In this document: positions 1-64,000 of the stretch, piece after piece
Numbering within the stretch: the stretch's first letter is position 1
Layout: the number at the start of each line of letters is the position of its first letter
Assembly: GCA_965202805.1 (NCBI GenBank)
Contig: OZ241869.1
Location: 1,984,001-2,048,000 of the forward strand
Length of the DNA: 64,000 nt
Direction: 5' to 3'
DNA from: Longimicrobiales bacterium
Lineage (GTDB): Bacteria > Gemmatimonadota > Gemmatimonadetes > Longimicrobiales > Gaopeijiaceae
Notes under the pieces: model-generated
What the model was told of the DNA's origin: nothing
Databases searched by the model: none
What the model saw: only the letters and a program-made list of their open reading frames with translations
Position numbers and translations under genes: made by a program

Positions 1-650
1 GTCCAGCTGCCGTCCCAGTTCTTGTTGAAACCGCCGCCCGATCCCGACTGGAAGCGCTGCCGGGTGTTGAAGCCGCCACCCTGGAAGCGGCCCCCGCCAC
101 GCCCCTCGTTCGCCACCTGCCCGTCGTACTCGATGCCGGTCGGGGTGGTGCCGAAGACGAAGCCGTTCTGGTCGTCGTTGTAGGTGTCCAGCACGAACAC
201 GACGTTGTCGCTCTGGCGTATCTCGTAGTCCCGGATGCGCTCGCCGTAGGTGATGTTGTCCGGCTGGCTGTCGAACGCCCACACCCCCACGTAGAGCGCA
301 TCCGAGTCGAACACGACCCGGACCTCGGTCCGCTCGCTGGCGGGCTGACCGTCACTGGGCTCGCGCTGCGTGAACCCGGTCATGACCGGAGCCTGCTGCC
401 ACACGGACTCGTCGAGATACCCGTCGATGCTCGGGCTCTCCGTGACCTCCGTGGCGGTGGCGACCGTCGGAAGGGCCCCTCCCGACGCTCCGTTCGCGGA
501 CCCCGACTGCGAGTTCTGGGCGAGCAGCGGGCCGGCTGCCGGGAAGACCAGGAAGGCCAGCAGTCCGTGGATGAATCCGCGCGAGCACCGAGAGCGGCGA
601 GGCACCGGGCCGGCAGGGATACACGCGGACGGGGCGGGACAGGATTTCAT
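1..650 (-). CDS. Secreted carbohydrate-binding family 9-like / DUF5916 protein (N-terminal part; runs off window edge)
   Basis: Manual translation from ATG at 650: signal-like LLAFLVFPAAGPLLAQ, then PSIDGYLDESVWQQAPVMTGFTQREP...TEVRVVFDSDALYVG...LDTYND...NWDGSW, typical of CBM9/DUF5916 proteins. Confidence 0.7.
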   Translation of the reverse strand, partial: MKSCPAPSACIPAGPVPRRSRCSRGFIHGLLAFLVFPAAGPLLAQNSQSGSANGASGGALPTVATATEVTESPSIDGYLDESVWQQAPVMTGFTQREPSDGQPASERTEVRVVFDSDALYVGVWAFDSQPDNITYGERIRDYEIRQSDNVVFVLDTYNDDQNGFVFGTTPTGIEYDGQVANEGRGGGRFQGGGFNTRQRFQSGSGGGFNKNWDGSW

Positions 651-768
651 GACGTTCCCTTACCGGGTTGGTGGCGGCGTAGCTCTTTAATTTCGCAGGA
701 ACGGCGGGCCTTCGCCAGAGAGCGGCGGCGTCTTGCGGGCGCCCGTCACCCGTGCCGGAGACGTGCCG

Positions 769-2082
769 TCACCGGGAAGCCCGACGCACTACACGGACAA
801 CCGACGGGATCAGAATGCTTACCGCCGCGGTCCGGCCGGCCAGCGACGCGGCGGCGGCGGCCGTGACCCCGACCCATCCGAAGGCCTGCACCAGCAGCGG
901 GAAGCCCACGGCGATGCACACCACCTCGGTGGCGGTGGCGAGGGTGACCGGCCGCGTCCGGCGGGCCTTGATGAGGATCCCGCGCTCCAGGGAGAGGAAC
1001 GCCGACAGGAACGGCAGGGGGATGAAGAGGACGGTGGGCAGGATGGCGAAGGCGGCCAGGTCGGGGGTGAGCCCGGAGATGGTCTCGAACCAGACGCTGG
1101 AGAAAGGGGTGAGGCCGAAGACGGCGAGGCAGCCGGTGGTAACCAGGCCCAGCGAGACGGCGAACGCGCGCAGCGGAGGAAGCTGCTCGTGCCGCTCGCC
1201 GAGCAGGGCGATGGTGACTTCCTGGTATGCCAGGCACACCGCTCGGAAGATGAAGGTGAGCGAGCCCACCACCGGAAATACCGCCAGCGACTCGACCGGG
1301 GCGGGCGCCCGCCCCATGAAGAAGGTGAGCAGCGGATGGGCCGCGAAGCCGAGCAGCGAGGTGAGCGCGAGCGGGTAGTAGAAGCGGGAGATGACGCCGT
1401 AGTTGAGGGCTCCCGCAGGGTTCGTGGTGGTGCGTGCGAGGATGCGCGCCACGGAGCCGCGCGCCATCCAGCGGCTCGCCGCGGCCTCGGTGCACACCCC
1501 GGCGGTCATCGCTCCCGCGGCCACGAGCGTGCCCGGGATGCCGAGCCGGGCCAGCACCAGCGCCACCAGCGCGATCGCGGAGATGCGCGTCACCGTCCCC
1601 GCCGCCACCAGGCGCGGGCGCCCGTCGCGGATCAGCAGGCCCTGGTAGAAGCGCCGGTAGCCGATGGCCGCCGGCCACGGCACAAGGAGCCAGAGGGCAT
1701 CCTCGACGAGCAGCGCCACCTCCCCGGGGAGCGCGAGCACCTGGAGCGCGATGAGATCGAACACCGGGGGCACGAGCACAAGCAGGAGCACCCCGGTTGT
1801 CCCCGCGTTCAGGAGGAAGGCGAAGCGGCGCAGCCTGCGGAAGCTGTGCGCGTCCTCCGCGAGGGCCGTGGAGGTGGTCATCAGCATCACCACCGGGGAC
1901 TCCACCAGCATCGCGATGGCGAAGGCGACGCCGTAGGCCGCGAGGTTGATCTTGGCCTCGGGGAGCCGGGCGATGACCGCGGCCAGGAAGGGCCCCTCCA
2001 CCGCCATCATCAGCCATGTGGCGGCGAGGGGAGCCCAGAAGAGGAGGATGGCCCGCTGGGAGAGCGGCGCGGGAGCGCTCAG
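769..2082 (-). CDS. MATE-like multi-pass membrane transporter/flippase (start uncertain)
   Basis: About 12 hydrophobic segments with two-fold internal repeat (FWAPLAATWLMM / FYYPLALTSLL); directly downstream of leuD. Confidence 0.65.
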   Translation of the reverse strand: MSAPAPLSQRAILLFWAPLAATWLMMAVEGPFLAAVIARLPEAKINLAAYGVAFAIAMLVESPVVMLMTTSTALAEDAHSFRRLRRFAFLLNAGTTGVLLLVLVPPVFDLIALQVLALPGEVALLVEDALWLLVPWPAAIGYRRFYQGLLIRDGRPRLVAAGTVTRISAIALVALVLARLGIPGTLVAAGAMTAGVCTEAAASRWMARGSVARILARTTTNPAGALNYGVISRFYYPLALTSLLGFAAHPLLTFFMGRAPAPVESLAVFPVVGSLTFIFRAVCLAYQEVTIALLGERHEQLPPLRAFAVSLGLVTTGCLAVFGLTPFSSVWFETISGLTPDLAAFAILPTVLFIPLPFLSAFLSLERGILIKARRTRPVTLATATEVVCIAVGFPLLVQAFGWVGVTAAAAASLAGRTAAVSILIPSVVRVVRRASR

Positions 2083-2098
2083 GGTGTTTCGAAGCCGA

Positions 2099-2731
2099 TT
2101 ACCGGCTCCCCCCGGCCGGAGCGCCCGCGGCGCGCTCCTCGAAGCGGGTGATCTCGCTCTCCAGCTGAAGCGTGAGACCGATGTCGTCAAGGCCCTCGAG
2201 CAGGCATCGGCGCCGGAAGTCGTCGATCTCGAAACCGAGGCGCCATCCGGCGGCGTCGCCGACGGTGCATGCTTCCAGGTCGACCGCCAGCGCGTAGCCC
2301 GGATGCTCGCGGGCGCGAGCCAGCACCGCCGCGACCTCCTCTTCGGGCAGGACCAGCGGCAGGATGCCGTTCTGGTAGCAGTTGGACTGGAAGATGTCGG
2401 CGAAGCTGGGGGCGATCACGACCCGGAAGCCGTAGTCGGCGATCGACCAGGCGGCGTGCTCGCGCGAGGAGCCGCAGCCGAAATTGCGGCCCGCCGCGAG
2501 AATGGCGGCCCCGGTGTACCCGGGCTGGTTGAGCACGAAGTCGGCGCGGGGCGAGCCGTCGGGACGGAAGCGCCAGTCGTTGAAGAGGAACTGCCCGTAG
2601 CCGGCCCGCTCGACGCGCTTCAGAAACTGCTTGGGGATGATCTGGTCGGTGTCCACGTCGGCGCGGTCGAGGGGCGCCACGATGCCCTCGACGCGGCGGA
2701 GCGGCTGGATGGCGTGGCTGGTGGCGCTCAC
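2099..2731 (-). CDS. leuD: 3-isopropylmalate dehydratase small subunit
   Basis: [30 protein letters not shown] motifs; GTG start overlaps leuC stop. Confidence 0.96.
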
Positions 2732-4137
2732 ATCCCGCTCCTCACGTCGGTGAAGCGGCCCGCCACCGCGGCGGCGGCCGCCATCGCCGGGCTCACCAGG
2801 TGGGTGCGCGCCCCCCTTCCCTGCCGCCCCTCGAAATTCCGGTTGGAGGTGGAGGCGCAGCGCTCGCCGGGCCCCGCGATGTCGTCGTTCATCCCCAGGC
2901 ACATGGAGCAGCCGGATTCGCGCCACTCGAAGCCGGCGTCGCGGAAGACGCGGTCGAGACCCTCGGCTTCGGCGGCCGCCTTGACCGCGGTCGAGCCCGG
3001 CACCACAAGGGCGTTCACGCGCGGGTTCACCTTGCGGCCGCGCGCGACGCGCGCCGCCTCCCGCAGGTCCTCGATGCGCGAGTTGGTGCACGAACCCACG
3101 AAGACCCGGTCCACCTCGATGTCCCGAATGGGCGTGCCCGGCTCGAGCCCCATGTAGGAGAGCGCCCGCTCGGCGGTGGCGCGGCTGTCCGGGTCGGCGA
3201 GGCCGGCGGGGTCGGGCACGCGCCCGGAGACGGGGACCACCATGCCGGGATTGGTCCCCCAGGTGACCTGCGGCTCCAGGTCGGCCAGGTCGACCTCAAC
3301 CACCCGGTCGAAGCGCGCGCCGCGGTCGGTGCGGAGGGTCGACCAGCGCGCCACCGCCTCGTCGAAGGCATCGCCCACGGGCGCGTGCGGGCGCCCGCGC
3401 AGGTAGGAATACGTGGTCTGGTCGGGCGCGATCATGCCGGCGCGCGCTCCCGCCTCGATGGACATGTTGCAAACGGTCATGCGGCCCTCCATGGAGAGCG
3501 CGCGGATCGCCTCGCCGCGGTACTCCAGCACGTGCCCCGCCCCCCCCGCCACCCCGATGCGGCCGATGGTGTGGAGGATCAGGTCCTTGGCGGTCAGCCC
3601 CGGCCCGAGGCGCCCGCGGTAGCGGACCTCCATGCTGCGCGGGCGCTCCATGAGCAGGCACTGGGTGGCGAGCACGTGCTCGACCTGCGAGGTGCCGATG
3701 CCGAATGCGATCGCCCCGAAGGCGCCGTGGGTGGAGGTGTGGCTGTCCCCGCACACGATGGTCATGCCCGGCTGCGTGGCGCCCAGTTCGGGGCCGATGA
3801 CGTGCACGATTCCCTGCCGGTCGTGGCCCATGTCGTAGAGCGTGATGCCGTGCTCGGCGGCGTTCTCGCGGAGCGCCTCGATCTGGCGGGTCGCCACCGG
3901 GTCGGCGACCGGGAGGGAGCGGTGGGTGGTGGGGACGTTGTGGTCGACGGTGGCCAGCGTGCGCTCCGGACGGCGAACCGCGCGGCCGGCGGCGTTCAGT
4001 CCGGCGAAGGCCTGCGGCGAGGTGACCTCGTGCACCAGGTGCAGGTCGATGTAGATGAGGTCGGGGCGCCCCTCCTCCCGGCGCACGACATGCTGCTCCC
4101 AGACCTTCTCGAACAGGGTGGCGGGTCGCACGTTCAT
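2728..4137 (-). CDS. leuC: 3-isopropylmalate dehydratase large subunit
   Basis: [55 protein letters not shown]. Confidence 0.97.
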
Positions 4138-5828
4138 GCGCGGTTGGTTACCGCGCCCTCGGACGCGGAGGCGACCAGGCGCGCGTACTTGCGCATGACG
4201 CCGGTGGCGGCGCCGTTGGCGGACTGCGCGGACGGGCGCCACGCGCTCGCCCGCTCGCGGATCTCTCCGTCGGTAAGGTCCACCGACAGGGTGCGCGCGG
4301 CCACGTCGAAGGTGATGCTGTCGCCGTCCCGCACCGCCGCGATGGGCCCGCCGTCCACCGCCTCGGGCGCGACGTGGCCGGCCATCAGCCCGTGGGTGGC
4401 GCCCGAGAAGCGGCCGTCCGTGAGCAGCCCCACCGAGGGCCCCAGCCCCGCCCCGGTGAGCGCCGCCGTGACCGCGAGCATTTCCCGCATGCCGGGCCCG
4501 CCGCGCGGCCCCTCCCCCCGGATGACCAGCACGTCCCCGGCGGAGATGCCGCCCGCCTGCACCGCCTCGAACGCGTCCTCCTCGCAGTCGAAGACCCGCG
4601 CCGGGCCGCTGTGATGGCCGCGCTCCGGGCCGGCCACCTTCAGCACGCAGCCGTCGGGCGCCAGGTTGCCCTTCAGGATGAGCAAGCCGCCGTGCGGCTT
4701 CACCGGGTCCTCCACGGTCGAAACCACCTCCTGTCCGGCCGCCTCGGCCGCACGCGCCGCCTCCTCCGCCACCGTGCGCCCGGTCACCGTGGCCGCGCCG
4801 CCGTCGAGCAGCCCCGCCCCCAGCAGCCGGGCCGCCAGCAGCCGCACCCCGCCGGCCGCGTGCATGTCGGTGGCCACGAACCGCCCCCACGGCTTCATGT
4901 CCGCGATCACCGGCGTACGCGCGCTGATGCGGTCGAAGTCCTCCAGGTCGAGCTCCACCCCCGCCTCGCGCGCGACCGCGAGCAGGTGCAGCACCGCGTT
5001 GGTCGACCCGCCGGTGGCCACCGCCAGGGTGACCCCGTTGGTCATGGACGCGCGCGTGAGGATCTGCCGGGCCGTCACCCCCCGCCGCACCAGATCGACC
5101 GCCAGGCGGCCGCAGTCGCGCGCGACCCCCGCCTTGGCCGGATCGGTGGCCGGCACCGAGCCGCTGCCCATCGGCGAGATGCCCATCGCCTCGAAGACGG
5201 TCGCCATGGTGTTGGCGGTGAACTGCCCCCCGCACGAGCCCGCGCCCGGGCACGCCGCGCGCTCCAGTTCGTCCAGGTCCTCCTCGCTGATGCGGCCGGC
5301 CGCGCACGCGCCGATCCCCTCGAACACGTCCTGGATGGTGACGTCGCGCCCCCGGTAGCGGCCCGGCTGGATGGAGCCGCCGTAGAGCATCAGGCTCGGC
5401 AGATCCAGGCGCGCCAGCGCCATCACCGTCCCCGGAATCGTCTTGTCGCACCCGGAGATGGCCACCACGCCGTCGAACCCGTAGGCGTCGCCCACCAGCT
5501 CGATGGAGTCGGCGACCAGCTCCCGGCTCACCAGCGAGGCCTTCATGCCCGCCGTGCCCATGGTGATGCCGTCCGAGATGGCGATGGTGTTGACCTCGAG
5601 CGGCATGCCCCCCGCCTCGCGGATCCCCTGGCGGACGGAGTCGGCGAGGTCGCGCAGGTGGGCGTTGCACGGCGTGGTGTCGGTCCAGGTGTTCGCGATC
5701 GCGATCAGCGGCCTGGAGAAGTCGTCGTCCTCCATCCCGACCGCGCGCAGCATCGAGCGCGCCGCCGCCCGGTCGCGCCCGGCGACGAGCGCCTGGCTGC
5801 GGAGCGGGAGCGTCCTGGGCCCGGTCAT
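4134..5828 (-). CDS. ilvD: Dihydroxy-acid dehydratase
   Basis: [50 protein letters not shown]. Confidence 0.96.
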
Positions 5829-5871
5829 CGCCGGCCGCTGGCGCTGGAGCCGTCCGTCGCCGACGGCCGGA

Positions 5872-6861
5872 CTAGAGCCATGCCATGTGCGCGCGCAGCT
5901 CCTTCCCCACGGTCTCGATGGGGTGCCGGGCGCCATCCCTGCGCATGCGGTCGAATCCCTCCTGTCCCCCGCGCGCCTCCTCGATCCACTGGCGCGCGAA
6001 GGCGCCCGACTGCACCTCGGCCAGGATCTCCTTCATCGCCGCGCGCGAGGCATCGCCCACCACCCGAGGGCCGCTCACGTAGTCGCCGTACTCGGCGGTG
6101 TCGCTGACCTCGCGGCGCATCCCCTGGATCCCGTGCTTGTACGCCAGGTCCACGATCAGCTTGAGCTCGTGCAGGCACTCGAAATACGCGAGGGCCGGGT
6201 CGTAGCCGGCCTCCACCAGCGTCTCGAAACCGGCCTGCACCAGCGCGGTGAAGCCGCCGCACAGCACCGCCTGCTCCCCGAACAGGTCGGTCTCGGTCTC
6301 CGCCGCGAACGTCGTTTCGAGGATGCCCGCGCGCGTGCACCCGAGCCCCGCCGCGTAGGCCCTGGCGAACTCGGCGGCGTTGCCGGTGGCGTCCTGGTGC
6401 ACCCCATACAGCGCCGGCACCCCGCGCCCGGCGACGAACTCCTCGCGCACCCGGTTCCCGGGGGACTTCGGCGCGATCAGGATCACGTCGGTGTGGTCGG
6501 GCGCGACGATCTCGCCGTAGTGCACGTTGAAGCCGTGCGCGAAGACGAGGGTGTCCCCCGTCTCCAGAAACGGCTCGATGTCGGCTTCGTAGACATCCCG
6601 CTGGATCGTGTCCGGAATCAGAATCGAGACGACGGTGGCCCCGGCCGCGGCGTCGGCGACGGAGGCCACCTTCAGCCCGTCGGCGCGGGCCTTGTCGGCG
6701 GAGGAGCTTCCCTCGTAGAGACCCACAACAACGTCCGCTCCCGAATCCCTCAGGTTCAACGCGTGCGCGTGCCCCTGGCTGCCGTAACCGATGACGGCCA
6801 CGGACCTTCCCTGAAGAAGTCCGGTGGAGGCTCCGTTGCTCCCCATCGTCGTCTCGCTCAT
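5872..6861 (-). CDS. ilvC: Ketol-acid reductoisomerase
   Basis: [55 protein letters not shown]. Confidence 0.97.
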
Positions 6862-6947
6862 CTGTCGGTATCCTCGTCTTGCGCGCATTCCCGCGCGCGA
6901 TTGGAAGGGTTGGAAGACTGCCCGCCGATCCGCGGACCCCTGCCTCT

Positions 6948-8156
<1,209 letters not shown>

Positions 8157-8279
8157 GTGTACTCCTGGGTAATCGGTACCGCCGGGAGGAATGGTAACAG
8201 CTTGTGCCGGGACCGGGGATTGCCGCCGGGTCCCGCTGGCGTCAACCTCGCTGTTCTGACTGCTCCGGTACGTGAGGGA

Positions 8280-8339
8280 TCAGTGCCAGTGCGTGAGGAA
8301 CGGCATCGCGACAACGACGAGCCATTCCCCCGGGGTCAC
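8280..8339 (-). promoter_or_regulatory. Candidate leader peptide (MTPGEWLVVVAMPFLTHWH) of a leu/ilv attenuator
   Basis: 19-codon ORF with a Leu-Val-Val-Val run upstream of leuA, followed by a GC-rich stem near 8209-8235. Confidence 0.35.
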
Positions 8340-8482
8340 ATCGGATCTTTCGGATGCAATGGTGGAACCTTGCAAGGGACCACCAATGTATCCGCTACGC
8401 AAGGCTTGATCTCAACCGCGCAGGCCGGCTGACCGGGTGTGGAGCCCGGCATGGGAAACATATGGATTCGGCAAGGTGGCCT

Positions 8483-9637
8483 TCACAGGAGACCATCATG
8501 CCACAGCCGCCGCGCGAAGTCTTCCGCGGGAAGGATGTCGATGCCGTCGGACGTGCGTCGGACGCGGGGCTCCAGACAGACGATGACCCGGCGTGGGATA
8601 CCCGGATGATCGCGACTGATGCTGCGCAGCCCCCTGAGGTGGCGAGAGCCGATGTTCCTGCTGGCCTTGGCCTCGACCGCGAGTTGCATGTCGCCCACCA
8701 CGAAATCCACTTCGGTCCCGCCCGCAAGCCGCCAGTACGAGAGCTGGCCATCGAATTCCCGGTAGCTGATCCATGCGGAGAGTTCGTGGCACACCCAGTT
8801 CTCGAAGGCCCTCCCGAACAACTCCGACCCGGGAGCCAGCGAGCCGCGCCGCGCGAGCCGGTTGACGATGCCCACATCCGAGAAATAGAACTTCGGCGCC
8901 TGGATGACGCGCCGCTTGGGACGAGCGCGGTAGGAGGGAACCCAGCGTGCCAGCAACATGTCTGCCAGCACCTGAAAGTAGTTCTTCACCGTGTGCTGCG
9001 AGACCCCGCATTCCGCGCCGATGTTGGAGAGGTTCACGACCTCCCCGTCGCTCAACGAGGCCGCGTCGAGAAAGCGTGAGAAGGCGGGGAGCTTGCGCAC
9101 GACTCCTTCGGCCGCAACCTCCTGCACCAGGTAGTCGTTGACGTAGGCATCCAGGAGCCGGACGGGGCGCGGAGCCTGATAGATGCGAGGCAGATAGCCC
9201 GCATTGAGCAGGCGGGTGAGGTCGAAGTCGCCTTCCAGCTCGGCCGCGGTCATCCCCAGCAACTCGTAGCGAATGGCTCGACCCCCGAGGAGGTTGGCCG
9301 CGCCCCGCTTCACTTTGGTCGCGCTCGATCCGCACAAGGCGAAGCTGATGCGCCGGTTCTCCATGAGCCAGTGGACTTCGTCGAGGAGCGCCGGCACTTT
9401 CTGAATCTCGTCGATCACGACCTGCCGGTCCGTCGGGAATCCCTCGGCTTCGAGCTCCTGGCGCAGGAATTCCGGGTTGGTGAGGTAGCGGCGGAATTCG
9501 TCGCTCTTCAGCAGATCGATCCAGCGCCCGTCCGGATAGCACTGGCGCAGCAGGGTGCTCTTTCCGGCCTGGCGCGGTCCCCACAGGAAGAACGTCTCGG
9601 TGCCGGCGTCGGGCAGACTCAGTGATCGTTTGAACAT
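8483..9637 (-). CDS. AAA+ ATPase (AAA_14) with DUF4143 C-terminal nuclease-like domain
   Basis: GPRQAGKST Walker A, VIDEIQK Walker B, PKFYFSDVG, FENWV, EVDFV...VEAK. Confidence 0.88.
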   Translation of the reverse strand: MFKRSLSLPDAGTETFFLWGPRQAGKSTLLRQCYPDGRWIDLLKSDEFRRYLTNPEFLRQELEAEGFPTDRQVVIDEIQKVPALLDEVHWLMENRRISFALCGSSATKVKRGAANLLGGRAIRYELLGMTAAELEGDFDLTRLLNAGYLPRIYQAPRPVRLLDAYVNDYLVQEVAAEGVVRKLPAFSRFLDAASLSDGEVVNLSNIGAECGVSQHTVKNYFQVLADMLLARWVPSYRARPKRRVIQAPKFYFSDVGIVNRLARRGSLAPGSELFGRAFENWVCHELSAWISYREFDGQLSYWRLAGGTEVDFVVGDMQLAVEAKASRNIGSRHLRGLRSISRDHPGIPRRVIVCLEPRVRRTSDGIDILPAEDFARRLWHDGLL

Positions 9638-9639
9638 GC

Positions 9640-9667
9640 ACTTCAAATTATCATGATATTTTGAAGT
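9640..9667. promoter_or_regulatory. 28-bp AT-rich near-perfect palindrome directly upstream of the AAA+ gene (probable operator/promoter)
   Basis: ACTTCAAA-T-TATCATGATA-T-TTTGAAGT, one mismatched pair. Confidence 0.55.
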
Positions 9668-9900
9668 AGCAACACGTGTCGTCACGGTCCGATCACCTCT
9701 GGTCTGCTCCCCGCGCCGCGAGACCGTGTCTTTGCCGATGCGCCGCGAGCGATTCTATTCGACGTGGTTCGGGGCCATGCCGGGCCCGGCGAACAGACGG
9801 CGCCGGGCAGAGACACCTCTGCGCCGGAAGTCATCGAAGGCAGTCGGGCCGTCCAGCAAACGAGCATCCACCGCGTGAACGGGGGCAGGAGCATGACGGC

Positions 9901-10941
9901 GTGAAGGTCGGCCTGGTGGGCTTCCCGGGTTCGGGGAAGACGACCGTGTTCAACACCATGACCGGGCAGGACGCCCCGGTGGGCTATGGGGGAGAGGTGC
10001 GGCGCGCCGTGGTGGACGTCCCGGATCCGCGGGTGGAGTGGCTCTCGGCCCTCTACCGGCCGAGGAAGACCACCTTCGCCAGCATCGTGTTCTGCGACAT
10101 CCCCGGGGAGCACGGCTCCGAGCGGCGCGGGCTCTCCACGGCAGCCCTTCAGCAGGTGCGCGATCAGGAGGCCCTCTGCCTCGTGTTGAGGGACTTCGAC
10201 AACCCGGCGCTGGAGCGGGCTCCCGATCCGGCCGCCGAGCTGGAGGCGTTCCACGCGGAGTGCGTCCTCGCCGACCTGGTGTTCGTCGAACGCTGGCTGG
10301 AGCGGGCCCGCAAGGAGGCGAAGCGGGGTCTCGAAGTGGAGACCTTCGAGCGCATGCGGGAGGCACTGGAATCGGAGCGCCCGCTTCGTCTGGTTCCGGA
10401 ATCGGAACTGGATCGTTCACTGTTGCGCGGCTATTCGCTGCTCACCGACACGCCGCTGCTGGCGGTGCTGAATCGGGACGAGGAGGATGCGGGGAAGGCG
10501 CTGCCGGAGGAATTGGAGGCGTCGCTGGCCCCGATGGGCGCCGCGGGCCTGACGCTCTCGGCCAGCTTGGAGGCGGAGATCGCACTGCTCGATCCCGGGG
10601 ACCAGCAGGAGTTCCTGCGCGACATGGGGCTCGCCGAGCCCGCCCTCGACCGCTTCATCCGGGCGGCGTACCAGCTGCAGGAGCTGATCTCCTTCTTCAC
10701 CGTGGCCGGACCGGAGGTGCGCGCCTGGACCATCCGCGCGGGCACCGATGCGCGCCGGGCCGCCGGGAAGATCCACTCGGACATGGAGCGCGGGTTCATC
10801 CGGGCGGAGGTGATCCCCTGCGATGTACTTCAGGAATACGGATCCGAGCAGGCGGTGAAGGCGGCGGGCCGGCTGCGGGTGGAGGGCAGGGATTACGTCG
10901 TGCGGGACGGGGATGTCCTGCGGATACGGTTTAATGTGTAA
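9901..10941 (+). CDS. ychF: YchF/Obg-family ATPase
   Basis: GLVGFPGSGKTT, VDVPDPR, DIPG, LISFFT...EVRAWTI, AAGKIHSDMERGFIRAEV, EGRDYVVRDGDV. Confidence 0.9.
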   Translation: MKVGLVGFPGSGKTTVFNTMTGQDAPVGYGGEVRRAVVDVPDPRVEWLSALYRPRKTTFASIVFCDIPGEHGSERRGLSTAALQQVRDQEALCLVLRDFDNPALERAPDPAAELEAFHAECVLADLVFVERWLERARKEAKRGLEVETFERMREALESERPLRLVPESELDRSLLRGYSLLTDTPLLAVLNRDEEDAGKALPEELEASLAPMGAAGLTLSASLEAEIALLDPGDQQEFLRDMGLAEPALDRFIRAAYQLQELISFFTVAGPEVRAWTIRAGTDARRAAGKIHSDMERGFIRAEVIPCDVLQEYGSEQAVKAAGRLRVEGRDYVVRDGDVLRIRFNV

Positions 10942-11020
10942 CACGCGCGCCTGCGGGAGGACGCCGGGATGCCGGCGAGCGCGGAAGAGCGAAATACGTA
11001 AAATGTGTAAAATACGTAAA

Positions 11021-11836
11021 ATGCCCATGACGGGCGCGGCTCTCGCGTGGGTGGCCTCGCTGGCCGTGGCGAGCGCGGCCGACGCCCAGACGCGGTCGCG
11101 CGCCGAACTGCTCGCGATCGCGCGCGAGGTGGTGGAGGGGGCCGCGTTCGTGTCGCTGGCGACGCTGGACGAGGAGGGCTTTCCGGCGGTGCGCGCCATG
11201 GACCCGCTTCCGCCGGACGAGGACTGGGTGGTGTGGCTGGCCACAAACCCCGACAGCCGCAAGGTGCGGCAGTTGCGCGCGCGTCCCCGCGTGGCGCTCC
11301 ACTATCTCGCGGAAGGCGTGCCGGCGTACGTCACGCTGATCGGTCGGGCCCGCCTGGTCGACGACCCCGGGGTGAAGGCGCGCCACTGGAAGGACTCCTG
11401 GACGCCGTTCTATCCGGACCGGGACGCGAGCGTGCTGCTCATCGAGGTGACCCCCGTCCGGCTCGAGGTGGTCTCCGAGGCGCACGGGGCGCCGGGCGAC
11501 CCGCAGACGTGGCGGGCGCATGTGGTGGAGTTCACCCCGGGCCGCCCTCCTTCTCGCCGAGGAAGAAGTCGCCGACGTCCACGTCGCGGTGTCGCAGCGG
11601 CGCACCTGGCTTCTGGCGAAGAAGCGGCACTTGACCGACTATGCTTTGGATACCGTGCGCATAACTCCCCGAGACGCATCCGAGCCTGGAAGCGAGGTGA
11701 GCATGGAGGGTCATTCCGCAGCACCGGAACAGACGGAGGGCTTCAGGGATCCCACCCGGCTTGCGAAGTGGACGCGGGGGTTTCTGTACGCCAGCATCGC
11801 ATCGGTACTCCTGCGGATATGGTCCGATGCCAGTGA
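11021..11836 (+). CDS. Secreted pyridoxamine 5'-phosphate oxidase-like (FMN split barrel) protein; the C-terminal tail after ~11540 looks like read-through
   Basis: Signal peptide ending AADAQ; SLATLDEEGFPAVRAM, WLATNPDSRKVRQL, YVTLIGRA. Confidence 0.7.
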   Translation: MPMTGAALAWVASLAVASAADAQTRSRAELLAIAREVVEGAAFVSLATLDEEGFPAVRAMDPLPPDEDWVVWLATNPDSRKVRQLRARPRVALHYLAEGVPAYVTLIGRARLVDDPGVKARHWKDSWTPFYPDRDASVLLIEVTPVRLEVVSEAHGAPGDPQTWRAHVVEFTPGRPPSRRGRSRRRPRRGVAAAHLASGEEAALDRLCFGYRAHNSPRRIRAWKRGEHGGSFRSTGTDGGLQGSHPACEVDAGVSVRQHRIGTPADMVRCQ

Positions 11837-12362
11837 GCTGCTGGGGGGCGGAGGCGTCGGAGAGTCGTCAGACACCGGGCTCAGGGTGGTCTTCTGGATC
11901 CTGACGGAGCCGATCTGGTTCGTTATCGCGATCCTCGTGCTCACCTGGATTCATCGGGCCAATCACAATGCCCGGCAATTGGGCGCGGCGGACATGCGGT
12001 TCACGCCGGGGTGGGCGGTGGGTTGGTATTTCGTGCCGATCGCATGGTTCTGGAAGCCATACCAGGTCATGAGCGAGATCTGGCGCGCCTCCCGGCATCC
12101 CTCCTACTGGCGCGGGCAACCGGTATCGCTGCTGCTGCCCTGGTGGTGGATGCTCTGGATCGTGCCGTTCTGGGGCTCCTCCATTGTGGACCTGACGGTG
12201 GGCCGCAACCTCGACGAGGCAGCTGCGGAAACCCTCGATGCGGTTTCCGGGCTTGCCTACTGGATCCTGCAGGTTCCGATGATCCTCGCTCTGCTCGCCA
12301 TCATCGGAGGCGTCCACCGGATGCAGACCGAACATCACCGGAGGCAGGTGGCGGAGAGCTGA
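11703..12362 (+). CDS. DUF4328 membrane protein
   Basis: WIHRANHNA...FTPGWAVGWYFVPIA.FWKPYQVMSEIWRAS; GAGG RBS before ATG. Confidence 0.8.
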   Translation: MEGHSAAPEQTEGFRDPTRLAKWTRGFLYASIASVLLRIWSDASELLGGGGVGESSDTGLRVVFWILTEPIWFVIAILVLTWIHRANHNARQLGAADMRFTPGWAVGWYFVPIAWFWKPYQVMSEIWRASRHPSYWRGQPVSLLLPWWWMLWIVPFWGSSIVDLTVGRNLDEAAAETLDAVSGLAYWILQVPMILALLAIIGGVHRMQTEHHRRQVAES

Positions 12363-12387
12363 CCGTCGGTCTGTCCGGTGCCCCCGC

Positions 12388-13134
12388 TCAGGCCGCTGTG
12401 CCCGCCGCACGCTCGAACCTCCGCCGGTAGCGCCGGCTCCAGATGACGATGGCCGGAACGCCGACAACCGTCGGCAGGATCCAGACGACGATCGCGAACG
12501 GACCCTCGATCTCGTAGGCCCGGAACCGCTGCGCCCCGAAGACGAGGAACGCGGTGTGGAAGGCGATGCCGCCCCCGAGCATCGAGGCCAGGTGGCTGTA
12601 GAACCAGCCCATGCGCTGGCCGCCCGGATCGCGCATCAGCCGGAGCATGCGCCGCCCCGTGAAGAGGCCGATCGGGCTCATTCCCAGCAGGATCGGCGAG
12701 ACGTCGGACCATGCCGCCAGCCCGAAGCCGACGACCGCTGCGCTGCTGGACATCGACGCCCAGGCGAGGGCCTCGTGGGTGGGAGTACGCAGCTTCCCGG
12801 GCGCTCTCCGCGTCGCCAGGACGCGCATGCCCTGCCGTACCATGACGAAGGTGACCACGCCCAGGTAGCCCAGGAGTACGGCGAACCCGTAGGGCTCGGG
12901 CCGCTCCGCGACACTGATGCCCTGGAGCTGATAGGACACGATCCGGCCGGCGGCCGCGGTCACCGCCGACAGCGTCACGACATAGGCGCAGTACGCGTAC
13001 ACACGGCCAGCACGCATGTGCGCGGGGCCGCCCTTGCGCGCGAATACCGGAATCCAGAACGCCGCCAGGCCGACGAATCCGGTCGCGACGTGAACGAGGA
13101 GGAGGGTATCGAAGAGCAGGGCCCCGACGGTCAT
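12388..13134 (-). CDS. DUF2306-like membrane protein
   Basis: HVATG...RKGGPAHMRAGRVY; WFYSHLASMLGGGIAFHTAF; coupled to PadR gene. Confidence 0.65.
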   Translation of the reverse strand: MTVGALLFDTLLLVHVATGFVGLAAFWIPVFARKGGPAHMRAGRVYAYCAYVVTLSAVTAAAGRIVSYQLQGISVAERPEPYGFAVLLGYLGVVTFVMVRQGMRVLATRRAPGKLRTPTHEALAWASMSSSAAVVGFGLAAWSDVSPILLGMSPIGLFTGRRMLRLMRDPGGQRMGWFYSHLASMLGGGIAFHTAFLVFGAQRFRAYEIEGPFAIVVWILPTVVGVPAIVIWSRRYRRRFERAAGTAA

Positions 13135-13787
13135 GAAGGATCCTCCCGCGCGCCCGTCGATGCCTCCGTCGCGGCAGCCATCGCCTCCCGCTCACACGCC
13201 TCCCCTCCCGCGGCAGCGTCCGCCTCGGACCGGAGGCCCAGGCGCCGGTCGATCGCAGCCAGCGTCTCGTCGCACCAGGCCACTTTCGACCCGATGGAGT
13301 GAATGCCCATGCGCAGCGTCGCGAAGCGGTGGAATCCCGCGTCGCCGTATCGCTCCGGGGCATCGCCGTGGGCGGCAGTCACGTCCCGCTCGAGCGACTG
13401 GAGCTGAGCCAGCCAGCGGGCGAGGTGGTCCCGCAGCTCCGTCATGAACGCCCGCGTCTCTCCGAGGTCGCCGATCGCGTCCATGAAGTAGAGCTGGGCC
13501 AGGTAGGCGAAGCGCTCCGTGCCGACCTCGGGGCCGCCGCGCAGCCAGCGCCGCAGCTCCTCGCGGCCCGTGTCGGTCAGCGAATAGACCCTGCGCTTCG
13601 GCCCCCTGGGCGACGGCTCGACCCGGCTGTCGAGCATCCCCCGCTGCTCCAGACGCTTCAGGGTCGGGTAGATCTGGCTGAGCTCGGCGGACCAGAAGTG
13701 CCGGATTCGCTCGCTGAACACGCTCTTGAGGTCGTACCCGGTGGCCGGGTCGCGCAGCAGGCCGAGGAGGATGTGATCGAGGCTCAT
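13131..13787 (-). CDS. PadR-family transcriptional regulator
   Basis: ILLGLL..PATGYDLK..F...FWSAELSQIYPTLKRLE...KRRVYSLTDTGREEL. Confidence 0.92.
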   Translation of the reverse strand: MSLDHILLGLLRDPATGYDLKSVFSERIRHFWSAELSQIYPTLKRLEQRGMLDSRVEPSPRGPKRRVYSLTDTGREELRRWLRGGPEVGTERFAYLAQLYFMDAIGDLGETRAFMTELRDHLARWLAQLQSLERDVTAAHGDAPERYGDAGFHRFATLRMGIHSIGSKVAWCDETLAAIDRRLGLRSEADAAAGGEACEREAMAAATEASTGAREDPS

Positions 13788-13841
13788 GATCGGGGCAGCT
13801 CGAGGTGGAAGCCTGGCGCGCGCGGCGTGGCCGGCTCACGC

Positions 13842-13873
13842 TATATCAATCTCTATATACCTAGTATATCGAT
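13842..13873. promoter_or_regulatory. AT-rich near-palindrome (ATATACCTAGTATAT, 13855-13869); probable PadR operator / divergent promoter
   Basis: AT island in the intergenic region between divergent PadR and PQQ genes; TATACT on minus strand. Confidence 0.45.
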
Positions 13874-13971
13874 GTTGTCATACCGGGTCAAGGGCGGGCC
13901 TACTGGCGCGCACGCCATCGGATACCGAATTTGCCAGGGTTGATCGACGCACGTCCCTCCGGAGGAAACCC

Positions 13972-16008
13972 ATGTCATCGACTCACCGAGGAAGCTTCGG
14001 GCCCGGCATCGTCCTCGCCGCGCTGCTTGCGCTGACGACGGCGATCCCCGGGCAGGCGCAGGAACGCGGCAACCCCGACGGCGAATGGCGATTCCAGAGC
14101 GCCGATTCCTGGGGCACGCGCTACTCGCCGGTCGACCAGGTCGACGCGTCCAACTTCGGCGATCTGGAGGTGGCGTGGGTGTGGCGGGCCGACAACTACG
14201 GTCCCGAGGTCGACCCGCAGATGAAGTCGACCCCGACCTACATCGACGGCATCCTGTACACCGTGGCCGGACAGCGCCGCACCGTGGCCGCCATCGATCC
14301 CGCGACCGGCGAGACCATCTGGACCTACCGCGAGCCCAACACGACGCGATGGGAGCGCTCGATGCGCCAGAACTACGGCAAGGGCGTGGCGTACGGCGAG
14401 CTCGACGGCCGCGGCGTCATCTTCTACACCTCTCCCGCCTTCTTCCTGCACGCGCTCGATGCGAAAACCGGCCGTCACGTGGAGGGATTCGGCCGGAGGG
14501 TGGCGATCGAGGGGTTCCCGGAGACGGGTGTGGTCGATCTGCTGGTCCCGCTGCTGGATGGCTGGGGACCGTGGGAGGCGCACGACGGCGAGTACGACCC
14601 CGACTACGGCATCCCGCGCGAACTCGGCTTCATCACGGCGTCATCTCCTCCCATCGTGGTGAACGAGACCGTGGTGGTGGGCAACTCGGCGGAGCAGGGC
14701 TACAACCAGACCCGCATCGAGAACGTGCCGGGCGACATCCTCGCCTTCGATGCGCGCACCGGGGAGCACAAGTGGAAGTTCCACGTGATTCCGCGGCCCG
14801 GCGAGTTCGGCCACGAGACCTGGGAGAACGACGCCTGGAGGTACGCCGGGGACGTTTCCTCGTGGGCGCCGATGTCCGCCGACCAGGAGCGGGGCATGGT
14901 CTACATCCCGACCAACCCGCCGACCATCGACTACTTCGGCGGCTTCCGGCCCGGCGACAACCTCTACGGCACCAGCGTGATCGCGCTCAACGCGGAGACC
15001 GGCGAGCGCGAGTGGCACTTCCAGACCGTCCACAACGACCAGTGGAACTACGACCTGCCCAACGTGCCCATCGTCGTCGATCTGGAGGTGGACGGTGCGT
15101 CGGTTCCGGCGGTGATCCAGACGTCCAAGACCGGCCAGATCTTCACCTTCAACCGCGAGACGGGCGAGCCGGTCTGGCCCATTGAGGAGCGGGACGTCGT
15201 GCAGACCGTGGTGCCCGGCAACTGGACCGCGAACACGCAGCCGCACGTGATCTGGCCCGAGCCCATGGAGCCGTTCGGGCTGGCGGAGGATCAGGTCCTC
15301 GACTTCACGCCCGAGCTGCATGCGGAGGCGCTCGAGATCCTGAGCCGCTACCGGGTGGGCGGCCCCTTCATGCCGCGCCTCTATCCGGATCACAACGAGG
15401 ACGTGCTGGACAACATCCGCTGCTACGGGGGCCTGAACATCACCCATCCGGCGACGCTCGACCCGACGACCGGCATCCTGTACGCCGCCAGTTCGCGCAA
15501 CTGCAGCGGGGGCATGGTGATGCTGGGAATCGACGCGGACGATCCGGACAACCCGCGGACCACCGGGACGACCATCTCGCAGTGGGTGGCGGGGCGCGGT
15601 GGGGCGCTGCCGCGGGTGCAGGGCCTGCCCATCCCGAAGCCGCCCTACAGCCGCATCTCCGCCTACGACATGAACACCGGCGAGCGGCTCTGGTGGATTC
15701 CCGTGGGTGACGCGCCCGAGGCGGTGGCCAGCCATCCGGCCGCGCAGGGCGTGGACCTGTCGCGGGCCGGGAGCGGCGCCACCTCGATCCAGATCGTCGC
15801 GGGGGATCTGCTGCTGGCCACCGAGGGGTCGCGCGGGCCGCCGGTGCTGAACGCCTTCGACAAGATGACCGGCGAGTTCGTGGGCGAGGTCGAGATGCCG
15901 GGCGCGGGACAGTACGGCATGATGACGTACAGCCACGAGGGCCGGCAGCACATCGTGGTGCAGGTGGGCGCTCCCGGGCGGCTCGTGGCGCTGAGGCTGC
16001 CGATGTAG
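13972..16008 (+). CDS. PQQ-binding beta-propeller protein (quinoprotein glucose dehydrogenase-like)
   Basis: Signal peptide; RYSPVDQVDASNF.DLEVAW, DQERGMVYIPT, RPGDNLYG, WHFQTVHNDQWNYD; GGAGG RBS. Confidence 0.88.
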   Translation: MSSTHRGSFGPGIVLAALLALTTAIPGQAQERGNPDGEWRFQSADSWGTRYSPVDQVDASNFGDLEVAWVWRADNYGPEVDPQMKSTPTYIDGILYTVAGQRRTVAAIDPATGETIWTYREPNTTRWERSMRQNYGKGVAYGELDGRGVIFYTSPAFFLHALDAKTGRHVEGFGRRVAIEGFPETGVVDLLVPLLDGWGPWEAHDGEYDPDYGIPRELGFITASSPPIVVNETVVVGNSAEQGYNQTRIENVPGDILAFDARTGEHKWKFHVIPRPGEFGHETWENDAWRYAGDVSSWAPMSADQERGMVYIPTNPPTIDYFGGFRPGDNLYGTSVIALNAETGEREWHFQTVHNDQWNYDLPNVPIVVDLEVDGASVPAVIQTSKTGQIFTFNRETGEPVWPIEERDVVQTVVPGNWTANTQPHVIWPEPMEPFGLAEDQVLDFTPELHAEALEILSRYRVGGPFMPRLYPDHNEDVLDNIRCYGGLNITHPATLDPTTGILYAASSRNCSGGMVMLGIDADDPDNPRTTGTTISQWVAGRGGALPRVQGLPIPKPPYSRISAYDMNTGERLWWIPVGDAPEAVASHPAAQGVDLSRAGSGATSIQIVAGDLLLATEGSRGPPVLNAFDKMTGEFVGEVEMPGAGQYGMMTYSHEGRQHIVVQVGAPGRLVALRLPM

Positions 16009-16139
16009 GGGGCACGCCGCCGATCCGAGGCTCTCGGAGGCCGCCGCTCGTCCGATGGGACGGGGGGGCGGCCTTCGGGGTGTCCGGGGCTACCGGGAGG
16101 CCGGGCGCCCGGATGTGGGGACGGGCCCGACCCGGTCGG

Positions 16140-17138
16140 TCAGAGCCGTCCGGCGTAGCGCTTCAGCCAGGGCGCGCGGTGGCCCTCCGGCGGAGCGATC
16201 GGTGGCCCCGGAACGGTCATCGTGCCGCGGCTGACGAAGACGGCGGCGCCACCCACCCGGACGGCGGTGATCCGGCCGGCGAACTTGTCGATCTCGACCC
16301 TGATGAGGCTCGGCCGGCCGATCTCCTCTCCCTGGGAGACCTGCCAGTCCATGGTGCCGTTGAGGCGCCGGCTGGCGTCGCCCAGGTAGCCTCCCAGCAC
16401 GGCGGCCGCCGAGCCGGTCGCCGGGTCCTCGGGCACCCCCGACCCGGGCGCGAACATGCGGACCCGCACGTCCCCGCCGTAGAGGTGGCACACCAGGTAC
16501 ACGTGGTGGGCCCACGAGTCCGCGAGCATCTCCTGCCAGAGCGCCGTGTTCAGGACGGCGCGGCGGAGGGCGGCAATGGTGTGCACCGGGATGACGTGGA
16601 AGGGGAGGCCGCAGGACATCATGGCGGGGGTGAGCGGACGGGGGGCCTCGCCGCCGAGGTCGTCCGCTTCCAGTCCCACCATCGCCGCCAGCCGCTCCAG
16701 CGAGTGCGGCGACTCGCGCCGCTCCGGCAGCACCGCCGTGGTGAACTGCGCGAACCCCGGACGGCCGCCCCGGTACTCCACCGTTGCGGGCACCAGGCCT
16801 ACGTTCTCCTCAAGCACCAGGTTGGCGTGTCCGTCGTGCTTCCCGTGAACGCCGGCCGCCCGCCGCACGGATCGGGTCCCCGCCAGATAGATCGCAGCCC
16901 CAACGGTCGGATGCCCCGCGAACGGCACCTCCACCTCGGGCGTGAAGATGCGCACCCGCGCCGTTCCCTCCCCGGTCTCCGGAGGCCCCAGGAACGCCGT
17001 CTCGGCAAGGTTCATCTCGCGCGCGATCTTCTGCATGAGCTCCGCCGGCAGGTGCGCCGCGTCCGGAAACACGCCGAGCGGGTTGCCGCCGAAGGTCTCC
17101 TCCGTGAAGACATCGAGGGTTCTGAAGTCGAGCTCCAT
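16140..17138 (-). CDS. PhzF-family isomerase
   Basis: DVFTEETFGGNPLGV, RIFTPEVEVPFAGHPT, EDPATGSA, QGEEIGRPS. Confidence 0.92.
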   Translation of the reverse strand: MELDFRTLDVFTEETFGGNPLGVFPDAAHLPAELMQKIAREMNLAETAFLGPPETGEGTARVRIFTPEVEVPFAGHPTVGAAIYLAGTRSVRRAAGVHGKHDGHANLVLEENVGLVPATVEYRGGRPGFAQFTTAVLPERRESPHSLERLAAMVGLEADDLGGEAPRPLTPAMMSCGLPFHVIPVHTIAALRRAVLNTALWQEMLADSWAHHVYLVCHLYGGDVRVRMFAPGSGVPEDPATGSAAAVLGGYLGDASRRLNGTMDWQVSQGEEIGRPSLIRVEIDKFAGRITAVRVGGAAVFVSRGTMTVPGPPIAPPEGHRAPWLKRYAGRL

Positions 17139-17248
17139 GTGAAGCAGCCCATCCGCCAGGTTCAAGAGGCCGTCTACCAGAAGACGGAAAACCACACTAT
17201 CTTACACGCCCTGTGGCTTTCCGTCAGCGGGTTGACGGGGGGTCGGCC

Positions 17249-17288
<40 letters not shown>

Positions 17289-17336
17289 TGTCTCCATGAT
17301 GGCGTGAATCCCGGCAGGAAATCGTCTAAGTTCAAT

Positions 17337-17446
17337 CAGGACTGCACGATCTGCGCTTCTTGCCGTGAGGTCGTGATCGGGTCTGTCCTGCTCGAATAGC
17401 GGGAAAATCGGGTCGAATAGCGGGAGTTTGGGCGGGACCGTTGACG
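17337..17446 (+). repeat. Left-end module copy A with putative integrase arm sites (AATAGCGGGA x2, GGCGGGA)
   Basis: Similar to 18721-18814 and 19657-19705; motif also at right end 61787-61812. Confidence 0.75.
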
Positions 17447-17477
17447 CTGCCCCTCGCATGGGTACGGTTCGACGGTA

Positions 17478-17680
17478 TGAAGGAGCCCATGCCCTCCACC
17501 GGCGAGGCCGCTCGGTACGAGACGGTCTTCGGCGAGGGTTCCGCGATCGTCGAAGCCGCCCGGCGGTCGGCGGCCCGTTCGGTCAGCGCCCGTGATGATC
17601 GTGGCGCCCTGGTTGATCGGACGGCACATTGCCGATCTCGAACAGCGGAGCGCAGGAGCCGGGCGGGGTGCAGATAGAGA
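17478..17680 (+). pseudogene. Frameshifted DUF1016/YhcG N-terminal remnant
   Basis: YETVF...IVEAARRSAARSVSA then, in another frame, VMIVAPWLIGRHIADLEQ, matching the DUF1016 start pattern AARSVN..MT..YW.IGR.I...EQ. Confidence 0.55.
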
Positions 17681-18030
17681 GACCGTCACATTTCGATCCA
17701 TGCCGTCCATTTGCACTACTCACATCCGAATCTGGTACGCTGAGAAGAAGGCCACGACCAGACGGTAGCATTGGCCGACTCGCCGAGGACATGCTCAACC
17801 GCTTCGCACCGCTCTCGGTTCCGGAACGAGAATCTATTCGACCGTATCGGAGGTCATGGCCACGCCAATCGGTGGGCATTGACACCGATGCCGCTCAGGG
17901 GCTATCGATACGAGCTTCAGGTAGTGGACTCCAACGACATCAGCGCCTTTCGCGTTGCTGCGTGACGCGCGGGATCGCTTGAGTGCACTCCGATCAGACC
18001 GTGACCAAGGCGCTATCGTGGAGGGGGTGC

Positions 18031-18438
18031 ATGTGGCCTAGAGATTCGTACACTGGACCGGGTGGTGGTCTCTACACTGGACCGGGTGGTGGTCTCTACA
18101 CCGGGCCGGGCGGCGGAGCGTCCACTGGGCCGGGCGGCGGTCTGTCCACTGGGCCGGGCGGCGGTCTGTCGACTGGACCGGGCGGCGGTCTGTCAACTGG
18201 ACCCCGCGGCGGTCTGTCCACTGGGCCGGGCGGCGGTCTGTCCACCGGGCCGGGCGGCGGTCTGTCCACCGGACCGGGCGGCGGTCTGTCCACCGGACCG
18301 GGCGGCGGTCTGTCCACCGGCCCTTCTAACACACCGTACTGTAGCAACTGGCCGCCGAGGGCAGTCCTGATTGGAATACTTGAATCTCGGGGCATGACGA
18401 AGATAGCGAAGCGTCTTCGAAGTGCCTGGAACCTCTGA
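18031..18438 (+). CDS. Hypothetical protein with 11.5 x (Y/S)TGPGGGL repeats
   Basis: GGAGGGGG RBS; 24-bp tandem repeat 18049-18324 varying mostly at synonymous positions. Confidence 0.8.
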   Translation: MWPRDSYTGPGGGLYTGPGGGLYTGPGGGASTGPGGGLSTGPGGGLSTGPGGGLSTGPRGGLSTGPGGGLSTGPGGGLSTGPGGGLSTGPGGGLSTGPSNTPYCSNWPPRAVLIGILESRGMTKIAKRLRSAWNL

Positions 18439-18590
18439 TAAGTCCGCAACGAGCCGCTTCATCTCAGCGTTTTGTCCCGTAGCAGGCTAGCTCGTGGGCC
18501 TCACTCGACACTATCCCGCCGTACTCCTTCTTCCGCCGGTAGAACGTTTCTTCCGTTATGCCGATTTGGCGGCAGACCTCCTCGACGGGT
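18436..18590 (-). pseudogene. IS3-family transposase OrfA (HTH) remnant
   Basis: PVEEVCRQIGITEETFYRRKKEYGG...(frameshift)...NAEMKRLVADLS. Confidence 0.7.
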
Positions 18591-18720
18591 CACCACCAAC
18601 AGAGCAACCGGCAAGCGGAGATCGCGGAGCTGCTGGAGATACCGGAGGCCGTCGACGAAGCCGTACGGAGAGGACGCGGCGCGAGGACCGGCTGGCGGTG
18701 ATCCGGACGGCGACGCTAAC

Positions 18721-18814
18721 CAGGACTGCACGATCTGCCGTTCTTGCTGTGAATCATGAAAGGGCCCAACGTGCTCGAATAGCGGGAAACCCGGGTCAAA
18801 TGGCGGGAATCTTG
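18721..18814 (+). repeat. Left-end module copy B
   Basis: CAGGACTGCACGATCTGC...TGCTCGAATAGCGGGAAA..CGGGTC.AAT.GCGGGA shared with copy A. Confidence 0.75.
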
Positions 18815-18848
18815 GACCTGAGCCTGCTCGCGCGCCCAGCCGCCCTGC

Positions 18849-19574
18849 TCAGTAGTCGCTCCAATGCACCTCGGTCGCTAGGTATTCGAAGAGCACGGAC
18901 CTGACGACGATCCCGGAGCGCTGCTGTAGGCGGAACCGGTAGACACCGTCCTGTACGATGACCCAGCCGTCACGCATGTCCTGCCCGGTGAACACGCGCG
19001 CCATCATCCGACTGCCCACTTCGGGCGAACGTGCCAGTTCCTCGACCACGCCGTCGTATTCGAAGTCGTCGCGCTCAGACACCGACATCGCCGTTAGGAG
19101 CAAGGTCCAGACGCGTGTCGGCTCGCGCAGCATCGGTTCGCCGTATTCGAAGAAGACGTGGCCGCGCGCGTTCTTCACCACGATACGCTCCACTCTCTTC
19201 TCTTCAGGCTCCCAGACACAACGCGTCTCGCCGCCAATCGTCGGGTACTCCTTCTTCGACCGCTCGATCCTCGCGCGCAGTTTCTTGTGGCGCTTTAAAG
19301 CCCGCGCGATCTTCGCGTCCGAGTGCTGCTCCGGGTCCGTGGAACCTGTGAGCGCGCATTGCAGGAAGAGGTGCAGGTACTCCTCGTCCTCGGAAAACCC
19401 GTTGTTGCAGTCTACGCAGATGTTGACAACGGGAAGGTTGTCCGGGTAGGGCTTGCGCAGGAAAGCCTTGGACGGGACGTGGTCCCGGCTGGTTTCCACG
19501 TCGCCGATCCCTGCGCGGCACTGGATACACCACGCCTTCTGCCGTTCGTCCACGAATTCGTTGATTTGGTACAT
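18849..19574 (-). CDS. HNH endonuclease-family protein
   Basis: CIQC...SRDHVPSK...NLPVV.ICVDCNNGFS (CxxC-H-CxxCN pattern). Confidence 0.8.
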   Translation of the reverse strand: MYQINEFVDERQKAWCIQCRAGIGDVETSRDHVPSKAFLRKPYPDNLPVVNICVDCNNGFSEDEEYLHLFLQCALTGSTDPEQHSDAKIARALKRHKKLRARIERSKKEYPTIGGETRCVWEPEEKRVERIVVKNARGHVFFEYGEPMLREPTRVWTLLLTAMSVSERDDFEYDGVVEELARSPEVGSRMMARVFTGQDMRDGWVIVQDGVYRFRLQQRSGIVVRSVLFEYLATEVHWSDY

Positions 19575-19656
19575 CCGTCGCTTCAGTTCTTGATCGGTCT
19601 TTGGCGAGCTTTGCTCGCCCCGCGCGGGATCCCCATACGATAACGAACCAGCCACG

Positions 19657-19705
19657 AGGCGGGGAATCGGGTCGAACAGCGGGAACCTTGGCGGGACCGT
19701 TGACG
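19657..19705 (+). repeat. Left-end module copy C (partial)
   Basis: AATCGGGTCGAA.AGCGGGA...GGCGGGACCGTTGACG shared with copy A. Confidence 0.7.
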
Positions 19706-19906
19706 ACATCTGACATCCCGGTCATCCCCCCAACCGCTGCCGGAAATAGATCCCGCCCGTGCGGTCCGTGTCCACGGGGCTCATCGCCAACCCCGTGCCT
19801 GGGACTCCCTGTGCGACCGGCCACGCTCCACCGAAGGTGAGGTCCACCTCGATGCCGGTGAGCCGCGCATTGCCGAGGTCAACGAGGAGCGTGCCGCCAT
19901 CGACGC

Positions 19907-20121
19907 TTGTACTACCCGCAGCGGCGGCACTCTAGCCTCGGTTACGAGTCGCCGTTCCAACTTCGAGGGGCGCGAGCGAGGAGAGGCGGCATGACCTCCG
20001 AGCCGCGTTCCCCCCACCGCCCGCTACGCCTTCGGCGCAGTAGCCGCTCCTCTCGCCCGGGGGCTGGCTGGAAAGGAGGAAACCACCACGGTTGACCGTC
20101 CACCAAAACGGGGTAAGTCCA
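19907..20121 (+). mobile_element. IS3-family remnant: transposase C-terminus and right inverted repeat
   Basis: YYPQRRHSSLGYESP motif; ends GTCCACCAAAACGGGGTAAGTCCA, typical IS3 terminus ending CA. Confidence 0.65.
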
Positions 20122-20642
20122 GTCATCACAGATCGCGGCTGCACCTTGTCGTTCGGCGACCCCAAAGCAGCGAAGGCCCAGCTTGGAATTAGCATCGGTC
20201 GATTCCAGGGATGAGGTCGCCGAACTCGCCGGACCTACCAATCCTGCGCTCAGATGAGGCCCTGCAGATGCGTGACGCAACCCTCGGCCTCGACGGTACC
20301 GCGTGGCGGCTGTGAGGCCGGCCCGTGGTAGTAAGTTCCGTAGTTGCCGGATCGCGACATCAGATGGCGGCAGGTTACGACTCTCAGGAAGACAGGATGG
20401 CCGGGTCGACCAAGAGGCTGATCGCTTAACGCGGAAGCATATTTTTCCGATCTTCCTCCGGTGTGCCCATCACTTGCGGGACGCTCGGCGCGATCGCGCC
20501 CACTTTCCCAAAGGCATCATTCCTCCCCCGAGTCAGCGGATCCCGGGACCGTGCCGTACATGCACATCAGACATCGGCGTGCAGGTGCGGGAACACCTTC
20601 GTAGCCGTTCCACCGCTACCGTCCGAACAATCAGGCCTGATT

Positions 20643-21611
20643 CTACTCCGTTTCCTCAGTCCCATCGCCCGCCGCAAAACACTCGTCCAGTCTGGCACAA
20701 ACAGCGCTGAGAGCTTCCCTGTGCCTCCCCAGGTCCCGACGACAGTTCGCCATCCATTCATCTGTAATCGTGAGCCGCTCCTGCCCCTTGAGTGATTCCA
20801 ACACGACGTTTCCGTTCTCGTCAACCTTCTCTTTGGCGTGCGCCAACACATTCCGCCTCCCCGTGACTTCCTCCTCATACCCACGAAGCTGGGTCAACTC
20901 CTGGGAAGGCTTCGGTTCAGCGCACTTCGCCACACGTTGAATAGCACGAAACTTGTGCACCGAGGAAAACAGCAAGCCGTCTCCGACAAGACCCACGACA
21001 TCTCCGGCGTCCACCCGTGCCGTCGCCGATTTCATGTTCCGCGACATTGCTTCCAGGACCCTCTTGCACGTCCTATCTGCCGCCGCCTGTACGCATTCCG
21101 CAGTCGCATTCGCGAACGCCCGCTTCAGCGTATCTTCCATTAGAACATCCATCTCGGCAACCTCGGCCATCGCAATCCCTCGCATGTGGTTGAGGTCTAC
21201 GGCTTTGCCTATGACCGTGTCCGCCAATGCCGTTAGAGCGTCGTCAAGGTTGGACCTCTCCTCGGCAAAAACTCCCGCCACCTCAGCGGCGGCCAGATGG
21301 GACAACAGGATCGGCACGGGCTGTGACGAATAAAATACCATATCCGTATATCGGAGGGTCGCGCGAATTCGACGCGCAATCTTTGCTCCGTCCGTACTCG
21401 CCTGTCCGAGGTTGTAATCGACCATCACGAGATCATAGTTCTTGCCTTCCTCTCCCCCGAGATCCACGCTGGACAGCTGCGTGACATCTTCCACAGTCGT
21501 CACCTGAAGTTCGAAGCCGACCGTGTCGAGGTGATCCCGCAAACTCTCAAGAGCTTGCTGAATATTATCCGGTTCGTCGTCCACTAAGAGAAGTCTGAAT
21601 GCAAGTTTCAT
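20643..21611 (-). CDS. Response-regulator receiver protein with helical C-terminal domain carrying a HEPN-like RxxxxH motif
   Basis: LLVDDE, DLVMVDYNL, FYSS; RNVLAH at 20838-20855; ATGA overlap with upstream kinase. Confidence 0.75.
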   Translation of the reverse strand: MKLAFRLLLVDDEPDNIQQALESLRDHLDTVGFELQVTTVEDVTQLSSVDLGGEEGKNYDLVMVDYNLGQASTDGAKIARRIRATLRYTDMVFYSSQPVPILLSHLAAAEVAGVFAEERSNLDDALTALADTVIGKAVDLNHMRGIAMAEVAEMDVLMEDTLKRAFANATAECVQAAADRTCKRVLEAMSRNMKSATARVDAGDVVGLVGDGLLFSSVHKFRAIQRVAKCAEPKPSQELTQLRGYEEEVTGRRNVLAHAKEKVDENGNVVLESLKGQERLTITDEWMANCRRDLGRHREALSAVCARLDECFAAGDGTEETE

Positions 21612-23953
21612 GTTGGTATACGCATGGTTAGTTGAGCACCTGACAACGCGGCGGAATATGAAGAGCGGGTAAGCGAAATGGCGCCTCCCATCCCTTCGAC
21701 AACTTGCTTCACATGATGAAGGCCTAGTCCGGATCCATCAGTCGTGGTCACGCCCTTCTCCAAGATCCTTCGAAGCGGATCGACCGAGGCAGGCCACCCC
21801 CCTCCGTCATCAGCGACGGTGATCGACAATGCTGCCTCCGCCCCCGTTGTAGCCTGTAAGCAAAAACTGATCTTGCGCGCCCCGGCCTTGGCCGCGTTCG
21901 ACACAAGGTTGTCCAATACAATGCCGATCTCAATTGGCCGAAATCGACGCTTAACCACTTGGTCATCACCGTGAACTTCGATGGCAATGCCATGGGGCGC
22001 CCACAAGGACGCTATCGTGCTGGCGTATTCTCGCACATAGCCTGTGAGGTCCATCGTTACAGCAGTGGCCTGCTTTCTGTAATCTTTCTTTGTGGCAAAT
22101 CTTGCCGCAGTCAGGATCTGGCTGTTGCGAAACGACATCCGTTCAAGAAAATCAACCCATGCCGACGTTGAAACTGTCTTGTCTTTCCGTAGAGCACGCA
22201 TCTTTCTCTTGATACCATGCTGGACGTCCGCGGCGTGCATAAGGATCTGATGGTGCAAGTTCAGAATAGTGTCCTGGTCGAAGGACGTTACGGCGGCCAG
22301 GAACCGGTTACGCTGCCGCTCTGCAGTGTATTTTTTCTCGGCGGCCTGTGCGGCCTCCTTGGCAGCTGCCGCCTGTGCCGCCGCTTCCTCGGCGGCGGCG
22401 GTTGCCTCGGCTTCGGATGCCCGCAACGCCTTGATGCGGGCCCTGGCATGTTTTACCTCTGCCAGAAGTGCTTCGTCACCCGTGCGTTCGGCGAGCGTCG
22501 TGAGCGTACTCAGCGAAGCGGCGAAAGCCTCCACTTTGTCGTCGATTATTCGAACGAGATCCCTGCTAAACTCAAGTACTTCGATGTTTGCAGTGGCAGC
22601 AAGCTGAGAAACCAGTTGTCCAACCCGTGCACTACTTGCGTCCCGCCGGATTCGGGAGATGTCAGCAACATCCTTATCGAGTTTGTCCTTCCAAGTGATG
22701 TCCACGACATACCGTTCCAATCGCTTGACACACTTGTCACGCACACATTCGACGAGATCCGCAACTTCGCGGGTTCGGATCAACCCTTGGTTGCGACTCG
22801 TGGCCTCCTCGAACCCCTCTTCACCGTGCACGGCGACGCGGCCGATGAGGTCACGACCCCCGAGAAAGCGCCGAACGCCCTGCTGCTTCCGTCGATTGAG
22901 TCCGAAGTAATCGTCGTCCTCCGCGCCGATGGGGAGGACACGAAAGCCGTTGCGGAAGAGAAAAATGGAACCGAACTGTACGCTCGGGACGCCCATGCGG
23001 CGGGCGAAGACGGTCTTGGCGCTGCGGTTAAGGTAGTATATTTCCGCCGTTAATCGTGATGCGCGTAGACTCTCATAGGGGTTGGGCTCGCGAATGTGAT
23101 AGATTAAGTGACCTCGATCTTCAAGAATGGAATCGAGGGTGTTGCCATCATCTTCGAGTGAGATGCGTATAACCGTAGTACGCCCGCGCAGGGCATCAAG
23201 GACTGGGTTAGTAACGATACCGTTTACTATCACACGAAGTGGGCGCGACGCTTTGCGAGCGCGGTTGTAGCGTGCGTCGTCGCGATCCTGCACCGCTTCG
23301 GCCGGCGCCTCGATCCGAATCTGGAAATCGGGAGAGTCACCGGAAAAGGGATTGATAAGCTTTGCGAGCTCCCGCTTGAGGCGCTGGAGCTTCTTCCGAT
23401 CCCAGCTAGTTCGAAGCTGCTTGATCACGAGTACGGTGCCGGTATCTTGAGGTGTGGTCGAGAGATGGGAGGGGAAGCCATCGATCTGCGACAGTTCGGC
23501 CTCGATGGTAACAAACTCTTGCTTCAGATCCTGTTCGTAGGCGGTCCAATCGATCGTGAGCACCTGTACCTCATGGCCTTCGGCTCGAGAATAGAGGATG
23601 AGCCGCTTGCCGAGACGATCACAAGAAAAACGACCGACGCCTTTTGCTCCAGCGTAGGTTCGTGGAGGTCGACGCAGCTTGTGGCGGTAGTCATCGTCCT
23701 CGGTGCCGTCCCTCTTTGCAGAATATGCGATGAAGAGCCACTTGTTTTGGATATCTGAGGGCGACATTCCTTTGCCATCGTCGGTGATGACGACGCTATC
23801 GCGGGAGAAAGAGAGAGTTACCGTCTGAGCGTGTGCGTCGAAGGAGTTCTTCACCAACTCAAAAATGGCAACAAAGTCATCCGTGATTAGATCTTTCCCG
23901 ATCAGATCCTTCAAGCCCGTGCTGATCCGAAATGGTTGGTAGGATGCCGGCAT
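21608..23953 (-). CDS. MORC/GHKL ATPase fused to a histidine kinase
   Basis: N-terminal ELVKNSFDA, DDGKGM, GAKGVGRFS; Ala-rich coiled coil; LHHQI; C-terminal LDNLVSNAAKA, DDGGG, GSGLGL. Confidence 0.85.
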   Translation of the reverse strand: MPASYQPFRISTGLKDLIGKDLITDDFVAIFELVKNSFDAHAQTVTLSFSRDSVVITDDGKGMSPSDIQNKWLFIAYSAKRDGTEDDDYRHKLRRPPRTYAGAKGVGRFSCDRLGKRLILYSRAEGHEVQVLTIDWTAYEQDLKQEFVTIEAELSQIDGFPSHLSTTPQDTGTVLVIKQLRTSWDRKKLQRLKRELAKLINPFSGDSPDFQIRIEAPAEAVQDRDDARYNRARKASRPLRVIVNGIVTNPVLDALRGRTTVIRISLEDDGNTLDSILEDRGHLIYHIREPNPYESLRASRLTAEIYYLNRSAKTVFARRMGVPSVQFGSIFLFRNGFRVLPIGAEDDDYFGLNRRKQQGVRRFLGGRDLIGRVAVHGEEGFEEATSRNQGLIRTREVADLVECVRDKCVKRLERYVVDITWKDKLDKDVADISRIRRDASSARVGQLVSQLAATANIEVLEFSRDLVRIIDDKVEAFAASLSTLTTLAERTGDEALLAEVKHARARIKALRASEAEATAAAEEAAAQAAAAKEAAQAAEKKYTAERQRNRFLAAVTSFDQDTILNLHHQILMHAADVQHGIKRKMRALRKDKTVSTSAWVDFLERMSFRNSQILTAARFATKKDYRKQATAVTMDLTGYVREYASTIASLWAPHGIAIEVHGDDQVVKRRFRPIEIGIVLDNLVSNAAKAGARKISFCLQATTGAEAALSITVADDGGGWPASVDPLRRILEKGVTTTDGSGLGLHHVKQVVEGMGGAISLTRSSYSAALSGAQLTMRIPT

Positions 23954-23954
23954 G

Positions 23955-25826
23955 TTATACTGACGGGGACGTGGTGCCCGTGACTGACGCACGATGACTA
24001 GAACGGTTGGGGAACGATAGAATCGTGGTCTCGGGACTACGGGTCCCGCGTGCGTGAGCCGGGATCGCTGCGTCGATCTTGGCGGCGCGGAAGGCAATGT
24101 CGATCTCGTCCAGTCGTGACCGTACTGTTCCCTTCACGTTCGGGGTATCATAGAACCCCCCGTCAGGCTCGAAACTGCAACTAGGGTCGTCTTCGAGGAG
24201 GAGCAGGAACTGCCTAATCCGTGCTGCAACCGCATGGGCAAACCGTGGAGGAACGGCGTTCGCCACTTGCGTATACTGCGGGACGTAGACTCCTGCACGC
24301 CTCCGCTCCGCCCCAGTAGTGCGCACACCCTTGAACTCAAACCAGTCGGGAAAGGTCTGGAGACGAGCAACCTCCCGAACGGTGGGAATCCTGTCCTCAG
24401 CGTGGTGGACGATGTCGTCCGGAAGAGAAGTGACCGTGAGCATCGGCCACTCGTCTGCGACAAGTACGCGTTGCGATTGTTTCCTGGTGACAAGCTCCGG
24501 AAACTGCTCGCTGAACTGGCGCCGAAGCCATCTGCTACTACACCGATGCTCCCGCGCCTCGGCCGAGCTCGTTGCAGCCGTCCTAAGCAGCTGGAGTTTC
24601 CGCACCACGTCTGGGCAATGCGAAGACGCTTCGTGGTTGAAGTACCGTTCTAGCGGAGCGTCGTCCGCCGAACCCAGGATTCCGCCGTCCAGATACTTCG
24701 ACTGCGGAGCCCGCACCTCGCGGAGGAACCCGCTCAGACCACGCGTGCCGTTTCGACGATACGCCCCAGTCCAGCTTTCTCCTGTCCCGTAGACCGGCGG
24801 TGCACTTGCTAGGTCACCAAGGATCTCCTTGGCGGTCAGAGAAGACCCCGCTGCAACCGCCGTTCCCTGGAGTCGACCATCGGTTGGTCGGCTGCGTGGA
24901 CAGGCGACCGGAAACAACAGTCGTGGCAACCTCTCGCATGCGGTCGGGTCAACGAGGTCTCGACGGACGCCAACGAGCAACAAGCGTCGGCGGGTCTGGG
25001 GGACTCCTAGCGGTTCTCCGTGAACGAGTTCTCCGTACACGTAGTACCCTGGGCGACTCTTGTCCCTGCGAGAGAGTGCCGCGCCGATCTCGCGAACCAG
25101 ATCGGCGTGCCGCTCCAACAGCCCTGGGACGTTCTCGATGATGGCAACGCGCGGTTGGACGGCACTGATGACTCGGATCGCTTCGTGGACGAGCAGGTTT
25201 CGCTCGTCGTCCGGGCACGCTTTGCCGGCGCACGAGAACCCCTGGCAAGGTGGCCCCGCCACGAGCAAGTCGATGCCGGTCGGGCGGCGTTCTAGCCACG
25301 TCCGAAGCCACCGGTCTGGAAGCGCCTCGCGAATGTCGCCACCACGCATGTGGCGGTCGAAGTCCTGGGGGAGCGATTCCCTGTCCTCAAGGATTTGCTC
25401 TCGCGCTTCCGCTCTGTACGCTGCGCGCGCGCTCCGCGACGGGTCACTAGGTCTTCCCGGAAGCACGCCTCCTGGCCTGTCGCCAACGATATTGTGGCGA
25501 TACGTCCACTCCGCGTCAGCTGAGTACTCGTTGGCGAGCACGACGTCGAAGCCGGCCCGGCGTAGTCCCAGCGCGAAGCCGCCAGCTCCCGAAAACAGGT
25601 CGACCGCAGTCAGCACTCGGTGACGAGGAGCGGCAGCGCGTCCTTTGGCCCCAAGGTCACCGCTGTTGCTCTCGGGAGCGGTCCTGTCTTGTCCTCCCGC
25701 TATCCCCACTCGCGTATCCCCTTGTCTGGTGAGAGGGATCGGTGCATCAAGTGACCCTCGCTGTCGAGTTGGCTCCTGAGCGGCCACGCCACCTGACCGT
25801 CCTTCGTCAAGACCACGTCGTGGCAA
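23955..25826 (-). CDS. dcm: C5 cytosine DNA methyltransferase (start uncertain)
   Basis: DLFSGAGG, GPPCQGFS, ENV, QTRRR, TVREVARLQTFPDWF, QVANAVPP. Confidence 0.93.
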   Translation of the reverse strand: MPRRGLDEGRSGGVAAQEPTRQRGSLDAPIPLTRQGDTRVGIAGGQDRTAPESNSGDLGAKGRAAAPRHRVLTAVDLFSGAGGFALGLRRAGFDVVLANEYSADAEWTYRHNIVGDRPGGVLPGRPSDPSRSARAAYRAEAREQILEDRESLPQDFDRHMRGGDIREALPDRWLRTWLERRPTGIDLLVAGPPCQGFSCAGKACPDDERNLLVHEAIRVISAVQPRVAIIENVPGLLERHADLVREIGAALSRRDKSRPGYYVYGELVHGEPLGVPQTRRRLLLVGVRRDLVDPTACERLPRLLFPVACPRSRPTDGRLQGTAVAAGSSLTAKEILGDLASAPPVYGTGESWTGAYRRNGTRGLSGFLREVRAPQSKYLDGGILGSADDAPLERYFNHEASSHCPDVVRKLQLLRTAATSSAEAREHRCSSRWLRRQFSEQFPELVTRKQSQRVLVADEWPMLTVTSLPDDIVHHAEDRIPTVREVARLQTFPDWFEFKGVRTTGAERRRAGVYVPQYTQVANAVPPRFAHAVAARIRQFLLLLEDDPSCSFEPDGGFYDTPNVKGTVRSRLDEIDIAFRAAKIDAAIPAHARGTRSPETTILSFPNRSSHRASVTGTTSPSV

Positions 25827-26186
25827 GTATGCCTCGAACCGGACCGCGCCGCCAGATCCGAGAGCGCCCTGGTCCGGTATGCGTCTCGCGCGACGTCACC
25901 GTCCTACTTCCCGGGTGACTCAATAACGCACATACCGAGTCGCGTGAACAGTGCCCAGCGAGAGCGCTGGTCCGGCATGGGATGTTAGCGATCGCCGTCA
26001 AGCCCGATTCGCTGCGCTCATGCCCTTGACGGCAACCCGAATGCGCATGCTGCACAGGCGAGAGCCCTGAATGCCCGGGCGACGAGTTCGCACGGGCATC
26101 CCAGATGGTAGAGCCTGGCGGGAGAGCGTCCAGACCTGGAGGCTGGTCCGATCCGTGGTTCCCGTTCTGGCGCTTCGCCCAGCTTC

Positions 26187-28523
26187 CTATGCCGCGCCGG
26201 GGTCTCCGAAGCTGTAGCCGACGCCGTGCCGGTTGAAGATGTACGTGGGCTTGGCGGCGTCCTCGCCGAGCTTCTTGCGGAGCTTCTTCATGACCGTGCG
26301 GACGCGGGCGGTCTTTTCGGATCCCCGGCGTCCCCAGACCTGGCGGAGGAGCGTCCGGTGGGTCACGACGCGTCCGGCGTTGTGCGAGAGGATGCGCAGC
26401 AGATCGAACTCGGTGCCGGTGAGGGGCACGTCGCGTCCGGCGAGGGTGACGAGCCGCGCGGCGTAGTCGATGCGCAGGTCGCCTAGGGCGAACGTCTCGG
26501 GCGCGCCGCGCCGCCAGAGCGCGGCCTGGACGCGGGCGACGAGTTCGGTCGGCGAGAACGGCTTGACGATGTAGTCGGCCGCGCCGCTGTCGAGTGCGCG
26601 GGCGATGGTCTCGTCGCGCCCGTATCCCGAGATGAAGATGACGGGGATTTCGGCGAGCGCGGGGACGCGCCCCATCAGCTCGATCCCGTCGACGCCCGGG
26701 AGCATCAGGTCGAGGAGCACGAGGCTGGGCCGTTCGGCACGGATGATGCCGGCGAGCCGGTCCGGATCGCTGGTGACGACCGGGGCGTAGCCCGCGTCGG
26801 CGAGGGCGTCGCGCACGTCGCGCAGCGTGTGCCAGTCGTCGTCGAGGACCACGATCCGCCGCTCCCCGCCCTTCGTGCCCGGCGGGAGCGGGAGGCCGCC
26901 GGGCGGCGCGGTCGCGGCCGCGGCCGCGGCATCCGCGGCCGCCGGGATCGTGAACGTGAAGCGAGCGCCGAGGCCCGGTCCCCCGCTCTCGGCGCGGATG
27001 CGGCCGCCGTGCGCCTCGACGAGCCCCTTCGAGATGGCGAGCCCGAGCCCGGTGTCGCCCGCGAACCCCGCGCGCTTGCGGAACAGATACGGGAGCCGGT
27101 CGGGCGCGATCCCCCGGCCCTGGTCCGAGACGGACAGGGCGATGTGGGTGCCCTCGGCCGCGCCCTCGACGCGGATCGGCGCCGAGTGCGGCGAGTGCCG
27201 GGCCGCGTTGGCGAGCAGGTTGTTCAGCACCTGCCCGATGCGCTGCGGATCGACCATCGCCTGCGGCAGGTCGGGCGGCAGGTCGACGACGACGGCGTGG
27301 CGGCCGCCGCCGGTGAGGAAGGTCTTGCGGGCGCTCTCGACGAGCGAGGCGACGTGCGTGGGTTCTGGCGCGACGGTCAGCGTGCCCGCCTCGATGCTGC
27401 CGGCGTCGAGCAGGTTCGCGATGAGGCTCCGCATGCGGTCGGCCTGATCGTCGATGATGCGGAAGATCTGGAGCAGCTCGGCCGGGTGCGGCGCGGGCGA
27501 TGCGCCAAGCGCGGTCGTCGTCGAGCCCTTGATCGAGATGAGCGGAGCGCGCAGCTCGTGGCTCACCATCTCCAGGAACTCCGCCCGCTGCCGCCCGAGT
27601 TCGTCGAGCGGCGCCAGGTCCTGGAAGCTGACCACGAACGACACCACCTCGCCGTCGTCCGAGCGGATGGGGGTGGCGTTGACGAGCGTGCGCACGCTCC
27701 GCCCGTCGGGGACCGAGAGTTCGATCTCCTCGGCGCGCACCTCCTCGGCGTCTTCGAGCCGCCGCGCCAGGGGAGACTCCGCGAGCGAGACTTCCCGCCC
27801 GTCCGCGTAGCGGCAGGTCATCACGTCGAGGAGCTGTTCGGCCGGACGGCCCGGAGTACGGATCTCCTCGACGATCCGCCGCGCCTCGCGGTTGACCGAG
27901 ACCGCGCGGCCCGTGGCCGCATCGATGACCACGACGCCGACCGGACAGGTCTCGACCAGGGTCTCAAGGTCGGCCCGCGCGCGCTCGACCGCGCGGTACG
28001 CGCGCGCGTTCGCGATCGCGGCGGCCGCCTGCGAGGCGAACAGCACGAGGATCTCCTCGTCCTCCGCCGTGAACGCCGCGCCGTCCTCCTTGTCGGCGAG
28101 AAAGAAGCCCCCGAACCGCTCTCCGCGGTGGCGCATCGGCGTCGCCTGGAGCGTCTTCGAGCCCCACGGGCCCGGAGAGCAGCCGAGCGAGCGCAGGTAC
28201 CCCGGGACGTCCGCCACGCGCAGCGGGCCCGGAAGGTCCCGCAGGTGCTCGAAGACCCGCAGCCCGTCGGGCCACTCGACCACCGCCCGGCGCTCCTCGG
28301 GCGAAAGACCGGAGGTGACGAAGTCCCGGACCTCGCCCCGCTCGCCGAACGTCGTGATCACCCCGACCCGGGCGCCGGTGAGTCCGCGCGCGCTCTCGAC
28401 CACGTCCTCGAGCACGGTGGGCGGGTCGAGGCTCTGGCTGATCCGCAGGATCGCCGCGCTCAGACGCGTGATGCGCTCATCGCGGGGGTCGTTTCCAGGC
28501 CCGGCCGGGTCTCGCTCGCTCAA
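26187..28523 (-). CDS. Hybrid sensor kinase GAF-PAS-HisKA-HATPase-REC-OmpR wHTH
   Basis: FTAEDEEILVLFASQAA; VSHELRAPL; NLLANA, DQGRG, GLGLAI; LLDLMLPG, DYIVKPF; LTGTEFDLL...LRKKL...YIFNRHGVGY. Confidence 0.92.
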   Translation of the reverse strand: MSERDPAGPGNDPRDERITRLSAAILRISQSLDPPTVLEDVVESARGLTGARVGVITTFGERGEVRDFVTSGLSPEERRAVVEWPDGLRVFEHLRDLPGPLRVADVPGYLRSLGCSPGPWGSKTLQATPMRHRGERFGGFFLADKEDGAAFTAEDEEILVLFASQAAAAIANARAYRAVERARADLETLVETCPVGVVVIDAATGRAVSVNREARRIVEEIRTPGRPAEQLLDVMTCRYADGREVSLAESPLARRLEDAEEVRAEEIELSVPDGRSVRTLVNATPIRSDDGEVVSFVVSFQDLAPLDELGRQRAEFLEMVSHELRAPLISIKGSTTTALGASPAPHPAELLQIFRIIDDQADRMRSLIANLLDAGSIEAGTLTVAPEPTHVASLVESARKTFLTGGGRHAVVVDLPPDLPQAMVDPQRIGQVLNNLLANAARHSPHSAPIRVEGAAEGTHIALSVSDQGRGIAPDRLPYLFRKRAGFAGDTGLGLAISKGLVEAHGGRIRAESGGPGLGARFTFTIPAAADAAAAAATAPPGGLPLPPGTKGGERRIVVLDDDWHTLRDVRDALADAGYAPVVTSDPDRLAGIIRAERPSLVLLDLMLPGVDGIELMGRVPALAEIPVIFISGYGRDETIARALDSGAADYIVKPFSPTELVARVQAALWRRGAPETFALGDLRIDYAARLVTLAGRDVPLTGTEFDLLRILSHNAGRVVTHRTLLRQVWGRRGSEKTARVRTVMKKLRKKLGEDAAKPTYIFNRHGVGYSFGDPGAA

Positions 28524-28609
28524 CTGTCCACTCCCCGGAGAAGGTGGGGCGGAGGGGCATGGGAACCCCGCCGCGGAAGTGGACTGAAGATAGCGGCTTG
28601 CCAGGCGGG

Positions 28610-28668
28610 AGTCACGAGGTGGTCCCGCGCATTTCTCAGGAAGTCACGAACGAGTCACGACTCGTTCG
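28610..28668. promoter_or_regulatory. AGTCACGA direct repeats (28610, 28642, 28653) plus inverted repeat CGAACGAGTC-ac-GACTCGTTCG; candidate OmpR/PhoB-type box
   Basis: 11-bp periodic tandem upstream of a wHTH-containing kinase. Confidence 0.5.
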
Positions 28669-28680
28669 GTAGATTGCAGA

Positions 28681-28714
28681 GTAGCTCTCGATTATTGCAT
28701 TAATCGAGAGCTAC
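28681..28714 (-). repeat. lox-like recombination site 1 (13-8-13)
   Basis: GTAGCTCTCGATT-ATTGCATT-AATCGAGAGCTAC. Confidence 0.92.
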
Positions 28715-28723
28715 GGAGTGTGA

Positions 28724-28752
28724 AAGTTGTGACCCCGGGCTCAGGGCGTCAA
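28724..28752 (-). promoter_or_regulatory. Candidate outward-facing sigma70 promoter inside the invertible segment
   Basis: Minus strand TTGACG-17 bp-CAACTT ending 9 bp before site 1. Confidence 0.45.
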
Positions 28753-28773
28753 CCTCGGTCGTGATCCGGCCCG

Positions 28774-29751
28774 TCACGCGCGTCTCTGGAGCCGCGCGAG
28801 CTGCGCCGCTCCGTTGCGCTGCGGCAGCAGGCGTTCGCCGTAGCGCTGGACCATCGAGGCGCTCCTCCAGCGGCCGGCCTGCATGATGGCCGGGACTCCG
28901 ATCCCCGAGGCGATCATGTCCTGCGCCGCCCCCACGCGGGGGCTGTGCCCGGCGATCCGGCCGACCTCGTCAGCGGAAAGCCCCGCGCGTTCGGCCATCG
29001 CCTTGTAGATGCGCGGCACCTGGCTCTCGGGCAGCGCGCCCCCGAGCGTGCCGTTCCTGCGGACCGAACGGAACAGCGGCCCGGCGCCGATCCCGCCCGC
29101 GTCGAGCCAGTCCCGCACCAGCCTGACGGTGTCGCGGTGCAGGTACAGCATCGCGCCGGCGCCCTCGGGATCGGTCTTCGCGCGGCGCACCAGGAGCGAG
29201 GCCGATCCGCACCTATCCGTATACAGGTCATTGACTTGGAGCGCCACCAGCTCGGACCGGCGAAGCATGGCGTCGTAGGCCACGGCGAGCAACGCGCGGT
29301 TGCGCGCGTCGATCGTGCGCTCGCCCGCGGCGTCGATCAGGCGCCGCCGCAGCGTCCAGGTCAGGCCCAGCGCCTGCGCCGGGCGGCACGCGTGCCGGCG
29401 GCAGACCCGCTTGAGCGCGCGCCGCACCGCCGCGCGCTCGGCGGGGCTCGGCTCCCCGGCCGAGCGGTGCGCGCTGGCGATGCTCGACAGGTAGCGCCGC
29501 ACGGTGCCCGGCGTTCGGCCGGCCGCCGCCGCCTCCTCGATGTAGGCGGCCACGGTGGCGGCGCGCGCGGGCAGCGGCCGGACTCCGCGCTCGGCGCACC
29601 ATGCCGCAAACCGGGCGAGATCCGACCTGAGCCCGCGCACGGTGTGGACGCTGAGGATGCCCTCGGCGGAGTCGAGGCAGGCATCGAATTGTGACCATTT
29701 CGGATCGGGCGCCGGACGCGCGGACACGGGGTCCGAGCCCCGAATCGGCAT
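28774..29751 (-). CDS. Cre-like tyrosine recombinase
   Basis: LRRSE (R), RAKTD (K), GHSPRVGAAQDM (HxxR), IMQAGRW (W), MVQRY (Y), closely paralleling Cre GHSARVGAARDM...IMQAGGW...Y; GGGAGG RBS. Confidence 0.92.
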   Translation of the reverse strand: MPIRGSDPVSARPAPDPKWSQFDACLDSAEGILSVHTVRGLRSDLARFAAWCAERGVRPLPARAATVAAYIEEAAAAGRTPGTVRRYLSSIASAHRSAGEPSPAERAAVRRALKRVCRRHACRPAQALGLTWTLRRRLIDAAGERTIDARNRALLAVAYDAMLRRSELVALQVNDLYTDRCGSASLLVRRAKTDPEGAGAMLYLHRDTVRLVRDWLDAGGIGAGPLFRSVRRNGTLGGALPESQVPRIYKAMAERAGLSADEVGRIAGHSPRVGAAQDMIASGIGVPAIMQAGRWRSASMVQRYGERLLPQRNGAAQLARLQRRA

Positions 29752-29786
29752 AAGTGCCTCCCTTGCAAGGATATAGGCCAAAAAAA

Positions 29787-29820
29787 GTAGCTCTCGATTA
29801 ATGCAATAATCGAGAGCTAC
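29787..29820 (+). repeat. lox-like recombination site 2, exact reverse complement of site 1
   Basis: GTAGCTCTCGATT-AATGCAAT-AATCGAGAGCTAC. Confidence 0.92.
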
Positions 29821-30109
29821 TTAACGGTAAGGAGGAGTCCCCATGGCCTCTTTGACGCTACGAGCCCTGACACGGATCGCGCGGGCGCGCCCGCACCCTC
29901 TCCTCCCTCCTCCTTCCCGCCCTCGCGCTCCTGCTCGGGGAGCTGTCGCTCTTCCCGGGCACCTCCCCGCCAGCCCGCCCCACGCGAAACGGTCCCTGAG
30001 CGACCGGATCCCGCGTCTCGGTCCGCCCAGGTCGTTCAGGACTTCCGTCCCCGTTTCCCGTGCGGCATCCGCCCGAACCCATGACTTAGTGAAACAGGAG
30101 GTTCACACG

Positions 30110-33100
30110 ATGCAGATCAGGTGCCGCCGGCCTGACAGGCGCTCCCGCGCCCGCCCCTCCCTTCTTCCCGTCCTCTCGCTGCTGCTCGGCGCGCTCGGCC
30201 TGTTCGCCCCCGCGCCCGCGGAGGCGCAGACCGTCACACTGGTGACCAACTTCGGGCAGACCAAGCTCACAGGGACCCGGTTCACCGGCGACAATTCGTT
30301 AGCCCAGGGCTTCACGACGGGGAGCAATTCCGCGGGTTACACGCTGGCGAGCATCGAGGCGATATCGCGCGGAGGCGGGACCGCCGTCCAGGCCGCGACC
30401 GTCCGGGCGGAGCTGTGGTCGGCCACCACGGGTGGAGCGCCGGACTCCAAGATAGCGGATCTGACAATCCCGACGGGTGCGGTGGCGGCAAACGCCACGA
30501 TGTCCTTCGGAGCGCCCGCAAGCACCACGTTGACGGCGAGCACGACCTATTACTTCGTTATTTATACGGTCGGTGCGTTCAACTTGGCTCTGGAAGGTAC
30601 GAGCGCCCACGCCGAGGACAGTGGCGGTCAATCCGGCTGGACGATCGCGGACGCGATACGCTTTCAAGCACGTAGCGATACGCCAAGTGGAGCGAGTTGG
30701 GCCACCGATAGTCAGGGTGCCATCGCCCTGATACGCGTGAAGGGCGCGGCCCAGCAGAACACCACCGACGCCAACCTTTCCGCCCTGACGGCGTCGAGCC
30801 ACACGAGTGCGACGGGGACGTTCACGGCGCTGACGCTGTCGCCGGCCTTCGCGGCGGACACGACGAGCTACAGGGCGCAGGTGTTGAACGCGAGGACGCA
30901 CCTGAAGCTCACCCCGACGGTGAACAATTCGAGCGCCACGGTGAAGGTGGGCAAGCAGGGGACCACGCTGGCCACGGTCACCAGCGGCTCGGCGAGCGCC
31001 GCCATCGCGCTCTCGGTGGGCTCGAACGCGATCACGGTCGAGGTCACCGCCGCGGACGGCACCACGAAGAAGACCTACACCGTGACGGTGAGGCGGCTCG
31101 CCTCCGGCCAGGTCTGGGCGGCGAGGTTCACGCCGGCGACGATTACTGTCGGTACGGGGGGATTCGGCTGCTTAAACAAGGACCAATGCGATGCGCAGCT
31201 GACCGACAACGGCTTTACGGTCGGTGGCACGGACTATCATTTCACAGCCCTTTTTGACGCCAACCTGGGTACAGGTGTCACCACCCCTCTGCAATTTAGG
31301 CTAAACGCTGCCCCAAACTCTGCACTTCAGGCGCTCAAGCTCTGCATAGGGACAAACGAATATACGATTGGGATAAGCTTTAGTCAGACCTTCACCACCG
31401 ACCCCGGCCTCTCCACCACCCCGGTCTCCGTCAGCATCGGCACGTCCTGCGCGCAGCAGACGCAGACGCAGTCCACCGACGCGACCCTGTCGGGCCTGGC
31501 GGCGACGACCAGCACGAGCGCGTCGGGCGCGTTCACGTCGCTGAACATCGGCACGTTCTCCTCGGGCACCACGTCGTACACGGCGTCGGTGGCCAATTCC
31601 ATCACCCACGTGAAGCTGACCCCGACGGTGGCGCACTCGGCGGCGACGGTCACGGTGGCGGGCACTGGGGTCACCAGCGGCACGGCCAGCGGCGCCATCG
31701 CCCTCACCGTGGGGAGCAACGCGCTGTCGGTGGTCGTGACGGCCGAGGACGGCACCACGACGCGGACCTACACCGTGACCATCACGCGGGCGGCGGCGCA
31801 GTCGTCGAACGCGAACCTGAGCGCTCTGACGGCCACCACCTCCACGAGTTCCACGGGGACGTTCACGGCGCTGACGCTGACGCCCTCGCCGTTCTCGGCG
31901 GCGACGACGAGCTACACGGCGACGGTGGCGAACGCGAGGACGCACGCGAAGGTGACGCCGACGGTGGCGCACAGCTCGGCGACGGTGACGGTGAGCGGGA
32001 CGGCGGTGACGAGCGGCACGGCGAGCGGTGCGATCGCGCTGAGCGTGGGGTCCAACGCGATCACGGTGCGGGTGACGGCCCAGGACGGGACGACGACGAA
32101 GGACTACACCGTGACCATCACGCGGCAGGCGGCGGCGTCGTCGAACGCGAACCTGAGCGGGCTCGCGGCCACCACCTCCACGAGTTCCACGGGGACGTTC
32201 ACGGCGCTGAACATCGGCACGTTCGCCTCGGGCACCACGAGCTACACGGCGACGGTGGCGAACGCGAGGACGCACGCGAAGGTGACGCCGACGGTGGCGC
32301 ACGGCTCGGCGACGGTGACGGTGAACGGGACGGCGGTGACGAGCGGCTCGGCGAGCGCCGCGATCGCGCTCACCGTGGGGTCCAACGCGATCACGGTGCG
32401 GGTGACGGCCCAGGACGGGACGACGACGAAGGACTACACCGTGACCATCACGCGGCAGGCGCCGGACGCGCCGCCTGCGGTGTCGCTGTCGGCGTCGCCG
32501 AACCCGGTGGGCGAGGGCTCGGACGTGACGGTGACGGCGACGCTCTCGAAGGCGCTGTCGGCGGCAGTGACGATCCCGCTGACGCTGACGGCGGGCACGG
32601 CGGAGGCGGGGGATTACGGCGCGCTGGCGTCGATCACGGTTGCGTCGGGCGCGACCAGCGGCACGGGCACGATCACGACGAGCCAGGACACGGACGACGA
32701 ACACGAGACGTTCACGGTGGCGCTCGGGAGCCTGCCGTCGTCGGTGACCGCGGGCACCCCGACCTCGGTCGAGGTGAGGATTACGGACTCCGGCGCGGTG
32801 GACGCGACGCTGACGGCGAGCCCGCTTCGCCCGGCGGAGGGCCGGACGGCGACGCTGATAGCGCGGCTTTCGCAGCCTGCGCCGGCGGGCGGGATCACGC
32901 TGCACTTCTGGACGACCGGCGGCACGGCGTCGCGGGGCGGCGACTTCACGCTCGAGCCGGCGCCGCCCGGCAACTTCGTCGACCGGACGGCGGACATCGT
33001 GATCGCCGAGGGTAACCGCACCGCGCAGGGGCGGGTCGTGATCGTCGCCGACGACGAGGACGAGGAGGACGAGACGATCATCATGACGGTGGTCGGTCCC

Positions 33101-35899
33101 TGGGGCTCGGCGCCGGAGATCACGCTGACGATTCCGGCGAACGCCCCCTCCGGGCCGCCGCTGACGCTGTCGGCGAGCACGCGGCGACCGCGGGAGGGCT
33201 CGCAGGTGACGTTGACGGCGGTCCTGAGGGACCCGGCGCCGGCGGGCGGGGTGACGGTGACGTTCTTCGCCGAGGGGGTGGGCGACAGCCCCGCGACCGC
33301 GGAGCTGGACTACACGCTCGATCCGCCGCATCCGTCGGGCGCGGCGACCGTTACGGCGGACATCGTGATCCCCGAGGGTTCGCGGGGGACCAGGGCGACC
33401 CTGAGCGTGCTGGAGGACGGCGAGCCCGAGGGCGACGAGTTGATCGAGATCGGGGTGGCCACCACCCCGTCGACGTACACGTCTCCCGTCGACACGCTGA
33501 CGATCCCGGGCAACGACACCTACGCGCCGGAGGTCTGGCTCGGGGCGTCTCCGAACCCCGTCGGCGAGGGCGACACGGTGACCGTGACGGCGTTCCTGTC
33601 GGGGGCGCTCGATGCCGCGGTGACGGTCCCGGTGCGGACGGTGCGGGGCACGTCGGAGTCGGGCGACCACGGCACGCTGTCGAGCATACGGATCGCGGCG
33701 GGCGAGACGGCCGGCGATGGCCGGATCGCGACGCGCCAGGACTCCGACGGGGACGACGAGACGTTCTCGGTGGTGTTGCGCGCCCTGCCGGCGTCGTTGC
33801 GGGCGGGCGACCCGGACTCGGTCGAGGTGACGATCGAGGACGACGACGAGGGGCCCCCGGCGGTCCGGCTCGAAGCGTATCCGAACCCGGTCGCGGAGGG
33901 CGACACGGTGACGGTCGAGGCGCGGCTGTCGGTGGGGCTCGACGGCGCGGTGACGATCCCGGTGCGGACGGTGCGGGGCACGTCGGAGTCGGGCGACCAC
34001 GGCACGCTGTCGAGCATACGGATCGCGGCGGGACAGATCGTCGGCGAGGGCCGGATCTGGACGGCGCGGGACTCGGACTCGGACGCGGAGACCTTCACGG
34101 TCGGGCTGGGCAGCCTGCCCTCGTCGGTCTCGGCGGGCAGCCCGGACGAGGTCGAGATCACGATCTCCGACGACGCCGCGCCCTCGGTGTGGCTGGAGGC
34201 GTATCCGAACCCGGTCGCGGAGGGCGACACGGTGACGGTCGAGGCGTTCCTGACGGAGACGTTCGATCGCGCGGTGACGATCCCGGTGCGGACGGCGCGG
34301 GGCTCGTCGGAGTCGGGCGACCACGGCACGCTGTCCGGGATCCGGATCGCGGCGGGCGAGGCGTCCGGGGAGGGCCGGATCTGGACGGCCGCGGATGTGG
34401 ACGGCGACGACGAGACGTTCACGGTGCGGCTGGGCGGCAACCTGCCGTCGCCGCTGCACGCGGGCAGCCCGGACGAGGTCGAGATCACGATCGCCGACAA
34501 CGGCGGCGGCACCGCGCCGGGCGCCCCGGGGAACCTGCGGGTGACGGCGGGCGACGAGCGGCTCGACCTGACCTGGACGGCGCCCTCGTCGGGGTCGGCC
34601 ACGGACTACACCGTCGAGTACAAGGAGCGCACCGCGTCCGACTGGACGGGGCTCTCCGAGCCCGACTACACGGACACCGAGGCGGCGATCGAGGGCCTCG
34701 TGAACGGCACGCGCTACGACGTGCGCGTGCAGGCCTGGAACGAGCACGGGCCGGGCGCGTGGGCGACCGGCTCGGGCACGCCCACGGGCGGCGGGGGCTC
34801 GAACGCCTCGAACGCGAACCTGCGCGCCCTGACGGTGAGGGTGAGCGAGGGCGAGAACGGCACCTACCGCTCGCTCGCGCTCGTCCCGTCGTTCCGGCAG
34901 TCGGTGACGACGTACGCCACGGCCACGGCGCCGGCCGCGACCACGCACATGAAGCTGACGCCGACGGCGGTCAACGCGAAAGCGCTGATCCTCATTGAAG
35001 GCCACGAGGTGGCCAGCGGCTCGGCGAGCCCGGCCATCGCGGTCGGCCACGGCTGGACGTTCTGGGTCACCGTCATCTCCGAGGACCAGAGCGCGTCCAA
35101 GGAGTACTCGGTCGAGGTGCGGATCGCGCAGGCCTCGGGGGACGCGGCGGGCAGCTTCACGGCGGGTCTGGACGCCGCGCTCGCCGTCGTCGGGCGCCTG
35201 AGCCCGGAGGACGCGGCGGGCGCGCTGCTCGGCGAGCGGAGCCTCGCGGACGAGCGGCTCGAAGCGCTCGACCGGCTCGGCAACGCCAACGGCCGCTACG
35301 ACGTGGGCGACCTCCTGTCGTGGATCGAGCGATGCAAGAGCGGAGGGGCGAGGTGCGGGCCGCCGCCGCAGACGCCACCGCCCGCTTCGGACGCGGCGCT
35401 GCCCGGAGCCGTCGGAGCGGCTGCCACGAAACGGCCGCGGCGGCGCGGGCCGGGAGGAAGGGTGCGCAGGCGGACGCGACCGCGGCGAAGGCTGCGCGGG
35501 CTCGCGGTGCTGCTCGCCGCGGCGCTCTGGTCGTGCGACGGCGGAGGCGTCGTGGACCTGCCCGCGAACGCCGACGTTCCCGTGCCGGGAACCCTCGCCG
35601 TCGAGTGGACGGCCGCGGCGGGAGGCGCGGCGGCGGCGGGCGCGCTCGTCGAGATCGACGGGCCGGACGTGGGTGACGCGCGGACGCCGGGCGGGCTCGA
35701 ACTGTACGCGGCCGGGCAGGCCAACGGGCCGAGGCGGTTCGTGATCGCGGGCGACATGCCGAACGGTCCCGTGTTGGAGTTCGAGGTGCCCGACAGGAGA
35801 CAGGCCGGACTCTACACCGTCCGCGTCGTCGAGGTCGCCGGGGAGGACCACCGGCTGCTGGACACGGACCGGTACCGGGCGGGGATCGCGTCGAACTGA
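30110..35899 (+). CDS. Giant secreted repetitive surface protein/adhesin (5 cadherin-like beta-sandwich repeats, Calx-beta-like repeats, FN3); in-frame upstream start also at 29843
   Basis: AGGAGG RBS and signal peptide ending PAEAQ; (D/N)A(N/T)LS.L...VTAxDG.T.K.YTVT repeats; PNPV.EG..VTV...D.DDETF repeats; APGNL.V......LTW...Y.V.Y...Y.VRVQA.N FN3. Confidence 0.88.
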   Translation: MQIRCRRPDRRSRARPSLLPVLSLLLGALGLFAPAPAEAQTVTLVTNFGQTKLTGTRFTGDNSLAQGFTTGSNSAGYTLASIEAISRGGGTAVQAATVRAELWSATTGGAPDSKIADLTIPTGAVAANATMSFGAPASTTLTASTTYYFVIYTVGAFNLALEGTSAHAEDSGGQSGWTIADAIRFQARSDTPSGASWATDSQGAIALIRVKGAAQQNTTDANLSALTASSHTSATGTFTALTLSPAFAADTTSYRAQVLNARTHLKLTPTVNNSSATVKVGKQGTTLATVTSGSASAAIALSVGSNAITVEVTAADGTTKKTYTVTVRRLASGQVWAARFTPATITVGTGGFGCLNKDQCDAQLTDNGFTVGGTDYHFTALFDANLGTGVTTPLQFRLNAAPNSALQALKLCIGTNEYTIGISFSQTFTTDPGLSTTPVSVSIGTSCAQQTQTQSTDATLSGLAATTSTSASGAFTSLNIGTFSSGTTSYTASVANSITHVKLTPTVAHSAATVTVAGTGVTSGTASGAIALTVGSNALSVVVTAEDGTTTRTYTVTITRAAAQSSNANLSALTATTSTSSTGTFTALTLTPSPFSAATTSYTATVANARTHAKVTPTVAHSSATVTVSGTAVTSGTASGAIALSVGSNAITVRVTAQDGTTTKDYTVTITRQAAASSNANLSGLAATTSTSSTGTFTALNIGTFASGTTSYTATVANARTHAKVTPTVAHGSATVTVNGTAVTSGSASAAIALTVGSNAITVRVTAQDGTTTKDYTVTITRQAPDAPPAVSLSASPNPVGEGSDVTVTATLSKALSAAVTIPLTLTAGTAEAGDYGALASITVASGATSGTGTITTSQDTDDEHETFTVALGSLPSSVTAGTPTSVEVRITDSGAVDATLTASPLRPAEGRTATLIARLSQPAPAGGITLHFWTTGGTASRGGDFTLEPAPPGNFVDRTADIVIAEGNRTAQGRVVIVADDEDEEDETIIMTVVGPWGSAPEITLTIPANAPSGPPLTLSASTRRPREGSQVTLTAVLRDPAPAGGVTVTFFAEGVGDSPATAELDYTLDPPHPSGAATVTADIVIPEGSRGTRATLSVLEDGEPEGDELIEIGVATTPSTYTSPVDTLTIPGNDTYAPEVWLGASPNPVGEGDTVTVTAFLSGALDAAVTVPVRTVRGTSESGDHGTLSSIRIAAGETAGDGRIATRQDSDGDDETFSVVLRALPASLRAGDPDSVEVTIEDDDEGPPAVRLEAYPNPVAEGDTVTVEARLSVGLDGAVTIPVRTVRGTSESGDHGTLSSIRIAAGQIVGEGRIWTARDSDSDAETFTVGLGSLPSSVSAGSPDEVEITISDDAAPSVWLEAYPNPVAEGDTVTVEAFLTETFDRAVTIPVRTARGSSESGDHGTLSGIRIAAGEASGEGRIWTAADVDGDDETFTVRLGGNLPSPLHAGSPDEVEITIADNGGGTAPGAPGNLRVTAGDERLDLTWTAPSSGSATDYTVEYKERTASDWTGLSEPDYTDTEAAIEGLVNGTRYDVRVQAWNEHGPGAWATGSGTPTGGGGSNASNANLRALTVRVSEGENGTYRSLALVPSFRQSVTTYATATAPAATTHMKLTPTAVNAKALILIEGHEVASGSASPAIAVGHGWTFWVTVISEDQSASKEYSVEVRIAQASGDAAGSFTAGLDAALAVVGRLSPEDAAGALLGERSLADERLEALDRLGNANGRYDVGDLLSWIERCKSGGARCGPPPQTPPPASDAALPGAVGAAATKRPRRRGPGGRVRRRTRPRRRLRGLAVLLAAALWSCDGGGVVDLPANADVPVPGTLAVEWTAAAGGAAAAGALVEIDGPDVGDARTPGGLELYAAGQANGPRRFVIAGDMPNGPVLEFEVPDRRQAGLYTVRVVEVAGEDHRLLDTDRYRAGIASN

Positions 35900-36421
35900 A
35901 GCCTTCGGGCTAGGGTGACCCCCCGGCGTGCGCGCTGCGGCTCGTGCGCGCCGGGGGGTCGGACGTTGCGGCAACGCCGCCGAGCGGCCCGGGGCTCGCC
36001 GGTGGACGGTCCGGCGGAACGAGGCGCGCCCTTCGGCGGCGCCATCCCGGCGCCCGCGAACGACGGCCCGCCGCTGTAGCGCCGCTCGTCTGCGGCACCT
36101 TCCGTGACGCGCCCGCACGGGCGCTTCGCGGGATCTCCCTCCACGCCGGCATCCCGGCGACCCGCCTCCTAAACCCAAAGACCGTCCCCGCCGGAACCGG
36201 CGGCCCGGCTTCCCGGACGACATCCCACTCCCGCGGCGTTCGAGACCTGCCGCGCACCGGCCCGGCGGCTCCCGCACGGCCGTTTCAGGGCCCGGCCTTC
36301 CGGCCGGAGTCCACCCCCCTTCGCCGGACCTCCAGGACGCCCCCCGGGGGCGCACCGCCACCGCAGTGGCGGCGGCCTCCGACACGTCTGGGACAACCTG
36401 GGATAACCATAGACACCAGAG

Positions 36422-36445
36422 ACACTTAGGAGATCTCCTAAGTGT
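36422..36445. promoter_or_regulatory. Perfect 24-bp palindrome abutting a TTGACT -35, upstream of the transfer operon
   Basis: ACACTTAGGAGATCTCCTAAGTGT. Confidence 0.65.
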
Positions 36446-36507
36446 TGACTTCCCCCAAAAGGTCCTTTCACCGTTACGGGCCTGAACGCGGCTGGAACGG
36501 CAGTCGA

Positions 36508-37041
36508 ATGGCGACGCTGGAGGAGCAATTCAACACACGAATCGGCGGGTTTCTCGACGACACGGGCATGGCGCCGACGACGCTCGGCATGCTGGCGGTG
36601 GGCGACCCGAATCTGATGCGCCAGATCGAGCGGGGCCGCTCGTTGACGCTCAGGACGGCGGACCGGGTGGTCGCGTTCATCGACGACTACGAGCGGGTCG
36701 CGGGCGGCGCCGAGGCTCCGCCCGCCCGACCGCGCAGACGGAGGCCCGCCATGTGGGCGAGGCGGGAGAGCAAGATGCAGCGGAGCGGAGCGATGACGAA
36801 CGAACGCAGCAACGAGCGGACGAACCCGGCGACCCGTCTCCTGCGGATCTCGGAAGTGCAGGCCCGGACGGGCCTGGGGCGGAGCACGATTTACCGGTGG
36901 GCGGCCGAGGGCCGCTTCCCGCGGCCGGTCCGGCTGGGCGGGCGCGTCGCGCGCTGGGTCGAGGCCGAGGTGGACGAGTGGCTCCGGAAATGGCTGGAGA
37001 GGCGCCGGGGCGTCGAGGTCCCGGCGGCGGCACGCAACTGA
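36508..37041 (+). CDS. HTH regulator fused to an AlpA domain
   Basis: N-terminal GMAPTTLGMLAVGDPNLMRQIERGRSLTLRTADRV; C-terminal LLRISEVQARTGLGRSTIYRW...FPRPVRLGGR. Confidence 0.75.
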   Translation: MATLEEQFNTRIGGFLDDTGMAPTTLGMLAVGDPNLMRQIERGRSLTLRTADRVVAFIDDYERVAGGAEAPPARPRRRRPAMWARRESKMQRSGAMTNERSNERTNPATRLLRISEVQARTGLGRSTIYRWAAEGRFPRPVRLGGRVARWVEAEVDEWLRKWLERRRGVEVPAAARN

Positions 37042-37063
37042 ACTCCCAAGGAGGAGAGAGAGC

Positions 37064-37351
37064 ATGAGAACGTTGTCGAGAACGCTGCGAGGGGCCGCCT
37101 GGGCCGCGCTGCTGATGCTGACGCCCGGCGCGCTGACGGCGCAGGGCACGAGCCCGTGGGTCGACGCGGTGACCGAGCTTCAGACACAGTTCACCGGTCC
37201 GATCGCGCGCGGGCTGTCGCTGATCGCGATCGTGGTGGGCGGCCTGATGTTCGCGTTCGGCGAAGGCGGGAGCAAGCGCACGCTGGCCGGGATCATCTTC
37301 GGGATCGGGATGGCCGTGGGCGCGGTCAACTTCCTCGGCTGGCTGTTCTGA
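37064..37351 (+). CDS. virB2: TrbC/VirB2 pilin
   Basis: Signal peptide, PW...L...FTGPIA..LSLIAIVVGGL; first gene of the T4SS cluster. Confidence 0.85.
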   Translation: MRTLSRTLRGAAWAALLMLTPGALTAQGTSPWVDAVTELQTQFTGPIARGLSLIAIVVGGLMFAFGEGGSKRTLAGIIFGIGMAVGAVNFLGWLF

Positions 37352-37656
37352 TGCGGGGCCTCGCGCGCTGGCCGGGCTACGCGGCGCTCAACCGTCCGCT
37401 GACGGTGCTGGGCGTCGAGCGGCGGCTGTTCCTGCTGGGCGCGACGCTCGCCGTCGCGGTGTGGAACGCGACCGCTTCGCTGGTGGCGGGCGGCCTGGTG
37501 TTCGCGGGCTGCTACGGCGCGGGCTGGCTCGCTGGCCGGAGGGACCCGGCCATGCTCGCGGTGCTCCGGGCGGCCGCCCGGTATCCGGCCCGGTTCGATC
37601 CGGGCAAGTGGGCGCACGAGCCGTGGCACCTCCGCATCCGGGCGGGCTCGAAGTGA
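37351..37656 (+). CDS. virB3: VirB3/TrbD
   Basis: ALNRPLTVLGVERR, two TM segments, RDP; coupled to neighbours. Confidence 0.8.
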   Translation: MRGLARWPGYAALNRPLTVLGVERRLFLLGATLAVAVWNATASLVAGGLVFAGCYGAGWLAGRRDPAMLAVLRAAARYPARFDPGKWAHEPWHLRIRAGSK

Positions 37657-40091
37657 GGGCCGCCGCCGAACGCCGCGCCTGGGAGGCGGCGGGCTCGCTG
37701 GCCGAGGAGCTGCCCTACTGGGGCTGGCTCGAGGACGGCCGCACCTGCCTGACCCGTTCGGGCGAACTGATCGCGGCGGGCCGGATCCGGCCCGCCGTGG
37801 TGGACGGCCGCACGCCGGAACAGATCGACCGCGTGCTGGGCCTCTGGCAGCGGCTGCTGTCGGGGCTCGGGTCCGGCACGCGCCTCCAGTTCCACATGCT
37901 CCGGCGCCCGAGCCGCGCCGGGAGTCCGCGGGACGGCGGTTCGGACATCGCGTCCGTCTCGGCGGCCAAGCGCCGCGCGTTCCTCGCCGAGCGCGTGCAG
38001 CGGCTCGACGCCTACGCCGTCTGGTCGCACGACCCCGGCCTTCGCCCGGTGGCCGAGGGCGCGCGGCGGGGACCGCTCTCCCGGCTCACGGGATGGAGGA
38101 AGCGCCGCCGGAGCGCGCCGGCCTACCTCGCGTCCGAGATCGAGGCGGGCGCGGACCGGTTCCGGGCGATGGTCGAGGCGGGCCGCTCGCTCGTGGCCGA
38201 GCACACGCCCGTCGAGATGCTGGAAGCGGTCGAGGCGTCCCGGCTTCTTTCCGAGCTGACGAACAGGCCCGGCACGTTCTGGGACGGCGCGACGGGCAGC
38301 GGCATGAACTGGCGGCTCGCGCTCTCGGAACTGGAGGCCGAGCGCAGTCACCTCCGCCTCGACGGCGAGCCGGTGATCCTGTATTCGCTGCTGTCGCCCC
38401 CGGGCCAGGCGCACGCGAACCTGCTCCGCGACCTCTACTGCCTGGACGCGGCGCTGACCGTCTCGCTCGAATGGCGGCCGTGGACGGTCGAGAAGGCGCG
38501 GCGCCGGATCCGGAGCGCGCAGCGCCACTACTTCGCGCGCCGCTACTCGATGATGGCGCACGCGCAGGATGCGCAGGGCACGGCCGCGGCGATGGTCGAT
38601 TCGGCCGCGGCGGCCGAGTCGGACCGGCTGGGCGGCGCGCTCGTCGAACTCGAAGCCGACGGCGTGGCCTACGGCGAGGTTTCGCTGACCGTCGCGCTTC
38701 ACGGCGAACTCGAAGGGATCGAGCGGCTGGACGGCGACGTGCGACGGCTGTTCGCCGCGCACGACGCGAAGGTTGTCCGGGAGGGCTACGGCCAGCTCCC
38801 TGTGTGGTTCGCGCGGCTCCCGGCCCAGCCGCCGGGGCGGCAGATCCGCACCGTGTTCGTCTCGGCCGGGCTCGCCGCGTGCCTCGCGCCGGTGTTCGGG
38901 CCGCCGAGGGGCTCGGAGAGGAGCGGCCACCTGGGCCGCGAGGCGCTCGCGGTGTTCGAGACGCCGTGGCGGACGGCCTACCACTACGACCTGTTCCGCG
39001 GCGACGTGGGCCACACGCTGATCCTCGGAGCGACGGGCTCGGGCAAGAGCTTCGCGCTCAACTTCCTGCTGGTCGAGGCGCTCAAGTACGAACCCCGCGT
39101 GCTGATCCTCGACCTGGGCGGCTCGTACCGCTGGCTGACCCGGTTCCTCGGGGGCTCGTATCTGGAGCTCACCCCCGGAAGCGCGAAGTCCGGCCTCCGG
39201 CTCCAGCCGTTCGCGCTGCCCCCGACGACGCGGACGTTCCAGTTCCTGACCGGCTGGGTGCTGCGGCTGCTGAAGCTCGGGGGCTACGAGGCCGGGGGCG
39301 CGGACACGAGCGAGATCCGCGCGCGGATCGAGGACCTGTACGCGCTCGGGGCGGAGCGCCGCACCCTGAGCGTGCTCACGGGTTCGCTCCCGGCCGCGAT
39401 GTGGCCGGCGCTGAGCCGCTGGACGGAGGGCGGCGCGTGGGGCGCGTACTTCGACAACCCCCCGTCGGACGGGCCGGACATCGAGTTCCGCGACTGGCAG
39501 GTGATCGATCTGGCCGGCGCCGCCGAGCACGCGGACCTGTGCGAGGCCGCGCTCTCGTACCTGCTGGAGCGGATGCGCCTCGAGATCGAGGACCCTCGCG
39601 AAGCCGCGCGGCTCAAGCTGATGGTCGTGGACGAGGCGTGGCGGTACATGCAGGACCCCGCCGTGCTCGCCTACCTGGCCGAGGCGGCCAAGACGTGGCG
39701 CAAGAAGAACGCCGCGCTCGTGCTCGCGACGCAGTCCGCCGTGGACGTGACGGGGACGGCGGGCGCCGCCGCGCTGCTGGAGTCGATCCCGACCAAGCTG
39801 TTCCTCGCCAACCCCGAACTCCCGGACGAGGCCGGGGCGCTGTTCCGGCTGAACGAGTCGGAGGTGGCCCGCATCCGGGAACTCGCGCCGAAGCGCGAAC
39901 TCTACCTCCGGCGGCCGGACGAGGCGGCGGTGCTCCGGCTCGAAGTCGATCCCGAGAGCTACTGGCTCTACACCTCGTCGCCGCTCGACGCCGAGAGACG
40001 CGCCGATGCCGTCGCGAGGCACGGCCTGCCGCGCGGGCTCGAAGCGCTCGCGAACCCGGCCCGTCCCACCCCACTCACCGAGAGGACGTGA
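37653..40091 (+). CDS. virB4: VirB4/TrbE ATPase
   Basis: DVGHTLILGATGSGKS, VVDEAW, WRKKNAALVLATQS. Confidence 0.92.
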   Translation: MRAAAERRAWEAAGSLAEELPYWGWLEDGRTCLTRSGELIAAGRIRPAVVDGRTPEQIDRVLGLWQRLLSGLGSGTRLQFHMLRRPSRAGSPRDGGSDIASVSAAKRRAFLAERVQRLDAYAVWSHDPGLRPVAEGARRGPLSRLTGWRKRRRSAPAYLASEIEAGADRFRAMVEAGRSLVAEHTPVEMLEAVEASRLLSELTNRPGTFWDGATGSGMNWRLALSELEAERSHLRLDGEPVILYSLLSPPGQAHANLLRDLYCLDAALTVSLEWRPWTVEKARRRIRSAQRHYFARRYSMMAHAQDAQGTAAAMVDSAAAAESDRLGGALVELEADGVAYGEVSLTVALHGELEGIERLDGDVRRLFAAHDAKVVREGYGQLPVWFARLPAQPPGRQIRTVFVSAGLAACLAPVFGPPRGSERSGHLGREALAVFETPWRTAYHYDLFRGDVGHTLILGATGSGKSFALNFLLVEALKYEPRVLILDLGGSYRWLTRFLGGSYLELTPGSAKSGLRLQPFALPPTTRTFQFLTGWVLRLLKLGGYEAGGADTSEIRARIEDLYALGAERRTLSVLTGSLPAAMWPALSRWTEGGAWGAYFDNPPSDGPDIEFRDWQVIDLAGAAEHADLCEAALSYLLERMRLEIEDPREAARLKLMVVDEAWRYMQDPAVLAYLAEAAKTWRKKNAALVLATQSAVDVTGTAGAAALLESIPTKLFLANPELPDEAGALFRLNESEVARIRELAPKRELYLRRPDEAAVLRLEVDPESYWLYTSSPLDAERRADAVARHGLPRGLEALANPARPTPLTERT

Positions 40092-40096
40092 ACACC

Positions 40097-40972
40097 ATGA
40101 GAAATGCGACCATAGCGGCCCTGCTGGGCGTCATCGTCGTGCTGCTGACGCTGCTGCTCGCGGCGGCCCCCGCCGAAGGGGCCGCCCAGCAAGCTCCCGC
40201 CGACGCGGCCCTGCTCCGGGTGCCCCCGCCGGAGGAGGGCGGCGCGCGCATCCCCCGTATACGCGCGCGCGTGCGCCACACCACGTTAATCGTGCTCCCC
40301 GCCGGGGAGCGGATCCTGGACTTCGTGGCCGGCGACTCCGAGTACTGGCACCTGACCGGCGCGGCGAACGTCGCGTACCTGAAGCCGCTGGCCGAAGACG
40401 CGGCGACCAACATCGCGCTCGTCTGCGAATCCGGCCGCATCTACTCGTTCCTCGTCTCCGAGCACGGCGAGAAGCCGCCCCATCTCGTCGTCCGGGTCGA
40501 GCCGGGCGCGGAGCCGGCGGGGATGGCCGGCGCTCCCGGGTTCGTCGCCCGGAGCGAGGTCGCCGTCTACCGCGAGATGGCGGCCGAGGCCGTCGAGGCC
40601 GCGCGCAGGGCGCGCGAGGACGCGGAGGCCGGCGTTCTCGACGCGCGCGAGCGGGCCGCGGCGGAGGTCGAGGCGTTCCGCGCCTCCTACCCCGAGCGGC
40701 TCCGGTTCGAGTACCGGCTGGACCGGGACGCGCCCAAGCGGCCGTTCCTCGTCGAGGCGATGTGGCACGACGGTGAGTTCACCTATCTGCGTTCGCGCGC
40801 GCAGGAGTCCCCGGCGCTCTACGAGGTCCAGGACGGCGAGCCGAGTCTGGTCGCGTTCGACCTCACCGAGGACGGGCTCTACGTCGCCCGCCGCGTCCTG
40901 GGCGACGGCTGGCTCCAGATCGGCGACAGGCGGCTGCGCTGGCGGTTCGAGCCGGCGGAGAGCGGCCGATGA
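40097..40972 (+). CDS. virB9: VirB9/TrbG
   Basis: Signal peptide; TTLIVLPAGERI...GDSEYW...LKP...TN; MWHDGEFTYL...PALY. Confidence 0.82.
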   Translation: MRNATIAALLGVIVVLLTLLLAAAPAEGAAQQAPADAALLRVPPPEEGGARIPRIRARVRHTTLIVLPAGERILDFVAGDSEYWHLTGAANVAYLKPLAEDAATNIALVCESGRIYSFLVSEHGEKPPHLVVRVEPGAEPAGMAGAPGFVARSEVAVYREMAAEAVEAARRAREDAEAGVLDARERAAAEVEAFRASYPERLRFEYRLDRDAPKRPFLVEAMWHDGEFTYLRSRAQESPALYEVQDGEPSLVAFDLTEDGLYVARRVLGDGWLQIGDRRLRWRFEPAESGR

Positions 40973-42210
40973 GCCGCTGGAGGCAGTGGGTGAAGGAGCC
41001 GAAGGGCGCGCTGCCGGGCGGCATCGTCACGAAGGCGGGGATCGTGCTGATCGCCGTGCTCGTCGCCGGGCTGCTGCTCTCGTCCTCGCTCTCCGGTCCC
41101 GGCGAGGAGGCGGCCGCGCCCGGAACCCAGCCCGGGGCGCGGGCGGTGGACGGCGGCATGGGCCGGTCGTTCGAAGGACGCCTCCGCGACGAAGCGGAGC
41201 GCCAGACGCAACGCGCCGCCGCCGAGTCCGGCGATGGTCCGGCGGACCGGGAAGCCGGAGCCGACGCGGGCTCGGGGTCCGCCGGGTCCGATGCCGGCGG
41301 GGACGACCCAGCCGGCGGCTTGGGCCGCGCCGAGTTCGAATTGCGCGAAGCGCTTCGGCTCGAAGAGGTCGAGCGCCGGACGCGCTCGCTCCGCTCGCTC
41401 CCCGTCGCGCAGTCGCACCGGGATCCCGACGGGTCTCCGGATGCGGCGGCGTCTCCCCGGGCGCCCGAGTCTCCCGACGCGGCACTCGATGGCGCGCTCG
41501 CGTCGCTCGGGCAATCCCTCTCCGCCCTTGAGGCCGAAATGGCGGCCGGGCTGGCCGCCGGAGAGTTCGCACCCGGCGCCGGCGGCCCGGTGCCGCAGAC
41601 AGGTCGTCCCGCGTCCGGCACATCCGAGCCCGCCCGTTTGGTCCGGCCCCATGATCCGCCGGGCTGGGAGCGGATCCGCGAGGGCACGTTCCTGGAGGCG
41701 GTGCTGGTCACCCAGTTGTCGGGCGAGTTCCCCGGCCCGGTGCTCGCGATGGTGTCGGTGCCGCTGTATTCGGCCGACCGCCAGCGCGTGCTCATTCCCC
41801 GCGGCGCGCGCGTCGTGGGCACGGCGAGCGCGGTCCAGAACCGCGACCAGAGCCGTCTCGCCGTCGCGTTCCACCGGCTGTTGCTGCCCGATGGCAGCTG
41901 GGTCGATCTCCGGTTCGCCGGGCTGAACCAAGCGGGCGAGAGCGCGCTCCTGGACGAAGTGAACCGCCGCTACCTCTCGACATTCGCCGCGGCGGGTGCG
42001 GTCGGCGCGCTGAGCGGCCTCACGCTCGCCGGTGCGTCGCCCTACGGACTCCGCGCGGGCGTCGGCCAGGGGATCGGCGGCAGCGCCAACTCGATGCTGG
42101 ATCGGTACCTGAACCGGCTCCCCGAGATCACGATCCGCGCGGGCCACCGGCTCCGCGTCTGGCTCACTGCGGATGTCCTCGTTCCCACTCCCACCCCCGC
42201 ACACCGCTGA
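40969..42210 (+). CDS. virB10: VirB10/TrbI
   Basis: N-terminal TM; GTFLEAVLVT...PGPV...LIPRGARVVG...FHRLLLPDG; PEITIRAG. Confidence 0.88.
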   Translation: MSRWRQWVKEPKGALPGGIVTKAGIVLIAVLVAGLLLSSSLSGPGEEAAAPGTQPGARAVDGGMGRSFEGRLRDEAERQTQRAAAESGDGPADREAGADAGSGSAGSDAGGDDPAGGLGRAEFELREALRLEEVERRTRSLRSLPVAQSHRDPDGSPDAAASPRAPESPDAALDGALASLGQSLSALEAEMAAGLAAGEFAPGAGGPVPQTGRPASGTSEPARLVRPHDPPGWERIREGTFLEAVLVTQLSGEFPGPVLAMVSVPLYSADRQRVLIPRGARVVGTASAVQNRDQSRLAVAFHRLLLPDGSWVDLRFAGLNQAGESALLDEVNRRYLSTFAAAGAVGALSGLTLAGASPYGLRAGVGQGIGGSANSMLDRYLNRLPEITIRAGHRLRVWLTADVLVPTPTPAHR

Positions 42211-42227
42211 CAGGAAAGGACTCTCCC

Positions 42228-42850
42228 ATGCTTCACCGCATTCTCATCCCCGCCCTTCTCGTCCCGCTGCTGGCGCTCGCGGACCCCGCGCCCGCGAGCG
42301 CGCAGTTCGACTTCGGCAGCTGGTTCCAGCGGGCCACCATGATCGCGAACCAGCTCACGCAGATCTCGCACCAGGTCACCCAGATCCGGTCAATGGCCAG
42401 CCAGCTTTCGGAACTCGAAGACCAGCTCGACCACATGGAGCGCGCCGCCAAGGGCGAGATCGACGCGCTGCTCCGGCCGTTCTCCGACCTCGCCGCCGGA
42501 CCCGTCGGGCTTGTGAGGAACGGCCTCGGGTGGCGCAGGGACTTCACCGGCCCGGCCCGGGACATGGTCGGCGCGGTGCGCGACTTCGGCCGCGGGCGCT
42601 CCTTCACCGGTCTGTGGCGCACCGCCCACGGGACCGCCGACCGGGTGAGCGAGGCCGACCTCCTGGCTCTCCACCGGAACCTTCCGCCCCGGGCCGCCAC
42701 GCAGGCGCTCGAGGACTACCGTCGAGCGCGGGAGACGGCCGACCGGCAGCGAGCGCTCGACTACGCGGCGCTCGACGCGGCGGCCGAACTCGCCTCGACC
42801 ATCGAGAGCGCGCGGGGCTCGTTCTCGGGCCTGACCGCGAACGGCAACCT
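42228..42850 (+). pseudogene. VirB5/TrbJ-like secreted protein, 5' part (interrupted by nested element)
   Basis: Signal peptide ending ASAQ, Gln-rich IANQLTQISHQVTQI; T4SS-like sequence breaks after NGNLS. Confidence 0.7.
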
Positions 42851-43112
42851 GTCGAGAGAGCACGTAAGTCGTTGTGTCCATTGGCTCATTGGCTCGCGGG
42901 CCTTCGAGATGCCCCCAGAGTTGCCCCAAACGTGCAGTTGCCCCCAGCACCCGTCAGCGACGCCTCGCTGCCCTTCCGGTGCTGGGCGCGTGCGCGGAGC
43001 CCGTCGCGGAGGCTGGCGACAACCAGCCGGTTCTCGTGCTCCACACCAAGCACTACGGCACCAACGCCCGGATGATTCCGGGATTCACCATTGAGAGAAG
43101 GAGGACGGAGCG

Positions 43113-43340
43113 ATGACGAGTGTGATCGAAAAGAAAACGCGAGCGCCGGGACGCTTTCTGCGGCTGCCGGAGGTAATGGCCCGCACCGGCCTGTCGCGGA
43201 GCACGATCTATGTGCGGCTGGACGAGGGGCGCTTCCCCCGACCAGTCTCGCTGGGCGGTCGCGCGGTCGGCTGGATCGAGGCCGAGGTGGACGAGTGGAT
43301 CCGCGAGCGGATCAAGGAGAGCCGGGGCGGGGATGCCTAG
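43113..43340 (+). CDS. alpA: AlpA-family regulator/excisionase
   Basis: FLRLPEVMARTGLSRSTIY...FPRPVSLGGRAVGWIEAEVDEWI. Confidence 0.9.
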   Translation: MTSVIEKKTRAPGRFLRLPEVMARTGLSRSTIYVRLDEGRFPRPVSLGGRAVGWIEAEVDEWIRERIKESRGGDA

Positions 43341-43408
43341 CAGGGAGCCACCACAGCCACTTGAGGTGTGGCTTGAGGCCCGAGTCGACTCACGGGCGCA
43401 ACGTCGGC

Positions 43409-43437
43409 TTGACAGGCAGACAACGGTTCGCTACGCT
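43409..43437 (+). promoter_or_regulatory. sigma70-type promoter
   Basis: TTGACA-17 bp-TACGCT. Confidence 0.7.
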
Positions 43438-43442
43438 CTAGT

Positions 43443-43518
43443 CGGGACGCACCTACGGTGGACCTCCATCGTACTGCCCCCTTTCCGAGGCCCGCGCTCC
43501 GGCGCGGGCCTTCGTGTT
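43443..43518 (+). ncRNA. Candidate small structured RNA ending in a terminator-like hairpin ahead of DUF3800
   Basis: CACC-tac-GGTG stem; AGGCCCGCGC-tccg-GCGCGGGCCT (43488-43511) followed by TCGTGTT. Confidence 0.5.
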
Positions 43519-43538
43519 CCCTGCTCCAGACGATTCCT

Positions 43539-44300
43539 GTGACCTATTTTGCCTACCTTGACGAATTCGGTCACATCGGCCCCTACGTCAGTCGCGAAGA
43601 CCCACAACACAACGATAGCCCCGTCTTCGGACTTGCTGGGTTCGTGATACCCATCACGCAGATACGCGGATTTGCGATGTGGGTTTTCCGTCTCAAGAAG
43701 CAGGTGTTCTCGCACGAACTGGCGAGGTCCGACAAGATTCCCGCGCAGTGGGAGAAGAAGGGATCTAGCCTCTACACCGTCAAGAACGTGACCCATTACC
43801 GCCAGACCAGACTGCTCACCAACAGGTTACTCGAAAAGGTCACCACCCTCGGCGGATTCGTTTTCTACGTTGGAACCAAGAAGACCGCAGGCGTAGACAG
43901 CCACAACTCCAACAGCCTATACACGGCCACGTTTCTGGAAGCGATCAAGCGGATCGACCAATTCTGCACGGAGGACTGCGGTCCGGGAACTAGGTTCATG
44001 GTGGTCCTCGACGAACACAGCCGCCGCTCAGCCATCGTCACCGCAGCGGGGCAGAGCATGTTTGGGGGCACCGAGCCACGACGCCGGCTCATTGAGCCCC
44101 CGTTCCAGGTAGAAAGCGATCGCTATCAAACAGTTCAGGCTGCCGACTGGATCGCAGGGCTGGTGGGACGAATCGGGGCGTACAGGGCGGATCCGGTAGC
44201 GTATCCAGAGAACGAGGTGTTCCTCAAGTACTTCGGCCAACGCCTCCAAGATCACTCCCGCCGTTCTGGGATACGAGGAGCGAGTCCGCTCGCCCAATGA
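43539..44300 (+). CDS. DUF3800 protein
   Basis: YLDEFG N-terminal motif, EKKG, QAADWIAG C-terminal QxxD motif. Confidence 0.85.
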   Translation: MTYFAYLDEFGHIGPYVSREDPQHNDSPVFGLAGFVIPITQIRGFAMWVFRLKKQVFSHELARSDKIPAQWEKKGSSLYTVKNVTHYRQTRLLTNRLLEKVTTLGGFVFYVGTKKTAGVDSHNSNSLYTATFLEAIKRIDQFCTEDCGPGTRFMVVLDEHSRRSAIVTAAGQSMFGGTEPRRRLIEPPFQVESDRYQTVQAADWIAGLVGRIGAYRADPVAYPENEVFLKYFGQRLQDHSRRSGIRGASPLAQ

Positions 44301-44739
44301 TCGATTCGTACGCACCCTTCTCCATAGACTCGTTTCTCCCTTGAGCCCGCTCGTGGTTCCCCCCAGGTAGAATCGGTTACGGCCATTCGCGGAATCGGCA
44401 GGTTACCGAGCCGCGGTGCAGGTTGCGGGTACTCACGAAGATGCGTCACTGGGGAGGGTGGCGCTTGAACGCCCGGCGGCGCGACTGTGCCTCCGTCCGC
44501 CGCCATCATGGTTGTTCCCCGTTCGAGTCCTTGAGGAAGGCGATGGAGGTGCCGCTGGCGGAGGGCGATACGGCTCCGGGACGGCGCTGGACCCCTTTGG
44601 AAAGCGCCTCGATTCGGGCGGTTGACACGGTCGGAATCAGGCTTCTCCGTGTAAGGTATGGAGATGCCGCCGACCCGAGATTCCCGCCGCCGGAAGCCGT
44701 CTCGCGCGCTTGCCGGGGGGCTGTCTGACACCCTTAAGG

Positions 44740-44806
44740 TGGGAGAGCCAGCCTACCCCCGGTATAACCGCGGGGCTGGCGAGGGACGTTGCCCCTTCGA
44801 TCCCCA
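44740..44806 (-). other. Candidate ColE1-type oriT
   Basis: Minus strand GGGATCGAAGGGGCAACGTCCCTCG...GGGGTAGGCTGG|CT resembles the ColE1 stem plus CTGG|CT nick site; directly upstream of mobC. Confidence 0.5.
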
Positions 44807-44877
44807 ACAGACCCGCGCTCCGGTGGATTGCGCGGGCGGGGGCGTGGCCCCCGTTCCCCCCGTGACGGCGCTTCCCG

Positions 44878-45216
44878 ATGGCTAGACGCCGCCCGGTCAT
44901 CGTCGCCGTCCGCCTCACGCCGGACGAGTCCGCCGACTGGCGGACCAAGGCGGCGGCCGCGGGCGTGCCGCTCTCGGCGCTGATCCGCCGTGCGATGGCT
45001 CGCACGCGGACGTGGACGGCCCCTGCGGCCGAGGTCGAGCGCGAGCGCAACCGGCAGGTCTCCCGCATTGGGAACAACCTCAACCAGATCGCCCGGTGGG
45101 CGAATACCCACAAGGGCGCGGCCGAGGCCGTCGAGATCGTCGCCCGCCTGGTCGCCATCGAGCGGGCGCTGCTCGCCGTGGCCCGCATCGACGAGGACGG
45201 CGGCGATGCACATTAA
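44878..45216 (+). CDS. mobC: Relaxosome accessory protein MobC/MbeC
   Basis: RHH VAVRLTPDE...LSALIR; RIGNNLNQIARWAN. Confidence 0.9.
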   Translation: MARRRPVIVAVRLTPDESADWRTKAAAAGVPLSALIRRAMARTRTWTAPAAEVERERNRQVSRIGNNLNQIARWANTHKGAAEAVEIVARLVAIERALLAVARIDEDGGDAH

Positions 45217-46771
45217 GTTCCTCGCCCGCGGGACCGGATCGGCGGGGGCGGCGGCTGACTACCTCCTCGGGGAGCGCGACGCGACCGGCCAGCCACGCGA
45301 GGGCGTCGAGGTGTTGCGGGGGAACCCGGACATGGTGGCCGCGATGGCCGACTCGCTCGACTTCGAGCACAGGTACACGTCCGGCGTGATCGCATGGGCA
45401 CCGGAGGACCAACCCACCGACGAGCAGATCGAGGCGGTCCTGGACGCCTTCGAGGAGACGGCTTGGGCGGGACTGGAGCCCGACCGATACGCTTGGGCCG
45501 CCGTGCTACACCGCGAGCGCGGCGGCGGTGCTCACGTCCACGTCCTCGCCGCGCGGTGCGACTTGGAGACCGGGCGGAGCCTCAACATCGCGCCCCCCGG
45601 CTGGCAGAGGACGTTCGACCCGCTCCGCGACGCCTTCAACCACGAACACGGCTGGAGTCGGCCCGACGACCCGCAGCGGGCCAGGGTGCAGCACCCCGGA
45701 CACCGGGCCTACGTCGAGGCGGCGCGGCTCAGGACCGGCCTCGGCCTCGAACCCGAGCCACGCGACCTGATCCGGGACTACCTGCTCCAGCGAGTCGAGC
45801 ATGGCACGGTGCGGAACCGGGCCGATGTTGTCGCCGCCCTGCGGGAGGCGGGGCTGGAGGTGCCGCGCCAAGGCAAGGACTATCTCACGGCGCTGGACCC
45901 CGAGACCGGAGACCGCTGGCGGCTGAAAGGAGAACTGTATGGAGAGAACTTCGAGCGCGAACGATTTGACCGCGCGGCTGAGGAGACGGCTGGAGAACGA
46001 GCGCGGGGAAATCGAGGAGTTGACCGCGAGCGAGCTGAAGCGGCTCGGCGAGAACTCGCGGCGCGTCGCGAGGAACGCGCTGCGTACCATCGAGCGCGAT
46101 ACGGAGGAGGCGACCGGGCGGATGCGCGAGTTGCTGGCAAAGGCTTGGCAACGGCCCCTGATCGTCGGCCTGAGCCTTTGGATCGGTTTCTTCGGCGGAA
46201 GCTGGGCGACGATGCGCTGGTTGGCGGGGAGTATCCAAGCCCGGATCGAGACCCGCGCCGAACTGGGCCGGGACATCGAGGACGCTCGGCGGACGCTGGC
46301 CCAACTGGAGGTGGACACTTGGGGGCTCGTGTTCCACGAGATCAAGGGCGAGCGGTTCGTGGTGGTGCCGGACGGGGCGTTGGACGATCCGCCTTGGAAG
46401 GTGGACGATCGTCCGGCGTTGAAGCTGTCGAACGAGTGAAGGAGGTCTATGACCGCGTTAGAGGAGCATTTGACGAGGGCCTTGCGGAGGTTGTCCGCGC
46501 AGTACGAGACGGAACAGCGGCGGCACTCCGGGCAGGTCGAAGCCTTGCGGCGGCGCGTCGAGCGGCAAAGCGGGGAGAGCGAAGCCTTGCGGCAGCGCGT
46601 CGAGCGGCTGAGTGCGGAGAACGAAGTCTTGCAGCGGCGAATCGAGCGGCTCGACGTGCTGGCGACACGCTTGGCCGAGTATTCCGGGACATCCGCCGCC
46701 GCGAGACCGCGCGGCCTCCGCATCTGATGCGCCGTCCGGGACCGGATCGCGATCAGGGTCCGAGCCGTTGA
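45206..46771 (+). CDS. mobA: ColE1-superfamily relaxase MobA/MbeA
   Basis: MHIKF...G...AADYLLG, YTSGVI, LHRE...HVHVL, DLETGRSLN, WSRPDDP. Confidence 0.9.
   Translation: MHIKFLARGTGSAGAAADYLLGERDATGQPREGVEVLRGNPDMVAAMADSLDFEHRYTSGVIAWAPEDQPTDEQIEAVLDAFEETAWAGLEPDRYAWAAVLHRERGGGAHVHVLAARCDLETGRSLNIAPPGWQRTFDPLRDAFNHEHGWSRPDDPQRARVQHPGHRAYVEAARLRTGLGLEPEPRDLIRDYLLQRVEHGTVRNRADVVAALREAGLEVPRQGKDYLTALDPETGDRWRLKGELYGENFERERFDRAAEETAGERARGNRGVDRERAEAARRELAARREERAAYHRARYGGGDRADARVAGKGLATAPDRRPEPLDRFLRRKLGDDALVGGEYPSPDRDPRRTGPGHRGRSADAGPTGGGHLGARVPRDQGRAVRGGAGRGVGRSALEGGRSSGVEAVERVKEVYDRVRGAFDEGLAEVVRAVRDGTAAALRAGRSLAAARRAAKRGERSLAAARRAAECGERSLAAANRAARRAGDTLGRVFRDIRRRETARPPHLMRRPGPDRDQGPSR
45939..46439 (+). 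CDS. MbeB-like protein nested in mobA (alternative frame)
   Basis: AAAGGAG RBS; coiled coil plus TM; same overlapping layout as ColE1 mbeA/B/D. Confidence 0.65.
   Translation: MERTSSANDLTARLRRRLENERGEIEELTASELKRLGENSRRVARNALRTIERDTEEATGRMRELLAKAWQRPLIVGLSLWIGFFGGSWATMRWLAGSIQARIETRAELGRDIEDARRTLAQLEVDTWGLVFHEIKGERFVVVPDGALDDPPWKVDDRPALKLSNE
46449..46727 (+). CDS. MbeD/MobD-like protein nested in mobA
   Basis: AAGGAGG RBS; MTALEEHL..AL..L...Y coiled coil. Confidence 0.7.
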   Translation: MTALEEHLTRALRRLSAQYETEQRRHSGQVEALRRRVERQSGESEALRQRVERLSAENEVLQRRIERLDVLATRLAEYSGTSAAARPRGLRI

Positions 46772-46921
46772 TGACTGACGCTCGAGGAATCCCGGCGGCA
46801 CCCCCGGTCTTGGTCCAGACCGCGCACACAACGACACCGTCTCGATCAACTCGGAACGCTCCTGCGAGGCGTGACGTCGCAGAATCGCGGTCGCGCTACC
46901 TAGACGCGCCGCATTCAGCGA

Positions 46922-48025
46922 TCAGACTGCGGCAACGGGCAACCGGGAGGTCTCGTTGCTCTTCCCTACCATCTGTCGAAAGTAGTCCCAATAGGGCTGT
47001 TGCCTTACCAGCGTCTTGGCCGCGTCGTGGTCCAAGCCACCCGTTCTCCATGGAACCTCCACCGTCATTCCGGACAGCTTCTGCTGGTAACACTGGCGAC
47101 CATAACCGTACCTCCACTTCTGCTGGTTGATCATCGCAGCGATCAGAACCACGGTTTCCAACGGCATTTCCGCGCGAGGCCGGAGGACGATGACGTTATC
47201 TGTCACGATGAATTCACGAGACTGCACGAAGGCGTCTCCGCCAACCGTGCTTACGGTTATCGTTCCCGGCGGATACACGTTGCTCCCCTCGGGTTGCTCA
47301 TAGTATCCAGCCACCCCGTTGTCGTTCGTGGTTCTGGACACGGTCGGCCATGGACCACGCCCGAGCGCGCCGAGAGAATGGAAGTCGCCCCGGACTAAGT
47401 GGAAGATCTCGTCCACCCGCTTCGTGACCCAATCGGTCCTCTTCGGCGCGCCTACCCGTCGGTGAGGCAGTCGCAGGTCGAGTTCAGCAACGGAACTGGC
47501 TTCCCGTGTACCCTCATCATTGTCGGTTCTCGTCGGCCCCCTGGCCGCGGATCGTCCGTGAGGCGGTCGCAGGTCGAGCTCAGCAACGGAGATGGCTTCC
47601 CGAATACGTTCGTTGTCGATTCGCACCGCCGCGCCGTTGGTATGGACCGGTACGTCGATGAGCAGATCGCCCAGCTTTCCCTTGAAGCACTTCCGTCCAT
47701 AGGAGTAGCGCCAGCGTAACGCGTTGATGAGCGCTACTACGTAAACCAACGACAGTTCTTCGGCTTCCTGCCGTGGTAGGAGAATGCCGATATCGTCCTT
47801 AGCCCCGAACTCATACGGCCGGTACTTAGCCGTCAGCGTAGCGCCGTTGTAGGCTACCGTGATGACGTTGGAATAGCGCCTTTCCTGAGGTATGTCGAAG
47901 CGGTCGATAAATCCGTGATTGATATCGCCACATGACACGAGCGGCACGGAGCCCGGAGCGAGTTCATGGAGGGCGTGGTAGTCGCCGGACTTGATGTCGA
48001 ACAGCTTACGGAGTTGGATGGGCAT
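46922..48025 (-). CDS. Restriction-modification specificity subunit (BcgI beta-like, two TRDs)
   Basis: Two repeats LF.I..GD.H.L...ITV...WRY.YGR.C; overlaps the upstream MTase gene. Confidence 0.8.
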   Translation of the reverse strand: MPIQLRKLFDIKSGDYHALHELAPGSVPLVSCGDINHGFIDRFDIPQERRYSNVITVAYNGATLTAKYRPYEFGAKDDIGILLPRQEAEELSLVYVVALINALRWRYSYGRKCFKGKLGDLLIDVPVHTNGAAVRIDNERIREAISVAELDLRPPHGRSAARGPTRTDNDEGTREASSVAELDLRLPHRRVGAPKRTDWVTKRVDEIFHLVRGDFHSLGALGRGPWPTVSRTTNDNGVAGYYEQPEGSNVYPPGTITVSTVGGDAFVQSREFIVTDNVIVLRPRAEMPLETVVLIAAMINQQKWRYGYGRQCYQQKLSGMTVEVPWRTGGLDHDAAKTLVRQQPYWDYFRQMVGKSNETSRLPVAAV

Positions 48026-49919
48026 CGCCCTCGCCTCCGTCCCAGACCGCGTCAACGCCGTTGCGAACGAGGAACGCCGCGCACTCGCGAAGCACCCGCT
48101 CCACGCCTCTCCCGATGTCGCCCTCCGACAGCGGCTCCTGTTCCAGGTATGCTTCGGGTATCAGTTCCAGCTGCTTGTCCTCGAAATCGATGGGTGCCGC
48201 GATCATGTACCGTGGCCGGCTCAGGACATCCAGCGACGGGTCGTTGATGAACGCCCGCAGCGTTGGGATCGCCTCTTCAAGCTGATCGCCCGTACGGTGG
48301 CTCGTAAGCCGCTTCCCCTTCGATTTCAGGTGTCCGTCCGTTTCGGCCCGGACCCACAGGGTCTTCTGTTCCTTGAGATGTGGCGTGCCTTTCCGAATCA
48401 CGACGCCAACGGGAGGCGCAGCCACGGGATAGAAGACATCGATGGGAAGCGTGATCACCGCCAAGAGTGTGTTCCGCTTCAGCAACTCAGAACGCCAAGT
48501 CTTGGCCGCACCGCCCTTTGCCATCACCGAGTAGGGGAGAATACTGAAGAGCAAGCCATGCTCCTCCAGTTGGCGGAGGGCGTAGCTGACGAACTCGTAA
48601 TCCTTGTGTTTGCTCTTATCGCGCGTAAACGGGGGATTCATGAGCACGCGCGTGACCGGGGAGTTGGTCGTCGGCGCATCCACGAACCGAGCCGTTGGCC
48701 CATCCGGTCCCCGGGCGGTCGCCAGATGTTTCTGCATACAGTCGGCTGGCTCGATGTTGTTCTTTCCGTCTCCCCGGAAGATCATGTTCACCACGGCCAA
48801 AGCGCAGATGCCGTCATCGAGTTCCAAGCCGAAAACCGACCTCCTCTTGAAGGCCTCAAGCTGGGAGGGCGTGCAGGTCTCCTTGGCCTGCTCAAACGCC
48901 GCGACCAGGAATCCGCCAGTCCCGCAGGTCGGGTCGTAGACGATATCACGAGCCGTGATGTTCATGATTCGGGCCGCGAACTTCGTGACGTGGCGAGGCG
49001 TCAGCACGATGCCCAGTTTCTGCGCCCATCTCGCATATTTCAGGAACACTTCGTAGAACGTTCCCAACCAGTCGGCACCCGAGCGCATAGCCGAATGGAT
49101 GTTCAGCCCCCGCAACTCCTGCAACGCCTCTACCAGCGCGCGGCGGTAGATGGCGTGATTGTTCGTGGCGGCCGGTATGGGAATCCGGATGTGGTCCTCG
49201 AATCCCTCCTTGCCCTGCTGCTGAAGGACACGGCGGACCCTAGTGTTGATGTCTCCAATGAGTACGGACGTATCCTTCTCTTCGATGTTCGGTGCCCCGC
49301 TTGGATTCAGCATGGAGAGCAGCAACGCCGACACGACCTTGGGCCGATCGTGCGCCTGGACGCTCCCCGCGTCTAGCGTGGCGTTGATGCGCTCAGCCGT
49401 CAGCACGAATCGCCGATCGTCGATTGGCGGGTCAGCGATGTCGGGGCCTGCTGCATCGAACAGAGTCTGGCAGTCAGACGGCGACAGGAATCCCGTCGCC
49501 GGGATCCCATTGATCGTAACCGCCGTCCACGTACCGTCGATGTTGACTTCCGTAGATACCAAGAAGCCGTCATCGTCATTGCCCGCCACACCCGACACCA
49601 AAGGAACCTCGTAGTCGTCGCCGACAATCAGCATTTCGGCGTACTCCCGAGCGTCCTTCATCGCTTCCGAAAGCTGCCCGTGCGTACTCTTGGATTCGAT
49701 CACCCACAGGCGGCGATCCGTAACCGTTACGATGTTCTCGGGCCTGTTCAGTCCCAGCCGCGCCTTCATGCGGGGGTTGGACAGACACTGATTCTGGGTG
49801 TAGACCTGACCGTCGGGGTTCCGTTCGGGGTTCTTGGTGGACCAGCCGATTTCACCGAGCTTCCGCTTGATGAAGATGTACGCATCCACCTCCGTTGGTC
49901 TGCCCCGACGCGGGCTCAC
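48006..49919 (-). CDS. Fused endonuclease-N6-adenine methyltransferase (type IIB/BcgI alpha-like)
   Basis: PENIV...VIESK nuclease motif; LTPRHV, DPTCGTGGFL, MNPPF; GGAGG RBS before GTG. Confidence 0.82.
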   Translation of the reverse strand: MSPRRGRPTEVDAYIFIKRKLGEIGWSTKNPERNPDGQVYTQNQCLSNPRMKARLGLNRPENIVTVTDRRLWVIESKSTHGQLSEAMKDAREYAEMLIVGDDYEVPLVSGVAGNDDDGFLVSTEVNIDGTWTAVTINGIPATGFLSPSDCQTLFDAAGPDIADPPIDDRRFVLTAERINATLDAGSVQAHDRPKVVSALLLSMLNPSGAPNIEEKDTSVLIGDINTRVRRVLQQQGKEGFEDHIRIPIPAATNNHAIYRRALVEALQELRGLNIHSAMRSGADWLGTFYEVFLKYARWAQKLGIVLTPRHVTKFAARIMNITARDIVYDPTCGTGGFLVAAFEQAKETCTPSQLEAFKRRSVFGLELDDGICALAVVNMIFRGDGKNNIEPADCMQKHLATARGPDGPTARFVDAPTTNSPVTRVLMNPPFTRDKSKHKDYEFVSYALRQLEEHGLLFSILPYSVMAKGGAAKTWRSELLKRNTLLAVITLPIDVFYPVAAPPVGVVIRKGTPHLKEQKTLWVRAETDGHLKSKGKRLTSHRTGDQLEEAIPTLRAFINDPSLDVLSRPRYMIAAPIDFEDKQLELIPEAYLEQEPLSEGDIGRGVERVLRECAAFLVRNGVDAVWDGGEGDAHPTP

Positions 49920-50101
49920 GCGACCTCCTCTCGGCACCGGGGCATCTGATCGAAGGGGTGTTCCCGGATCTCTTTCTGCCGCCGTGGCAGGGGGTTGGTC
50001 ATCGCGAGAGTAGTCCTCTTGGAGGGATGAGAGGAACGGCCGGTGCGCCTGAAAGGTAACGGTCTTGTCAACCTCGGGGACCACTGCCGCAGGAAACGGC
50101 T

Positions 50102-51319
50102 TCACCGGGAACGTAGCGTTCCCGGCTCGATTTCGCCCGTCCGGAGCCGGTCCAGATAGTCGGCCCAAGCCTGCATCATGATGCGGCGCTCGGGTAGGAA
50201 CGCCGTCCGGTTGTAGGCCCGGCCGTTGGGATCCCTGACGGCGTGGGCCAGCTGATGCTCGATGAAGTCGGGCCGGAACCCCAGCACCTCGTCCAGAATC
50301 GTGCGCGCCATCGCGCGGAATCCGTGCATCGTCATCCGCTCCTTCGGGATGTCCAGCGCCCGGAACGCGCTCCAGAGCGTGCCCCGGCTCATCGGTAGCT
50401 CCCGGTATGGAAAACGCGCGTTCGGGAAGGCGTAGCGGTGGTGCCCCGTCATGGGACGGACCTCGCGGAGGATCGCGACCGCCTGCCGCGCCAACGGCAC
50501 CACATGCGGCCTGCCGGTCTTCGTCACCGTGTAGCGCCACTCGGCCCCTTCAAGGTCGATGCCGTCCCACTCCGCCGCGACCAACTCGCCGAGGCGCACG
50601 AAAACCAGCGGCGCGAGCCGGAGCGCGCAGCGCACCGGGAGCGTCCCGGAATAGGTGTCCAACTGCCGTAGCAACGGACCGACCTCCCTCGGGTCGGTGA
50701 TCGCCGCGAAGTGCTTCGTCTTGACGGGCGGCAGCGCCCCGCGCAGGTCCGCCGACACGTCCCGCTCCGCGCGTCCCGTCGCCACGGCGTAGCGTAGCAC
50801 CCGCCCGCAGACCTGGAAGACGGTGTGCGCCTTCCTCAGGTGGCCGCGCGCCTCGACGCGGCGGACCACGGCCAGCAGGTCCGGCGCGGTGATTTCCGCG
50901 ACCGGACTCGCGCCGATGTAGGGGAAGGCCTCCCGCTCCAGCTCGCGCTCAAGCCGCCGAACCCAACCCGCGGACCAGTTGGGCGAGTGCTTGGTCAGCC
51001 ATTCGGTCGCCACGGCCTCGAAACTGTTGTTGGCCCCTTGCCGCCGGGACTGCTTCCGCGCCTTCCGGTAGGCGCTCGGGTCGATGTCCCGCGCCAGCAG
51101 CTTGCGGGCCTCGTCCCTGCGCTGCCGCGCCAGCTTCAGCGAGACCTCGGGATAGATCCCCATCGAGATCCGCTTCTCCCTGCCCGCGAAGCGGTACTTG
51201 AAGCGCCAAGCCTTGGTGCCGCGCGGGGCGATTTCGAGGTAGAGGCCGCGGCTGTCGTACAGCTTGCGCGGCTTCTCGCGGGGCTTGGCCTTGCGGATGG
51301 CGGTGGCTGTCAGTGGCAT
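50102..51319 (-). CDS. P4-like tyrosine integrase with N-terminal arm-binding domain
   Basis: LTATAIRKAKP...DSRGLYL...WRFKYRFAG; R.GEL; HGFR; HQLAH; AYNRT. Confidence 0.95.
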   Translation of the reverse strand: MPLTATAIRKAKPREKPRKLYDSRGLYLEIAPRGTKAWRFKYRFAGREKRISMGIYPEVSLKLARQRRDEARKLLARDIDPSAYRKARKQSRRQGANNSFEAVATEWLTKHSPNWSAGWVRRLERELEREAFPYIGASPVAEITAPDLLAVVRRVEARGHLRKAHTVFQVCGRVLRYAVATGRAERDVSADLRGALPPVKTKHFAAITDPREVGPLLRQLDTYSGTLPVRCALRLAPLVFVRLGELVAAEWDGIDLEGAEWRYTVTKTGRPHVVPLARQAVAILREVRPMTGHHRYAFPNARFPYRELPMSRGTLWSAFRALDIPKERMTMHGFRAMARTILDEVLGFRPDFIEHQLAHAVRDPNGRAYNRTAFLPERRIMMQAWADYLDRLRTGEIEPGTLRSR

Positions 51320-51492
51320 GTTGGGGCATCCTGTAAGCGTTACGGAGATATGCCCCTGAATGATGCCCCAATAATGACCGGGATGTCAAGGAGTGGGAGC
51401 GGATCGCCCTGGAGGCGAAATGTCCCGTAAACCCATTGCTTACAACACTTATTGGGATTCCATGGAACGCCCCTGAACCTCGATCGACAGAA

Positions 51493-51777
51493 AACGGCAA
51501 CCTCTCCAACACAGCCCTCCAGCAGGCTTCGGTCGCGGCGGCGCTGAGCCAGGGACGCATCAACGCGGCCGTCGGCCAGGTGCTCGCCCACGAGGCCGCC
51601 CTCGAGGCGAGCCGCGCGCGGCAGGCCGAACTCGCCCGGCTCGAATGGCTCGGCCGCTGGGCCGATGGCCGCACGCGCGCGAACGCGCTTGCCGAGGAGA
51701 TGCGCGACGCGGCGTCGCTGAACCGGGCCGCGCTCCGCGGCGGGCTCCTGCTCCGCGTCCCGTCGTTCTACCGGTAG
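51493..51777 (+). pseudogene. VirB5/TrbJ-like gene, 3' part
   Basis: Resumes NGNLSNTALQQ..., in frame with the 5' part across the direct repeat. Confidence 0.7.
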
Positions 51778-51791
51778 GGGGCGCGACGGCC

Positions 51792-52781
51792 ATGCAACTT
51801 CCCCCGCAGTCCATCGACCCGAACGTGCCCTCGCAGATCCCGGCCGATCAGCTTCAGGACTTCAAGAGCTTCCTCGACATCGTGCTCGACTCGGTGGTCG
51901 GCGGAGCCGCGCCCGACGTGCACGCGCTGGGCCTCCAGCTCTGGGGCGGGCTCGCCGCCGTGATGGTCGCGTGGACGGGACTCAAGATCGCGTTCAGCGG
52001 CACCTTCCACCCCTGGGAGATCGTCAGGCTCGTGATCGGGATCGCGATCCCCCGCACGCTGCTCCACTACTACGTCGTCCCGATCCCCGGCGCCGGGCTC
52101 ACGTTTCCGGCCATGATCGCCGGAGGCGGGATCTGGCTCCAGAACCTGTTCCTCTCCGACGTGGTGTCGGCGGGCTACACCGAGATGACCGCGCTCGTGC
52201 AGGCGTACTCCGCCCATTTGAGCGCGGCGTGGTCCACGGGCAACCTGCTGTCGGTCGTGACGGCGGGCGCGACCGTGATCTTCTCCTCGCTCGCCTCGCT
52301 CGCGATGGGCGCCTCGCTCGTGGTCTGCCTGCTGGCGCTGTTCTGCGTCACCTACGCGCAGGTGATCTGGGCGCAGGTCGCCATCGCCATCGCGATCCTG
52401 CTCGGTCCGGTGTTCATCGCGTTCCTGCTCTTCGAGCCGCTCTCGTTCCTGTTCTGGGGATGGTTCCGGACCATGATGGTCTACACGCTCTACGGCGTCG
52501 TGGCCGGGGCCGTGCTGCGGGTCTTCATGGGCGTCGGCATGGGCTACATCACGACCTACGCCGACGCGCTCATGGGCACCGGCACCGCCGATCCGTTCGA
52601 GCTCTGGCTCTGGGCCGTCGTGCTGATGCCGCTCATCGTCTCCGGCCTCATGGCCGGCCTCAAGGTCGGCGAACTCGCCGGGATGCTCGTGTCCGGCTCC
52701 GGCAACGCCGGGTCCGGGTTCGTCGCGCTCATCATGCGCGGAGCCGGGGCCGCCGCGGCCCCGGCCAAGCCACCCGCCTGA
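51792..52781 (+). CDS. virB6: VirB6/TrbL
   Basis: Polytopic membrane protein; LLGPVFIAFLLF..LSFLFWGW. Confidence 0.85.
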   Translation: MQLPPQSIDPNVPSQIPADQLQDFKSFLDIVLDSVVGGAAPDVHALGLQLWGGLAAVMVAWTGLKIAFSGTFHPWEIVRLVIGIAIPRTLLHYYVVPIPGAGLTFPAMIAGGGIWLQNLFLSDVVSAGYTEMTALVQAYSAHLSAAWSTGNLLSVVTAGATVIFSSLASLAMGASLVVCLLALFCVTYAQVIWAQVAIAIAILLGPVFIAFLLFEPLSFLFWGWFRTMMVYTLYGVVAGAVLRVFMGVGMGYITTYADALMGTGTADPFELWLWAVVLMPLIVSGLMAGLKVGELAGMLVSGSGNAGSGFVALIMRGAGAAAAPAKPPA

Positions 52782-52798
52782 ACCCCTGGGAGAAGCCA

Positions 52799-53467
52799 AT
52801 GAAACGAGACCGTGACGCGGGCCGCGAGTACGCCGAGATCTGGGGCGAGGCGGTGCAGGCGAACCGGAAGCTGCGGAGGATCGTTGTGCTGCTTGCCGCG
52901 AGCATCGTCCTCGGCGTCCTGGTCCTGGTGCGGATCGCGGGCACCGAGCCGCCCAAGCCCATCGTGATCCGAGTGGACGAGGTGGGCCGCGCCGAGGCGC
53001 TGGCCTACGAGGCCGCGACCGCGCAGGCCGATCCGCTCGATCCGACCACCAAGTATTTCCTCAACCGGTTCGTCCACGACTTCCACTCGCGACGGCGGGC
53101 GACGGTGCAAGAGCACTGGACGCGGAGCCTCCGGTTCCTCTCGACTGGACTCGCCAACGCGGCGTTCGCGCGCGACGGCGACGAGGTGGCCGCCGTGGCG
53201 GCCGGGACCGCCGAAACCGAGTCCCAGGTCGAACAGGTGGTGCTCCGCATCCACCCCGCGCCCGAGCCGCCGCACGGCGCGACCGCCGACTTCGATCTCG
53301 TGCACCTCAGCGGCGAGCAGGAGGTCCGGCGCGAACGCTGGTCGCTCACGCTCCGGTTCGAGTTCCTCGACTCCGTCCCGCCCGAGCTGGTCGTCCACAA
53401 CCCGATGGGGCTCCTCGTCACCTACATGCAGGCCGACCGGGCGCTCGTGACCGGGGAGTCGCCGTGA
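52799..53467 (+). CDS. virB8: VirB8/TrbF
   Basis: TM, PIVIRVDEVG, C-terminal NPMGLLV. Confidence 0.85.
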   Translation: MKRDRDAGREYAEIWGEAVQANRKLRRIVVLLAASIVLGVLVLVRIAGTEPPKPIVIRVDEVGRAEALAYEAATAQADPLDPTTKYFLNRFVHDFHSRRRATVQEHWTRSLRFLSTGLANAAFARDGDEVAAVAAGTAETESQVEQVVLRIHPAPEPPHGATADFDLVHLSGEQEVRRERWSLTLRFEFLDSVPPELVVHNPMGLLVTYMQADRALVTGESP

Positions 53468-54399
53468 TCGCGCACCTGAAGGGGCGCGAGAAGGCGCTCG
53501 AAGCGTTCGGCTGGACGGGCGGGCAGGCGGAGTGGATCGCGCTGGTGTGCCTGCACAGCGGCGTGTTCACCCGCGACCAGATCTCCGACTGGCTCGGGAT
53601 CGATCGCTTCAAGGCGCTCCGCTTCGTACGGGACATCACGGAGCGGAGGCTGGCGGCCGAAGACGGGCTTGCCGGCCGGAGGGTCTGCCGGATCTTCGCG
53701 CGGCCGGTGTACCGGGCGCTCGGGGCCGAGGACATCCGCCACCGCCGGATCGCGTCCACCGAGGTGCTCCTCCGACGCCTGCTCTCGCTCGACTACGTCA
53801 TCGGGCACACCGGCCTGCCGTGGCTCCCCACCGAGCCCGAGAAGGTCGGCGCGTTCGAGGCGCTCGGGATCGAGCGCTCGCTCCTCCCCGTCAGGGTGTA
53901 CCGGGGCGCCGCCGGCGACACCCGGCGCTACTTCCCCCTCAAGCTGCCCGTCGCGCTCGGCACGGACCGCGCGGTGTTCGTCTACGCCGATCCGGGCCAC
54001 AACACGGCGAAGGCGCTCCACTCGTGGGGCCGCGCTCACCGGGAACTCTGGGGTGCGCTCCAGGAGCGGGGCCGGCAGGTCGAGGCCGTCGCCGTCGTCC
54101 GCACCGGCCGGCAGTTCGACCGGGCGGAGAAGGTCCTGGCCAACTGGGCCGACCCGGCCCGGTCCCCCGGCCGCTCGAAAGCGTCCGCGACCGGCCGCCG
54201 GATCCGCCGCGAGATCGAGCGGATCGAGGACGGCATCCGCAGCAGGGACGAGAGCGTGACCGGAGCCTACGGCAGCCTCCGGGGCTGTCTGGCGCGCCTC
54301 GCCGAACTCCGGGCGGCGCTCCCGACCGCGCCATCGGAGGCGATGATCGACGGCTTCACGGTGTGGCGTTCGAGCCGGTTGTCGAAGGGCCTGTTTTGA
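53464..54399 (+). CDS. Hypothetical DNA-binding protein in the transfer operon (relaxase/accessory candidate)
   Basis: Coupled to virB8; wHTH-like N-terminus (LHSGVFTRDQ); precedes a structured intergenic region. Confidence 0.7.
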   Translation: MIAHLKGREKALEAFGWTGGQAEWIALVCLHSGVFTRDQISDWLGIDRFKALRFVRDITERRLAAEDGLAGRRVCRIFARPVYRALGAEDIRHRRIASTEVLLRRLLSLDYVIGHTGLPWLPTEPEKVGAFEALGIERSLLPVRVYRGAAGDTRRYFPLKLPVALGTDRAVFVYADPGHNTAKALHSWGRAHRELWGALQERGRQVEAVAVVRTGRQFDRAEKVLANWADPARSPGRSKASATGRRIRREIERIEDGIRSRDESVTGAYGSLRGCLARLAELRAALPTAPSEAMIDGFTVWRSSRLSKGLF

Positions 54400-54703
54400 C
54401 CGCCCGGAAGCGGGTCCCGGTGCTGCACCGGGAGTGCACATGTCACATCGGGGTCCTTGTGCACGGAAACCGCGTTCCGGCGTGCACGCCTCCGGTTCCG
54501 CATGCCGCTGGCGCGCTTTCGGTTGCGCCACGTCCGGCGGAGTGCGGGTGCCGATCCGCGCTCCGCGGACGTGGATGGGAGCGACCCCCCATCTCGGCAT
54601 GCCTCGATCGGCACCGGGAAGGATGGCGATGTGCATCCCCATCCTCCCCGCCGCTGCGGGGTCGCTCCCAATCAGCAGTCCCTACGGGAAGGTTGTCCGT
54701 CCG

Positions 54704-56746
54704 ATGAGAACGGGCACGCTCGTCATCATCGGGGCCGCCGTCGGAGCGGCCGGCGCGCAGGCGCTCGAAGCGCCGTTCCCGGGCGTGGGCGCCAACCCCT
54801 TCCTCGACCTCGTCGCCCGGCACGATCCGGCGCTGCACGACCTGCTCCGCGCCTGGTACTACTCCGCGCCCGCCCTCGCCGTCGCGCTCGCGGGTTCGTT
54901 CGCGCTGTCGGCCTGGCGGGTCTGGTTCCAGCCGCTCTTCCGGCTCAGGCGGCGGGGCACGCTGCCCGCCTGGCCCGCCTCGCCCAAGGCCGAGGCGCCC
55001 GCGCTCGTCATCGGCGAACTCCACCACCCGACCGTGCCGCGCGAGAGCGAGCGGCCGTCCTGGCTCGTGATCCCCGAGAAGGGGCTCTACACCGGCATGC
55101 TCGTCGTGGGCGCCGTCGGCACGGGCAAGACCAGCGGCTGCATGTATCCCTTCGCCCGGCAGATCCTCTCCTGGCGGGCCGACGATCCCGAGCGCCGCGC
55201 GGGCGCGCTCGTGCTCGAAGTCAAAGGGGACTTCTGCCACCAGGTCCGGGGCATCCTTGAAGACGCCGGGCGCGGGGACGACTACATGGAGCTCGGGCTC
55301 GGCGGGTCGCTCCAGTGGAACCCGCTCGACGATCCGCTGCTCGACTCCTACTCGCTCGCCTACGGCGTCGCCTCTCTCATCAACCAGCTCTTCGGCAAGA
55401 GTCGAGAACCGTTCTGGCAACAGGCGTACACGAACCTCGTCCGGTGGATCGTCGAGCTTCATCGGCTCCTGCCGGGGGGCTGGGTCACCCTCCAGGACAT
55501 CTACCGCTGCACCGTCGACGCGGAGCTCTTCGCGCAGAGGATCGCCGAGGCCCAGGACAGGGCGGACCGGATCTCGCCGGTGGACGCCGTCATCTCCCAC
55601 GAGGACATGATCGCGCACGCCGACGCGCTCAAGAAGTGGGACTGGGAGCGGGTGTCCGGCGACGCGGAGCGCGTGCGCTGCCGGATGGACGCCGGGCTTC
55701 GCGCCAAGCTCGCGAAGCTCGAAGTCGCGGGCGCGACGGAACCGGCCGGGGGAGGTGCGGGCATCGAGTTCCGCCAGCAGGTCGAGGCGATCGAGCGGTG
55801 GTATCTCCATGACTGGATGGCGCTCGACGCGAAGCTCCGCACTTCGATCGTCGAAGGGATCAGCGTGTTCCTCTCGCTGTTCGACCAGCCGGCCGTGGCG
55901 GGCGTGTTCTGCCCGCCGCCGCCCGCCACCTCCTCCGCCGGGACCGAGACGGGCGGAGAGGACGAAGGCGCCGAGGACGTGCCCGCCCACCCCCTGCCGG
56001 GACTCCGGCGTAGGCTGCCGCCGCTCTCGGAGCTGATCGAGGGCGGCAAGGTGCTGGCGCTCAACATGCCCGCCGGGGCGAACCCCGCGCTGGCGCGCGC
56101 CATCGGCGTGCTGCTCAAGAACGCCTGGATGCAGGCGCTGCTCCGGCGGCCCGCCGAGGCCGCGCGCTACCCGGACCGCTACATGCGGCCCGCCGTCTTC
56201 ATTTGCGACGAGTACCAGGCGTTCGCCACGGTCGGGCAGGACGACCCCTCCGGCGACGAGAAGGCGTTCGCGCTCACGCGGCAGTGCCGGTGCATCCCGA
56301 TCGTCGCCACGCAGTCGATCTCCTCGCTCCGCTCGGTGCTGCCCTCGGGCGAGGCGTGGCGCACGCTCGTCCAGACGCTCCGCACGCGGATCTTCCTGTC
56401 GCTCTCCGACGAGTCGTCGGCCAAGATCGCGTCCGAGATGTGCGGCTCCGTCATGAGGACGCAGGCCTCCTACACGTTCACCGAGAACACGGGGAGGCCC
56501 GAGTTCTCGCTCCTGTCCGGGCGCGCCGGCGGCGGGCGCGGCACGATCGGCGCGAGCAAGTCGTTCCGGCAGTCGCGGGAGCCGGTGTTCACACCGCGCG
56601 AGTTCTCGCTGCTCGCCAACTACCAGGCGGTCTGCCTGCCCTACGACGGCGTCAAGTCGCTCCCGGCCACCCGCGTCTACCTGAAGCCCCACTACCTGCC
56701 CCGCGAGACGGGCTACTGGCGGCTGCGGGAGGAGGGACGGCTGTGA
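54704..56746 (+). CDS. virD4: Type IV coupling protein (VirD4/TraD-like)
   Basis: N-terminal TM; GAVGTGKT; FICDEYQ; IVATQSISSL. Confidence 0.88.
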   Translation: MRTGTLVIIGAAVGAAGAQALEAPFPGVGANPFLDLVARHDPALHDLLRAWYYSAPALAVALAGSFALSAWRVWFQPLFRLRRRGTLPAWPASPKAEAPALVIGELHHPTVPRESERPSWLVIPEKGLYTGMLVVGAVGTGKTSGCMYPFARQILSWRADDPERRAGALVLEVKGDFCHQVRGILEDAGRGDDYMELGLGGSLQWNPLDDPLLDSYSLAYGVASLINQLFGKSREPFWQQAYTNLVRWIVELHRLLPGGWVTLQDIYRCTVDAELFAQRIAEAQDRADRISPVDAVISHEDMIAHADALKKWDWERVSGDAERVRCRMDAGLRAKLAKLEVAGATEPAGGGAGIEFRQQVEAIERWYLHDWMALDAKLRTSIVEGISVFLSLFDQPAVAGVFCPPPPATSSAGTETGGEDEGAEDVPAHPLPGLRRRLPPLSELIEGGKVLALNMPAGANPALARAIGVLLKNAWMQALLRRPAEAARYPDRYMRPAVFICDEYQAFATVGQDDPSGDEKAFALTRQCRCIPIVATQSISSLRSVLPSGEAWRTLVQTLRTRIFLSLSDESSAKIASEMCGSVMRTQASYTFTENTGRPEFSLLSGRAGGGRGTIGASKSFRQSREPVFTPREFSLLANYQAVCLPYDGVKSLPATRVYLKPHYLPRETGYWRLREEGRL

Positions 56747-57759
56747 AGCGCGCCAGCGGCGTCGGCCACCTCACCCCGTTCCTTCCGGGCCTTGGAGCCC
56801 TGCTCGAAGACCCGGAGGTCTCCGAGATCATGATCAACGGTCCCGCGAACGTCTGGGTCGAGCGCGGCGGCCGTCTGGAGCCCCACGAGGCGCCCGAACT
56901 CACCGCGGCGTGGCTCCACCGCGCCGCGATCCACATCGCCCGGCCGCTCGGGCTCGATCCCGCCGCGAGGCCGATCCTGGACGCCCGGCTGGGCGACGGA
57001 TCGCGGGTCGCCATCTGCACGCCGCCAGCCGCGCCCGAGGTCGCGATCACCATCCGCCGGTTCGGCGGCCGCGCGTTCTCCGCCGAGGATCTGGTGCGGC
57101 TGGGCTCGCTGCCCGAGGACGTCCTCGAAGCCGCTCGGAACACGCTTGCGTCCCGCCAGAACATCCTGGTCTCCGGCGGCACGGGGTCGGGCAAGACCAC
57201 GCTCCTGAACGCGCTGATCGAACTCCTGCCGGAGGACGAGCGGATCGTCGCCATCGAGGACACGCTCGAACTCAGGATCGACCGGGCGAACTGCCTCCGC
57301 TTCGAGGCCGGAGCCACCCTCTCCGAGACGCCCGTCGAGATCCGCGACCTGGTGCGCCACGCGCTCCGCCACCGGCCCGACCACATCGTCGTCGGCGAGG
57401 TGCGGGGCGGCGAGGCCGCCGACCTGCTCCAGGCCCTCAACACCGGCCACGGGGGCTCGCTCACGACCATCCACGCCAACAACGCGCGCTCTGCGCTCTC
57501 GCGTCTCGCGAGTTGCGCCATGCAGGCCGGAGACGCGCTTCCCTGGGAGGTGACCTGCCGGGGCGTCGTCGACGGGATCGCGCTCGTCCTGCACGTGGCC
57601 CGCCGCGGAGGCCGGCGGTTCGTCGAGGACGCGCTCGAAGTATGCGGCTACGACACGCCCACCGGTCGCTGGATCACCGCGCCGCCCGGACCCGGGCCCG
57701 GGACGCAACGGAGAGAAGAACCCACACCCACACACCCCCCGAAGGAGGTGAAGGCATGA
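56743..57759 (+). CDS. virB11: VirB11/TrbB ATPase
   Basis: EIMINGP, SGGTGSGKTT, IEDTLEL, LRHRPDHIVVGEVRG, NTGHGG...TIHAN. Confidence 0.92.
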   Translation: MKRASGVGHLTPFLPGLGALLEDPEVSEIMINGPANVWVERGGRLEPHEAPELTAAWLHRAAIHIARPLGLDPAARPILDARLGDGSRVAICTPPAAPEVAITIRRFGGRAFSAEDLVRLGSLPEDVLEAARNTLASRQNILVSGGTGSGKTTLLNALIELLPEDERIVAIEDTLELRIDRANCLRFEAGATLSETPVEIRDLVRHALRHRPDHIVVGEVRGGEAADLLQALNTGHGGSLTTIHANNARSALSRLASCAMQAGDALPWEVTCRGVVDGIALVLHVARRGGRRFVEDALEVCGYDTPTGRWITAPPGPGPGTQRREEPTPTHPPKEVKA

Positions 57760-57953
57760 CCTGGAACGGCAGGACCATCCCCATCGAGACGTTCGAGGAC
57801 TTCGACCGGGAACTGGCCCGCGACGGCGGCGAGACCCTCGAAGTCGCGGCCTACCTGGCCGAGGAGTACGGCCTCTTCCCCGAGGATGTCGGGACCGAGG
57901 ACGAGATCGCGGCCGCCTGGGACGACCCGCACGGCGAGGAGGTGGACGGATGA
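57756..57953 (+). CDS. Small very acidic protein (65 aa)
   Basis: AAGGAGGT RBS; ATGA overlaps on both sides; 20 D/E vs 3 R. Confidence 0.7.
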   Translation: MTWNGRTIPIETFEDFDRELARDGGETLEVAAYLAEEYGLFPEDVGTEDEIAAAWDDPHGEEVDG

Positions 57954-58987
57954 AGCACGACGAGTACCACCGCAAGTTCGCCGACGCGATCATCGAGCAG
58001 ATCAGGAAGGGCACCGCGCCTTGGCAGAAGCCGTGGGCGCCGGGCGAGCGCGTGATGCCCATGAACGTGGACACCGACCGCTCCTACCGGGGCGGCAACA
58101 GCCTGCACCTCGCCGCCGTCCAGCAGGAGGAGGGCTACGGCGACGTGCGCTGGGGCACCTACCGCCAGATCCAGGCCCGGGGCGGACAGGTCAGGAAGGG
58201 CGAGCGCGGCACCCGCATCCTCTCCTTCCAGGACAGGAAGCGGATCGCCGTAACCGACGAGCGCGGACGGCCCCGGAGGGACGCGGAGGGCAAGCGCATC
58301 TACCGCTACGAGAAGCTCAAGACGCCGTTCGTGCGCCAGTACACGGTGTTCAACGCCGAGCAGGCCGACGGGCTGCCCGCACGCGCGAACCCCACGCCCG
58401 AGCCGCTCTGGAAGGCCCACCAGGAGGCCGAGCGGGTCATGGAGGACGGTGGCGTCCCCATCCGCCACGTCGCGGGCGACCGCGCCTACTACCACATGAA
58501 GCGCGACGAGATCGTGCTGCCCGAGCGCGGGCAGTTCCCCTCCGCCAACCACTACTACCAGACCGCGCTCCACGAGTTGGGCCACAGCACCGGCCACGAG
58601 AGCCGCATGAACCGCGAGACGCTCATCAAGGGCATCGGGAACGGGTTCGGGTCGCCCGACTACGCGAGGGAGGAACTGCGGGCCGAGATCAGCGCGATGA
58701 TGACCGGCGAGCGCGTGGGCGTCGGACACGACCCGAGCCGGGGCGCGGCCTACGTCGAGGGCTGGATCCAGGCGCTCGAGGAGGACCCGCGCGAGATCCG
58801 GCGCGCCGCCGCCGACGCGCAGAAGATCTCCGACTTCGTGCTCGTCCGGCACATCGAGCGCGAGACCGCGCGGGAGGCCGAGCCCATCGCCGCGGCCCGC
58901 GCGCCGGGACCTCAGGGACTTCAGAGGATCCAGGTCCCCGTGCCGAAGATCCCGGTGCCCGAGAGGAACCTCGGGCCGAGCCGCTGA
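57950..58987 (+). CDS. ardC: ArdC-family ssDNA-binding/zincin antirestriction protein
   Basis: PWQKPW, YRGGN, WGTYRQ...GGQVRKGE, VFNAEQ, HELGHSTGH, YAREELRAE. Confidence 0.92.
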   Translation: MKHDEYHRKFADAIIEQIRKGTAPWQKPWAPGERVMPMNVDTDRSYRGGNSLHLAAVQQEEGYGDVRWGTYRQIQARGGQVRKGERGTRILSFQDRKRIAVTDERGRPRRDAEGKRIYRYEKLKTPFVRQYTVFNAEQADGLPARANPTPEPLWKAHQEAERVMEDGGVPIRHVAGDRAYYHMKRDEIVLPERGQFPSANHYYQTALHELGHSTGHESRMNRETLIKGIGNGFGSPDYAREELRAEISAMMTGERVGVGHDPSRGAAYVEGWIQALEEDPREIRRAAADAQKISDFVLVRHIERETAREAEPIAAARAPGPQGLQRIQVPVPKIPVPERNLGPSR

Positions 58988-58994
58988 CGGCCGC

Positions 58995-59900
58995 TTGAGA
59001 AGCAGGGAGATGTCCGGCCGCACGGCCGCACCGGACCCGCGCCCCGCCGCGCCACCCAGCCGCAATCGCTCACCGATGCGGAAAGGCCACCGCCGAGAAT
59101 ACGCCGCGGGCCGGGCGCGCGGGTCCACCATCTCCTTCCGCGAACGTTGCGCCGGGGCGCTGACCGACATCGGCGTCTTCGGCGCGGTCTCCTACCGCGA
59201 TCTCGCCGAGGCCCGCTTCGGCGGGCATCCGCACACCACCCGCCGCGCCGTGAACGCGTGGATCGGCGAGGGATGGGTCCAGGAGCACCGGGCCACCGGA
59301 CCGAAGGGCAACCCCTTCAAGGTCCTGACCCTCACCCGGGAGGGCGCGGCCGAGGCCCGGAAGCTGGCCGCCGAGCGGGGCATGGATCCCGCCCAGACGA
59401 TCCGCCCGGCGCGGATCCGGGCCTCCGAAACCGCCCACGACACCGCCATCTACCGCGCCTGCCGGAAGGAGCGGAAACGGCTCGAAGCGGAGGGAGCCAC
59501 CGTCCGGCGCGTCCGGCTCGACACCGAACTCAAGGGCGCCGTCGCGCGCGCGAGCGAGGCGACCCGCCGCAAGGACGGCAAGCGGGCCGCCGACGCCGAA
59601 CGCCACCGCATCGCCGGCGAACTCGGCCTCCCCATCGACGACGACGGGCGGGTGCTCTACCCGGACGCCCGGATCGAATACAACGACGCCGAGGGACGCA
59701 CGGGCCGCGTCAACGTCGAGGCCGTCTCCGGCAACTACCGCGAACCCGCCGTCAAGGCGAAGGCCGCCGCCGGGTTCCGACTCCACGCCAACGGCCCGGC
59801 CGCCGAGGGCCTGCTGCGCAAGCTCGGGCTCGGCGCGGACGACAGCGGGGCCTGGCTGCGCGGACCCCTCGACCGTGACCCGGCCACCGTCGAACTCTGA
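58995..59900 (+). CDS. Hypothetical wHTH + PD-(D/E)xK-like protein (start uncertain)
   Basis: wHTH-like LTDIGVFGAVSYRDL...LTLTREG; HDTAIY; YPDARIEY...VNVE. Confidence 0.6.
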   Translation: MRSREMSGRTAAPDPRPAAPPSRNRSPMRKGHRREYAAGRARGSTISFRERCAGALTDIGVFGAVSYRDLAEARFGGHPHTTRRAVNAWIGEGWVQEHRATGPKGNPFKVLTLTREGAAEARKLAAERGMDPAQTIRPARIRASETAHDTAIYRACRKERKRLEAEGATVRRVRLDTELKGAVARASEATRRKDGKRAADAERHRIAGELGLPIDDDGRVLYPDARIEYNDAEGRTGRVNVEAVSGNYREPAVKAKAAAGFRLHANGPAAEGLLRKLGLGADDSGAWLRGPLDRDPATVEL

Positions 59901-59920
59901 CCACAGCGGAGGAAACCGCC

Positions 59921-60235
59921 ATGCAGCCCTGGAAGATCAGCGCGGGACTCGCCGCCGCCATCGCCGGTTCGGTCCTGCTCCTCGCAGGAGCACGGCTCGA
60001 CTACCTCGCGCCCCACTGGCCGCTCATCCTCGCCGAACACGGCGTCACGCTCGCGCTGCACCTCGCGCTCGCGCTCGCCGGCCTCGCGGCCGCCATCTAT
60101 GCCGTCGCCCGCACCACGGGGCTCGCCGATCTCGGCCGCCGCGTCGATCTCGCCGAACGGTCCGTCCGGCGCGGCGAGGGGGACGCGGAACTGGCCGAGG
60201 CGCTTCGGAAGGACAAGGAAGGAGACTGGGAGTGA
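59921..60235 (+). CDS. Small membrane protein
   Basis: GGAGG RBS; two hydrophobic segments. Confidence 0.6.
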   Translation: MQPWKISAGLAAAIAGSVLLLAGARLDYLAPHWPLILAEHGVTLALHLALALAGLAAAIYAVARTTGLADLGRRVDLAERSVRRGEGDAELAEALRKDKEGDWE

Positions 60236-60624
60236 CGCGCAACAGCGACCCCGCGTCCGTCCGGAAACTGCCCGCCGCCTGGCGGAGCCGGGCCAAGGCA
60301 TTGCGCCGCTACGGGAGCGAGCCGCCCGCCATCGCCCTCGAACGCTGTGCCGAGGAACTGGACGCCACGATCCGCGACCGGGACGAGACCACGTACTCCC
60401 TCGTCGAGGCTTCGCGGGAGAGCGGATACACCGCCGACCACCTCGGCCGCCTCGTGCGCGACGGCAAGATCCCCAACGCCGGTAGGCCCAACGCGCCCAG
60501 GATCGCGCGCAGGCACCTGCCACGAAAAGCGCCGGCCGAAGCGCCACTTGCGGAACAACCCCTCACGCGCGAGCGTTCAAACGCGCAGATCGTGCAGTCC
60601 ATCATCCAGAGAGGAATGGAATGA
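60232..60624 (+). CDS. Excisionase-like HTH protein
   Basis: YSLVEASRESGYTADHLGRLVRDGKIP; coupled to the integrase. Confidence 0.7.
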   Translation: MTRNSDPASVRKLPAAWRSRAKALRRYGSEPPAIALERCAEELDATIRDRDETTYSLVEASRESGYTADHLGRLVRDGKIPNAGRPNAPRIARRHLPRKAPAEAPLAEQPLTRERSNAQIVQSIIQRGME

Positions 60625-61793
60625 TGGCACGCACGAAACGAGGCCGGCGAGCATACAGCGCCGGCGAATGGGGCCGGAACCGGGTGAGGGTGTTTCCTGA
60701 CGCCAAGACCGGCTTGTACCAGATCGAGTGGCGCGAGAACGGGTGCAGGCTCACCCGGTCGCTGAAACACCGCGACTGGCGGCGCGCGAAGCGGCAGGCG
60801 GATGAGGTCGCCGCAGGCTACGCCGGGCCGGAGCTGAACGGCCGGAAGGAGCCCGAACCCGAGCCGCTCACGCTGGCAACGCTATTTGAAATCTACGGTG
60901 AGGAGGTGACGCCCACGAAGGCGGAGTCGTCGCAGAAGTACGACCGGGCCACGATGCGGATGTTCCTCACGTTCTTCGGAGGGCATCGAAGGCCCGATAC
61001 GCTCTCCCAGAGGGACTGGGACCGGTTCATCCGGGCGCGGCGGTCGGGCAGAGCCGGACGGAGTGGCAGGCCTGTTGGCAACCGGACGATCCAACAGGAC
61101 TTGAAACTGCTGATCGCGATCCTCAACTGGGCCGCGAAGTCGAGGGACGAGGAGGGGACGTTGCTCCTCGATTCCAATCCCCTCCGGGGCCTGAGGACGC
61201 CCACGGAGAAGAACCCGACCCGCGTGGTTGTCACCCAGGCGGAGTACGAGGCATTGCTCAAGGCGTCGGTGTCGATGGACTGGCGGTTCCGCGTGGCGCT
61301 GGTGATCGCGCACGAGACGGGACACCGCATCGGTGCCATCCGCCAGTTGCGGTGGTCCGACATCGACATGGAGTCCAGGATCATCCGGTGGCGCGCCGAG
61401 AACGAGAAGACCGGGTACGAGCACCGGACGCCGGTCACGACCGAGGTGCTTGCCGCCCTGGAGGAGGCGCGGATGCAGAACCCCAGGGGCGGGAACTCTC
61501 CCGTGTTGCCCGCGCCGAAGAACCCCTCGCGGTGCCTGGACCGGTCGCGGGTGCGCGTCTGGTGGGACAAGGCCCAGAAACTCGCGGGGCTGGAGCCCAA
61601 GCGCGGTCGCGGCTGGCACTCGCTAAGGCGGAAGTTCGCGTCCGACCTCATGGATCAACCGCTCAAGGTGCTCTGCCAGCTCGGCGGCTGGAAGACGGCC
61701 CAGACAGTGCTCCAGTGCTACCAGAGGGCCGACGAGGACCAGCTCAGGAAGGCCCTTGAGCACCGGCGGACAGTCCGCTCCTCGCCCAATTAG
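60621..61793 (+). CDS. Tyrosine integrase of the tRNA-Ile ICE
   Basis: TGHRIG (R), ENEKTG (K), WHSLRR (HxxR), GGW, CY; adjacent to att. Confidence 0.92.
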   Translation: MMARTKRGRRAYSAGEWGRNRVRVFPDAKTGLYQIEWRENGCRLTRSLKHRDWRRAKRQADEVAAGYAGPELNGRKEPEPEPLTLATLFEIYGEEVTPTKAESSQKYDRATMRMFLTFFGGHRRPDTLSQRDWDRFIRARRSGRAGRSGRPVGNRTIQQDLKLLIAILNWAAKSRDEEGTLLLDSNPLRGLRTPTEKNPTRVVVTQAEYEALLKASVSMDWRFRVALVIAHETGHRIGAIRQLRWSDIDMESRIIRWRAENEKTGYEHRTPVTTEVLAALEEARMQNPRGGNSPVLPAPKNPSRCLDRSRVRVWWDKAQKLAGLEPKRGRGWHSLRRKFASDLMDQPLKVLCQLGGWKTAQTVLQCYQRADEDQLRKALEHRRTVRSSPN

Positions 61794-61812
61794 CGGGAGT
61801 CAATTAGCTGGA
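61787..61812 (+). repeat. Right-end arm-type sites CAATTAGC(G/T)GGA x2
   Basis: 14-bp period; same core as left-end AATAGCGGGA repeats. Confidence 0.65.
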
Positions 61813-61843
61813 ACTTCCCCTCGCGATCCCGTAAGTTCAACTG

Positions 61844-61917
<74 letters not shown>

Positions 61918-62194
61918 TTGGACTTACGAGGTTTCGGGGGTCCGATGTCCGCGTCCGTCATCGTGCGCGCCGGGCTGAGGCGGAGCCCCTCGCGCCGGAC
62001 TCGCCCAGGTGGTGGCACTCGCCCGCGCGCGGCGCGGACAGGCTCGGGGTCATGGACGAGAGCCCGTTGGTCTCGACGCGCCGCTCCATCCCCATCCCAT
62101 TGGCCACCGCGTCGACACGGCAGGTTCCCTTGACGGACGGGGACCCGCTCGGGCGGGCAACGCGCTTACGGAGATGAAGGGAGCGAGGTAGACG

Positions 62195-62542
62195 ATGAAG
62201 AACAGTTTCGCGATTCAGGAGCTTGGTGTCGCGCTGGCCAGGCTTGACCGCCGTGTTGCCGCCGGGTTCGATCAGCTGAGCGGACGGATCTCCGCATTGG
62301 AATCGAAGCTCGGCACGCGGATCGACGACGTGGAGGCCCACGCGGACAAACGGAGCGTCGAGTTCGGCACCAGGGTCGACATGGTGTCGGCCAAGTTCAA
62401 GCAGGTTCGGTATTCGCTCGACGGGCTGGAGGCACGTCTCGGCAAGAGGGTCGATGGACTGGACACCGAGGTCCGGAAACAACTCGACGCTCTACAAGCC
62501 GCGGTCGACGCGATCGGCGCGCACTTCGTCAGTTCGAAGTAG
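62195..62542 (+). CDS. Hypothetical coiled-coil protein
   Basis: Heptad-like repeats; GAGG RBS. Confidence 0.6.
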   Translation: MKNSFAIQELGVALARLDRRVAAGFDQLSGRISALESKLGTRIDDVEAHADKRSVEFGTRVDMVSAKFKQVRYSLDGLEARLGKRVDGLDTEVRKQLDALQAAVDAIGAHFVSSK

Positions 62543-62662
62543 TCGAGGTCTTCTCCGTCGGCTGACGCCGGCCAGCCGCGCCAACCGCAGCCCCGCGCTT
62601 CCGACCTTCGGCGTGCCAGACACTTGACCTGACCCGGGGGCCGGTGGATCTTCAGGGCGTGT

Positions 62663-62677
62663 TGAGAATGAGTCTCA
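62663..62677. promoter_or_regulatory. Fur-box-like 7-1-7 inverted repeat
   Basis: TGAGAAT-G-AGTCTCA downstream of a TTGACC -35, upstream of HhH and PepSY-TM genes. Confidence 0.6.
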
Positions 62678-62752
62678 TTTCACGCTGGTTGCGGTCAGCG
62701 CGCCGTGTGGGCGCCACACGCAACCAGGCTCACGGCAGGAAACGGAGGAAGC

Positions 62753-63454
62753 ATGTCCCATAGTCACACCGCAACGTTCGCCCTCGTCATGATTCCGCTG
62801 CTATCGGCCGGCTGTGGCGGAGGTGGCGATGCGGCCGAGTCCGAGCCCGCGGCCGCGGAGTCCATGGAGGCCATGGGCGATATGGGTGCCGCCGATGCCA
62901 TGGCTGCCCTCTCCAACCCCAACCTCGCCACTGAAAACGACTTGACCACGGTCCCGGGGATCACCGCGGAGGCCGCCGCGGCGGTTGTCGGCGGACGGCC
63001 CTACCTGCGCGCGGCGGATCTGCACGCGGTGCTGGCAGGGGCGATCGGCGAAGAGGCGGCGCTTGCGGCGTACAGCGCGCTCTGGCTGCCGATCAACCTC
63101 AACGACGTGACGAACGACGAGATCCTGCTGATTCCCGGCGTGGGGGATCGGATGGCGCACGAGTTCGAGGAGTACCGCCCCTACGTGGACATGGGCGAGT
63201 TCCGCATGGAGATCGGCAAATACGTGGACGAGGAAGAGGTGGAGCGGCTCGCACGGTACGTGTACGTCCCCATCGACCTGAACAGCGCCACCCGCGAAGA
63301 GATCATGGCGGTTCCGGGGATGAGCGAACGCATGGCCCACGAGTTCGAGGAGTACCGCCCGTACACCGACCTGGACCAGTTCCGGCGCGAGATCGGGAAG
63401 TACGTGGATGAGAACGAGGTCGCGCGCTTCGAGCGCTACGTGACGCTGAACTGA
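62753..63454 (+). CDS. Lipoprotein with helix-hairpin-helix repeats
   Basis: Lipobox LSAGC; repeated I.LN....EI..(I/V)PG...RMAHEFEEYRPY...F..EIGKYVDE.EV. Confidence 0.8.
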   Translation: MSHSHTATFALVMIPLLSAGCGGGGDAAESEPAAAESMEAMGDMGAADAMAALSNPNLATENDLTTVPGITAEAAAAVVGGRPYLRAADLHAVLAGAIGEEAALAAYSALWLPINLNDVTNDEILLIPGVGDRMAHEFEEYRPYVDMGEFRMEIGKYVDEEEVERLARYVYVPIDLNSATREEIMAVPGMSERMAHEFEEYRPYTDLDQFRREIGKYVDENEVARFERYVTLN

Positions 63455-63527
63455 AGGCACGTCCTCCACGGGCTGCCGGCCGGATGAGGCGGATCGCGGG
63501 CTTCGTCGGCCCGGCGGCGTCGGTGCG

Positions 63528-64000
63528 ATGATCCGGGCGATCATCTTCTGGCTGCACCTCACCGTGGCCGCGGCCGCCGGGCTGGTCATCCTGATGTTGG
63601 CGGCGACGGGCGTGATCCTGTCGCTCGAGGAGACGGTGACGGGGCTCGCGGAGCGAAGATACTTCGTGCCCGCGCCGGAAGGTGCGCAACGGCTGCCTCC
63701 GCAGGAGATCGCGGCCGCGGTGGAGTTCACGGCCACTTCGCTGACCTATCGATCGGACCCGCGCGCGCCAGTGCGCGTCTACGAGGGACAGGACCGGTAC
63801 GCCCGCGTAAATCCCTACACGGGGCAGCTGCTGGCAACGGAATCGGGCGGGCTCGAACGCTTCTTCGAAGACGTCCACAACTGGCACCGCTGGTTCAACG
63901 TCCCGGGAGGCTCGGTGCGACGCGCGCGGGCGGTGACGGGGGCGTTCAATCTGGCCTTCCTCTTTCTGCTGCTGACCGGACCGATCCTGTGGATCCCGCG
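63528..64000 (+). CDS. PepSY-associated TM helix protein (partial)
   Basis: IFWLHL......LVIL..AATG; VNPYTGQLL; WHRWF; LLTG.ILWIP. Confidence 0.85.
   Translation, partial: MIRAIIFWLHLTVAAAAGLVILMLAATGVILSLEETVTGLAERRYFVPAPEGAQRLPPQEIAAAVEFTATSLTYRSDPRAPVRVYEGQDRYARVNPYTGQLLATESGGLERFFEDVHNWHRWFNVPGGSVRRARAVTGAFNLAFLFLLLTGPILWIP

What the first reader, a model, noticed from the sequence alone, without database searches (positions are those of the whole stretch)
28681..29820. Cre-like recombinase enclosed by its own inverted loxP-architecture sites: candidate self-flipping switch between a sensor kinase and a giant adhesin
Seen: two 34-bp sites with identical 13-bp inverted arms (GTAGCTCTCGATT / AATCGAGAGCTAC) and an asymmetric 8-bp spacer, ATTGCATT in site 1 and its reverse complement AATGCAAT in site 2. 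They tightly bracket a 325-aa recombinase with all Cre-type catalytic residues. Established: 13-8-13 is the Cre/loxP layout, and inverted spacers give inversion rather than excision. Inference: the ~1.1-kb cassette flips itself. Divergent genes lie outside each site (hybrid kinase on the left; an AAGGAGG RBS and adhesin ATG 22 bp after site 2), so inversion could act as a phase switch. The arm sequence differs from loxP, so this is also a candidate new orthogonal recombinase/target pair.
Basis: partly seen in the sequence, partly recalled or inferred. Interest (0 to 1): 0.92.

Follow-up and report, generated by a model that had tools for sequence, protein, structure and literature searches.

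The report
Self-flipping Cre-like recombinase cassette
A gene for a Cre-like DNA recombinase sits between two mirror-image copies of its probable target site, and related sponge-symbiont genomes carry the same cassette in both orientations, so it is very likely a natural flip switch placed next to a giant surface-protein gene.

Summary
Two exact 34-bp sites in inverted orientation (28681-28714, 29787-29820) bracket a 325-aa tyrosine recombinase. It matches P1 Cre far better than XerD and keeps all the Cre catalytic residues. The sites occur nowhere else in the 4.02-Mb genome.

The inversion reading is strongly supported by comparison. The family is multi-copy in sponge/coral-associated MAGs labelled as four phyla. 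56 of 83 loci keep both sites with exactly reverse-complementary 6-bp cores (16 core variants). Near-identical loci carry the cassette in both orientations, with breakpoints inside the sites (44 versus 3 loci with a kinase marker, plus metagenome contig L116 from the window's own subclade).

The phase-switch output is plausible but not shown. No reads could test one population. Candidate promoters are weak.

The repeated unit is site-recombinase-site-kinase, next to variable giant surface-protein genes. In this window it is cargo of a ~44.6-kb conjugative island integrated at a tRNA-Ile gene.

Verdict: a new variant of a known kind, of high interest.

The parts
28681..28714 (.). Lox-like site 1 (kinase side): 14-bp arm, 6-bp core TTGCAT (28695-28700), 14-bp arm
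   Evidence: The equivalent site is present in relatives.
28724..28752 (-). Candidate outward promoter at the 3' end of the cassette: TTGACG (28752-28747), 17 nt, CAACTT (28729-28724). The predicted start lies about 3 nt before site 1. It points at the kinase in the present orientation and would point at the adhesin after a flip.
   Evidence: 7 of 12; not reported by the standard scan. It is conserved in all 5 members of the window's subclade. 18 of 64 family loci have a match of 8/12 or better at this position, against 1/64, 2/576 and 2/58 in controls. The genome's own tRNA promoters have a strong -35 and a weak -10 of the form TAnnnT (read by eye). Inference only.
28774..29751 (-). Cre-type tyrosine recombinase gene, 325 aa, GGAGG 5 nt before the ATG
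   Evidence: Phage_integrase 4.3e-16, Phage_int_SAM_1 3.6e-6. (Cre 2.5e-31 over residues 29-314; XerD 6.3e-4). (catalytic residues invariant). (30.2% identity to P1 Cre).
29768..29797 (-). Candidate recombinase promoter: TCGAGA (inside the inner arm of site 2), 18 nt, TATCCT. A recombinase bound to the site would cover its own -35.
   Evidence: 8 of 12. A conserved motif T(A/G)TCnTTG lies between the upstream site and the ATG in relatives. Inference only.
29787..29820 (.). Lox-like site 2 (adhesin side): exact reverse complement of site 1, core ATGCAA (29801-29806). On the minus strand the hairpin is followed by T7.
   Evidence: Terminator-like call on the minus strand.
29821..29900 (+). Conserved block just outside site 2, containing AAGGAGG (29829-35) and ATG 29843. 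It is a start-like element of unknown role, not the adhesin start.
   Evidence: about 80 nt conserved in 4 of 4 aligned loci. (the ribosome-binding site plus ATG/GTG is kept in 5 of 5, but the ORF is 37, 87 or 110 aa in three loci and open in two).
30110..35899 (+). Giant surface protein (1929 aa from ATG 30110). It has a signal-peptide-like N-terminus, a choice-of-anchor R domain, and cadherin-like, glucodextranase-B, fn3 and Calx-beta repeats.
   Evidence: The signal peptide was judged by eye.
26187..28523 (-). Hybrid sensor kinase/response regulator with an OmpR-type DNA-binding end (778 aa). It is conserved together with the cassette as one module.
28587..28658 (-). Upstream region of the kinase: three GTGACT repeats (28658-53, 28647-42, 28615-10). 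The last one lies 17 nt from TATCTT (28592-87), giving a candidate promoter of the kinase's own.
   Evidence: 8 of 12. Inference only.

Best explanation
This is a self-contained DNA inversion cassette run by a Cre-type tyrosine recombinase.

How it flips (inferred from Cre):
- Two recombinase molecules bind the two 14-bp arms of each 34-bp site.
- The two sites pair.
- The strands are cut and exchanged at the edges of the asymmetric 6-bp core.
- Because the cores are reverse complements of each other, the product is an inversion of the ~1.1-kb segment that carries the recombinase gene itself.

What is shown by comparison: the inversion happens in nature.

What it does (inferred, less certain): the cassette carries transcription that leaves through the site behind the recombinase gene. 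This is the recombinase's own transcript plus a candidate promoter, TTGACG-N17-CAACTT.
- In the orientation seen here, this transcription runs into the hybrid kinase gene, which also has a promoter of its own.
- After a flip it would run into the leader of the giant surface-protein gene. No promoter of the gene's own was recognisable in that leader.
- The cassette would thus act as an ON/OFF phase switch for the surface protein, with OFF as the common state.

My odds: about 0.85 for real recombinase-driven inversion at these sites, and about 0.45 for the surface-protein switch.
For: 1. The sites are exact, paired and unique in the genome.

2. The enzyme is Cre-like over its full length and has all the catalytic residues.

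3. The architecture is conserved. Of 83 loci (79 of 272 relatives in representative genomes, plus the window and 3 further loci), 56 have both sites with exactly reverse-complementary cores, and 2 more differ by one core mismatch. There are 16 different cores, so the left and right sites co-vary. In metagenome contigs, 12 of the 18 loci with 55% identity or more have such pairs. None of the 29 examined loci at 50% identity or less do.

4. Both orientations exist.
- L060 and L066 share flanks (96.6% and 88.4% identity) but hold the cassette in opposite orientations, with the joints inside the sites.
- L059 versus L092 shows the same, with flanks at 97-98.6%.
- L116, whose recombinase is 89% identical to the window's, has both window flanks collinear with the window and the cassette inverted.
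- Among the 47 loci with a kinase marker, 44 are in the window's orientation and 3 are flipped.

5. A giant surface-type gene faces the cassette. 28 of 74 frames scanned had choice-of-anchor R (19), long-protein repeats, a Ca2+-stabilised adhesin repeat, leucine-rich repeats or Calx-like hits.

6. A promoter-like element at the 3' inner end, reading outward, is enriched: 18/64 against 1/64, 2/576 and 2/58. In the window, the relaxed scan finds no candidate on the plus strand between site 2 and the adhesin start.
Against: - No single population was shown to hold both orientations. All available runs are 31-mer contigs, which break inside the 34-bp repeats.
- The orientation counts are very uneven (44 to 3), so flipping is rare, biased or selected against.
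- One flipped case (L075) lies at a contig end, and the other end of that record does not continue the locus. L059 and L075 are probably one lineage, and L116 is a short-read contig.
- The window's outward promoter scores only 7 of 12 and is not reported by the standard scan. The largest subclade (about 70% identity) has no such match.
- 12 of 83 loci show no site, and 13 show only one.
- The loci are related and multi-copy, so the counts are not independent.
- There is no expression data.
Confidence: 0.6

Rival explanations
1. The cassette inverts, but the flip has no effect on the neighbouring genes. It would be a self-maintaining or neutral element. Alternatively, the sites would mainly mediate exchanges between the several copies in a genome, re-pairing kinase-recombinase modules with different surface-protein genes.
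For: - Among 6 copies in one genome, homology begins exactly at the outer edge of the upstream site and ends at the kinase stop.
- Cassettes that are 96.7% identical sit next to unrelated outer flanks. This looks like recombination at the site between loci.
- Three copies in that genome share the same core, CTGTAG.
- The promoter evidence is weak.
Against: - The cassette is found again and again directly in front of the 5' end of giant surface-protein genes in distant lineages, including those that lack the kinase.
- The local in-place inversion is directly seen.
Confidence: 0.25
2. The recombinase and its sites serve the conjugative island or a plasmid ancestor, for multimer resolution, integration or excision. 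On this view the inverted pair is incidental.
For: - The window's module lies inside a ~44.6-kb island with type IV secretion genes and a relaxase.
- The closest plasmid homologues (44-45% identity) are single recombinase genes on large plasmids.
- Distant homologues (50% identity or less) have at most one upstream site.
Against: - The island has its own integrase next to a tRNA gene, with 42-bp direct repeats at its ends.
- Resolution and excision need directly repeated sites. Here the inverted arrangement is conserved in 56 of 83 loci.
- The observed natural rearrangement is an inversion.
Confidence: 0.07
3. The cassette is a small transposon-like element, and the 34-bp inverted repeats are its terminal repeats.
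For: - It is multi-copy, patchy within the genus and spread across phyla.
- A homology boundary lies at the outer edge of the upstream site.
Against: - No target-site duplication flanks the sites.
- The repeated unit extends past the downstream site through the whole kinase gene.
- Each 'end' is itself a two-arm palindrome with a core, which is typical of a tyrosine-recombinase crossover site.
- Kinase paralogues without the recombinase carry no sites.
- The flanks stay collinear while the inside flips.
Confidence: 0.05
4. The palindromes are only operators or terminators, for example for autorepression of the recombinase gene, and no recombination occurs at them.
For: - Site 2 followed by T7 scores as a terminator on the minus strand.
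- A run of 4 or more T follows the upstream site on its inner side in 14 of 58 loci, against 0, 2 and 3 of 58 in the other three directions.
- The candidate -35 of the recombinase promoter lies in the inner arm.
Against: - This does not explain the second site, the exact complementarity of the cores across 16 variants, or the inverted states with joints in the sites.
- These roles can coexist with recombination.
Confidence: 0.03

Closest known systems
Cre/loxP of phage P1 and the other Cre-type pairs (Dre, Vika, Nigri, Panto and the set in PMC10250229)
   Same: - Same enzyme family: E 2.5e-31 to Cre chains and all catalytic residues, 30.2% identity.
- Same 34-bp site plan, with inverted arms around an asymmetric core, lying within 100 bp of the gene.
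   Different: - The described systems have one site near the gene, and it serves circularisation or resolution. PMC10250229 (passages read) searched for single palindromes within 1 kb.
- Here two sites in inverted orientation enclose the gene.
- The arms are 14 bp with a 6-bp core.
- The element is chromosomal or island-borne, multi-copy, and next to surface-protein genes.
Hin/hix H-segment of Salmonella (recalled, not tested here)
   Same: - The recombinase gene lies inside its own invertible segment.
- A promoter in the segment reads outward into a surface-structure gene in one orientation.
   Different: - Hin is a serine recombinase that needs an enhancer and Fis.
- This enzyme is a tyrosine recombinase (Pfam Phage_integrase).
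- The outward promoter here is only a candidate.
Tyrosine-recombinase invertons (FimB/FimE-fimS of E. coli, invertible promoters of Bacteroides, RecV switches of Clostridioides difficile; seen as search listings and abstracts)
   Same: - Short inverted repeats.
- A tyrosine recombinase.
- Phase-variable surface structures.
   Different: - In those systems the recombinase gene lies outside the invertible DNA and often serves several switches.
- Their repeats are short and not lox-like.
- Here every copy carries its own Cre-type enzyme inside the segment.
Flp/FRT of the yeast 2-micron plasmid (recalled, not tested here)
   Same: A tyrosine recombinase gene lies between two inverted target sites and flips the segment that contains it.
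   Different: - It is a eukaryotic plasmid.
- Its sites are embedded in 599-bp repeats.
- Its purpose is copy-number amplification, not gene switching.

Membership tests
Cre-type tyrosine recombinase with lox-type site | Catalytic residues equivalent to Cre R173, E176, K201, H289, R292, W315, Y324 | tested here: met
   R164, E167, K192, H269, R272, W295 and Y304 align to them. They are invariant in 12 sequences.
Cre-type tyrosine recombinase with lox-type site | Full-length similarity closer to Cre than to Xer or integrases | tested here: met
   Cre chains score 2.5e-31 over residues 29-314, against XerD at 6.3e-4. The XerC/XerD NCBIfam models score about 41 bits, far below their cut-offs of 330-335.
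Cre-type tyrosine recombinase with lox-type site | 34-bp target close to the gene: two 13-14-bp inverted arms around an asymmetric 6-8-bp core | tested here: met
   The same plan is seen in 58 of 83 related loci.
Cre-type tyrosine recombinase with lox-type site | Two-domain Cre fold | tested here: inconclusive
   The AlphaFold2 model from a 12-row alignment had mean pLDDT 52.4, and the catalytic domain was below 50. It was not used for a fold search.
Cre-type tyrosine recombinase with lox-type site | The enzyme recombines its site without accessory factors | not testable with these tools
   There is only indirect evidence, from natural inversions with joints in the sites.
Invertible phase-variation switch (inverton) | Inverted repeats bound a short segment next to the regulated gene | tested here: met
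Invertible phase-variation switch (inverton) | Both orientations exist | tested here: met
   Met between related genomes and contigs. Within one population this was not testable, because the contigs break at the sites.
Invertible phase-variation switch (inverton) | The segment carries a promoter (or gene start) whose direction decides expression of a flanking gene | tested here: inconclusive
   The candidate TTGACG-N17-CAACTT scores 7/12 and is missed by the standard scan. Family-wide, 18/64 loci have a match, against 3% or less in controls. There are no RNA data.
Serine invertases (Hin/Gin/Cin) | Serine recombinase (resolvase) catalytic domain | tested here: not met
   Pfam finds only Phage_integrase and Phage_int_SAM_1.
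Insertion sequence / transposon with terminal inverted repeats | Target-site duplication and ends of homology at both repeats | tested here: not met
   The flanks ...gcaga|site and site|ttaac... are not duplicated. Homology between copies runs on through the kinase gene.
Integrase of an integrative conjugative element | Recombinase next to one element end, with direct repeats (att) at both ends | tested here: not met
   The island has a separate integrase (60621-61793) beside the tRNA-Ile gene, and 42-bp direct repeats at 17249-17290 and 61844-61885. The Cre-like gene lies 9 kb or more inside the island.

The most novel reading that the evidence does not exclude
The boldest reading is a family of self-flipping Cre/lox cassettes that conjugative islands move between unrelated sponge symbionts.
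- The cassettes give uncultured symbionts phase-variable giant host-contact proteins.
- Their naturally diversified cores (16 seen) and arms keep up to six copies per genome from cross-reacting.
- The co-inherited hybrid sensor kinase, with its OmpR-type DNA-binding end, couples flipping or its output to an environmental signal.

If so, this would be a ready-made series of mutually orthogonal recombinase/site pairs. It would also be the first programmed DNA-inversion system described in sponge microbiomes.
Probability: 0.3. Interest if true: 0.88.

Novelty: new variant of a known kind. Interest (0 to 1): 0.78.

Why it matters
1. Natural role for Cre-type enzymes. They are known as phage and plasmid resolution tools with one site. 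A chromosomal family in which the gene sits between two inverted sites and flips itself would give them a natural role as invertases.

2. Biology of sponge and coral symbionts. The family sits in front of giant adhesin-like and leucine-rich-repeat proteins, the class of 'eukaryote-like' surface proteins thought to mediate host contact. A DNA switch there would mean phase variation in organisms that cannot yet be grown. It could be tested directly in existing long-read metagenomes.

3. Genome engineering. The family offers many natural enzyme/site variants: arms that differ, 16 cores, and recombinases from 54% to 93% identical. This is the raw material needed for orthogonal recombination systems.

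4. Horizontal transfer. The module's spread across MAGs labelled as four phyla, and its place on a conjugative island here, document gene flow within host-associated communities.

Tried and rejected
- **Reads.** All 24 listed runs are kept as 31-mer contigs. In X1 and X2 the contigs end at 28709 and 29816 and new ones begin at 28685 and 29792, that is, inside the 34-bp repeats. A 31-mer graph is the same for both orientations, so nothing can be said about flipping. Small-share runs were not used as evidence of habitat.
- **Structure.** The model was too poor (pLDDT 52.4), so no fold search was run.
- **Core polarity.** I first took the constant 'polarity' of the cores relative to the gene as evidence against flipping. 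That was wrong. An S...rc(S) pair reads the same after reverse complementation, so it carries no information on orientation.
- **Empty-site test.** The kinase family is large (5 copies in this genome, up to 10 elsewhere). Copies without a recombinase have no lox-like sites, but they are not next to giant genes either. No clean 'empty site' was found.
- **Closest plasmid homologues.** They have no paired sites.
- **Rfam.** Nothing lies in or near the cassette. The only hit is the tRNA at 61844.
- **Standard promoter scan.** 0 promoter-like sites in 28400-30300.
- **Site-proximal ATG as the adhesin start.** Rejected: the ORF is not conserved.
- **Earlier findings of this scan.** Nothing was found.
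- **Chromosome end of G061.** It does not continue the L075 locus, so L075 is only a one-sided witness.
- **Literature.** No paper describing this arrangement was found. For PMC10250229 I read passages only. Its list of about 500 predicted recombinase/site pairs is in supplements that I did not open, and it might include relatives. All other papers were seen as listings and abstract starts only.
Full report
**1. What is in the sequence**

Site 1 (28681-28714) and site 2 (29787-29820) are exact reverse complements of each other. Each is a 14-bp arm, a 6-bp core and the inverted arm. The cores are TTGCAT and ATGCAA.

The arm occurs four times in the window, and those are the four arms. 0.10 were expected, and no shuffle of 100 reached four. 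The full pattern, with up to 3 mismatches, occurs only at these two places in the 4.02-Mb single-contig genome.

Between the sites lies one gene, 28774-29751 on the minus strand: 325 aa from an ATG with GGAGG before it. It has the Pfam domains Phage_integrase and Phage_int_SAM_1. Among solved structures it matches Cre at E 2.5e-31 over residues 29-314, while XerD scores 6.3e-4. Identity to P1 Cre is 30.2%. The residues that align with the Cre catalytic set are all present and invariant in 12 relatives.

Left of site 1, on the minus strand, is a 778-aa hybrid kinase (GAF, PAS, HisKA, HATPase, receiver, OmpR-type DNA-binding domain). Right of site 2, on the plus strand, is a giant protein with a choice-of-anchor R domain and cadherin-like, fn3 and Calx-beta repeats.

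**2. The family**

In the tool's sample of relatives, strong homologues (57-93% identity) occur in 6 of the 18 other genomes of the same genus. They are often present in two or three copies.

A scan of one genome per species found 272 relatives. The best 79 loci come from MAGs whose record titles read:
- Longimicrobiales / Candidatus Palauibacter / Gemmatimonadota: 56 loci
- Acidobacteriota groups: 8 loci
- Latescibacterota: 2 loci
- Gammaproteobacteria or Proteobacteria groups with sponge-related names: 13 loci

Up to six copies lie on one contig. The labels are those of the depositors, and binning errors cannot be excluded. Several of the non-Gemmatimonadota records are complete chromosomes, however.

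I examined 83 loci: these 79, the window and 3 further loci. The results (first seen) were:
- 56 have a site on each side of the gene with exactly reverse-complementary 6-bp cores.
- 2 have both sites with one core mismatch.
- 13 have one site.
- 12 have none within the range searched.

Sixteen different cores occur, and the arms differ too, so the two sites of a locus change together.

In metagenome contigs, 12 of the 18 loci with 55% identity or more have such pairs. None of the 29 examined loci at 50% identity or less do. Four of those have a single upstream site of the same type. The closest plasmid homologues (44-45% identity, Methylobacterium and Lichenicola plasmids) have no pair. The paired, inverted arrangement is therefore a derived trait of one clade.

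**3. Does it flip?**

The available sequencing runs are 31-mer contigs that break inside the 34-bp repeats, so they cannot tell. Comparison of loci can.

All loci were oriented by the recombinase gene. The kinase homologue then lies downstream on the same strand in 44 loci (the window's state, A). It lies upstream and divergent in 3 loci (state B: L059, L060, L075). 36 loci have no kinase start in range.

The pairwise alignments show the following:
- **L060 versus L066.** The upstream flank of L060 equals the downstream flank of L066 in reverse (96.6%), and the reverse holds for the other flank (88.4%). The cassette itself aligns in the same direction (92%). All three alignments meet inside the sites.
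- **L059 versus L092.** The same pattern, with flanks at 97-98.6%.
- **L075.** It agrees with L059 (99.8%), but it lies at a contig end whose other end does not continue the locus. It is a weak witness.

Most telling for this window is the metagenome contig L116, whose recombinase is 89% identical to the window's. Both of its flanks are collinear with the window's plus strand (28654-28711 and 29790-29886), and the cassette between them is inverted.

So there are at least three separate lineages with a flipped cassette, and the joints are always in the sites. Against frequent or unbiased flipping stands the ratio of 44 to 3. In L059 an IS256-family element with a 9-bp duplication sits at the recombinase start, which may have frozen that copy.

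**4. What travels together**

Between the window and its closest relatives the alignment is continuous from the kinase stop, through the cassette, to about 66-80 nt beyond site 2.

Among six copies in one genome, homology starts exactly at the outer edge of the upstream site in most pairs and ends at the kinase stop. Cassettes that are 96.7% identical can have unrelated outer flanks. The repeated module is therefore site-recombinase-site-kinase, and the DNA beyond the upstream site has been reassorted at the site.

That DNA is typically the 5' end of a giant surface-type gene. Of 74 upstream frames scanned:
- 19 have a choice-of-anchor R domain.
- 5 have long-protein or Ca2+-stabilised adhesin repeats.
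- 2 have leucine-rich repeats.
- 2 have Calx-like hits.
- A few are unrelated genes or insertion sequences.
- The rest have no family hit.

The clade at about 57-61% identity lacks the kinase but keeps the giant gene. The kinase family itself is large, with 5 copies in this genome. Copies without a recombinase have no lox-like sites.

**5. How the flip could matter (inference)**

The genome's tRNA genes show promoters of the type TTGACA-N17-TAnnnT, with a strong -35 and a weak -10 (read by eye).

A relaxed scan of 28500-30150 gives three best candidates, all on the minus strand:
- TCGAGA-N18-TATCCT, in front of the recombinase. Its -35 lies inside the inner arm of site 2, so a bound recombinase would shut off its own gene.
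- GTGACT-N17-TATCTT, in front of the kinase, preceded by two more GTGACT repeats 11 bp apart.
- TTGACG-N17-CAACTT, just after the recombinase stop, pointing out through site 1.

The last of these is kept in all five members of the subclade (TTGACA in L116). Across the family, a match of 8/12 or better at this place occurs in 18 of 64 loci. In controls it occurs in 1 of 64 on the other strand, 2 of 576 windows inside the gene, and 2 of 58 at the other cassette end. The largest subclade has none.

No candidate was found on the plus strand between site 2 and the adhesin start. The standard scan reports none of these candidates.

The upstream site followed by a T-run looks like a terminator for transcription entering the cassette. 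A T-run of 4 or more follows the upstream site on its inner side in 14 of 58 loci, against 0, 2 and 3 of 58 in the other directions.

Taken together, transcription would leave the cassette only through the site behind the recombinase gene. In state A it runs into the kinase. In state B it runs into the surface-protein leader.

**6. The start-like element outside site 2**

AAGGAGG and a start codon 7-9 nt later are kept in 5 of 5 close relatives (ATG or GTG). The ORF that follows is 37, 87 or 110 codons long in three of them and open in two. The block of about 80 nt is conserved, but the rest of the 290-nt leader is not.

The adhesin proper most likely starts at ATG 30110, which has AGGAGG 8 nt upstream and a signal-peptide-like N-terminus ending in Ala-Glu-Ala (judged by eye). 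The role of the conserved block is open.

**7. Setting**

The module lies inside a ~44.6-kb island. The island is bounded by a 42-bp direct repeat of the 5' half of a tRNA-Ile gene (17249-17290 and 61844-61885, one mismatch). An integrase gene sits beside the tRNA. The island also carries type IV secretion genes, a relaxase, an AlpA-type regulator and restriction-modification genes. This offers a vehicle for the spread between phyla.

**8. Comparison and novelty**

The enzyme and site are Cre/lox-like. The arrangement, with the recombinase inside its own invertible segment next to a surface-protein gene, works like the Hin segment of Salmonella or Flp in the 2-micron plasmid (both recalled). 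The enzyme class or the host differs from each.

Six literature searches found no description of it. The systematic search for Cre-type enzymes (PMC10250229) looked for single palindromes near the gene (passages read). I did not see its supplementary list.

I rate the finding a new variant of a known kind.

Noticed in passing
window 17249-61885: A ~44.6-kb integrative conjugative island. It is bounded by 42-bp direct repeats of the 5' half of a tRNA-Ile gene (17249-17290 and 61844-61885, 1 mismatch). It carries an integrase (60621-61793), VirB4/B6/B8/B9/B10/B11/D4-like genes, a relaxase (44990-46771) and an AlpA-like gene (36442-37041). A second, P4-type integrase (50102-51319) lies beside type I restriction-modification genes (46922-50540). 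The kinase-recombinase-adhesin module is cargo of this island.
   Followed up: partly
window 20400-26000: A stretch of lower G+C (54-62%, against about 72% around it). It holds a C-5 cytosine methylase (23955-25826, minus strand) and an 829-aa protein with two GHKL ATPase domains (21608-24097, minus strand). This is probably a restriction or defence unit within the island.
   Followed up: no
window 28610-28658, and the same place in relatives: Direct repeats of GTGACT (GTGAG/GTGAC/GTGGC in relatives) with 11-bp spacing lie upstream of the hybrid kinase gene. This is the pattern expected for binding by an OmpR/PhoB-type domain such as the kinase's own C-terminus. An inverted copy (GGTCACAA) lies inside the cassette, 14-16 nt from the downstream site, so the site is flanked by the motif on both sides. 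The motif might possibly link the kinase to the switch.
   Followed up: partly
L059:2504-3992 (CBDEGT010000001.1): An IS256-family transposase element of about 1.43 kb, with a 9-bp duplication, is inserted exactly at the start of the recombinase gene in a flipped (state B) copy. It may be a natural 'locked' switch.
   Followed up: partly
L104 and L106 (OZ241969.1): Two gammaproteobacterial copies have the core pair the other way round (CTACAT upstream and, in L104, ATGTAG downstream). Inversion cannot produce this arrangement from the usual one. L104 has a lipoprotein-type gene directly downstream on the same strand.
   Followed up: no
Own genome G000 and genus g1: The GAF-PAS-kinase-receiver-OmpR hybrid protein family is strongly expanded. 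There are 5 full-length copies in this genome and up to 10 matches in a relative, at 56-70% identity. Only one copy here is linked to a recombinase.
   Followed up: partly
L049:1267-2376, L063:7093-8118, L055:5652-6275, L111:422-1531, L066:1821-3170: The related loci lie in regions rich in mobile elements: a reverse transcriptase, an ArdC-like antirestriction/metallopeptidase gene, and Mutator-, IS1182/IS5- and IS1595-type transposases.
   Followed up: no
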